DNA of 36,672 bases from a virus (IMGVR_UViG_3300045988_092103), one strand, 5' to 3'. Counted from the first letter of the stretch, positions 1 through 36,672 are shown. The notes: generated by a model not told the origin, from the letters alone. Numbers and translations are program-made.

Positions 1-85
1 ATTTTTTTTGCTCTTCCCATCAAAATTCACCTTTCAAGAAATTCCCTGTGTGTAAATCGGCGCTGGACAGCGGTGGTCGCCGCCG
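1..85. repeat. Terminal direct repeat, copy 1 (circular-closure overlap)
   Basis: Bases 1-85 match 36588-36672 letter for letter. The repeat cuts through the 5' end of the terS ORF and into the GC-rich tract. Confidence 0.95.
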
Positions 86-115
86 CCGCGTGGCGGGGGA
101 CCCTCCCCACCCTCT
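58..115. other. GC-rich tract between the HNH gene and terS; candidate packaging site (cos or pac)
   Basis: cggcgctggacagcggtggtcgccgccgccgcgtggcgggggaccctccccaccctc is far more GC-rich than its surroundings. It is non-coding and lies directly between the HNH stop (127) and the terS start. Confidence 0.35.
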
Positions 116-126
116 GTTTGCAGTTC

Positions 127-480
127 TCACCATTCCCCATCTGTAACGTTCATTTTGGGCTTTTGCTGGCTCCTCTGCATTTCATTCAACGTTTTATTGC
201 TTTTCGCTGCGTTGCAACAGTAATGCGCCGGTTGCAGGTTGTTCCAGTCCTGTGCCGCTGCTTCACGTGAGTTATATCCAAACTCACGCCACCTTGACAC
301 CGGTTTGATTTCATCTATAACAAAAGACAACGGATGTTTGCTATCGCTTGGTTCATTGTAATGTATGGGCCCAAGCCTGCCTTTACATATCCCGCATTCT
401 CCACCTATTGCTTTAAACCTCGCCCGGTGTTTTCTTCTCAGATTCCCGTTGGCGCTTCTTGGGTTCCGTTGTTCCTTCAT
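127..480 (-). CDS. HNH (His-Me finger) endonuclease, terminase-associated
   Basis: The track ORF is 127..609. An internal ATG at 480 is preceded by GAGGAAAA. Motifs are CGIC, VIDEIKP and NNLQPAHYCCNAAKSNK. The gene sits immediately upstream of terS on the circular map. Confidence 0.8.
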   Translation of the reverse strand: MKEQRNPRSANGNLRRKHRARFKAIGGECGICKGRLGPIHYNEPSDSKHPLSFVIDEIKPVSRWREFGYNSREAAAQDWNNLQPAHYCCNAAKSNKTLNEMQRSQQKPKMNVTDGEW

Positions 481-696
481 ATCTTTTCCTCTGACGGTTT
501 CTGTATCTGTAATAAGGAGTTCTAAAAAAGTAATTGCAACAAACAAATGTACTGATGTATGAATAAATTCTTTCCAGAGTAAACCGCCAAACCTCTTTCC
601 GGAATTCACGGCAAAGAAAAAGGCAACAATCTTTCGACTGCTGCCCTGTTCATCTCTTTACCTGAATACACTATACCACAGACCAGGTGTATCATT

Positions 697-1122
697 CTAT
701 ATCATCTTGAAGTTTTTTAGTGCTTCTGAATGTTTCCGGTGTACTTGTGCCCACTCATATCCTGTCTTTCTGCAGATATCCTTCCACCTCATAAGATCTA
801 TGTAGCAGTAAGTCAGTACATCTTTCTCTGTCTCATCTTCCATCTGCTCAATTCTTTCCCTGATCTCAGTCCGGATCCTGACTCTTTTCTTCCTCTGTTC
901 CACCAGTTTCCGTTCCTGTTCGTCTACTTCTGCCATATAATCCGACAGATCAGAAAGGCTGCTGCTTTTTGGTAGCCCATCTGCTGCCAGTGCTCCCGGA
1001 AGCATCCTATCCAGCTTCAGGCGTTCCAACTCTTCCTCGATCCGCTTCTCCTGGTGTAATGCTTTGCCGTACTGTTTCAGGTATTCCTTTTTCTTCTCAT
1101 TCTCTTCTTTCACTGTTTCCAT
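697..1122 (-). CDS. Putative late-gene transcriptional activator (sigma-70 region-4-like; DUF1492/ArpU/RinA-type)
   Basis: 141 aa with a charged coiled-coil N-terminus. The C-terminus DVLTYCYIDLMRWKDICRKTGYEWAQVHRKHSEALKNF resembles region-4 HTH late activators. It is positioned just before the packaging genes. Confidence 0.55.
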   Translation of the reverse strand: METVKEENEKKKEYLKQYGKALHQEKRIEEELERLKLDRMLPGALAADGLPKSSSLSDLSDYMAEVDEQERKLVEQRKKRVRIRTEIRERIEQMEDETEKDVLTYCYIDLMRWKDICRKTGYEWAQVHRKHSEALKNFKMI

Positions 1123-1295
1123 CGGTATACCCTCCCTGTCTTCCTATCTCTTAATACTAAGACCTCGAATCCAAGCAGACTTGCTATATCCTTTAATGCT
1201 TTATGTGCTTCCTTTACATGATGTGGGATGCGGCTTGCATCTTGGATGGCTTTGCCTGCTGTTGGATCACAATATCCTTCCTGGTTTTTATACAA
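1110..1295 (-). CDS. Hypothetical small protein (CDPTAGKAI motif)
   Basis: The TTG start is preceded by GAAGGTGA. The ORF is 61 aa and overlaps the next gene's start. Function unknown. Confidence 0.5.
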   Translation of the reverse strand: MYKNQEGYCDPTAGKAIQDASRIPHHVKEAHKALKDIASLLGFEVLVLRDRKTGRVYRWKQ

Positions 1296-1411
1296 TGTTT
1301 CATCACCTTCTCTGCTACTCTATCATTGCCGGAATGAACAGCGCCCATAAGCACCACGCCGATCCCGTCCATTTCATTCCAATAATTACTGCAACTGTCG
1401 TAATTATCCAT
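1214..1411 (-). CDS. Hypothetical protein (overlaps 1110..1295 in another frame)
   Basis: 65-aa ORF with a weak SD and an 82-nt overlap with the downstream ORF. Only one of the two, or a frameshifted product, may be real. Confidence 0.3.
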   Translation of the reverse strand: MDNYDSCSNYWNEMDGIGVVLMGAVHSGNDRVAEKVMKHCIKTRKDIVIQQQAKPSKMQAASHIM

Positions 1412-1439
1412 ACAAGTATCTTTGTATATTTATCTTCCA

Positions 1440-1697
1440 TTATCCTTTATACCTTTCCGGAAGCGGCATCCACGCCACAACCTTATGCGGTTCTCCCTGT
1501 TCATCGAACCAGACACCTGTCTGGGAATAATACAGCGTTGTTGCCTTATCAGCTCCCTCGATCGTGACCAGAAACTCCGCTGCATATTCACTTCTGACAT
1601 ATGATTCTATGAACTCCCGTTGATCTGGGAGTCTTTCTGTTGTTGGAATCCATCTGTTACTCATTATTCTCTGCCTTTCTTCATGAAATCGCGGCAA
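1440..1697 (-). CDS. DUF551-like protein (paralogue 1 of 4)
   Basis: SNRWIPTTERLPDQ ... VVAWMPLPERYKG. The same WIPxxERLP / AWMPLPxxY signature is seen in 2668..2994, 2987..3349 and 3839..4243. Confidence 0.75.
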   Translation of the reverse strand: MPRFHEERQRIMSNRWIPTTERLPDQREFIESYVRSEYAAEFLVTIEGADKATTLYYSQTGVWFDEQGEPHKVVAWMPLPERYKG

Positions 1698-2134
1698 ATA
1701 ATAGTGCTTCTTTGATCTTTCTGTTGTTCTGACTTGTCATGGATATTTCCTACTACTTCAGCATCAACCATTTTTATCCAGTACCCCAGATCTTTTCTAA
1801 AATCTCTTTTCTCGTCCCAGTCTACATAAAATCCGACATGGCAAGTCGTTGTACTGTCAAAGCAACTCTGATATTCACCAAATTTTACAGGAGCATAATA
1901 ATCACCATAATGGTATTTAATAATGTCGTTCTCCCATATCTTCCTTCCCTTCTTGTCTGTAAGTCCGGTGTATTGACAGATCGTATCCGAATCAACGAGA
2001 TAGCCATTCTGTCTGCACGTATCTGCATTTTTAATGTCATATATGAACCATGCACCATATCTTTGAACCACATATCCCTCAACCCATTCTCCACCGTCTA
2101 CTTTCTTCGCTCTAAAAAGAATCTCTCTATTCAT
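1664..2134 (-). CDS. YopX family protein
   Basis: From the ATG at 2134 (ATGA overlap with the upstream stop) the product reads MNREILFRAKKVDGGEWVEGY ... CQYTGLTDKKGRKIWENDII ... VVGNIHD. This is the typical YopX pattern. Confidence 0.8.
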   Translation of the reverse strand: MNREILFRAKKVDGGEWVEGYVVQRYGAWFIYDIKNADTCRQNGYLVDSDTICQYTGLTDKKGRKIWENDIIKYHYGDYYAPVKFGEYQSCFDSTTTCHVGFYVDWDEKRDFRKDLGYWIKMVDAEVVGNIHDKSEQQKDQRSTIICRDFMKKGRE

Positions 2135-2364
2135 TTCTCCTTCTTCCTTTCTTTCATGTACTTCAAAATTTCTTTTTTCACCATCTTGGCATATTTTGGA
2201 TACTCGCATCCAAACATAGCGCATCCATAAAAAACTGTACCATCGCCCGGATCTTCATGATCTACACTCATTTTGCAAGAAGCACACTCTTCAGGACTAT
2301 GCTCTCTGCAATAATCTCCCATTGCCAGTAAGAAGTCTTCGATCTTAACTTTCATCCAGTCCAC
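2131..2364 (-). CDS. Hypothetical Cys-rich protein
   Basis: 77-aa ORF tightly packed in the minus-strand operon. Confidence 0.6.
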   Translation of the reverse strand: MDWMKVKIEDFLLAMGDYCREHSPEECASCKMSVDHEDPGDGTVFYGCAMFGCEYPKYAKMVKKEILKYMKERKKEK

Positions 2365-2671
2365 CTCGCTTCACAATTTCAATCGCCATATCTATAGCGT
2401 GTTCTTCACTCATATCTCCATCCCAGCACTCATTGAGACATTCGCAATATCCGCAGTCCTCACAAGCTCCATCAAGCTTTAGCTGCTCTAAGTTAGAGAC
2501 AACATTCTCCACGTCAAACGCTGTCGGCTGTTCTTCTACCGCTTTCATGCACTCTTTTATTGTCTCGTAGATTTCTTTCTGATTTTTACCGTCATTGCGT
2601 CCGAACGGAGCTTCTTGCAAAGCATAATCATTCAAGTGAAGTACCAGTTTGTCCGCATCAATTAATCTCAT
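2345..2671 (-). CDS. Hypothetical protein (RLIDADKL N-terminus, Cys-rich C-terminal half)
   Basis: The ATG at 2671 forms an ATGA overlap with the upstream stop. The track start at 2677 is GTG. Confidence 0.6.
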   Translation of the reverse strand: MRLIDADKLVLHLNDYALQEAPFGRNDGKNQKEIYETIKECMKAVEEQPTAFDVENVVSNLEQLKLDGACEDCGYCECLNECWDGDMSEEHAIDMAIEIVKRGGLDES

Positions 2672-2994
2672 AACCACTCTTCCTCTCTATACAGCTTCGG
2701 CAACGGCATCCATGCATTTACAAATATTCCGTAACTTGAATATGGTTTTTCATCATCTCCCGGATAGAATGTACCACCCCCGCCATTTTCTTCGTACCTT
2801 GCGATATCTGGCATTGTGGAGTTTTTAAATGATACCAGTATGTAGCTTTCATCTTCCGGCAATCTCTCGCTTATTGGAATCCACTGAGTTTCTTTCAGCG
2901 CATGTATCCCCATTTCAATAGCAGCTACTGTTTCCTCAGTCCAGCCCCATTCAAGATGTTTCACTAATCTATCTATTGCTTGTTGATTATTCAT
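2668..2994 (-). CDS. DUF551-like protein (paralogue 2 of 4)
   Basis: ETQWIPISERLPEDESYILVS ... VNAWMPLPKLYREEEW. Confidence 0.75.
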   Translation of the reverse strand: MNNQQAIDRLVKHLEWGWTEETVAAIEMGIHALKETQWIPISERLPEDESYILVSFKNSTMPDIARYEENGGGGTFYPGDDEKPYSSYGIFVNAWMPLPKLYREEEWL

Positions 2995-3349
2995 CTTCAG
3001 CCTCCTTATACGGTTCCGGCAACGGCATCCATGCTATTACATCCAAAATTCCCCATCCATCCGTGAAATTAATTCCATTCCAAAAAGCCCTAAATGGATA
3101 TACTTTGTCTTGGTCGCTACTTCCGTATTTTGTCGTTACCAAATACACTTCAAGACATTTTCCATCAAACACCAGATTTTCTTTTGGCTCTTCAGGTATC
3201 CGTTCACTGCATGGAATCCACTTTGGTTTCGCTAACTCTCCAATCTCTTCTGCCAGCTCATCCAGTTTTGCATGAATGAATTCCGATGGTACTCTTGTCA
3301 GCGTTCTAATGTCTTCTTGTATCTCTTCTAATGATCTGTTTCTACTCAT
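2987..3349 (-). CDS. DUF551-like protein (paralogue 3 of 4)
   Basis: KPKWIPCSERIPEEPK ... VIAWMPLPEPYKEAEDE. Confidence 0.75.
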   Translation of the reverse strand: MSRNRSLEEIQEDIRTLTRVPSEFIHAKLDELAEEIGELAKPKWIPCSERIPEEPKENLVFDGKCLEVYLVTTKYGSSDQDKVYPFRAFWNGINFTDGWGILDVIAWMPLPEPYKEAEDE

Positions 3350-3400
3350 ACTTACACCTCCTCTTCTTTTGGAAATTGAAAAATAAAAATTTCGGAAATT

Positions 3401-3634
3401 TTATCTCTTGCTTTTCCCTCTTTTCGTCTTGTATTTTGCATAAATCTTTTCGCCTCTTCTGCCTTTATATAATTTTCTTATTGCCGATCCAAGTCCATTT
3501 TCCATATCCTCGGCAGTCCGCTCCCATGTATCTTCTGCTTCTCCCAACAGTTCAACTGAATTAGATACATAATCAATCAGCTTTTCAATCTCCAAATCTG
3601 TGAAATAAATACTCCGTCCCATTTGCTTTACCAC
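3401..3634 (-). CDS. Hypothetical protein with a basic C-terminus
   Basis: 77-aa ORF whose start overlaps the upstream stop region. Confidence 0.55.
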   Translation of the reverse strand: MVKQMGRSIYFTDLEIEKLIDYVSNSVELLGEAEDTWERTAEDMENGLGSAIRKLYKGRRGEKIYAKYKTKRGKSKR

Positions 3635-3846
3635 CCCATATCATTACGGTATCCAATTGCACTTGGATTTACCATGTATGATCTTTTCAGCTCCGATTCA
3701 TCCAATTGGTGTTTCAGCTTGCTTATTTTTTTCTTTAGTGCCCGGTTTTCTTTTAATACTGCCATGAGTTTGCAGCTATCTTTCTGATCACATTTCGTAT
3801 CTTCTGAATAGTTTTCACACATCAGGCATACTTCTTTTTCAGTCAT
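3628..3846 (-). CDS. Hypothetical protein (Cys cluster plus coiled coil)
   Basis: 72-aa ORF in operon context. Confidence 0.55.
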   Translation of the reverse strand: MTEKEVCLMCENYSEDTKCDQKDSCKLMAVLKENRALKKKISKLKHQLDESELKRSYMVNPSAIGYRNDMGW

Positions 3847-4243
3847 TGTTGCCGCCTTTCTTGTATGGTTTTGGAAGTGGCATCCATGCTTTTATATCTT
3901 TCCAATCATTTCCACTTTCCAAGTAATGCCCTACAATATCTATGCTGTTCTCATCGGTCCATACCCTTTTTCCGTCTGTTACTATTATTTCTTCACCATC
4001 TTCCGGCATCGGGCAGTCCAGATAATAGACTATATCATCCGGGATTCCTTCCTCTTCCCGTTCGGCATCCAATATCACATGCCATTTCACCGGAATCCAT
4101 TTCGAGATCATTCCAGTCTCTTCTAAATCCTCATATTCTGCCAGCTTATTACAGCACGCCTGGTGTCCGTTTTTTCTCAAATCCATTCTTGGTATAGCGT
4201 GTCGGTCTTCTCCTTCGCCAATCCATTCTGTCAATCTATCCAT
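3839..4243 (-). CDS. DUF551-like protein (paralogue 4 of 4)
   Basis: The ATG at 4243 is preceded by AGGAAGGGG. Motifs are ISKWIPVKW ... IKAWMPLPKPYKKG. The track ORF extends to 4264. Confidence 0.7.
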   Translation of the reverse strand: MDRLTEWIGEGEDRHAIPRMDLRKNGHQACCNKLAEYEDLEETGMISKWIPVKWHVILDAEREEEGIPDDIVYYLDCPMPEDGEEIIVTDGKRVWTDENSIDIVGHYLESGNDWKDIKAWMPLPKPYKKGGNND

Positions 4244-4245
4244 TG

Positions 4246-4467
4246 TTACCCCTTCCTGCGCCATGATTCCACGCCTTCCATTCCTTCTTTACTGGTCAAC
4301 TGCTGCCACTCCCAGTTTATATAGCTCCTCACAATCCCTTTCTGGTTTCTGACCTGCACATGGTGCGGATAGATTCCAAGAATCGTGACTTTTTCCGTAG
4401 CGAGTCTGGTTTTACCTCCCTTCTGGGAGATCCTGCGCCTTAACTGTACTTTGTCTCCAACTTTCAT
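4246..4467 (-). CDS. Hypothetical small basic protein
   Basis: 73-aa ORF, first gene after the 4468-4542 gap. Confidence 0.55.
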   Translation of the reverse strand: MKVGDKVQLRRRISQKGGKTRLATEKVTILGIYPHHVQVRNQKGIVRSYINWEWQQLTSKEGMEGVESWRRKG

Positions 4468-4542
4468 TTTTTTGTTCCTTTCAGTCTTACCTTGCGCATT
4501 TTCTTGCTTACCGAGTATATGAACGCCCGCATATTGCCGGGT

Positions 4543-5661
4543 TTAGTCGTCTTCCTCTTCATCTTTCTCACCCTCCCGGTTCTCTAAAATGATTCCATTT
4601 GCATTTATGTCTCCGTCCGCTTTTACCAGAATGTATTTCTCCCCGTTAATTACTTCTAATGTAACGAGGTCTGTTCTGTCTGCGCTTACCGATACATGTG
4701 CATCTGAAAGTCCAATTTCAAATGTTTTCGTGCTCACTGTGTTGTCCGCATCGATTTCAGCCGCGTCACAGTCTTTTGTTTTTTCTGCTGCCAGTTCCGG
4801 ATCTATCCCGATGCTTTTTAATACGTTTTCCAGCTCCGCGCCTTTTAATATCCGGTTGTTGGATTCTGCTTTTATTTCACGGATTCTTCCAAGGTAATGA
4901 TAAATATCTTTCGCCTGTTCCAGGCTTACTTTTCCGTCTGCTGCATTTAACCCTTCCCTAAAAGCTTCTTTTTGCTCTTTTGGTGTGGATGGCATCCCGC
5001 ATCGGAGTGTCTGCGTGATCAGGCCTGCGTCCGGTTTATCCGGAACTTTGCTGTAGTACCAGATATGTTCCGGATCTTCGTGGCGATCTGTAAATGCCGG
5101 ATATAAAAATCCTTGTGTCGGCATACTTACTACCCAGTCTCTTGTACGTTCCTGAATATCTGCCAGTTCTGGTTTATAAGATAATCCTGCCGCCGATAAG
5201 CTTACCGGGCAGATACATCCGATCATGTACTCATAAACCTCTTCGCTTTCATCCAGATCCGCTCCGTCCGTGGCAATTCCCGGAATGTCGTAGATTCCAC
5301 TGGCAATTAGAATCAGGGAATACCCTTTATTCGATATGTCAATAGACTCTGCAATCTCTTCCAGGAAGATCTGGCGTACATCGTTGTCTTCTAATCCTGT
5401 TTTTACAATCGTGGCCAGATGCTGCTTTCTTGTTTTTCCCTCAAAATCCAGCTGAAACATATTTCTTCCAGGCTTTCCAGATAAAACTTTTTTGAAGATA
5501 TCCAAGTATTTGAATGTTTCCGTCTCTTCGAGGTTTAAAAAGTTTTTTACAAATTCCAACCTACAGTTCCGGTCATTATCTACGATATATCCGGTTATCC
5601 TTGTGATATTGTACCTGTCTATTGTTAGAGTTCTTTTGATCTCCAGTAACTCTTTCTTCAT
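4543..5661 (-). CDS. DUF4317 family protein
   Basis: The ATG at 5661 is preceded by GAAAGGAG. The product reads MKKELLEIKRTLTIDRYNITRITGYIV ... FKYLDIFKKVLSGKPGRN ... ICPV ... GFLYPAFTDR, which matches the remembered DUF4317 pattern. Length is about 372 aa. Confidence 0.65.
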   Translation of the reverse strand: MKKELLEIKRTLTIDRYNITRITGYIVDNDRNCRLEFVKNFLNLEETETFKYLDIFKKVLSGKPGRNMFQLDFEGKTRKQHLATIVKTGLEDNDVRQIFLEEIAESIDISNKGYSLILIASGIYDIPGIATDGADLDESEEVYEYMIGCICPVSLSAAGLSYKPELADIQERTRDWVVSMPTQGFLYPAFTDRHEDPEHIWYYSKVPDKPDAGLITQTLRCGMPSTPKEQKEAFREGLNAADGKVSLEQAKDIYHYLGRIREIKAESNNRILKGAELENVLKSIGIDPELAAEKTKDCDAAEIDADNTVSTKTFEIGLSDAHVSVSADRTDLVTLEVINGEKYILVKADGDINANGIILENREGEKDEEEDD

Positions 5662-5736
5662 GTCGCTCCTTTCTGGCTGCCGCACCGGGCAGCCATGCAC
5701 TCTGCGAAATTGTGATATATTAACTTCCTGTGGTGC

Positions 5737-6087
5737 CTATAAATAATTCTTTCCGGCGTTTTTCATCCACTCTTCCCTGGTGTGGGTTCTTTCGTACACT
5801 TCCTGGGCTTTCGCCATCAGGATCCTCGCGTTCTTGGCATTGTTATGGACTGCTGCCGGTCCGTTCCGGTGATGTTCCAGGCAGAGATTTACTTTTAACC
5901 CTTCCGCCTCTGCAAATGCATGGGTGTTACCAAACAAAACATGATGCTCTTCCAGATATGGCTTGCATGTAAAATCTCCATCCAGTAACATGCACAGGTA
6001 GCACCGACGATCGCCTTTTGGCTGCATGATGCTTTTTTTGTGCTTCTTACGTTTCTTCTTAGTTGGTTTCGGAAACATCATATTCAC
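5737..6087 (-). CDS. Putative HNHc-type (Cys/His-rich) nuclease
   Basis: A basic N-terminus is followed by CYLC ... EEHHVLFG ... LCLEHHRNGPAAVH. This C-x2-C / HH / C-x2-HH pattern resembles the phage 'putative HNHc nuclease' family. Confidence 0.5.
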   Translation of the reverse strand: MNMMFPKPTKKKRKKHKKSIMQPKGDRRCYLCMLLDGDFTCKPYLEEHHVLFGNTHAFAEAEGLKVNLCLEHHRNGPAAVHNNAKNARILMAKAQEVYERTHTREEWMKNAGKNYL

Positions 6088-6325
6088 CAGATAACACCTC
6101 CCCGTTTTGATCTACTTTTTCGTTTAAATACAGATACCATTCCTGTGAACTGTGTACTTTTTGGGTTGTCTCTGCAAGGTACAGAGCCGCATGATACAAG
6201 GGAATTGTCTGGAGATATTCCCGGCGGGTTAATTTGATTTTGGGAAATGTGGCCAGATATTCTTCTACGGTTACATTTTTCGGGCAGGCATCCGGTTTCC
6301 AGTCTTCTACACTTAACTGCTCCAT
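6059..6325 (-). CDS. Hypothetical protein
   Basis: The ATG at 6325 lies 1 nt after the ParB-like stop and is preceded by AAGGAG. The track ORF extends to 6400. Confidence 0.6.
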   Translation of the reverse strand: MEQLSVEDWKPDACPKNVTVEEYLATFPKIKLTRREYLQTIPLYHAALYLAETTQKVHSSQEWYLYLNEKVDQNGEVLSGEYDVSETN

Positions 6326-6326
6326 C

Positions 6327-7682
6327 TTAGGACTCCTTTTTGTATAGCTCATGGTTGCCGTAAACCAAATCCGCCTCTTCTCTTTCATAACTCCAGCCAT
6401 AACGCATTAAGATTTTGAAGCATTCCTGGTATCTCTTTCCGGCATCCTCTTTGTATTCTCCGGAATACTCTACTAAATCCCCGGTATAATCATCTATCAT
6501 GTTGTTCATTGCAATCAGGAGCAACACCTGCGTATCCAGTGTTTGTATTTTTTCTTCTGCTTCTTCCTTTTCTTTCTCATCTGCATCATACAGGCTTTTC
6601 CCGGTAAAAAATTTTAGAACCATTCCATTTCCTAACCAACAGGACTTCTCCATCATGTTCCGGATCATCTTTTCAATGATTTTCTGGCGTTCCTCATCTT
6701 TTAACAGTTCGATTTTTCCGTCTGCTATTGTCCGGATGAATTCTTTTTTTCTTTCATTCATTTTTTTCTGTAAAGCTTTCAACTGCTTTGTCTTTTTTCT
6801 CTGCCTGTCCCATTCCGTTTCAACCTTTTCTGATTTCGGGAGTTTTTCCACTACATCAATCCCATTCCAACCATCCAGATAATACAGTTCTTTTCCGCGG
6901 ATATTGATTCTCTTTGGTGGTTCTTTATCCAGGCTGAACGTTTTTACATCTTTCAGCTCTGCCGTATACTTCTTTTTTTCTATCTCCTTTGTGGCTTTCT
7001 TGATTCCTGCTTCCTCCAGAAGCTCAACAATAATCTTTTTGTTCTTCTCCCTCTCTTTGTTTTTAATCTCCGCTTCTACTTTCCACTTAATCTGTCTTGA
7101 GTCTGCAGCATCTTTCAATATTCTGTTCCTTGTTTCAACATCTTCGATTCTCGACAGTTCAGCAAGATCTTTTAGATTCAGCTGATATACCCCGTCTTCA
7201 TCCGTCTTTTCCTTCACCAGATCCCGGTCAAGCTTCGCAATCTCCAGCCTCCGGCGCACGGTTGTTCTGGAGAATCCGGTCTTTTCCGCAATCTGTTCTT
7301 CCGTATCTCCAAGGTTAAGCATCATCTGGAAGCCTTCCGCCTGTTCCAGGACCGTCAGATCGATGCGCTGCATATTCTCTTCCAGCATGGTTCCGACCTG
7401 GTCTTTATAGCTCATGTCCTCTACGATCCGGCATGGATACATAGTTACGCCTGCCATTTTTCCGGCGGCGAACCGGCGGTGCCCGATGATCAGCGTGTAT
7501 CCTTCTTCATGGTGTGTACGTTTTTCGTCCCAGTATCCCGGAATGACCGTAAGGTTCTGCATGATCCCTTTTTTCTTGATTGACTCACTCAGCTCCGTCA
7601 GATCACCCAGGTCTTTTCGTGGGTTATCCGGATGCTGGTGAATCAGCTTGGCGTTGATATTCGTTATTCCACTGGTTGTCAT
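6327..7682 (-). CDS. ParB/Srx N-terminal domain protein with an HTH and a long charged C-terminus
   Basis: IHQHPDNPRKDLGDLTELSESIKKKGIMQNLTV ... LIIGHRRFAAGKMAG is a ParB-box-like motif. TEEQIAEKTGFSRTTVRRRLEIAKL is an HTH. Confidence 0.8.
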   Translation of the reverse strand: MTTSGITNINAKLIHQHPDNPRKDLGDLTELSESIKKKGIMQNLTVIPGYWDEKRTHHEEGYTLIIGHRRFAAGKMAGVTMYPCRIVEDMSYKDQVGTMLEENMQRIDLTVLEQAEGFQMMLNLGDTEEQIAEKTGFSRTTVRRRLEIAKLDRDLVKEKTDEDGVYQLNLKDLAELSRIEDVETRNRILKDAADSRQIKWKVEAEIKNKEREKNKKIIVELLEEAGIKKATKEIEKKKYTAELKDVKTFSLDKEPPKRINIRGKELYYLDGWNGIDVVEKLPKSEKVETEWDRQRKKTKQLKALQKKMNERKKEFIRTIADGKIELLKDEERQKIIEKMIRNMMEKSCWLGNGMVLKFFTGKSLYDADEKEKEEAEEKIQTLDTQVLLLIAMNNMIDDYTGDLVEYSGEYKEDAGKRYQECFKILMRYGWSYEREEADLVYGNHELYKKES

Positions 7683-7954
7683 TTTATTTTTTCCTCCCTT
7701 TCTTCTCTTAAATGTCCTGCTGTATCATTAAGCGTTATTGCCATACTTTCGCACATCGTGATAAGTGCTGATTTTAGGCTTTTCATCCATCCGTCAATCT
7801 CTTTTGTTAACGTCTCCATCATTGTCGGCAATGTTATATTTATCTGCCTCGCCATTTTCCTTGCGTACCGCCGTTGTTTTCGTTTATCCAGCTCGAACGG
7901 AGGATTTGCTCCATACTTTTTCTTGTAATTCTTTTTCCATTGCCTATATTTCAT
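7679..7954 (-). CDS. Hypothetical basic protein
   Basis: 91-aa ORF with ATGA-type coupling to the ParB-like gene. Confidence 0.55.
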   Translation of the reverse strand: MKYRQWKKNYKKKYGANPPFELDKRKQRRYARKMARQINITLPTMMETLTKEIDGWMKSLKSALITMCESMAITLNDTAGHLREEREEKIK

Positions 7955-8384
7955 GGTTTTCTTCCTTTTCCCGCATTTTAGACTGTAGTCTATCGGAATA
8001 CCGCGTAGACTCAGAAAACTCTAAGCTTACACGATGTTTTTCCATCTGCTCCGACAGCTCCTGCCAGAGCTCTTTGTTCTTGATCTCTTTTCCATGTGGT
8101 CTGCGCCACTCTTCCCGTTTCCATTTGTCCATATTTCCTTCGTTTATGGTTGTGACCAGGAACTGATCCGGCGTGTAGGCAGTCACTTCACACGGTCGGA
8201 GCATTCTCAGACCGACAAGGATAGCAATCATACTCATACGGTGGTATGTCGTCTTCTGTTCGGTCTCGATCTGTGCTTTCACTGCCGGTCCTTTCTTAGT
8301 CTCGCATTCTACCAGAGCGATGCACTTTCCGTTTTTTGCGGTTGGTCCCCGGAAGTTTACTTCCGTGAACAGTTCTATCTTCAT
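7944..8384 (-). CDS. RNase HI-like protein with non-canonical active-site positions
   Basis: The ATG is preceded by AAGGAGGA. By-eye alignment to E. coli RNase HI pairs IELFTEVN with VEIFTDGS, TTYHRMSMIAIL with TTNNRMELMAAI, CEVTAYTPDQFL with CEVILSTDSQYV, and KEIKNKELWQEL with KPVKNVDLWQRL. Confidence 0.6.
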   Translation of the reverse strand: MKIELFTEVNFRGPTAKNGKCIALVECETKKGPAVKAQIETEQKTTYHRMSMIAILVGLRMLRPCEVTAYTPDQFLVTTINEGNMDKWKREEWRRPHGKEIKNKELWQELSEQMEKHRVSLEFSESTRYSDRLQSKMREKEENHEI

Positions 8385-9135
8385 CTTCCGTCCTCCTTAT
8401 CCGGATCATTTCATAATGCCGATATGGAAATCCGGTTGCTTTGTTGATTCCTTCAAAATAGGTGTCCTTTACTATGTAGTATCCTTTTTTCGGTCTCGGT
8501 TCTTTTTGCCACCGGTACAGAATATCCGTCTCCGGTTCCGGAAGCGGCATATTTCTGGATCTTGAAAAACTCGCTTCTTTGATCTTGTGATCCAGAACAC
8601 CGTCCTCCACATATTTTTTCTGTGTTTTCTCATTTTTTGTGATGTACTGGGCGAGTTTCCGGAACTCTCCTTTTTCGTATAGCAACTGCTTATTCCGAAC
8701 CTTCCCATGCTTCCAGGCTGCAGCTATGATCAGATCAGTATCCTGGATTCGGTTCAGAACTACATGAACATGCCAGTTGCCAGACGGCGTGCATTCAATA
8801 TTCCGGAGCCACCGGAGTTCCTCGCCACGTTTCCGGTATTCTTTCTTGCAATATTTATAAAAATCTTCAAAATCTTTTACCGCTTGCTTCATGTCCGCCG
8901 GACGTTCTTCTTTCGGATATGTGAGAGTAAAGAAGTAATCATTCACTTTGAAATACATCCGGAGTCTGTGACGTGCCTTCCTTTCCCTGGTCCATTGGTT
9001 GACCTGCTCCACTTCCTCCGGTGTGGCTTTCTTCTTCTTGGCTCTCTTCTCTCCCGGTGCTCCATACCTTCCGTCCAGATATTCCTGTCTCTCTATAACG
9101 TTTCCCAAATCGTATGTCACTCGTCTGATTCTCAT
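8296..9135 (-). CDS. HUH-type rolling-circle replication initiator (Rep)
   Basis: Three Rep motifs occur in order: FFTLTYP (motif 1), HVHVVL (HUH, motif 2) and AQYITKN (YxxK, motif 3). The 3' end overlaps the next gene by 89 nt. Confidence 0.7.
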   Translation of the reverse strand: MRIRRVTYDLGNVIERQEYLDGRYGAPGEKRAKKKKATPEEVEQVNQWTRERKARHRLRMYFKVNDYFFTLTYPKEERPADMKQAVKDFEDFYKYCKKEYRKRGEELRWLRNIECTPSGNWHVHVVLNRIQDTDLIIAAAWKHGKVRNKQLLYEKGEFRKLAQYITKNEKTQKKYVEDGVLDHKIKEASFSRSRNMPLPEPETDILYRWQKEPRPKKGYYIVKDTYFEGINKATGFPYRHYEMIRIRRTEDEDRTVHGSKLPGTNRKKRKVHRSGRMRD

Positions 9136-9173
9136 AGCGTGTCCTCATAACTTTAATAGTCTTATCAAGTTAT

Positions 9174-9192
9174 TAAAAAGGGCAGTCGCCCT
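9174..9192 (-). terminator. Putative intrinsic terminator (minus strand) upstream of rep
   Basis: The minus strand reads AGGGC-GACT-GCCCT followed by TTTTT. The stem is short (5 bp). Confidence 0.4.
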
Positions 9193-9200
9193 GTAAATAC

Positions 9201-9301
9201 TTGACTTTCCAGCCGCTAAAAGGTACACTATAAGTGCTTAGATTATTCGTGTACCTTTATGGTTGCGGCGCTTGCGATATTTCTTTTCGCAAGCGTTTTT
9301 T
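9201..9301 (+). ncRNA. Candidate small plus-strand transcription unit or origin-associated structured region
   Basis: TTGACT (9201-9206), a 17-nt spacer, then TACACT (9224-9229). A 10-bp perfect stem pairs aaaggtacac (9219-9228) with gtgtaccttt (9249-9258). A 9-bp stem pairs cgcttgcga (9269-9277) with tcgcaagcg (9287-9295) and is followed by TTTTTT on the plus strand. There is no ORF. Confidence 0.3.
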
Positions 9302-9656
9302 ATTCTTCTTTTAAGTACGAAAAATTCATTTTCAGGAATACCATCAGAGCTTCCGCATCATCCGGTGCTTCAATATCTTCTCCGGCTGCAATTGCAAATA
9401 CAATATCTCCTAAGATTGGCCATCCGTGCCTGTCTGCATCATAAAAATAGCTTCCAAGGCGGTTGACTTCTTTCTGCTTCATTATTCCATCCTCATCCAC
9501 TAACATGATCACAGGCATCTTGAATGTCTCATATAATGTTTTCGTGCTTACGATTTCAAAATGCCCGCCTACTGCTTTCTGCAGATCACGAAAATCATCA
9601 AAGTTTACATCTATTGCTGAAATAATGTTATCCGGTGTTACTTTTACCGTTTTCAC
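9300..9656 (-). CDS. DUF3846 family protein
   Basis: MKTVKVTPDN ... LQKAVGGHFEIV ... MLVDEDG ... GDIVFAIAAGED fits the remembered DUF3846 pattern. Confidence 0.6.
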   Translation of the reverse strand: MKTVKVTPDNIISAIDVNFDDFRDLQKAVGGHFEIVSTKTLYETFKMPVIMLVDEDGIMKQKEVNRLGSYFYDADRHGWPILGDIVFAIAAGEDIEAPDDAEALMVFLKMNFSYLKEE

Positions 9657-9850
9657 TGCTTGTCCTCCAATACTACTGTTTTTCTGCCAGCTTCTTTCAA
9701 GCTGTCTACATATTGTTCCAAATATGGGATTGCATTTTGTTTGAAATACTCGGAATCACGGTTGACTCTTTCTATTGATTTCAAAGTCTCAATCCACTCA
9801 TTCAGCTTCTCCACCCGAATCCGCTTCTTACGCTGCTTCTCTTCCGGCAT
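9653..9850 (-). CDS. Hypothetical protein
   Basis: 65-aa ORF with an ATGA-type overlap with the downstream gene. Confidence 0.55.
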   Translation of the reverse strand: MPEEKQRKKRIRVEKLNEWIETLKSIERVNRDSEYFKQNAIPYLEQYVDSLKEAGRKTVVLEDKQ

Positions 9851-10064
9851 GTTCCTTCGCCTCCCTTATTTTCCTTTTCCTGTACTGCCATTCCCGTATC
9901 CGGAAATATTCCAGTGCAAATGCTCCGGTAGTAAGTGTTGTGATTCCAAGTGCTGCATATAAGTAAAACAGCTCCTGACTTTTCACTGAGCACGCACCAG
10001 CCATCATCAAGATTCCGATAATACTTGCCGTTACGCTGAGTGTCTTTGCGATCTTGTAAAACAT
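9828..10064 (-). CDS. Small membrane protein (two predicted TM helices)
   Basis: Hydrophobic segments LSVTASIIGILMMAGA and LYAALGITTLTTGAFAL are followed by a basic tail. Confidence 0.55.
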   Translation of the reverse strand: MFYKIAKTLSVTASIIGILMMAGACSVKSQELFYLYAALGITTLTTGAFALEYFRIREWQYRKRKIREAKEHAGREAA

Positions 10065-10100
10065 CTCTTATCCCTCCTTTGCTTGTCCAACCGGTACCGC

Positions 10101-10250
10101 TTACGCGGTTTTCTCCTGCTGGTACCCAAAATGCTCTACAAACTTTCTGGTCATTTCCATGACTGCCTTTTGCTTTTCCTCCGGCATCATGGCTGCCATG
10201 TCAATTTCTTTTCCATCAATTTCTGCAATAAAAATATGTTGCAAATCCAC
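10101..10250 (-). CDS. Possible small ORF (49 aa, GTG/TTG start)
   Basis: Not in the track because it is under 60 aa. GAGAGGTGG precedes the GTG/TTG start. The ORF fills the 10065-10260 gap on the operon strand. Confidence 0.3.
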   Translation of the reverse strand: MDLQHIFIAEIDGKEIDMAAMMPEEKQKAVMEMTRKFVEHFGYQQEKTA

Positions 10251-10365
10251 CACCTCTCTTTAAACTATGCGATGCTGGTTGTACTTGTTGATTTGTCCTA
10301 CGTTTTCTCCTATACTTTTAACTACAGGCACTGCCATGCCGAGTCTGAAAGAAAGGAGATTCTTA

Positions 10366-10782
10366 ATGAAACTTGATATTTCCTGCATTCGCGCTATTCT
10401 TTTTACAGTAGAAAAATACGAAACACTCTATGATCCTGTATCTTTTGACGATACCAAATATGATTACTATAGCGATTATCTTTCCGAATACGATACTGAA
10501 CAAATCCTATATCATGTCCAATACTGTATAAAAGCAAACCTTTTATCAGATGTTTCTGGTACAAAAGCATGGGGACATACTCAATTCGATTGTTGTCTTG
10601 AACCTCTTGGTCATGAATTTATTGCCAATACGCGAACTGAAGAAAATTGGAAACATACTCAATCGCTTTTCAATAAAATCGGTGGTGCAAGTCTTAAGGT
10701 CGTTTCTGCTATTGCCGAAGGTGTGACGACATCTCTTGCAAACAAATATCTTCCCGAAGAGATCTCTAAATTTAAGCCTTAA
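10366..10782 (+). CDS. DUF2513-like (winged-helix) protein, encoded opposite to its neighbours
   Basis: The ATG at 10366 is preceded by AAAGGAGA. The product reads MKLDISCIRAILFTVEKYE ... EYDTEQILYHVQYCIKANLL. The track ORF begins at 10267. Confidence 0.6.
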   Translation: MKLDISCIRAILFTVEKYETLYDPVSFDDTKYDYYSDYLSEYDTEQILYHVQYCIKANLLSDVSGTKAWGHTQFDCCLEPLGHEFIANTRTEENWKHTQSLFNKIGGASLKVVSAIAEGVTTSLANKYLPEEISKFKP

Positions 10783-10960
10783 TCCATTTTTCTACTGTTT
10801 TCTGTGTCACTATCTTGATACACTCCATCATTTCCTGTTCGGTTGGTGGAGTGTATCCTCTGTCAACAATAAAATACATCAGTGCCTTCGTTCTTGTTCT
10901 TTCTATTCCCCACTTTGCCATAAACAGAATTATGACTACAATGCTGATCAGCAATTCCAT
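10772..10960 (-). CDS. Small membrane protein
   Basis: 62 aa with an N-terminal TM segment, ELLISIVVIILFMA. Confidence 0.5.
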   Translation of the reverse strand: MELLISIVVIILFMAKWGIERTRTKALMYFIVDRGYTPPTEQEMMECIKIVTQKTVEKWIKA

Positions 10961-11024
10961 TTAATCACCTCTTTTCATATCTTAGACATGCGGTTCTGGT
11001 TGTCTCTCTTACTTTGTCCTCGCC

Positions 11025-11744
11025 TTATTCCTTTAAAAACTTATTTATGAAATATTGCTGACCTTTTCCTGTAACTTTCGTGGTCTTATTGATCCTTACG
11101 GATCCATCCGGATTATTTACCGTGGATTCTTTTACCTGGAACAACTGCAATTCCATCGATTTCTGTGTTGGCATGTTATAATCCGTTCCTTTTCTCCGGA
11201 TCAGATAGCCATTTGCACGCAGCCACTCAAAGAGTCTCTTCGGACCAGTATCCACTCCATTCTGCTTCAGGAGCTTTGCAAGATCCGCAATCAGGATTGT
11301 GCTCTGACTTGTTGCTACCGCATCCGCGAATACTTCTTTCGGTTTCATCCGGACATTGTCCTCCAGAAGGAGTGCATTGTTGTGCTTCAGCTTTTCGATG
11401 GTCTTATCTGCCATCTTTAATGCTCTGGCAAAAACCTGTTCCGGTGTGTTCCAAGCTTTCTCCAGATCTATAAAGTATTGGCGGATCTGTTTGCCTTCCG
11501 GTGATCGCTGGAGCATGCAGATTTCTTTTGCCATATCAATTTTCATGGCAAATTCCTCGGAAGGTCTGCCACCGGTACTTTCTTCCATTTTTGGAAAAAA
11601 GTCTTTTCCATCTTCAAAGCCATATTCGCACATGCGCCTGAACCAAGTTGTAAAATTGCTTTTAATATTTAATCGATCATAAAGCTCTCTGGCTGAAACA
11701 GTAGGTTCTTCTGTTTCATAATTTATTTTTAGCAAATCCTGCAT
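11025..11744 (-). CDS. Phage antirepressor (AntA-like N-terminus, KilAC-like C-terminus)
   Basis: The N-terminus reads VSARELYDRLNIKSNFTTWFRRMCEYGFEDGKDF. The C-terminus reads IADLAKLLKQNGVDTGPKRLFEWLRANGYLIRR ... PTQKSMELQLF. Confidence 0.85.
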   Translation of the reverse strand: MQDLLKINYETEEPTVSARELYDRLNIKSNFTTWFRRMCEYGFEDGKDFFPKMEESTGGRPSEEFAMKIDMAKEICMLQRSPEGKQIRQYFIDLEKAWNTPEQVFARALKMADKTIEKLKHNNALLLEDNVRMKPKEVFADAVATSQSTILIADLAKLLKQNGVDTGPKRLFEWLRANGYLIRRKGTDYNMPTQKSMELQLFQVKESTVNNPDGSVRINKTTKVTGKGQQYFINKFLKE

Positions 11745-11748
11745 CCTA

Positions 11749-11910
11749 TCACCTCACTCTCTGATTCTCTGCACAAAGCGCATATCCTTTTACAATTCCA
11801 ATGACTTCACCTTTCTTTTCTTCCGGAATCTTATTCAGGATGGCAACCAACTCTTTTGCATCATCTTTTTTCTTTTCTACTGTGTCTGCATATAAATTTG
11901 CATTTACCAT
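11749..11910 (-). CDS. Small ORF in the cro position (53 aa)
   Basis: Not in the track. The ATG at 11910 is preceded by GAGGTGAGGA. It is the first gene of the early leftward operon and is divergent from the repressor. No obvious HTH. Confidence 0.5.
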   Translation of the reverse strand: MVNANLYADTVEKKKDDAKELVAILNKIPEEKKGEVIGIVKGYALCAENQRVR

Positions 11911-11953
11911 TTATCCTCACCTCTTTCTGTCTAATCGTATCTCCCCTATATAT

Positions 11954-12004
11954 ATATTATTCCCCATTGTCTAGTTTGTCAATATATTTTTTGCATTTAT
12001 ATTT
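11954..12004. promoter_or_regulatory. Back-to-back divergent promoters with overlapping -35 boxes
   Basis: Plus strand: TTGTCA (11976-81), 16 nt, TATATT (11998-12003). Minus strand: TTGACA (rc of 11977-82), 17 nt, TAATAT (rc of 11954-59). Confidence 0.5.
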
Positions 12005-12025
12005 ACAGAGGGGGTTTTTAGGTGT

Positions 12026-12041
12026 ATTCTGATTACAGAAT
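12026..12041. promoter_or_regulatory. Palindromic operator candidate
   Basis: ATTCTG-ATTA-CAGAAT is a perfect 6-4-6 palindrome in the leader of the repressor gene. Confidence 0.35.
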
Positions 12042-12063
12042 CACATAGAAAGGAGGACTTCAA

Positions 12064-12417
12064 ATGTCTACAAGCGAACGCTTACGTCAGTTGCGTAAGG
12101 ACCTCGGCATGACTCAAGAAGAATTTGGTCGCCGTATCGGTGTTTCCAACACAGCAATTTCTAAATTAGAAAAAAATGAGCGCAATTTAACAGAACAAAC
12201 TGCTAAATCCATTTGCAGAGAATTTCGTGTAAATTATTTCTGGCTTACCGAAGGAAAAGGTGATATGTTCACTGGCACTCCTGAAAGTGTGGTTGATGAG
12301 ATTGCTGAAGATTATAATCTGGATGATATTGATAAGAAAATTATTGAAAAGTATCTGGAACTTTCAGCTGATCAAAGACAGGTATTAAAAGAATATTTGA
12401 AGAGTATTTTTACATAA
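12064..12417 (+). CDS. CI-like repressor (XRE-family HTH)
   Basis: The SD is AAGGAGGA. The HTH reads RLRQLRKDLGMTQEEFGRRIGVSNTAISKLEKNERN. The gene is divergent from the early lytic operon. Confidence 0.8.
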   Translation: MSTSERLRQLRKDLGMTQEEFGRRIGVSNTAISKLEKNERNLTEQTAKSICREFRVNYFWLTEGKGDMFTGTPESVVDEIAEDYNLDDIDKKIIEKYLELSADQRQVLKEYLKSIFT

Positions 12418-12442
12418 TAAAAAACGGGCTTACCTGCCCGTT
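12417..12442 (-). terminator. Intrinsic terminator (strong on the minus strand, possibly bidirectional)
   Basis: The minus strand reads AACGGGC-AGGTAA-GCCCGTT followed by TTTTTTATT. It lies between convergent genes. Confidence 0.65.
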
Positions 12443-12558
12443 CTCCTGATAAAAAACTTATGTACATAATTGAATATACGTTTGAGATGTTCTGGATTGT
12501 TGATTTTCTGGATCATTTCAATTATGTATTCTTTATACTCTTCATTACTCATTTTCAT
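12430..12558 (-). CDS. Small ORF (42 aa)
   Basis: Not in the track. The ATG is preceded by GGAGGGG. The product is MKMSNEEYKEYIIEMIQKINNPEHLKRIFNYVHKFF. The stop lies in the terminator loop. Confidence 0.4.
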   Translation of the reverse strand: MKMSNEEYKEYIIEMIQKINNPEHLKRIFNYVHKFFIRRTGR

Positions 12559-12732
12559 ACCCCTCCAGTCTCGGCGTTTCCGAACGTATGTTTGCTTTTA
12601 TATTACATCTTGTGGCACATATTTTCAAGAGTTTCGCAAACATTTGTTCTGTTTATTATACTTTCTACTATAATAACAATCCAAGTCTGGAGAAGTAACG
12701 CGATTTTTGAATTTGTCCGAGAACTCGGACAC

Positions 12733-12930
12733 TTATTTGTACGGAGAGTCAAATAAGTCTGTAATTTTTACTTTTAATCCGATTGCCAACTGTTCCAATG
12801 TATTCATTCGTGGATCGCTTCGACCGCTTATAATATCGCTGATTGTAGAACGTGGCAATCCCGTCATAACGGACACCTGGCGGATTGTCAGATTCCGCTC
12901 ATTCATAATTTGCAATAATAATATTTTCAT
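12733..12930 (-). CDS. XRE-family HTH regulator
   Basis: The HTH reads LTIRQVSVMTGLPRSTISDIISGRSDPRMNTLEQLAIGL. The start is the ATG at 12930 or the TTG at 12954. It is divergent from the 13011 gene. Confidence 0.75.
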   Translation of the reverse strand: MKILLLQIMNERNLTIRQVSVMTGLPRSTISDIISGRSDPRMNTLEQLAIGLKVKITDLFDSPYK

Positions 12931-13010
12931 GTTTTTATTATCTGCAAAACTCAAAAAAATATGTACATTGATAAAGTGAATAAAATACTTTACATAAGGG
13001 GGATTGACTT

Positions 13011-13964
13011 ATGGGATTAAGATTTAAAAAAAGTATAAAAATAGCTCCAGGAGTCAAATTGAATTTGAACAAGAATAGTACCAGCGTGACTTTTGGTGCG
13101 CGCGGAGCTCATTACACGGTTAATTCTAAAGGAAAGAAAACTGCTTCCATTGGAATACCAGGAACCGGCATCTCTTATGTCCAATCGACAAAAAGTAGCA
13201 CGCATTCCCAGCAACCTAAAAAGCAACCAATTTCATCGCAATATAGTGCTCCAAATTATAATGGAGACGATGAAAAATGGTACCAGAAAACAGGATGGAT
13301 TATCGCATTATTGATTTTATTTTTCCCAGCTGGTCTGTTTCTTATGTGGAAATATTCCAATTGGAAAAAACCTGTAAAATGTACCATAACAGCTCTAATC
13401 CTTATTTGTGCTGTTATAGGGGTTACTACTCCTTCCAAATTAAAACAAATTACATTGTCAGCAGATACGACTGCTGCTTATGATATCAATCAAGATATTG
13501 TAATATCCATAACAACTGATCCGTATGATTATGAAGTGTCCGAAAAAGATTTCAAAATCACTGGTGGCAAAATAAAGACAGATGAAAATTCCTTTATTTT
13601 CAGTTCGTCCCAAGCTGGATCTTATAAAGTTTACGCCGAACACAATGGAATAAAAAGCAACGAATTAACACTAAAGGTTGAAGATAAAGCAGCAATTGCC
13701 GCAAAGGAAGCTGAGGATAAACGTATTGCAGAAGAAAAAGCTACTCAAGAAGCTGCTGCCCAGGCAGAATCTCAAGAGCAGGTTCCTGCGGATTCGCAAG
13801 TCGTTTCTCAAGAAAACGATGATCCGATAGTTTATATTACTAATACAGGTGAAAAATACCATCGAGATGGTTGTCGTTTCTTAGATCAGTCAAAAATAGA
13901 AAAACATTTATCCGAAGTCAAAGGAAATCATGAGCCATGTGGAGTATGTAACCCTCCACAATAA
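13011..13964 (+). CDS. DUF4236-domain membrane protein with a C-terminal Cys/His motif (lysogeny-module moron)
   Basis: The N-terminus MGLRFKKSIKIAPGVKLNLNKNSTSVTFGARGAHYTV...IGIPGTGISY is DUF4236-like. Two TM helices follow (WIIALLILFFPAGLFLMW, ITALILICAVIGV). The C-terminus reads GEKYHRDGCRFL...HEPCGVCNP. Confidence 0.7.
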   Translation: MGLRFKKSIKIAPGVKLNLNKNSTSVTFGARGAHYTVNSKGKKTASIGIPGTGISYVQSTKSSTHSQQPKKQPISSQYSAPNYNGDDEKWYQKTGWIIALLILFFPAGLFLMWKYSNWKKPVKCTITALILICAVIGVTTPSKLKQITLSADTTAAYDINQDIVISITTDPYDYEVSEKDFKITGGKIKTDENSFIFSSSQAGSYKVYAEHNGIKSNELTLKVEDKAAIAAKEAEDKRIAEEKATQEAAAQAESQEQVPADSQVVSQENDDPIVYITNTGEKYHRDGCRFLDQSKIEKHLSEVKGNHEPCGVCNPPQ

Positions 13965-14175
13965 AATAAATAAAAACCGCTCCTGCGCCAACAGGAACGG
14001 TCGAGCGATGGAAACATACGCCAATATGTTTCTCTATTAAGTACTCCGAAGAGATACCCAATTTCCAAATAATAGTGTATCATCTTCAGGCAGCCACCGC
14101 AAGCAGAACTCATGTTCTTCTGCTGGCTGTTATTTTTGTACCCTTTTTTACATAAAATACAAAGGAGCTGATACA

Positions 14176-15663
14176 ATGAGCCTAAAATATGCATACGGAT
14201 ATATCCGTGTATCCACCCACGATCAGGAAGAAATCTCTCCGGATTCCCAGGAGCATCTCCTCCGGGATTATGCAGCCAAAAATAATATTGTAATCCTGAA
14301 GATCTTCACGGATCTCGGTATCTCCGGAAGAAAAGCCGATAAACGTCCCGGATTTCAGGAAATGATTGGTCTGGCCAAAGGTCCCGATCATCCGGTTGAC
14401 TGCATCCTGGTATGGAAATTCAGCCGGTTCGCCCGGAATCAGGAAGAGTCCATTGTGTATAAATCTCTTTTAAAGAAGCAACATAATGTAGATGTGATCA
14501 GTATCTCCGAGCCACTGGCAGACGGTCCGTTCGGCTCTCTGATCGAACGTATCATAGAGTGGATGGACGAATACTACTCCATTCGCTTATCCGGTGAGGT
14601 ATTCCGTGGCATGAAAGAAAACGCTACCCGCGGTGCATACCAGGCAAGACCGCCGCTCGGCTATAAAGTTGTAGAACGTGGTAAGCCTCCGGTTATTGTT
14701 CCGGAAGAAGCTGCGATTGTCCGTATGATCTTTGATAAATATGTAAATGGGAAAATGAGTTTCTTTGATATTGCCCGACATCTGAACTCTCTCGGACTGA
14801 AAACGTCCCATGGGAAAGCTTTTGAACGGCGCAGTATCGAATATATTATTCAAAATCCATCCTACTGCGGTATGATCCGATGGAACCGGATGGAAAACGC
14901 CACCAACCGGATCAAAAACCAGGACGAGTGGATCATTGCTGACGGAATGCAGGAGGCGATTATAAGTAAAGAACTCTTCGATGCCGCCCAGGAACGCCTG
15001 AAAAAGATCTATAAACCGGTTGGAAAGCGCCCCTCTTCTACATATAAGCACTGGCTGTCCGGACTGCTGAAATGCCCGGTATGTGGGCGCACACTGACCG
15101 CTACGACCATGGAGCGAGCCAACGGGGAAAAATATGCGTACTTCTCCTGCTACGGATACAGCAAAGGAAAATGTGATAAACCACACGGTGTAAGCTCTCT
15201 GGTGATTGAAAAGGAAGTCCTGAAAGCATTAGAAGAAGCTCTTGGTTCCAATTCGATTGTTTATGAAATGCGCGAAATTCGCCCACAGGAGCTTTCTAAT
15301 GAGCGTACCCTTATAAGCGAACGCCTTGCCAGTTTGAAAGGTAAAGAGGACAGGATACGTGCGTCATACAGAGAGGGTATTGATACACTGGAAGAATATA
15401 AAGAAAACAAAGCTCTGATTGCCAAAGAAAGAGATGCTCTGGAACAGCAGCTTGCGGAACTTGAAGAAAATGCACCGGATAAAACTCCGGAAGATTCTAC
15501 TCCTAAAATGCTGGATCGGGTAAGCTCCGTCCATGATATTCTGGTTTCTGATTCTTACTCTCTTGTCCAGAAAAATGAAGCTTTAAAGCAGATTATAGAT
15601 AAGATTGTTTACGATCGGGAATCCGATACTCTGAAAATTCATTTCTTTTTATACCACTCATAA
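14176..15663 (+). CDS. Large serine recombinase (integrase)
   Basis: The resolvase-type N-terminus is YGYIRVSTHDQ. A recombinase domain follows, then the zinc ribbon CPVCGRTL...FSCYGYSKGKC and a C-terminal coiled coil. Confidence 0.92.
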   Translation: MSLKYAYGYIRVSTHDQEEISPDSQEHLLRDYAAKNNIVILKIFTDLGISGRKADKRPGFQEMIGLAKGPDHPVDCILVWKFSRFARNQEESIVYKSLLKKQHNVDVISISEPLADGPFGSLIERIIEWMDEYYSIRLSGEVFRGMKENATRGAYQARPPLGYKVVERGKPPVIVPEEAAIVRMIFDKYVNGKMSFFDIARHLNSLGLKTSHGKAFERRSIEYIIQNPSYCGMIRWNRMENATNRIKNQDEWIIADGMQEAIISKELFDAAQERLKKIYKPVGKRPSSTYKHWLSGLLKCPVCGRTLTATTMERANGEKYAYFSCYGYSKGKCDKPHGVSSLVIEKEVLKALEEALGSNSIVYEMREIRPQELSNERTLISERLASLKGKEDRIRASYREGIDTLEEYKENKALIAKERDALEQQLAELEENAPDKTPEDSTPKMLDRVSSVHDILVSDSYSLVQKNEALKQIIDKIVYDRESDTLKIHFFLYHS

Positions 15664-15698
15664 TGCCGGGAACCCACGTATTTACGGGCTTTCCGGCT

Positions 15699-15750
15699 AC
15701 TTTATAGGTTGTGGCAATTTGGTCAACCATTTTGCCACAACCTATAAAGT
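15699..15750. other. 52-bp near-perfect palindrome: candidate attP core and/or terminator between int and the lysin gene
   Basis: actttataggttgtggcaatttggt-CA-accattttgccacaacctataaagt has 23 of 25 symmetric positions around a central dinucleotide. The outer arms are 19 bp and perfect. A T-rich run follows on the plus strand. Confidence 0.4.
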
Positions 15751-15809
15751 TATTTCTTCTTATTTTAAGGGAATTATAAGTCCTCATGTTTGGCGCTGTC
15801 AACCGTGAT

Positions 15810-17000
15810 TTATTTCACCCGCAGTCTCTGACCAACATAGATCACATTCGGATTGCTGATTCCATTCAGCTGCGCAACCTTCTGGTAGGACGTGCCGTAT
15901 TTAGCTGCAATACCGGAAAGCGTATCTCCAGACTGGACAGTGTAATACTGTGCGGATGAAGCACCTGACTTACCGTTCACGATATTCTGAATCGTATTGT
16001 AGTCATATCCGGCAGCTGATAGACGATTCTTTCTGTCGTTTCCATTGCCCCATTTACCGGCAAGAACTTCCTGTGCGATCTGCTCATTTGATTTTCTGGC
16101 AAACGCAGCGTTGATCTTGTTCTGTACTTCCGTATACCGGCTGCCGAGAACAACCTTTCTTGTGTCACCGTTACCATATTTACCAGCTTTCACTTCGTTC
16201 ACCAGTGTATCTACGGATGTAGAATAGATATGGTCGATGAAGCTCTGCACTTCCGGATACCGTGTTCCGAGAGCGTTCTTGCGGTTGTCACCATCACCGT
16301 ACTTGCCCTGCATGACTCCAACAACCAGATCGAGCGTGGATCCGCCCGGAGTATTCACTGTCGGTTTCGGTGTTTCTGCCGGTTTGGTTGTGTTTCCTTT
16401 TCCGGCGTACTTGTTCCATGCATCCTTATCGCCGTAGAATTTATCCAGATCGAGATTACCGCCCCATCCATTCAATCTACCACAAGAGCTATACTGCCGG
16501 ATAACACAAGTATAAGCTCCCTCATTCCACGGTTTATCCTGATAGCCTGTAGCGTTCATGTCTGCGTACTGTGCAATCCAGAGTCCATAGTTTCCGATAT
16601 TGTTGAATTTATAGGCTACAGACTGCGAACAATATAAAAGAGGTCTTACGCCTGTTTTCTGGTATACATAGTCAAGCCAGCTCTTGCACCATGCAAAATC
16701 CGAGCTACCGAATGCCGGGTTGCTCTTCCCCTCCCAGTCAAGACAGAGAATTGCTTCGCCTACACGTTTTCCGATTCTATCAAGGAAGTAATCTGCTTCT
16801 TTCTGGTAATCTCCACCATTCGCATAATGGTAGATACCGAGACACTTTCCGGCGTTCTTAGCCTGTGCGTAAGCCCTTGTGAAATCTGGGTTCACGTAGC
16901 CTGTTCCCTCTGTTGCCTTTACGATCACAAAATCGCACGGGACCACACTGAGGTCAATTCCTGCCTGATAACTTGCAATATCAATTCCATTCATTGCCAT
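15810..17000 (-). CDS. Endolysin: GH25 muramidase + 3x CW_7 + LysM
   Basis: The ATG at 17000 is preceded by AAAGGAGA. The GH25 part reads [15 protein letters not shown]...VIVKATEG. Three GKYG(D/N)G(D/N)xRK repeats follow. The C-terminus [17 protein letters not shown]...[14 protein letters not shown] is LysM. Confidence 0.92.
15975..16337 (-). repeat. Three tandem CW_7-type cell-wall-binding repeats (coding)
   Basis: The repeats are [48 protein letters not shown] and [24 protein letters not shown]. Confidence 0.8.
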
Positions 17001-17015
17001 AATGTTTCTCCTTTC

Positions 17016-17040
17016 AAAAAGAGGGCGACTATTCGCCCTC
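17016..17040 (-). terminator. Intrinsic terminator-like hairpin between holin and endolysin
   Basis: The minus strand reads GAGGGCGA-ATAG-TCGCCCTC followed by TTTTT. The holin TAG stop is in the loop, and the lysin SD follows directly. Confidence 0.6.
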
Positions 17041-17511
17041 TGAATCATTATCCACTTTCACCTGATCTTCTACCTGCGATCGGATGTGTTTCACAAGCGG
17101 CTGCATAAATGCCGGGATATTCACTCCCATGTCCTGAATATTTTCTAAAATACTGATAATCTCATTGCAGATCAGCCACATTGCCACGACACATGCCACC
17201 AGAAATGTGACTGGTGACTTCCAACCAATTGAAGTTGATGCATATAGAAGCATTTCATCAATAATCGCTCCCACAACTACCAGCAACCACATAGATACCT
17301 TTTTGAAAATTCCTCTGATACTTTTATAGGAATTGATATCCTGTGCTCTGTATTTGCTTGCCATAAGTCCGGTAGCATAATCAATCAGATTACATGCCAC
17401 CAGCAGGATCACCGGCACTGCAAGCACTCCAAGAAGCGCTGACAGGAAAGCAAATACTGCTGTAAAAATTGCTTTGATATAATTTGCCTGTTCCACTTTC
17501 ATATTCCTCAT
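17029..17511 (-). CDS. Holin (phage_holin_4 / TcdE-like)
   Basis: 160 aa with multiple TM helices ([51 protein letters not shown]). It lies directly upstream of the endolysin. Confidence 0.85.
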
Positions 17512-17518
17512 TCTTTCT

Positions 17519-17680
17519 TTATGAATTTACCGGCTTTGCTGTTCCGGTATAAGATATCGGATAGTCGTAATGGTAATCATACGGATAATCAACCGTTTCC
17601 TGGATCTGTACAGAAATCGTAAATTTTTCCCCGGTCGCAACCGTATTTTTGCTTAATTTCACATCTGTAATTTTAAGCAT
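17519..17680 (-). CDS. Small ORF (53 aa), Ig-like beta-strand pattern
   Basis: Not in the track. It shows TAATG coupling and the SD GAGGTGG. The product is MLKITDVKLSKNTVATGEKFTISVQIQETVDYPYDYHYDYP. Confidence 0.5.
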   Translation of the reverse strand: MLKITDVKLSKNTVATGEKFTISVQIQETVDYPYDYHYDYPISYTGTAKPVNS

Positions 17681-17946
17681 TAAACCACCTCAACTTCTAT
17701 CCTTGCTTTCCTGATCGAATCCGCAACCGTATAAGTCACTTCCAATATATGTGTTCCTTTTTCTTTCGGAGCAATCTTGCAGTCAAGATAATGCTCATTG
17801 ATATCACACTCTCCTTGCACCACGATGTCTGTGTAACGTGCCAGCTCATAAGATGCTGTCAGAATCGTAAATGGCTCATCGTTAGGACTTCGCACCAATA
17901 GCTTAACGTGCTTGTCTTCGCCCAGGATAAATCTAATTTTGTTCAC
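17680..17946 (-). CDS. Hypothetical protein
   Basis: The GTG at 17946 is preceded by GGAAGGGGG. The track start is at 17964. The protein is beta-rich. Confidence 0.55.
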   Translation of the reverse strand: MNKIRFILGEDKHVKLLVRSPNDEPFTILTASYELARYTDIVVQGECDINEHYLDCKIAPKEKGTHILEVTYTVADSIRKARIEVEVV

Positions 17947-18316
17947 AACAACACCCCCTTCCATGTATCGGATAAATTACCTCCACAAAGAGCGGATCTG
18001 GCTCTGCGATAACTTGATACTGCTCCGGAACTGCCTCTACAGCATAGTCTTTCGGAATAACTGTAACCTTACAGTCTTCCGGAACAATTTCCACCATATA
18101 ATCAAGCGGAACAAGTCTTACGCATAGAGTAGCCGGATCAACAATCAACAGCATCTTCGTGCAGTATGCGATATTGCCTGCATCATTTTCTGCCGTCAGC
18201 TCCACCACATACATTCCATCTAAATCATAAGGGACCGTGACATTCCACAGGTCTCCTTCAGCTCTTTCGAATATTACTTCTTTTCCATCTATCTTACCGC
18301 TTACCTTTACTACCAT
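17933..18316 (-). CDS. Hypothetical structural protein with four tandem (V/I)Px(D/Q)(Y/C)xV repeats
   Basis: LVPLDYMVE / IVPEDCKVT / VIPKDYAVE / AVPEQYQVI, encoded at 18008..18118. Confidence 0.6.
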   Translation of the reverse strand: MVVKVSGKIDGKEVIFERAEGDLWNVTVPYDLDGMYVVELTAENDAGNIAYCTKMLLIVDPATLCVRLVPLDYMVEIVPEDCKVTVIPKDYAVEAVPEQYQVIAEPDPLFVEVIYPIHGRGCCCEQN

Positions 18317-18327
18317 AGGCGCACCGC

Positions 18328-19212
18328 CTAGTCGGTAATCTCGACTGCAATAATGAATGTCTTTCCGCAGTCTACTGGATTCGGAGTAAGAGTCACTGAC
18401 TTAATCACCGGAGCTGACGTATCGACAGTAACCTTACGTGTGACTGTAGTAGTCTTTCCGGCTTTGTCTTTAGCTACGATTGTGATGGTGTTTGCACCCT
18501 CAGCAAGAGTCACGTCCTTAGTAAATGTTCCGTCTGTTCCGACCGTTACAGTTGCTCCATTTACCGTTACTGTAACTGGCTTAGATGATACGTCATCTGT
18601 TTTACCACTTACCGTTACCGTCTTCTTGTTGGTTATAAGGCCATTTGATGGAGCCGTGATCTGCAGTGTCGGAGGCACTGTATCAACTGTAAATGTTGCT
18701 GTCTTAGCTGCAGCTGCATTACCATCGTTGTCGGATGCCTTGACCGAAATCGTATGTGCTCCATCTTTTAACGTCGGTGATGTGCATGTGCACTTATATC
18801 CACCGTCAATAGCAGTCTTTGTTACCGTCGATACAGCTGTACCATCAACTGTGACTGCGATTGTTCCTGCATTTACTCCGGAGTCTGTATCTTTTACCTG
18901 GAATTCGATAGTCGGAGTTGTATTTGTGATATAAGCTCCTGCAGACGGAGACGTGATCGTGATAGTCGGTGCTGTCTTTTCTTTTACACGGAGTTTAAGT
19001 GATGCGCCGAGAGTAGCATGACTCTGATCTACCGTGGTAGTATTGCCGGCCTCATCTGTAGCCTTTACTGTTCCGCCAAGAACATGATCCGGCTGATTAT
19101 AGCTCGACTTACTTGGAGCTGTAACCGTAGCTTCCCATTTCCCGGAGGTCGAATTATAGGTCAGATTGTATGCCTGACCATTAAATATATATTGAGCTGT
19201 TTTTACTGCCAT
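18328..19212 (-). CDS. Ig-like (Big-type) repeat protein, probable adhesin or fibre accessory
   Basis: 294 aa, T/V/G-rich with repeated beta-sandwich-like units: TITITSPSAGAYITNTTPTIEFQV, LQITAPSNGLITNKKTVTVSG and NTITIVAKDKAGKTTT. Confidence 0.7.
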   Translation of the reverse strand: MAVKTAQYIFNGQAYNLTYNSTSGKWEATVTAPSKSSYNQPDHVLGGTVKATDEAGNTTTVDQSHATLGASLKLRVKEKTAPTITITSPSAGAYITNTTPTIEFQVKDTDSGVNAGTIAVTVDGTAVSTVTKTAIDGGYKCTCTSPTLKDGAHTISVKASDNDGNAAAAKTATFTVDTVPPTLQITAPSNGLITNKKTVTVSGKTDDVSSKPVTVTVNGATVTVGTDGTFTKDVTLAEGANTITIVAKDKAGKTTTVTRKVTVDTSAPVIKSVTLTPNPVDCGKTFIIAVEITD

Positions 19213-19225
19213 CTACGCTTCACCT

Positions 19226-19366
19226 CTACTGCTTGTCTTCTGTTACCAGATCTTCTGCTCCGGAATCAATCAGGACCTCTTTTACCTTGTCCTTTAAAAG
19301 TCTTGGTACCTGTGAATAAGTTTTCTTTCCTAACATAATCTGCTGGGACCATAACATTGCCATCAT
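19226..19366 (-). CDS. Small XkdX-position protein (46 aa)
   Basis: ATGATGGCAATG is preceded by AGGAGGA. The motif GKKTYSQVPRLLKDKVKEVLIDSG resembles small proteins found before lysis cassettes in Firmicutes phages. The track ORF's N-terminal extension is hydrophobic and lacks an SD. Confidence 0.55.
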   Translation of the reverse strand: MMAMLWSQQIMLGKKTYSQVPRLLKDKVKEVLIDSGAEDLVTEDKQ

Positions 19367-19430
19367 TTCTTTTCCTCCTGAAATTTGTAATAATATGAAT
19401 AAAAATAAAATGGTTAATACAATTATCGTT

Positions 19431-19802
19431 TTACTGATATACCATTTCAGACATTTCCAAAATGCATCCTTTGAGCATTTCATTTTCCTCCTCCGCTTTT
19501 TTAAGTCGTGCCTCCAGAGCTGCTATCCGGCTGTCCGGATCTTCTCCTTCCCGGTACATTAACACACCAAGAATGCCTGCCGTGTACTTCACGATTGCAT
19601 CGAGCTTTGTGTAGTTTTCATACACAACGGTATCTGCATCCCGTTCGCTCACAGACATTCTCTTAGTTGTTGTCTGATCAGAGAATAAAGTCTTCAGCTG
19701 CTCCTCGGATGCTGAAATGGTCTTGATCAGAAGTGCGCCATCCGTCTGCTCAGTGACCTGCTGGATCTGCAGTTCCTGACCATCATTGAATGTGATTTTC
19801 AT
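19431..19802 (-). CDS. Hypothetical protein with a C-terminal coiled coil
   Basis: The ATG at 19802 is preceded by AAAGGGG. The track's longer form (to 19904) runs across shufflon site D and is rejected. Confidence 0.6.
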   Translation of the reverse strand: MKITFNDGQELQIQQVTEQTDGALLIKTISASEEQLKTLFSDQTTTKRMSVSERDADTVVYENYTKLDAIVKYTAGILGVLMYREGEDPDSRIAALEARLKKAEEENEMLKGCILEMSEMVYQ

Positions 19803-19838
19803 TTTTCTGTTTGCCCCTTTCTTCTTTTTAGAGGGATT

Positions 19839-19857
19839 CTGAACTAAATAGCAATTT
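19839..19857 (+). repeat. Shufflon crossover core D
   Basis: ctgaactaaatagcaattt has 2 mismatches to core B. A 29-bp match to site C (19831-19859 against rc of 20589-20617) has 1 mismatch. Confidence 0.8.
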
Positions 19858-20251
19858 ATTAAATGTAAAAGCAGATTTGACAAAAGCAAATAATAATATT
19901 GCAATCATAAACAGTAATCTGATTTCAATCGTAGAACGTGGAACCAAAAATAACTACAATTACACAAAATATTCCAACGGCGACATGGTTATGTGGAGTA
20001 AATATACTTGGAATACCAATCTTGCAACCAGTTGGTATAACTGGTATTTTGCTTCTAGTGCTGCGGTTGGTTTTCCAGTAGCATTCAAACAAGCGCCTTT
20101 AATTATAGTATCTCCGGCAAAGACTAACGAACTGTATGGTCTTGGAGTTACCGAAGTGACTACAACCGGGTACAAGCTTACAGCATACAGTCCAAAGCAA
20201 GGAATGTGTTATGTACAAGCTGATACGCTTATAATCGGAAAATGGAAATAA
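19858..20251 (+). other. Silent tail-fibre C-terminal cassette D (130 codons after the shared Leu)
   Basis: The frame is open from the core onward. A TAG lies two codons upstream of the DSELNSNL stretch, and there is no SD. The pattern VGFPVAFKQAPLIIVSP...TTTGYKLTAY...LIIGKW looks like a fibre-tip domain. Confidence 0.75.
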
Positions 20252-20253
20252 TT

Positions 20254-20590
20254 CTAATATGTTCCGATTGCAATATAGTCCATATAAAAAGCTTTATTTG
20301 TATATGCTGCAAAATATCCTAATCGAAGTTGGGAGATTCCATTCAAGGTTGTGGTTTTTCCAAGAATCATAACCCAATCGTCACTATTTTGAGTTATTGT
20401 ACAACCTCTTAAAAATTTAAACGGTTTTGGAAATGTTGATTGTTCTATTTTGGTACTTACACCCGTATATCCAGTGCCATTTTTTTGCAATGAGGCATAT
20501 ACGTGAATTGTTCCGGCACATATTTGAATCCTATTTTTAGGGAATCGTATACAAATGCTTTTTGTGGATGAATCTATATAAGTTTCATAT
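20254..20590 (-). other. Silent tail-fibre C-terminal cassette C (111 codons)
   Basis: It is in frame behind core C (DSELSSNL). No credible SD exists for the track's M at 20667. Confidence 0.75.
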
Positions 20591-20609
20591 AAATTGCTAC
20601 TTAGTTCAG
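20591..20609 (-). repeat. Shufflon crossover core C
   Basis: The plus strand reads aaattgctacttagttcag, 1 mismatch to core A and in the same orientation as A. Confidence 0.8.
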
Positions 20610-20705
20610 AATCCCTCCTTTTACTGGTTGATAAAGTTACATATATAAAAGCGCATAACAAAAACACCCGACCAATGCCGAGTGTAAATAAATAAGTTTA
20701 TTTAC

Positions 20706-21695
20706 TTATGCGCTTAAATATTTAAAGTGATGATACCGTACACCTTCCTGATTCACTGTACAATATCGCATGGTTGTCTCTGACTTTGCGTGTCCAGCAA
20801 ATATCATAGCCTCCTGCAGAGGCATTCCGCGGTTCAGTGCATTTGTCAGAGCTGTTCTCCGGAATCGATGCGGATACGCATTTTCTACGCCCGCCTTCTC
20901 TCCAATCCGCCGGATGATATCCTCAATTCCTGTTTTCGTCAGCCGGCTATTCGGTTTCTTGCTTCCGACAAATAGCGCCGGATCATTGTCTTTTCTGCTT
21001 TCCAGATATTCTTTCAAATACATGTTGGTTCGTTCATTAATGTACACCGTCCTTTCTTTCGCTCCTTTTCCATATACAATCAGCTCTTTATTCGCATACC
21101 GGATATCTTCCCTGTTAATCTCTGAAAGCTCCGATACTCTGACTGCTGTGCTATATAGGAATTCTAGTAACGCTTTATCCCGAAGACTGCTGCATTTACG
21201 CAGCATCCGCTCCCGTTCTTCATCAGTATATGGTTTCCGGATCTTCTTTTCTACTTTGATAGATTCCACCAGCACCATCGGATTTCTCCGAATCCGGTCA
21301 CGATCTCGCAGCCATCCGAAGAAGCTGCTATACACTGTCCGGACATTCTTTAGTGTCTGGTTTGCTACCTTGCGGATCATTTTATAAGCCCGCATGAATC
21401 CAGAGATATCTCCAGAATCTATGTTCTTCACTGGCTTATTGATATAGGTCAGTAACCGAACCAGTTCATACCGATATTGCTTCACTGTCTTTGATGCTTT
21501 TCCTTCCAGTGCTTTACTCATCAGAAACTCTTCCAGATCCACTTCCCAGCTCCTGTCTACAACCTGCAGGTCCGTTTCCTGGATTACTCTGCACCCGGTA
21601 AATGTCATCTGTAGCACTTCTTTTAGCTCCCGCAGCTGTACTTCATCAAGAATCAGCTGCATTCTTCGCAATACATCCATTATTTTTGCTTCCAT
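20706..21695 (-). CDS. Tyrosine site-specific recombinase (XerC/D / Rci-like), putative shufflon invertase
   Basis: The SD is AAGGAG. Catalytic signature elements are AVRVSEL (Arg), GKGAKER (Lys), HRFRRT (His-x-x-Arg), AGHAKSETT (His) and MRYC (Tyr). There is an N-terminal SAM-like domain. Confidence 0.9.
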   Translation of the reverse strand: MEAKIMDVLRRMQLILDEVQLRELKEVLQMTFTGCRVIQETDLQVVDRSWEVDLEEFLMSKALEGKASKTVKQYRYELVRLLTYINKPVKNIDSGDISGFMRAYKMIRKVANQTLKNVRTVYSSFFGWLRDRDRIRRNPMVLVESIKVEKKIRKPYTDEERERMLRKCSSLRDKALLEFLYSTAVRVSELSEINREDIRYANKELIVYGKGAKERTVYINERTNMYLKEYLESRKDNDPALFVGSKKPNSRLTKTGIEDIIRRIGEKAGVENAYPHRFRRTALTNALNRGMPLQEAMIFAGHAKSETTMRYCTVNQEGVRYHHFKYLSA

Positions 21696-21735
21696 ACGTT
21701 GCTCCTTTTTTGCTTTCAGTATAGCAACTGGCGTA

Positions 21736-21754
21736 CTGAATTAAGTAGCAATTT
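21736..21754 (+). repeat. Shufflon crossover core B
   Basis: ctgaattaagtagcaattt is the exact reverse complement of 22430-22448. Confidence 0.85.
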
Positions 21755-22097
21755 GAAAACGGCAACTGCTGATTCTGGTTGGAAATATATGACTAATGCA
21801 AATAATCTTTCAGAAAAGCTAAAATTCCGCAAAATAGGTCACATGGTATTTGTTGCTGGATCGATAAGATTTTCAGATAATGGAAAATTTGCAAACGATC
21901 AGGCTCTCGGCAGTGTCCCGTCAGGAATGACACCAAATGGTTATGACGAATTCGAGTGTCTTATTCCGATAGCTATGCATAATGGTGGACCTGCTGGAAC
22001 ACAAGCACGTATATACATAAAAAATGGTGGAGTATATATCGTCGGTACAGATAGTGCCTCATTCGTAATGATTGCAACAACGGCTTATTTTAGCTAA
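21755..22097 (+). other. Silent tail-fibre C-terminal cassette B (113 codons)
   Basis: It is in frame behind core B (TELSSNL). The track start is a TTG abutting the recombinase start, with no SD. Confidence 0.75.
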
Positions 22098-22932
22098 CTG
22101 GTATAAAAATAGCTCTTGTCGCAAAAAGAGTCCATGTGCCTCCATTTTTGTACGAAGTAATATGAAGCTTATCGCCTTTGCTACAATTTCCTGCAAAAGT
22201 AGAAACTAATTTGTAATAGTTTCCGTTATTTCCCATATTTACATTGTTTAATGCACAAGCGATTTCCTGTTTATAGCTTTCACTGCTGATATTGGAGGAA
22301 ACTATAACGATGAAAGCATATGTAATGCCAGCTTTCAAAAAGCTATTGGTATCCAAATTTGCTGTTCCTTGCTCCGTTGAATCAATGAATATTGGTTTCC
22401 TGTTCTCTAAAACAGTGTTAGTTTTGGTTAAATTGCTACTTAATTCAGCAATCGAATCCTGTGTCGCAAACAGCTGCTTCACTTCTGTAATATTAAGTCC
22501 ATTAAGAGTTACCTGATACAACGGCATGTCCGCAATCAAATCCCCTGCTTGGATATCTCCTGTAGTATATCCCGGTACTGCCGGACCGCTTTCTTTTGGC
22601 GTTCCTTGAATTACTTTCAACACAAGTGATTCTTCTTTTGTGTTCTGATCCCTGCTGTATCGTGCCACGATAAGGTCTACTCTCTTCATTCCCTGTGACC
22701 CATTTGCAATCGTTAGTGAATCATATGTATTCTTTTTGATTGATGCAGCACACCCTTGATGCATGATAACTCCATCACGTACCTTGATTTCATTATTTGA
22801 CGACACTTCAGCCTTTAACCGTGATCCAGTTCGCAAAACATATGATTCTGCTCCAAAAATTCCAATATTCACATCTCTGTCCTGTTCAGCAGTAACATGT
22901 GGACTTCCTGTATATCCTGTGATGATATCCAT
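22090..22932 (-). CDS. Tail fibre / receptor-binding protein; constant N-terminus (22449..22932) plus the currently expressed cassette A (22090..22429)
   Basis: It follows the Tal gene with an ATGA-type junction. Core A encodes AELSSNL at aa 162-168, followed by 112 aa. Confidence 0.8.
   Translation of the reverse strand: MDIITGYTGSPHVTAEQDRDVNIGIFGAESYVLRTGSRLKAEVSSNNEIKVRDGVIMHQGCAASIKKNTYDSLTIANGSQGMKRVDLIVARYSRDQNTKEESLVLKVIQGTPKESGPAVPGYTTGDIQAGDLIADMPLYQVTLNGLNITEVKQLFATQDSIAELSSNLTKTNTVLENRKPIFIDSTEQGTANLDTNSFLKAGITYAFIVIVSSNISSESYKQEIACALNNVNMGNNGNYYKLVSTFAGNCSKGDKLHITSYKNGGTWTLFATRAIFIPVS
22430..22448 (-). repeat. Shufflon crossover core A (inside the expressed fibre gene)
   Basis: The plus strand reads aaattgctacttaattcag, i.e. 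minus-strand CTGAATTAAGTAGCAATTT. Confidence 0.85.
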
Positions 22933-23936
22933 TAAGACTCTCCTTCCAATTTATATTCTATTTTTTCTTTACCCTCTGAAATTGTCCAAATCTTACGTCC
23001 GATTGGTTTCTTCATGCTTGCGCCGGTAAGATAATCTCGTCCACCTACAACATCTCCAACATCCATGTTTCCTTCGATTTTCTCCATAGTCATATCATAT
23101 TCTGTTTTATTCTTTGATTCTTCCAGTTTTTTTATCCCATTTTTCAGGAGATCATCTCGTTCCGATCCTGAACTGTCGTAGATTTCCACAATTTCATCCG
23201 TCCCTTTAAAATACTGCTCCTGTCCTATTTCCCCATTCTGGCCAACATACAGATGAATTACCAGGCGATCTTTCAATTCTCCTTTTCCAAGACAAATCAA
23301 ATGATTAACGCCTCTTCTGTTATCATCCATTTTGAAGTTCATATTCTGATCATTTGAAAATTCATATTCCGATGAATAATCTACAATAGGAACTGCTTTT
23401 ACCTGCACGTATCCCATTTCGTATTTATCGCCCTGGATATACTTAATTTCCATACGATATCCAACAGACTGCAGCATTTTTCGGAGTCCTTCATGAAGTG
23501 TGCAATACCGATCGAACTGATAATTCGTTACTTCTACACCGGTATCTTCACTCACGCCGTAAAAAAGCCCTGGGAAAGCCTCCTGCACTTTCTGCTTTAC
23601 GATTGTATTCAGTTCGCCTTCTACCGTTGCATAGTCCTGTCCACTTCCAGGCTGAATAATCTTCTTTGTCATCATTCCACGCCACGTATACCCTTTTGTG
23701 GTAATGCTATTCGCCTTTGTACTTGTCGAGATTTCCTGTACAATCCCACCATACTCCGTATCAGGAACATACAGTTGGCTTCCAAATTCAATCGTTCCAT
23801 CCCAACCTGACCGTTTAAATTCAATTTCAAAATCATTTATGGAGTTCTTTTCATCCTCTCCGATTTCCATATCAATATTTGCATTTAGGATATATCCAAG
23901 TTCTTTACCATTTGGATCTGTGTAGATTAACTCCAT
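22932..23936 (-). CDS. Tail-associated / baseplate hub protein (short Tal, gp27-like N-terminal part)
   Basis: 334 aa, immediately after Dit. The assignment rests on synteny and size, and the gene is coupled to both neighbours. Confidence 0.7.
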   Translation of the reverse strand: MELIYTDPNGKELGYILNANIDMEIGEDEKNSINDFEIEFKRSGWDGTIEFGSQLYVPDTEYGGIVQEISTSTKANSITTKGYTWRGMMTKKIIQPGSGQDYATVEGELNTIVKQKVQEAFPGLFYGVSEDTGVEVTNYQFDRYCTLHEGLRKMLQSVGYRMEIKYIQGDKYEMGYVQVKAVPIVDYSSEYEFSNDQNMNFKMDDNRRGVNHLICLGKGELKDRLVIHLYVGQNGEIGQEQYFKGTDEIVEIYDSSGSERDDLLKNGIKKLEESKNKTEYDMTMEKIEGNMDVGDVVGGRDYLTGASMKKPIGRKIWTISEGKEKIEYKLEGES

Positions 23937-24766
23937 TCTGGCACGCTCCTCTCCTTATACACTTTGATATCAAAACCAAATTCGCCACTCCAGTTCAATG
24001 TCAGCATGCCTGACGGAATTAAAGAAAACACACTTTTATCTTTTGCTCTTTTCGCAAAAATGTTTTGGATCGTTCCATTTCCAAGATGTTTCGTAATCGT
24101 CTTATCCCTGCTCTTTATCAAAATGTATTCTCCATTTTCCAAAGTCTCATATATCTGATATGGATAATCATTGATAATGATTCTTGGATCTGCACATGGT
24201 CCATATATCACAATTTCAAAATTATTATCACGAAAATGATCAATAAACCAGTTCTGTGTGCCAGCGCTTTTTCTTGAATAATCATATGGATAGTCATACG
24301 GATATTCCAAAAATCCGTATGCTTCTCCTTTGTTTGCCGAATCCGGATAAAAGCTCTGTTCCTGTTCCATTGACCAAAACGGGTACGGACAGTATATTTC
24401 TATCTTGCAATCTGTTCTGCTATTATTTTCACCTGAAACCTCATTGCTCGATTTCTTTATATATCCGTCAATGTAATATTTTCCATAATAAATCCTTCCA
24501 GGTGACAGATTCACCACATCATATTCAAACGCATTGGTAAGCTTATTCAGAAACTGCTTTCTCTCAAATTCTTTCCCTCGCACCGTAAGTGTAATATCAT
24601 ACACCACCGGTTCTTTCGTGAAAGAATTTACCGCCACTCCCATTTCTTTTTCTGTAGTATTTGGTATCCATTCGTAAGCGTGGAAATATCCGGAGGTTGC
24701 TCTCATCTTATCACCAATCAGATTATATTCCTCTCCATTGGAACACACATATTTGATCTCAATCAT
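23927..24766 (-). CDS. Distal tail protein (Dit)
   Basis: 279 aa directly downstream of the tape measure gene, with ATGA-type coupling. Confidence 0.75.
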   Translation of the reverse strand: MIEIKYVCSNGEEYNLIGDKMRATSGYFHAYEWIPNTTEKEMGVAVNSFTKEPVVYDITLTVRGKEFERKQFLNKLTNAFEYDVVNLSPGRIYYGKYYIDGYIKKSSNEVSGENNSRTDCKIEIYCPYPFWSMEQEQSFYPDSANKGEAYGFLEYPYDYPYDYSRKSAGTQNWFIDHFRDNNFEIVIYGPCADPRIIINDYPYQIYETLENGEYILIKSRDKTITKHLGNGTIQNIFAKRAKDKSVFSLIPSGMLTLNWSGEFGFDIKVYKERSVPEWS

Positions 24767-26631
24767 TCAAGCACAACCCCCATTTCTCTTAATACTCTCA
24801 TTACCTCTCTGTCATTCAGATTGATCACGATAGTTTCTCCTCGTTTGGATGTTGTTTTCAAATACTCCAACAACTGTTCCAGTTTTTCAATGAGCGCATT
24901 GTTCTCGTTTTCAGTGCTATTTCTTCCAGAAACCGCAAAATCCAAGCTTGTCCCGACAGGTTTCTTGAGTGATTTTTGGAGTTCTTCTGCAGCATTAGAG
25001 ATCAACGATGTGTTTCCGGTAAGTCCATTCGCAATACCGGTGTCTATCATCTCTCCAACAAACATTCCCCAACGTGACGGTGAGTGAATCCCGAAGAATG
25101 CCAGAACATTTTCTTTAAATCCACCAAGAACACCTTTTACAGCATCCCATAGCATATGTGCCGCCGAACGAAGTCCGGATGCGATACCGCTTATGATATT
25201 GATTCCAATACTTCCCCAGTTCTGGCTCGTAAAAGCATTCACAATTGCGCTGATAATTGCCGGTATCTGTCCAACCAAATTCGGAATAGCACGTATCAAG
25301 CCTGCTGCCAGCTTAGCGATAATCGTAATACCACTCTGAAGAATCTGTGGAAGATTCTGACCAATTGACGCTACAAAACGCACGATTGCAGTCGCTGCTG
25401 CCTGGGCAATCTGTGGCAAATTATTTATGATGCCATTTACAAGTTTCAGCAACAATGATGCACCTGCACTCAAAACAGTCGGAAACATAGAAATAATTGT
25501 GTTGGCAAAATATGTAATAATATTGCCCGCCATCGTTATTACTTGCGGTAAATTTTGCAAGATTCCATTCACAATGTTTGTTATGAAATCCACACCATTC
25601 TGCAACAAGATCGGGAGTTGCTCCTGGATTCCGATATTAAACTGATCCATAATCCGCATTGCGCTCTGATAAAGAGTCGGTATTCCTGTTGTGATTCCGC
25701 TTGCAATTTGCGGAATCAGTCCAGACGCTGCAGCAAACAGTTGTGGACCGAGTGCCGTTACAAATGTAACGATTGCTGATGGAAGTGCAGATATAACATT
25801 CCATACTGCCGGAAGCAGATTTCCAACTGCAAAGGTTATGATCGTATTCGCCAGTTCATTAAGTGCCGGTCCTACATCCATTCCCAGAGCAATTTCTCCC
25901 ATTACATTTTTAGCCGCTGCTTTCATCTGGTTGAACGATCCAGATATAGTCGTTGCCGCTTCTTTTGCTGTCGTTCCGGTAATATCCAACTGTCCCTGGA
26001 TCACGTGAATTGCACTGTAGACATCTGATAGATTATCAATATTGTATTCCACGCCACTGATTTTCTGTGCATCTGCCAAAAGACGCTCCATCTCCGACTT
26101 CGTACCACCATATCCAAGCTTCAGGTTGTCCAGCATTGTATAGTTCTGTTTGGCGAATCCCTGATATGCATTTTTGATGTCTTCCATATTGGTTCCCATC
26201 TTATTCGCATTATCAGACATATCTACCATTGCCATATCTGCCACATCTGCAGCTTTGGAGGTGTCGCCAGCAAGGGAACTAAGAAGGCTCGCTGAAAAGC
26301 TTGTAGTTAGTTCCATGTAGTCATTTGCACTCATTCCTGCTGTCTGGTAGGCTTTTGCCGCATTTGCTTTCACTTTATCGGCAGAATCTTTAAATAATGT
26401 TTCGATTCCACCAAGACTTTGTTCGAGTGCTGCACCTTCACTGATGCTCGCCGACAGAGCTTTCCCGATTGCTGCTGCGGCAATAACCTTTTTGATCATG
26501 CCAACCATTTTCCCACCAAAAGAACTTCCGGCTGAGTCTGCTTCCGGCTCTATTTCTTTTTGAATTCTTCCCTGAATTCCTACCGCCGATGGTATGATCT
26601 GCACATACGCTTTTGCAAGTTCCGTAGCCAT
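24763..26631 (-). CDS. Tape measure protein
   Basis: 622 aa, Ala/Gly/Ile-rich, with reiterated NGIxxNLPQI-type helical motifs. It lies downstream of the chaperone pair. Confidence 0.9.
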   Translation of the reverse strand: MATELAKAYVQIIPSAVGIQGRIQKEIEPEADSAGSSFGGKMVGMIKKVIAAAAIGKALSASISEGAALEQSLGGIETLFKDSADKVKANAAKAYQTAGMSANDYMELTTSFSASLLSSLAGDTSKAADVADMAMVDMSDNANKMGTNMEDIKNAYQGFAKQNYTMLDNLKLGYGGTKSEMERLLADAQKISGVEYNIDNLSDVYSAIHVIQGQLDITGTTAKEAATTISGSFNQMKAAAKNVMGEIALGMDVGPALNELANTIITFAVGNLLPAVWNVISALPSAIVTFVTALGPQLFAAASGLIPQIASGITTGIPTLYQSAMRIMDQFNIGIQEQLPILLQNGVDFITNIVNGILQNLPQVITMAGNIITYFANTIISMFPTVLSAGASLLLKLVNGIINNLPQIAQAAATAIVRFVASIGQNLPQILQSGITIIAKLAAGLIRAIPNLVGQIPAIISAIVNAFTSQNWGSIGINIISGIASGLRSAAHMLWDAVKGVLGGFKENVLAFFGIHSPSRWGMFVGEMIDTGIANGLTGNTSLISNAAEELQKSLKKPVGTSLDFAVSGRNSTENENNALIEKLEQLLEYLKTTSKRGETIVINLNDREVMRVLREMGVVLE

Positions 26632-26632
26632 C

Positions 26633-27004
26633 TTATCCCTCCTTTCCCGTCAATCTCGCCCATTCTCTGTCAAAATCTTCTCCAGAATCAAACGTCTGAA
26701 TTTCTTTGGATTTTTCCGTTCCATCACCTATGATCATTCCAAGCAATGACTTCGGACGGTTTTTCCCAGTCGCTCCATCCTCGGATTGTAACCAGGCGGT
26801 CATACGTGTTCCATCCGCAATAGCTGCCATAAGAATTTGTTCCGGTATAGGATCTATCCCTACCATTTTCATTTTGATTCTTGAATTTTCCCTCAACCCA
26901 CAAGAAAAAGTCGCTACCATTCTGCACGGTAACGACTTATAGTCATAAATATGATATGTTTCTGCAAGGTCGCACAAAAGTGCATCCTTGTCAAGATTAA
27001 GCAT
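26633..27004 (-). CDS. Tail assembly chaperone, T-like part (probably made as a G-T fusion by -1 frameshift)
   Basis: Its frame is -1 relative to 27016..27279 and is open back through the slippery site. Confidence 0.75.
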   Translation of the reverse strand: MLNLDKDALLCDLAETYHIYDYKSLPCRMVATFSCGLRENSRIKMKMVGIDPIPEQILMAAIADGTRMTAWLQSEDGATGKNRPKSLLGMIIGDGTEKSKEIQTFDSGEDFDREWARLTGKEG

Positions 27005-27015
27005 GCGAGCGAGGA

Positions 27016-27279
27016 TTAAGAGTTTTTTCCTGCTTTTGCATTTTTGAAAATTTCCTCTATTTCGATCATCATTTTCGACATTGGAACCCTTCCATTTTCT
27101 GTCCGCAAATGTTCTTTTAAGTGCTCCTTCTGTTCTGTACCAATCAGACGATTCAGCATGCTACTCATTTTCGCCACATTTCCTTCATCCATTTCACATA
27201 GATCTTCCAGAAGTTCATAATCATCCAACGCCGCTTCATCTAACTCATACTCAAAACCACTGCTTGTTTTTCCCTTCAT
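27016..27279 (-). CDS. Tail assembly chaperone, G-like
   Basis: 87 aa and acidic, lying between the major tail and tape measure genes. Confidence 0.8.
   Translation of the reverse strand: MKGKTSSGFEYELDEAALDDYELLEDLCEMDEGNVAKMSSMLNRLIGTEQKEHLKEHLRTENGRVPMSKMMIEIEEIFKNAKAGKNS
27022..27028 (-). promoter_or_regulatory. -1 programmed ribosomal frameshift heptamer A_AAA_AAC
   Basis: The zero frame reads GGA AAA AAC TCT TAA. The -1 frame continues AAA AAA CTC TTA ATC CTC GCT CGC ATG..., which is the downstream ORF. Confidence 0.7.
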
Positions 27280-27833
27280 TATTTCTTATTCCCCTTAATA
27301 TATTCGTAATGTGTCTGTCCGTCCGCATCCGGTACTGCCGATAACGTTGTCTCGTATCCAATCGCATCATCGTCCTTATATACAATGTCTCCGACTTCCG
27401 TAATGCTTGCACACGGAATAACGATACGCTTCACTGCGTCTTTCAGAATCATATCCACAACCCACGCATTCTGTTCCGCTTCATCTGCATTTACTTTTAC
27501 CGTAATCCCTTCCTTAAGTGTTCCGGTAACATTATCATCTCCGTAAACGCTCTTCAGAACCTCCACGTTCAGTGCCTCGATCATCGTAAATTTAAAATTA
27601 TCTTTCTTACTGGTCTGCATATTCAATACAGTATCGCCGCCCCAAGCATTTTTGTTGTCAGTTTCCGGACTATTAGAATTAGTGAGTCCATCCTCTGAAC
27701 AATATCCAAGTGACTTAAATGCTGCATTTAATGCTGTGGTTGCATCTGTCGGCAATTCTGTTCCGAGCGGTGCTCTAAAAATCGCGCCGCCTACTTTCGG
27801 CTTACCTGTACTTACATTTTTAGCATCTGACAT
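27279..27833 (-). CDS. Major tail protein
   Basis: 184 aa beginning [30 protein letters not shown]. It has the canonical position upstream of the chaperones. Confidence 0.85.
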
Positions 27834-27848
27834 TTTTATCCTCCTTCA

Positions 27849-28184
27849 TCAGAAATGAACCATATCATATACAGCCTGATACCGATATTTCTTCCTTGTT
27901 GTATCCGTATAGTTGTAGTCGCTGTTAAGCTGGCACTTACTGATATCATCCATTTCAACAATTTTTTCCATTGCTTCTTTCACTCTTTCGTTGAGTGATG
28001 TCGCCCCATAAAGGGATCCTGAATAAGACTGGATAGCAAGAGTTGCTGATGCAATATGATTTTCTTTGCCAGATCCAGTCTTTTCAATCAGTACATATTC
28101 CTCCGGAAGTCCCGGTTCTTCTTCCATCCTTACCGGAATATCAAGCTTGTCTTCCAGATATTCTCTAACTTTTTCCTCGATCAT
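27849..28184 (-). CDS. Tail terminator / tail completion protein
   Basis: 111 aa, assigned by synteny immediately upstream of the major tail protein. Confidence 0.6.
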   Translation of the reverse strand: MIEEKVREYLEDKLDIPVRMEEEPGLPEEYVLIEKTGSGKENHIASATLAIQSYSGSLYGATSLNERVKEAMEKIVEMDDISKCQLNSDYNYTDTTRKKYRYQAVYDMVHF

Positions 28185-28389
28185 TTTTTCTACCCATTGC
28201 TTTCAGCAAGCTATTGTTGCCGTCGTCTCCATTTATTTTTACAATCGCTCTCGTTTGCGCCACATACGACTCTTTCTCTGCATCTGATGATATTTGATTT
28301 GCCTGTTCCAGCAAAATTGCCTGCATCTCTGCTGATTTCATCAGCTCTCTTACACCGGATCGATTTAACTCAACTTTCGTTTTAGCCAT
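28165..28389 (-). CDS. Neck/tail-joining protein (HK97 gp10-like, short)
   Basis: The ATG at 28389 overlaps the upstream stop (ATGGCTAA). The track start at 28440 would overlap that gene by 59 nt. Confidence 0.5.
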   Translation of the reverse strand: MAKTKVELNRSGVRELMKSAEMQAILLEQANQISSDAEKESYVAQTRAIVKINGDDGNNSLLKAMGRKNDRGKS

Positions 28390-28714
28390 AACGCTCCACC
28401 ATCCATCTCTGATTCCATCTTCCTGGAATATTTTCTTCAATTCCTTGCTGTGGGAATCCTATTACTCGCCATGATGTGCCAAAAAAATCCACTCTACAGT
28501 CTTGCCAGTCGTGCGTATCTCCTTTTGGAATTGCGATATTGTAGACTGCTTTTTTTCCAGTAATATTAAGCATATCCAGCACTTCTGTTGTCGATGCCGG
28601 AGCAACCAACACGTCTTCCACGGTCACAGGTGTCTCTGTATATATCGGATGTCCGAATGTATCTGTCCCACTTGCGGTTCGTTCGTAGAGCTTCACCGGT
28701 ATTCCTTTAATCAT
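28382..28714 (-). CDS. Head closure / head-tail adaptor protein
   Basis: 110 aa beginning MIKGIPVKLYERTASGTDTFGHPIY, assigned by pattern and synteny. Confidence 0.7.
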   Translation of the reverse strand: MIKGIPVKLYERTASGTDTFGHPIYTETPVTVEDVLVAPASTTEVLDMLNITGKKAVYNIAIPKGDTHDWQDCRVDFFGTSWRVIGFPQQGIEENIPGRWNQRWMVERYG

Positions 28715-29084
28715 TAGCCTCTTCCTCCTGCATCAAATCCGAATATGGATTAAAATAGCCAATTCGATTCCCGACACCAAGGATTTTCTTATCCAATTTA
28801 GTCAGATACAATTCGCCGCTTCCATTTGCATTTGTCCAGGTCTGCGAATATACCATTGCTGTCGTAGTTGTCTGTGTCGTTCCAATAGGTACACCTTCCT
28901 CTCTGCTTCCGAGTGTCCGGATAACCATATTACATGACACTAATTTCTTTGCCTCGTCTGTAGCATTGCGGTTATATGCATCAATGATAATCGCTGCATC
29001 CTCCAAGAGTGCCGTTACATAATCTGTATCCGAAATATCTGTTCCTTTTCGTTTCCAAACATCCTCAATTGATGCGTATGCCAT
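28707..29084 (-). CDS. gp6-like head-tail connector protein
   Basis: MAYASIEDVWKRKGTDISDTDYVTALLEDAAIIIDAY is the typical N-terminal pattern of the gp6-like family. Confidence 0.7.
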   Translation of the reverse strand: MAYASIEDVWKRKGTDISDTDYVTALLEDAAIIIDAYNRNATDEAKKLVSCNMVIRTLGSREEGVPIGTTQTTTTAMVYSQTWTNANGSGELYLTKLDKKILGVGNRIGYFNPYSDLMQEEEAND

Positions 29085-29092
29085 TGTATCAC

Positions 29093-29374
29093 CTACTTTT
29101 TCGCTGTTTGTGTTCTCTTTCTGGTGTTCTTAGCTGATGCCTCTTTCTTTGCTTCGACTGGTTCTTCTATATCTGGAATCTCTGAGTCTTCTGTCGGTTC
29201 TTTGAGTTCTTCCACAGGTTCTTCTGTATTTTCAGCTTCTGCAACTCCTGTTTCTGTTTCGCTATCCTCGATCAAATCCTCGATTTTTTCTTCAATAATC
29301 GGCTTAAACATTGTGGAGTCTAACACATTGTCAGACTCCACTACTATTCCAGTTTGTTTGTATAAATATTTCAT
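29093..29374 (-). CDS. Acidic hypothetical protein downstream of the capsid gene
   Basis: 93 aa with an E/T/P-rich low-complexity C-terminal half. Confidence 0.55.
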   Translation of the reverse strand: MKYLYKQTGIVVESDNVLDSTMFKPIIEEKIEDLIEDSETETGVAEAENTEEPVEELKEPTEDSEIPDIEEPVEAKKEASAKNTRKRTQTAKK

Positions 29375-29375
29375 A

Positions 29376-30272
29376 TTACTCTTCCGCCTTCACGATCTTT
29401 GTAAATGCTGCCTGATCCATGATTCCAATTCCGTATACAATTTCTGCACGGATTGCAATCTGGTTCTGTCTCTGCAGGTCTCCAAGTCCATCCGGATCAC
29501 CGTATTCGATCAAGTGAGCGCCAATTGATCTCTGCACTCCCCATCTGAACGCATCAAACTGTCCTACGATTCCAAGTAACTTCGTATCCGGTGTGATTTC
29601 ATTTTTTGCAGAAACTGTATCAGATACTGCCGCAGTCATTCCGGCAAAATTTGTCAGATTCTGTCCGAATCCAATTTCCGGATAAATCTTTCTTCCATTC
29701 GCATCCCTCATAGTGGAAAGGCCAAAGGAAAGTGTTGGATCCATTGCAATACCACTCGGTACATAACCAGATGAGATGATCATTCCTGCTGCCGCCTCGA
29801 TTGCTTCATCATACTTTGTGCCTGCAAGCTGCACACTCTGTTTCGTGTCAACCAGCCCTTCTTTTACAAGGCTTGATACCGTTCCTGTAAGCGGATTGAT
29901 TTTGTGAATTCCGACAAGATCCAATGCTCTTCCCAGTGCGATTGACGCATTTGACGCCAGATCCTGCAGTACGCCGATCTGTACATCTTCGTCTGCCCAC
30001 TGTACTTCCTGCGAAAATCTCATGGTAACCTGCAGTTTGAACGGATTTACTGCTTTATGAGCATATGCAGTTGGTGTTGGCGATTTCTGCCCTGCCTCTC
30101 CTACGAGTTCTGCTTTCGGTGGCGATGTAAGCACCCACACCTGCTGCTTTCCAAATTTCTGCGGTCTTGCTCCGGATAACTGCGCCAGAGTAGATCCTTT
30201 CTGTGCTTTTTCAAAAATCCCCTGCGAAATCTCTGCCGGAATTTCAAAATCTGAGCTAATAAGTGCTGCCAT
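29376..30272 (-). CDS. Major capsid protein (HK97 fold)
   Basis: 298 aa directly after the scaffold gene, with a typical size. Confidence 0.85.
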   Translation of the reverse strand: MAALISSDFEIPAEISQGIFEKAQKGSTLAQLSGARPQKFGKQQVWVLTSPPKAELVGEAGQKSPTPTAYAHKAVNPFKLQVTMRFSQEVQWADEDVQIGVLQDLASNASIALGRALDLVGIHKINPLTGTVSSLVKEGLVDTKQSVQLAGTKYDEAIEAAAGMIISSGYVPSGIAMDPTLSFGLSTMRDANGRKIYPEIGFGQNLTNFAGMTAAVSDTVSAKNEITPDTKLLGIVGQFDAFRWGVQRSIGAHLIEYGDPDGLGDLQRQNQIAIRAEIVYGIGIMDQAAFTKIVKAEE

Positions 30273-30277
30273 ATTCT

Positions 30278-30724
30278 TTATTCTCCTTTACCAAAAATTT
30301 GATGTGCAAATTCTCTCATTGCATCATCCGTTGTGTTATACTCTGTTGTCTTTTTCCTGTTTCCCTTAGTTCCCGGATAACTCTTTGGCTTCGCAAATTT
30401 CATAATCGCTTCTGCCTGTTTTTTACAGGTTTCCTCATCTTCCCCTGTCAGTAATTCTACCGGTACACCAGTGTCTTTTGCTGTTTTTTCTCTTACCTGT
30501 CTTACAGTGTCTTTCTTTTCAAGTGCGCTTAATTTTGCCTGAAGAGCATCGGACTTTTCTTTTTCCTTCTGAAGTTCCGTTTTATTCTGCGCCTGGTACT
30601 CATCGTACTTACTTGCCTTTTCTTTCAGGTCATCATAATCTGCATATTTCTGTCTTTCTCTCGCAAGGCGTCCCTCTATGATTGAATCCATTTCTGCCTG
30701 AGTGAATGTTTTGTCATCTGCCAT
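30278..30724 (-). CDS. Scaffolding protein (DUF4355-like)
   Basis: MADDKTFTQAEMDSIIEGRLARERQKYADYDDLKEK is a hallmark N-terminus. The protein is charged and coiled-coil. Confidence 0.85.
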   Translation of the reverse strand: MADDKTFTQAEMDSIIEGRLARERQKYADYDDLKEKASKYDEYQAQNKTELQKEKEKSDALQAKLSALEKKDTVRQVREKTAKDTGVPVELLTGEDEETCKKQAEAIMKFAKPKSYPGTKGNRKKTTEYNTTDDAMREFAHQIFGKGE

Positions 30725-30839
30725 CTTGTTTCCCTCCTGATTTGAGTGTTTTTAGTTGCCACGTTTAAGGCACGTGTTGCCATAAAAATAAGACGCGTAA
30801 CCCTGCGCCTTAAAGGGAGATATCTGGATCACCGCCTTC

Positions 30840-31139
30840 CTACGGTTCGATTCGATTAATGTTATACTCAACAGCACAAGTGTGCTCGATTCTACATCCT
30901 CTTGCATCTTGCCATCCTTTCGCAAAATATGCGATATCTGCACCTGCTAAAAGTTCCAGAGATTTTCCAAGGAACCAGAGTGGCTTTGCATCCACCGGAG
31001 CTGCCTGGAAGAAAGAATCAATAACCTCTACTGGCTCTCCAATCTTCTCTTCTGCGCTCTTGATTGCTTTCTTACGTTCTGCAAGGATATCTTCATCAGA
31101 CTTTCCTTTCATTGGCTGTGAAATAAACAATTTCTTCAT
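30840..31139 (-). CDS. DUF4406 (nucleoside 2-deoxyribosyltransferase-like) protein
   Basis: MKKLFISQPMKGKSDEDI ... ADIAYFAKGWQDARGCRIEH matches the remembered DUF4406 pattern. Confidence 0.6.
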   Translation of the reverse strand: MKKLFISQPMKGKSDEDILAERKKAIKSAEEKIGEPVEVIDSFFQAAPVDAKPLWFLGKSLELLAGADIAYFAKGWQDARGCRIEHTCAVEYNINRIEP

Positions 31140-31152
31140 AGATTTATACCTC

Positions 31153-31422
31153 CTATTCTTCTGTGTGACATGTATTTGTTATTTTACCGTATACATCCTC
31201 ATAAAGTTCCTGCTTGTCACCGTTATAGGTGTATTCGGCATAGATACCATCTCCGCTGATAGTGGTTGATGCAAGGCACTTATAATTCTGAAGTGTTTTG
31301 CACGACCATACTACGAATACATTTCCGAGATCGATCTGAGCCTCTGGTTTGTTCTTGTGGTACCATTCAACAAGTTTCTTCTGTGCAACACTCTCAAAAT
31401 GTGCCATTCCTGTGATAATCAT
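31153..31422 (-). CDS. Hypothetical protein (DUF6275-like)
   Basis: 89-aa ORF containing VFVVWSCKTLQNYKCLAST...YEYTYNGDK. Confidence 0.5.
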   Translation of the reverse strand: MIITGMAHFESVAQKKLVEWYHKNKPEAQIDLGNVFVVWSCKTLQNYKCLASTTISGDGIYAEYTYNGDKQELYEDVYGKITNTCHTEE

Positions 31423-31491
31423 ATTTTTTCACCTTGTCCTTTCTTAAAAATGAGTATAAAAATACCACCAACCGTTTCCGATCAGTGGCTT

Positions 31492-31767
31492 TTAATACCA
31501 TATTACCGTTTTTTCTTTTGGTGTATTATCTATCTTCGCAATCCGTTTCAGTTCTCGCCTCACGTGTGGTGCTGCAAACATGCTTGCATTTTCATGTTCT
31601 ACAATCTCTCCATCCGGAATTCGTATTTTCATAAAACCTGCCGGCTCTTTTCCTTCTGGATAGTAATTTGTCGAAATACTATCACTGACTTTTTTTATGT
31701 TTTTTAAGATTACCATAATATTCCAGCGCTTCCTTCGGATAATTATATTTTTCCGATGCCAATTCAT
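31492..31767 (-). CDS. Hypothetical protein
   Basis: 91-aa ORF with an alternative ATG at 31716. Both candidate SDs are weak. Confidence 0.45.
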   Translation of the reverse strand: MNWHRKNIIIRRKRWNIMVILKNIKKVSDSISTNYYPEGKEPAGFMKIRIPDGEIVEHENASMFAAPHVRRELKRIAKIDNTPKEKTVIWY

Positions 31768-31790
31768 GAGCCTTTACGTGGTTCTACTTG

Positions 31791-32168
31791 CTAAATAAAT
31801 GGTGTAATCTCTTTGATATCCTTCAGAAATTGTTTTGCTTTTTCTGCCAGGGAATTTTCACAGAGGTATTCAATCCCTTTCGGCGTAATCTGACAACCTG
31901 AGAACTGCTCTTTCAGATAATAGCCTTCTCCAACCCTAATATTGGATAATCCTGTGATATATCCGTCGTTAAAAAGATTTTCAAAGATGTATACCCAGTA
32001 TTTACGGTTAATTTGAAATAAAGAGCCGTCATACATAAGCATTTCTGGCTCTATTTCCTCACCTGTTTTCAATTTTATGTAAAGATACGCCAGTATCTTA
32101 TAAACAATTACATAATAATCATCTCTTGCCATATTTCCCTCTGTTACTGTTCTTGCTCCCAAGCCCAT
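31791..32168 (-). CDS. YjcQ-like (winged-helix) protein
   Basis: DYYVIVYKILAYLYIKLKTGEEIE ... YWVYIFENLFNDGYITGL ... ITPKGIEYL matches the remembered YjcQ family pattern. Confidence 0.55.
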   Translation of the reverse strand: MGLGARTVTEGNMARDDYYVIVYKILAYLYIKLKTGEEIEPEMLMYDGSLFQINRKYWVYIFENLFNDGYITGLSNIRVGEGYYLKEQFSGCQITPKGIEYLCENSLAEKAKQFLKDIKEITPFI

Positions 32169-32302
32169 GCTTTTACTTTTTCAAACGCTTCACTAACCTC
32201 TTCCGGCACGTTTTCAATTTTCCCATCATGAATATGATTGACATACGGTTCGTATACTTTCATTAACTTTTCTATCTCATCCGGATACTTTATGAGTTTC
32301 AT
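32144..32302 (-). CDS. Small ORF (52 aa)
   Basis: Not in the track. The ATG lies 5 nt after the MuF-like stop and is preceded by AGGAG. The ORF's 3' end (TAA stop at 32144-46) overlaps the next gene's 5' end by 25 nt. Confidence 0.45.
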   Translation of the reverse strand: MKLIKYPDEIEKLMKVYEPYVNHIHDGKIENVPEEVSEAFEKVKAWAWEQEQ

Positions 32303-32307
32303 TCTCT

Positions 32308-33597
32308 CTATCTCCTGTTATAAATCAACATATATTCTGCTTCCGTTTCATCATATCGTCCTAATTGATATTGTTGATATGCATAATCGCTTATTTCACT
32401 TACATTATCCTGCGTAATTCCTAATGCGTCAAGATTTTTCTTTGCCTTTTTGCACAGTTCTTTCAGATATTCACTACGGTTTTCTTTGGTAATCTCCCAA
32501 CCCGCTTTTCGGAATTCTTCTGCCTGTTTCATATGCCACATTTCATGCCTTTCAACAGCATCTTTTCCACCAGCTAATTTCTGTATTTCCTGCTTTGCTA
32601 TTGACTGACTATAATATACTGTATTTGTACACGGATCATACAAACCAAGGGCATTTTTTAGTTCATCATCTGCCAGAATCACAATTGTTGGCTTCCGTTC
32701 GCTTGGAACACCATATTCTTTCAAGGCCTTTTCTGTGTTCTGATTAATTGCATTCAATGCTTTTGGCTTTATCTGTGCTTGATCTGATATATACATAGAT
32801 GTATCATAGCTTTCCACTTTTCTAACCGAAACCGCCACTTCTTTGCCACCTCTGGTCAATGAAATTTCTTCTGCTTTTCCTCTTTTAACCTTTCGGTAAG
32901 CTTGTTCTGCATACAGTTCTCTCTTCCTCGCATTAATAGCCTCTTTATTCTCTTTGTATCTCATCCGGCGCATGGCATTGATGTCACCGCCTGCTGCCTG
33001 ATACTCCTCCAGATACTTATCCGGATCATATCCTGCAACCGTGCTTTTTCCATCAAACCGGACCGCATACTCACAATCGCAATGCGCATGAATGTGTTCC
33101 GCGTGACCATTCCGCATGGCTTTCTTTGACATATACTGCCATCCTCTTGATGCAATCGTAATGCAGAAAGCACAGGTATCTCCATGTGGTACCCAGGCAA
33201 ACTGCGCCCCGTCACGCTCTGCATTTTTCAGTGTCGTATCTGCACCTACCTGTTTCACAAGCCTTGCAAGCGTTCTAGGAATATTGTTCGGAGACTGCTT
33301 TTTTGTTCCTTTTACTGCTTTTGCCACTTCCCCATAGTCCGGGAGATCTGCTACTTCTGCCGTAGGGACTATTACTCCCTGTGCCGCTGCTGTCGCTTCA
33401 TACATCTGACACGATAATGCACCGATAGCCTGTCCATAGTGTTGTGACAGTGCATAGGCGTAGTCCAAAAGTGCTTTATCATTTTCCAGTCCATTCTTTT
33501 GAACCCAGGACTGCATCAGATCCGCTGCTTTCTGGCTAATCTGTGACATCTTCGTTATGTATTCCACCCACGCCTTCTCCGTTATCTGCATTTCCAA
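32308..33597 (-). CDS. MuF / SPP1 gp7-like head morphogenesis protein with a C-terminal HExxH extension
   Basis: The MuF-type core is AWVPHGDTCAFCITIASRGW...HAHCDCEY. The C-terminal ~160 aa include HEMWH (32533..32547) and a downstream ETEAEY. Confidence 0.8.
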   Translation of the reverse strand: MEMQITEKAWVEYITKMSQISQKAADLMQSWVQKNGLENDKALLDYAYALSQHYGQAIGALSCQMYEATAAAQGVIVPTAEVADLPDYGEVAKAVKGTKKQSPNNIPRTLARLVKQVGADTTLKNAERDGAQFAWVPHGDTCAFCITIASRGWQYMSKKAMRNGHAEHIHAHCDCEYAVRFDGKSTVAGYDPDKYLEEYQAAGGDINAMRRMRYKENKEAINARKRELYAEQAYRKVKRGKAEEISLTRGGKEVAVSVRKVESYDTSMYISDQAQIKPKALNAINQNTEKALKEYGVPSERKPTIVILADDELKNALGLYDPCTNTVYYSQSIAKQEIQKLAGGKDAVERHEMWHMKQAEEFRKAGWEITKENRSEYLKELCKKAKKNLDALGITQDNVSEISDYAYQQYQLGRYDETEAEYMLIYNRR

Positions 33598-34969
33598 ATT
33601 CCTCCGTCAAGATAGCATCTCCTTTTGCTCTCTGTTCCTGCGCTCTGATTCGCCGGATATCCGCCTGATCAAAACCAATCATTTCAAGGAAAATATCTGT
33701 CTGTGCAAATCCTTGTCGCGCTGTCGCAATTTTGAGTGCTGCATCTGTAGTAGATGCCACGCTTGGCATTGCCGGATTCTTAAAATGTGCAATCAGCTCA
33801 TGTGTTTCTTCCGGAAGCTCATCCGGAATCGTTCCAAGTTCAATTGCAAGTGCCATCCGTCCAATCCGATACAATGCATCACCATTTGATTTATTCAACT
33901 GTTCTGCCATAAGGATCAAGGTCTGTGACTGTGCAATAATTGCTTCACTGGAAGTCGGATTTGCATCATTTATCACACCAACATCCGTAACCGCCAATCC
34001 CGTTGCCGCTGAATACTGTGTAGCAAGCATCCGGAGCATCTGAACATGTGGTTCAATATTTCCCTGCGAAAGTTGCCCGAAATTCGGCTTTTCCCCAGTC
34101 TCCGGATTGTTTGTACTGTAGAGAATACTTCCAACATACTGTTTGAATTTATTATCAATCAGCATATCATATTGTTCATCTGACACCCCGAGCAGATACT
34201 TCTGTGGAGAAGTTGCAAATTCCAGTCCAATCGTTGCATTTGCGACTGTTCTTACATATCCCTGGATTAGCCTGCGGATCGGCTCTTTTAGCCTTGACTG
34301 ACCAAATGGTTTATCGTTTGTTGCGTCCCAGATCAGAGCCACCATAAGGGGTTCTCCGAAATCATGGGGATTCTGCGTAGCATACCATGTACCTCCAATC
34401 CGATCCAGTTCCCAGATGTCTGTGTCTGTATAGAAATTTACGTGTTCCGGAGACCATGTAACATCCGACTCGTCTCTTCGCGCATCTTCAAAGGCAAATC
34501 CATATCGGATGCGTCCTTCGTGTGCATTCCACGAAGCTGCAGCACAATGCGGAGAATAAAACCGCACTCTTGCATCATCTTCCTCTCCGGATACCGCCGC
34601 AAATGCACAACCGTATTTCAGTTCTTCTTTGACCGCTTTATTGTATTCCGCTATCAAATGATTCCTTTTCATAATCTGATCCATATCTTCTGACTTCGTT
34701 CCATTTTCTGTAACAAACCCATCAAACATCGATCTTCCCGCAAGTACATCAACGGTTTTTGCTCCCCAGGCACATCCAATTTCAAGTTTTCCAAGACCTG
34801 CTGGCAATGCAATCCCAAGATTCACTTCATTCAGTGTGACTTTTCCGTTATAATAACGGCGCTTTTTCCTATTCGCACTTCTGTGATAATCATATATGTA
34901 TTTCAATTCCTGAAGCCACTGTTGTTCTTCCGGTGGTAATCCTTCTACTCTTCCAAAATTTAACTCCAT
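33536..34969 (-). CDS. Portal protein (SPP1 gp6-like)
   Basis: The ATG at 34969 shows TAATG coupling to terL and the SD GAGGATAGGA. The product is 477 aa and lies between terL and the MuF gene. Confidence 0.88.
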   Translation of the reverse strand: MELNFGRVEGLPPEEQQWLQELKYIYDYHRSANRKKRRYYNGKVTLNEVNLGIALPAGLGKLEIGCAWGAKTVDVLAGRSMFDGFVTENGTKSEDMDQIMKRNHLIAEYNKAVKEELKYGCAFAAVSGEEDDARVRFYSPHCAAASWNAHEGRIRYGFAFEDARRDESDVTWSPEHVNFYTDTDIWELDRIGGTWYATQNPHDFGEPLMVALIWDATNDKPFGQSRLKEPIRRLIQGYVRTVANATIGLEFATSPQKYLLGVSDEQYDMLIDNKFKQYVGSILYSTNNPETGEKPNFGQLSQGNIEPHVQMLRMLATQYSAATGLAVTDVGVINDANPTSSEAIIAQSQTLILMAEQLNKSNGDALYRIGRMALAIELGTIPDELPEETHELIAHFKNPAMPSVASTTDAALKIATARQGFAQTDIFLEMIGFDQADIRRIRAQEQRAKGDAILTEEFGNADNGEGVGGIHNEDVTD

Positions 34970-36402
34970 TATCCTATCCTCATCTTTCTGTTCGGATTTC
35001 GTTTCGATGTTCTGCATCCCCAGAGTGCAAGTGCTGCTGCTTCAATCGGGATCGAGTTTTCTCCACCAAATCCCCAGCCACCGGAAATCGGTCTTTTTAC
35101 AGACGTAATTGCTGACTCATTCAGTATTTCTTGGTATTTATACCATGTTACAGTCTGTTCATTGATTTCCTGTGATAGCTGACTCGCCGCTGCTATCACT
35201 TCTTTTGCTGCCGGTCGAACAATTGACTGCTTATATTTCCACACCGGTGTTATCTTCTCTATCAGGAAGTCAACTCCATTTCTTCCATCAATCACCACAC
35301 AGCTTGCCATCTTGTATCTCTGATTCAGCCAGTCCGCAAGCCACTGGATTCCTCTGTCCGTTGTTTTAAGCTCGATCAGTGAAATTCTCGCTTCCCCTAC
35401 CTCTGGACAGACAGCTCCGCATAATGCTACCGCCGAACCGTCAAGCGAAAACTTTACACCGTAAGCAGTTTTCCCTTCCGGTTTTTCTTTTTCCGAAGCA
35501 CATTCTTCCCATTTCTTCTTATCAATTGCATAGTCCTGATCATTGTTGATTGGCGACCACCAGCCGAGACGCTCTCTTGCGAACGTGTCCGCATCCATCT
35601 GTTCGCACTCTGCAGCTATGGTTGTTTCTGTCATTCTTCGCCCCAGTGCCGGATTGCAATCCGCCCATCTCTGACGATCAGTAACATCTCCAATCTCTTT
35701 CACAGAATATTCTGTCCAGGCTGTGGATTTGCTCTCACCTTCCGTTGCCCGTTTTCTTATCTTCCGGAATACTGTGCCGGTACAATTTTCATCCGGTGGT
35801 GTTCCAAGATAAATCGTTTGTGGATTCCTTGACGCTGATATTGCCGGCAAAAAAGACGCCTGCTGCTCGCTTGTCAATTCCTGTGCTTCATCAAACACAA
35901 GACAGTCGCCATGCAGTCCTCGACCACCATTCCTTGTTCTGGCAACAAATACTACTCTTCCACCATTTTTTAGAATAATCTGTTCTCTTCCGAGTGCCGC
36001 CTTAATTTCTTTTACATACTTACGGAGTCCTCTGCTTTCAAACAAGCCGCGCAATTCCATAAAGGTTTCTGTTGCAGTTTTCTGCAGATGAGCTGTGTAT
36101 ATAACCCATTCTGCATACAGAATCATTCCGGATGCAATCCGCCCGGAAGTATCCAGTGTTTTCCCGTTCTGTCTTGGAACAGATAAGCCACATGTCGGCG
36201 CTGACCAAACATCATCCTCTGTACGCCCCATCCAATCATTCAGCACTTCACTCTGCCACGGATCCACAATCAATTTCCCGACCGCAAGCACTTTCACCGC
36301 ATCTGGGCCATCCGTATAAGCGTAATCCGGAACAATTCTATCGGACGGTGTCTGGCTTCCCATCAGCTTTTCGTGCCGACAGGATTTCTCCGATTTCGTC
36401 AT
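34969..36402 (-). CDS. terL: Terminase large subunit
   Basis: The Walker A-like motif is VPRQNGKT, and the Walker B motif is CLVFDEAQEL. A C-terminal nuclease-like region follows. Confidence 0.92.
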   Translation of the reverse strand: MTKSEKSCRHEKLMGSQTPSDRIVPDYAYTDGPDAVKVLAVGKLIVDPWQSEVLNDWMGRTEDDVWSAPTCGLSVPRQNGKTLDTSGRIASGMILYAEWVIYTAHLQKTATETFMELRGLFESRGLRKYVKEIKAALGREQIILKNGGRVVFVARTRNGGRGLHGDCLVFDEAQELTSEQQASFLPAISASRNPQTIYLGTPPDENCTGTVFRKIRKRATEGESKSTAWTEYSVKEIGDVTDRQRWADCNPALGRRMTETTIAAECEQMDADTFARERLGWWSPINNDQDYAIDKKKWEECASEKEKPEGKTAYGVKFSLDGSAVALCGAVCPEVGEARISLIELKTTDRGIQWLADWLNQRYKMASCVVIDGRNGVDFLIEKITPVWKYKQSIVRPAAKEVIAAASQLSQEINEQTVTWYKYQEILNESAITSVKRPISGGWGFGGENSIPIEAAALALWGCRTSKRNPNRKMRIG

Positions 36403-36610
36403 CGTCTTTCTCCATTCCTTTTATTTCTTCAATTTCTTTGATTGTTTCTCTGTATTGTCTGGAGAGCTGAGGCATTGTCTTCGGACCGTCAGCAGCATCT
36501 TTCGCGCATATATCAATCTGTTTTGCGAGTATCAGTGCCAAATTTTCCAAGCGTTCCAAGCGGCTTCCTTCGCTTGTTACTGTTGCCATTTTTTTTGCTC
36601 TTCCCATCAA
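36338..36610 (-). CDS. terS: Putative terminase small subunit
   Basis: 90 aa with the SD AAAGGTGA and a basic N-terminus (MGRAKK). It overlaps the terL start, and its 5' end is duplicated in the contig overlap. Confidence 0.65.
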   Translation of the reverse strand: MMGRAKKMATVTSEGSRLERLENLALILAKQIDICAKDAADGPKTMPQLSRQYRETIKEIEEIKGMEKDDDEIGEILSARKADGKPDTVR

Positions 36611-36672
36611 AATTCACCTTTCAAGAAATTCCCTGTGTGTAAATCGGCGCTGGACAGCGGTGGTCGCCGCCG
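36588..36672. repeat. Terminal direct repeat, copy 2
   Basis: Identical to 1-85. Confidence 0.95.

Follow-up and report, generated by a model that had tools for sequence, protein, structure and literature searches.

A probable multiple-inversion shufflon at the receptor-binding tip of a tail fibre in a siphovirus-like temperate phage of Coprococcus comes

Results

Organization of the tail-fibre locus

The window analysed here is a stretch of 36,672 nucleotides of viral DNA (IMGVR_UViG_3300045988_092103) from a temperate phage whose host is the human-gut bacterium Coprococcus comes. The following features were annotated in and around its tail-fibre locus, with positions counted from the first nucleotide of the window.

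14176 to 15663, plus strand: large serine recombinase, probable integrase (495 aa; PF00239, PF07508, PF13408)
19431 to 19802, minus strand: 'dn', function unknown, first gene 3′ of the putative shufflon (123 aa, ATG at 19802; phrog_12931)
19831 to 19857, plus strand: site 4 ('D'), core at 19839-19857 plus extended arm, 2 mismatches
19858 to 20251, plus strand: tip D, silent cassette (130 codons plus stop), matching the C-terminus of tail fibre phrog_2712 (2.5e-11)
20254 to 20590, minus strand: tip C, silent cassette (111 codons plus stop)
20591 to 20617, minus strand: site 3 ('C'), core at 20591-20609 plus extended arm GAGGGATT, 1 mismatch
20664 to 20685, minus strand: intrinsic-terminator-like hairpin and T-run just past the recombinase stop codon, in the 3′ flank 'R3'
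20706 to 21695, minus strand: Xer-like tyrosine recombinase, presumed invertase (329 aa; PF00589, 1e-32, and PF13495, a SAM-like domain)
21696 to 21735, minus strand: recombinase 5′ flank 'R5', containing an extended −10-like TGCTATACT and the ribosome-binding site AAAGGAG
21736 to 21754, plus strand: site 2 ('B'), 0 mismatches, 5′ of the recombinase gene
21755 to 22097, plus strand: tip B, silent cassette of 113 codons in convergent orientation to tip A
22090 to 22429, minus strand: tip A, expressed C-terminal cassette (112 aa plus stop; tip family T00)
22430 to 22448, minus strand: site 1 ('A'), 0 mismatches, within the expressed fibre gene and encoding (A)ELSSNL
22449 to 22932, minus strand: constant N-terminus (aa 1-161) of the tail-fibre/receptor-binding protein, immediately downstream of the Tal-like gene
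22932 to 23936, minus strand: Tal-like minor tail protein (phrog_538 'minor tail protein', E 7e-76; Sipho_Gp37)
23927 to 24766, minus strand: Dit-position gene, named by position only, as the annotated Dit of phiCs5676-1
24763 to 26631, minus strand: tape measure protein, assigned by size and by position after the tail-tube gene

The Tal-like, Dit-position and tape measure genes all lie upstream of the fibre gene, and a Pfam search with the Dit-position gene gave no match. On the other side, 'dn' forms the fixed right-hand flank, which adjoins the outermost site in relatives too. The only PF00239 protein found is the 495-aa large serine recombinase, located 4 kb away from the fibre locus; as this separate enzyme is the probable integrase, the tyrosine recombinase is freed for another role.

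The expressed fibre ORF (22090-22932, minus strand) encodes 280 aa, with A-ELSSNL encoded by the core at aa 162-168. Its N-terminal ~200 aa match PHROGs 25635, 9994 and 13141 (E 1e-77 to 1e-54), the C-termini of which differ, and in other assemblies the same N-terminus (99-100% nucleotide identity) was found joined to at least nine different tips.

Alternating sites and in-frame cassettes

Four copies of the 19-bp core CTGAATTAAGTAGCAATTT with alternating orientations were found in the window. A core search allowing ≤3 mismatches returned 4 matches against 0.04 expected, a number reached in 0 of 100 shuffles, and reproduced the positions, strands and mismatches that an earlier note, made from the sequence alone, had given for them. 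Sites 3 and 4 have in common the extended arm GAGGGATT and, as that note had described with one mismatch in 29 bp, a 29-nt inverted repeat (97%). Between site 4 and the late gene downstream of it there are 36 nt. Read in the direction of the fibre gene, the locus is thus ordered as constant N-terminus, site 1 (+), tip A facing tip B, site 2 (−) and recombinase, followed by site 3 (+), tip C facing tip D, site 4 (−) and the next late gene.

Each extra core opens, in the same frame as ELSSNL, into a segment of 113 (B), 111 (C) or 130 (D) codons as previously described, and the four C-termini, also reported before as unrelated, showed no BLASTP similarity in any pairwise comparison (all E>3). The stop regions of tips A and B overlap by 8 nt, and tip B weakly matches the C-terminus of the minor tail protein phrog_3639. 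Among relatives, 152 of 167 sites are followed in frame by 98-157 open codons belonging to ~18 unrelated tip families. An AGGAGG/AGAGGG stretch immediately precedes the core at sites 3 and 4; the claim that the extra cassettes have no credible start nevertheless holds, since the lone start-like codon after this stretch (CTG) is out of frame and runs into a stop after two codons. At site 4, the previously noticed TAG indeed lies in frame, just upstream of R-D-S-E-L-N-S-N-L.

No reverse transcriptase domain was found among the large ORFs scanned, and the repeats of the locus are 19-29 bp cores rather than TR/VR pairs, in agreement with the earlier view that this is not a diversity-generating retroelement.

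An Xer-like recombinase gene between the cassette pairs

The full catalytic signature that had been read from the recombinase gene was recovered by alignment, with R186, K213, H276, R279, H302 and Y311 corresponding to the catalytic residues of XerD/XerA. The protein aligns end to end with XerD/XerA, carries only the PF00589 and PF13495 domains and terminates 18 aa past Y311, as XerD does. It falls below every NCBIfam cut-off, the best being XerA (200.7 bits vs a cut-off of 220), and its best matches are XerA/XerC/XerD and hsdS invertases. Among annotated proteins, its nearest relatives are the recombinases encoded in Bacillota hsdS shufflons of type I restriction-modification systems, which are 35.5-38.8% identical to it along the full length, the ~50-aa N-terminal extension included; one such match reaches 37% identity over 328 aa (E 3e-81).

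The gene sits between the two cassette pairs, and in every full locus examined (recombinase 64-100% identical) it lies between sites 2 and 3. Relatives with a recombinase 64-72% identical retain the +,−,Rec,+,− layout. Its 5′ flank, with the extended −10-like element, may contain a promoter, while a consensus promoter scan of this flank found no −35/−10 pair.

Natural isoforms in public assemblies

The inversions predicted from the window have counterparts in public assemblies, the isoforms being spread over separate assemblies or found on chimeric contigs, which co-resident sister phages might also explain. In-silico inverted isoforms, as the earlier note had proposed to seek, were matched at 99.9% identity: L096 is colinear with the predicted 1×4 (A×D) product over 3261 nt (99.9%), and L087 with the product of three inversions (3×4, then 2×3, then 1×4) over 4397 nt (99.93%). 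Between L090 and L095, whose flanks are 100% identical, 725 nt are inverted exactly at the cores. In the junctions of L087, L096 and L101-L110, the tip switches exactly at site 1.

The predicted fusion of the constant N-terminus to tip C is identical, verbatim, to the Coprococcus comes protein WP_346997825.1, present on 94 contigs, and that to tip D corresponds to WP_173684925.1 with 2 substitutions. This bears out the earlier proposal that inversion at the cores fuses alternative tips to the constant N-terminus. For tip B the proposal stood in part: tip B was found fused to sister fibre N-termini (P0121, P0122, P0123 and P0126), and the exact fusion of the window's own N-terminus to tip B was not found in public databases. 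Among relatives, tips A, C and D were each joined to all four fixed flanks and tip B to three. An identical unique flank is present twice per contig in L010, L066/L067, L104 and L106; these could be mixed isoforms within one sample or could also reflect co-resident sister phages.

Two observations extend the earlier description. Firstly, the recombinase gene itself lies on an invertible segment, bounded by sites 2 and 3 (B×C): L103 and L105 differ solely in the inversion of this segment, so that the gene occurs in both orientations among near-identical phages. Secondly, deletions between direct sites, which the recombinase may have caused, were found, L102 being colinear with the in-silico 1×3 deletion of the window over 10,378 nt (99.3%). 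The existence of such products in nature indicates that the system is not strictly inversion-only.

The exchange point lies within the core

To map the crossover, the linkage of each core position to flank or tip was quantified across 120 sites as the entropy explained, with permutations. Core positions 3, 4, 6 and 10 track the fixed flank (71-91% of entropy explained, matched in 0 of 300 permutations), whereas positions 14, 17 and 18 track the cassette tip (71-100%). This places the crossover between core positions 10 and 14 and narrows the exchange point to 3-6 bp. A TAGCAA(T) spacer lies between the flank-linked and the tip-linked positions, and 'empty' sites read CTGAACTAAG-TAGCAAT-TTTAGTTCAG, a 10-7-10 arrangement. 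Information content is high from positions −1 to 19 and falls on the cassette side. The central motif is alike within each locus and different between loci (TAGCAA, TGGCAA or TAACAA), and from this pattern the sites are judged to undergo concerted evolution within loci.

These data also bear on whether the locus could be a mosaic produced by general homologous recombination (RecA-type or phage-encoded) at the ELSSNL-coding stretches, with the recombinase serving some other end such as dimer resolution or a second integration system. L087, L096 and L103 have T04/T05 in place of the window's tips A/B in phages otherwise 100% identical, cassette-pair differences that exchange in conserved flanks could yield; moreover, related recombinases occur where tail and lysis genes meet in TPELB_ph1, phiCp-D and a C. 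botulinum phage-plasmid, in which cassettes were not detected. However, junction identity extends over just 19-29 bp with so narrow an exchange point, site orientation always alternates around the recombinase gene, and the central motif evolves in concert within loci. The inversions, furthermore, separate sequences 99.9-100% identical, the site-bounded recombinase gene is found in both orientations, and its closest annotated relatives are invertases. Homologous recombination is therefore an improbable source of this variation, though the best placed of the alternatives to inversion by the adjacent enzyme.

The adjacent recombinase as the likely catalyst

Judged from its position, family and co-occurrence, the adjacent tyrosine recombinase is likely the enzyme that catalyses inversion. 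A genuine shufflon could instead be inverted in trans by a recombinase of the host or of a co-resident prophage, the adjacent gene being a passenger. L101 and L102 lack the recombinase yet keep an intact inverted site pair around tips C and D, and for a second Bifidobacterium prophage inversion locus without a flanking recombinase an invertase acting in trans has been proposed, with the globally acting Mpi of B. fragilis cited as precedent (PMC6109161). Against a passenger role, the gene occupies the same place between sites 2 and 3 in all the full loci examined, site motif and recombinase diverge together between loci, and the loci in which the recombinase is truncated (L055-L059) carry just one tip and show a collapsed site, which makes this explanation marginally less probable still than the preceding one. 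The recombinase-less and truncated-recombinase loci suggest that some lineages are locked or reliant on an enzyme in trans.

A predicted lectin-like fold for tip D

The AlphaFold2 model of tip D (pLDDT 90) consists of a coiled-coil helix followed by a beta-sandwich, and Foldseek matched it to the R-pyocin fibre 6cxb (9.5e-5), to Helix pomatia agglutinin 2ccv (8.7e-4) and, in BFVD, to tail fibre tips (3.5e-9). Tip D is thus confidently predicted to be a helix plus an H-type-lectin/pyocin-fibre-like beta-sandwich. The structure prediction advocated earlier for all four tips succeeded in this case; the full-length fibre model reached a pLDDT of 32, and tips A, B and C received no fold assignment.

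That the three extra cassettes are independent small genes for paralogous tail or lectin proteins with their own starts, ELSSNL being a mere conserved motif, is the least probable explanation of all: gene callers often mark the cassettes as separate ORFs (101-164 aa) and the AGGAGG-like stretch precedes two of the sites, but this stretch has no suitably spaced start codon in frame, TAG or TAA shuts the upstream frame at non-expressed sites, tips B and D are encoded on the strand opposite the late operon, full-length fibres ending in each of the tips occur in other assemblies, and the helix at the start of the tip D model would prolong the fibre shaft.

Discussion

Proposed mechanism

Taken together, the locus is very probably a multiple-inversion shufflon by which a temperate Coprococcus comes phage exchanges the receptor-binding tip of its siphovirus-like tail fibre. 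In the proposed mechanism, the Xer-like tyrosine recombinase would bind the conserved 10-bp arm CTGAAYTAAR of each site and exchange strands in the adjoining TAGCAAT spacer, and recombination between any two oppositely oriented sites would invert the DNA between them. Exchange 1×2 or 3×4 would flip one cassette pair, 2×3 the recombinase gene and 1×4 the whole module, and combined inversions would yield 16 configurations of the locus and four fibre proteins, 279-298 aa long, with aa 1-168 in common and a wholly different tip of 111-130 aa. Only the tip joined to site 1 would be translated, since at the window's other sites the frame is closed or has no usable upstream start; it is shut by the TAG ahead of site 4 and, in certain relatives, by a TAA in the arm itself. 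We infer that frequent switching takes place in a single lysogen or burst, and the tips would be expected to bind different cell-surface glycans and hence to change host range.

Relationship to known inversion systems

This system is not categorically new, as a tyrosine-recombinase shufflon of phage receptor-binding proteins has been known since 2018, namely Rin of Bifidobacterium and Eggerthella prophages (Mavrich et al. 2018, PMC6109161; PMC8778435), and the earlier premise of serine invertases behind all phage fibre switches no longer holds. As in Rin, a phage-encoded armless Xer-like tyrosine recombinase, distinct from the integrase, adjoins the receptor-binding-protein gene, and a constant N-terminal part is joined at short repeats to promoterless, mutually unrelated C-terminal cassettes, with inversions observed and H-type-lectin-type tips reported. 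The constant domains are homologous: the window fibre matches the Rin-type constant protein of the Bifidobacterium phage PMBT6, the reference used for comparison, at 26% over 175 aa (E 7e-13), and the repeat lies just past this domain in both. In contrast, the recombinase matches that of the PMBT6 locus only at the catalytic motif (BLASTP E 0.018), and the window core CTGAATTAAGTAGCAATTT is unrelated in sequence to the 11-bp rix TTCCCTAACCC (TTCCGTAACCC in PMBT6). The layout differs as well, two convergent cassette pairs around a central invertible recombinase gene standing against a tandem cassette array, tandem in PMBT6 too, with rin at the far end, and the host belongs to the Bacillota (Lachnospiraceae) rather than the Actinomycetota.

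The description of the locus as a transplanted Rci-style shufflon stands as a functional analogy only, because the recombinase lacks the extra C-terminal domain and has hsdS-shufflon invertases as its closest annotated relatives. The R64/IncI1 pilV system likewise uses a tyrosine recombinase, 19-bp repeats and several invertible segments to give one adhesin-like protein alternative C-termini, and the sfx sites of Rci are similarly asymmetric, combining a conserved arm and a ~7-bp spacer with a second arm that varies (PMC11852207). Unlike Rci, for which the additional domain is described in the same paper, the window enzyme ends soon after its catalytic tyrosine; the target is a phage fibre instead of a pilus tip, and the natural deletion product L102 would set the system apart from inversion-only recombination at sfx.

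With the hsdS shufflons the likeness extends to topology. Such shufflons are carried, for example, by plasmids of Ligilactobacillus salivarius, Lactococcus cremoris and Enterococcus faecium, and three top plasmid matches were confirmed to encode their recombinases inside hsdM-hsdS-hsdR loci. In these systems, too, a convergent half-gene pair adjoins the recombinase with more target sequence on the other side, the recombinase gene is flanked by inverted repeats within oppositely oriented partial target genes, and alternative specificity domains are joined to an invariant part; the four sites of pJM2A follow the same +,−,Rec,+,− order. The target there is a restriction-enzyme specificity subunit, whereas here it is a tail fibre encoded after a Tal-like gene; the pJM2A site is TAAATCATCATTTAG instead of CTGAATTAAGTAGCAATTT, and hsdS shufflons are cellular or plasmid-borne, whereas the window system lies in a phage late operon. 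The hsdS inversion loci of pneumococci, with the invertase PsrA listed in PMC9881135, belong to the same class.

A more speculative proposal, which as a whole we regard as rather doubtful, is that the locus was invented independently on a Bacillota hsdS-shufflon chassis, taking over the recombinase subfamily and the four-site convergent-pair topology, that its sites may also allow cassette pairs to be exchanged between co-resident phages, and that flipping the recombinase segment with its own terminator might modulate read-through into the downstream late/lysis genes. If so, recombinase-mediated cassette exchange would uphold a pool of at least 18 receptor-binding tips common to Lachnospiraceae phages, one that takes in phages with a second, unrelated constant N-terminus.

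The classical fibre switches Mu Gin, P1 Cin and p15B Min are driven by small serine invertases that need an enhancer and Fis. Unlike those of the Gin/Cin/Pin/Min group, the enzyme of the present locus is a PF00589 tyrosine recombinase with no small serine invertase beside the segment, and no tail-fibre assembly gene lies beside the window cassettes. In common with Gin, Cin and Min, inversion would exchange the C-terminal, host-range-determining part of a tail fibre, and Min is multi-segment as well.

Core sites, fibre gene and a proposed mechanism of tip exchange

In the 36.7-kb window, the 19-bp core CTGAATTAAGTAGCAATTT was found in four copies with 0, 0, 1 and 2 mismatches, as compared with a chance expectation of 0.04 in shuffled sequence, and four copies were reached in none of 100 shuffles. 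All four cores claimed in the earlier note were confirmed on the same strands, as was its observation as a whole.

Core sites in the window, with the letter of the C-terminal tip that follows each
22430, − strand: core site 1 (A), 0 mismatches
21736, + strand: core site 2 (B), 0 mismatches
20591, − strand: core site 3 (C), 1 mismatch
19839, + strand: core site 4 (D), 2 mismatches

The fibre ORF (22090–22932, − strand; 280 aa) encodes A-ELSSNL over its core at residues 162–168, and the other three cores are followed by 113, 111 and 130 open in-frame codons, just as had been claimed; the four tips, previously described as mutually unrelated, have no detectable similarity to one another. The in-frame relationship, on which the earlier note had staked its reading, is also kept in relatives, where 98–157 open in-frame codons follow 152 of the 167 sites and make up approximately 18 real protein families. 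At some non-expressed sites of these relatives the flank-side arm contains a TAA, which would become GAA on recombination with the fibre site.

Between the two convergent cassette pairs lies the gene of a 329-aa tyrosine-type recombinase with PF00589 and a SAM-like domain, and the full signature attributed to this XerC/D-type enzyme was found (R186, K213, H276, R279, H302 and Y311). We propose that the recombinase would bind the conserved arm and exchange strands in the TAGCAAT spacer, and that inversion between any two oppositely oriented sites (written 1x4 and so on) would generate 16 arrangements and four fibre proteins, with the recombinase gene itself riding on the invertible 2x3 segment.

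Sites 3 and 4 have a longer arm of 29 nt in common. Abutting both upstream (20610–20621 and 19827–19838) is a strongly Shine-Dalgarno-like stretch, AGGAGG/AGAGGG, which belongs to a 17-nt extended arm common to these two sites only, and the next start-like codon after it, a CTG, opens a frame of two codons. This stretch may extend the binding arm or act in translation.

Natural isoforms of the fibre locus

In IMG/VR, 65 loci with a related recombinase were found. Among those with 95–99% identical recombinases, the cassette pairs take every position and orientation, and the site order is always +, −, recombinase, +, −. When 120 sites were sorted by tip and by which of four fixed flanks they adjoin (the fibre N-terminus, the 5′ or the 3′ side of the recombinase, or the downstream gene), tips A, C and D were each found on all four flanks and tip B on three. 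The window's own N-terminal flank was present in 13 metagenome contigs of those scanned, in which at least nine different tips were carried on one N-terminus with 99–100% nucleotide identity.

Natural contigs were then compared with the complete in-silico set of 16 isoforms that inversion between cores can produce from the window. Contig L087 was colinear with the 3x4 + 2x3 + 1x4 product over 4397 nt (99.93%), and contig L096 matched the single 1x4 product at 99.9% over 3261 aligned nt, in line with the inversion between A and D that had been predicted. In contigs L090 and L095 the flanks agree at 100% identity and a 725-nt stretch between them is inverted, with both ends exactly at the cores, while the only difference between L103 and L105 is an inverted recombinase segment. 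These natural isoforms indicate that recombination takes place at the cores.

The claim that alternative tips join the constant N-terminus (N) held for N+C, whose protein, predicted purely from the window, is verbatim WP_346997825.1 of Coprococcus comes (94 contigs), and for N+D with two substitutions (WP_173684925.1, 29 contigs); 5 contigs carry the A isoform seen in the window itself. It did not hold to the letter for N+B, the exact predicted N+B and N+D proteins being absent from the protein collection. Tip B was found fused to sister N-termini (proteins P0121 and P0122) and, in an extended form, to exactly the window's N-terminus (P0123).

The same unique flank appears twice within one contig at L010, L066/L067, L104 and L106, a pattern expected where an assembler merges co-existing isoforms, and we infer switching within one clone. 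Of 52 contig ends, 27 fell inside the module, which is suggestive only, because the loci were chosen for carrying the recombinase. In the single contig L104 (6237–10141), the unit recombinase–T05–T04 (T05 and T04 being tip families) appears twice in tandem, either as an artefact that the assembler made from mixed isoforms or through a real unequal exchange at direct sites.

Recombination between direct sites appears to have left traces as well. L102 is colinear over 10,378 nt (99.3%) with the window from which 1x3 has been deleted in silico, and is therefore without the recombinase. L055–L059 have one tip only, a collapsed site and a recombinase cut to residues 199–329. In L101 and L102 (5001–6700 in both; relatives of window 19431–22932), the N-terminus is followed by convergent tips C and D and then directly by the downstream gene; the inverted site pair is retained, and the recombinase is absent in cis. 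Judged by these sequence comparisons, the earlier shufflon interpretation is supported, and the comparative support for the Lachnospiraceae fibre shufflon is unusually strong.

Crossover interval and site geometry

Core positions 3, 4, 6 and 10 go with the fixed flank (71–91% of entropy explained; 0 of 300 permutations as good) and positions 14, 17 and 18 with the tip (71–100% explained), positions 11–13, 15 and 16 being invariant. Since flank-linked positions extend to 10 and tip-linked ones begin at 14, exchange falls between positions 10 and 14. Public data alone narrow the crossover interval to 3–6 bp and give a site made of a 10-bp arm and an approximately 7-bp spacer. As predicted, tip D gains CTGAATTAAG on leaving the downstream flank (CTGAACTAAA...) and joining the fibre N-terminus.

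Working sites are conserved in the flank-side arm only, with conservation collapsing toward the cassette. In some relatives, empty sites were found in which the recombinase-3′ arm abuts the downstream arm without cassettes, CTGAACTAAG-TAGCAAT-TTTAGTTCAG. Their geometry is 10-7-10, that is, two 10-bp inverted arms about a 7-bp spacer (6 nt in some), which is the canonical geometry of tyrosine-recombinase sites. The empty sites could represent the ancestral full site or a collapsed locus.

Empty sites in relatives of the window (locus:position)
L015:1855
L055:6493
L056:2401
L057:1843
L058:6494
L059:4440
L094:4062

The four-site layout persists in more distant relatives (Faecalimonas and other Lachnospiraceae, with 64–72% identical recombinases), and their central motif has one form per locus, differing between loci (TAGCAA, TGGCAA or TAACAA). 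This within-locus uniformity fits the spacer identity that tyrosine recombinases usually require between partner sites.

Phage context and expression of the recombinase

The window approximates an entire temperate phage genome, and its host was identified as Coprococcus comes from the names of matching proteins. Upstream of the fibre are genes for the tape measure and a Tal-like protein as well as one in the Dit position, and downstream are the holin and endolysin genes. A large serine recombinase at 14176–15663, separate from the tyrosine recombinase, is likely the integrase. Genes for a ParB-like protein (6327–7682, − strand), a Rep (ORF2/G2P-like; 8296–9135, − strand) and an AntA/KilAC antirepressor (11025–11744, − strand) are ordinary temperate-phage content. 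No close DNA relative was found among the phage GenBank collection; the one weak match, phiCs5676-1, has the fibre N-terminus in common with the window and an IS200-type transposase in place of the shufflon. Species-representative genomes yielded only 72%-identical recombinases, from Faecalimonas and Mediterraneibacter MAGs.

The recombinase gene comes with a ribosome-binding site and a terminator of its own and with a possible extended −10 element; a consensus scan found no promoter for it. Directly past its stop codon, within the invertible 2x3 segment, is a terminator-like hairpin with a T-run (20664–20685, − strand). This hairpin points toward the late operon in the window orientation, where it could stop transcription from running on into the late and lysis genes downstream; in the flipped segment it would no longer do so. 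Among 24 contigs with identical N+C fibre, the recombinase was oriented one way in approximately 11 and the other way in approximately 8.

Structure and sharing of the tips

Tip D matches the C-terminus of a tail-fibre PHROG, and its AlphaFold2 model (pLDDT 90) shows a 25-residue helix followed by a beta-sandwich. The best structural matches were the C-terminal domain of an R-type pyocin fibre, H-type lectins and many predicted phage fibre tips, and a carbohydrate-binding, host-range-determining role is therefore likely for the modelled tip. AlphaFold2 with 27 close homologues gave no usable model of the full-length fibre (pLDDT 31.7), and sequence and profile searches of the PDB with it returned nothing significant.

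Some copies of tip B (L049:1387–1483, L077, P0123 and P0133) carry a 21-aa heptad-like insertion, TNANAKISALSTELATTNTNL, separating the core from the globular part, and tips thus differ in shaft length as well as head domain. A second, unrelated constant N-terminus (MAYTPLRTDFKDD...FFVDALAVKELNSNL) carries the same tip B in L025 (4100–4523) and in proteins P0126 and P0133, joined through the variant core AAGAGTTAAATAGCAATTT, so that the tip pool is common to at least two fibre families.

Comparison with known systems

The shufflon concept is already known from Rin, reported in 2018 from Bifidobacterium prophages as the first case of a phage encoding a tyrosine-family invertase that acts on a receptor-binding protein (PMC6109161), and later from Eggerthella prophages (PMC8778435). 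The window's system differs from Rin in recombinase lineage, site, architecture and host phylum. An unannotated Rin-type shufflon was noticed in Bifidobacterium phage PMBT6 (L099; MK932884.1, record 29704–32100, locus 4989–7385), where TTCCGTAACCC occurs three times direct (one within a 264-aa constant gene) and once inverted, adjoining a 290-aa 'integrase'. The constant protein of PMBT6 and the fibre N-terminus of the window are homologous (E 7e-13). The two recombinases have no detectable relation (E 0.018), and the PMBT6 site sequence and tandem layout are different.

The closest annotated relatives of the recombinase (35.5–38.8% full-length identity, E 3e-81) belong instead to hsdS shufflons of type I R-M systems on Ligilactobacillus, Lactococcus and Enterococcus plasmids, which have the same topology of a convergent pair with the recombinase in the middle. 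The label "Rci-style" therefore stands as an analogy, in the asymmetric 19-bp site and multiple inversions, but not as kinship; compared by description, Rci has an extra C-terminal domain that the window recombinase is missing. The sfx sites of Rci have the same one-arm asymmetry (PMC11852207). Unlike Gin, Cin and Min, the locus is not of the serine-invertase type, and domain searches of the window's large ORFs upheld the earlier exclusion of a DGR. In the Tyrovirus paper, tyrosine recombinases lie next to a palindromic site, and no fibre inversion is described (PMC9703825).

A full-text search of freely accessible papers returned no description of a Lachnospiraceae or Clostridia fibre shufflon. 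Tyrosine-recombinase shufflons of receptor-binding proteins, known in the searchable literature only from Actinomycetota prophages, would now extend to abundant human-gut Lachnospiraceae phages, in which one prophage may display four unrelated tips that probably bind glycans, and its lineage as a whole no fewer than 18. This matters for host-range prediction, phage–host dynamics and gut virome assemblies, whose contigs break or turn chimeric at the locus; in evolutionary terms, the recombinase ties phage fibre switching to hsdS phase-variation systems. Shufflon invertases are now sought for synthetic biology and the toolkit is small (PMC11852207), to which the enzyme, with its compact mapped site, is a candidate addition.

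Further homologues of the recombinase (33–35% identical) separate the last tail gene from the holin in three elements.

Recombinase homologues at tail–lysis junctions
PP197244.1, 17645–18640: Terrisporobacter phage TPELB_ph1 (L068)
MW478291.1, 21639–22616: C. perfringens phage phiCp-D (L069)
NZ_CP022402.1, 7105–8091: C. botulinum phage-plasmid (L115)

No cassettes or inverted core repeats were recognisable beside these three genes, and on checking, the junctions of TPELB_ph1 and phiCp-D made no convincing case as inverted-repeat cassette loci. A 40%-identical recombinase was also observed beside hypothetical genes on a plasmid of the archaeon Methanosphaera sp. ISO3-F5 (L114; NZ_CP118754.1, 67616–68614).
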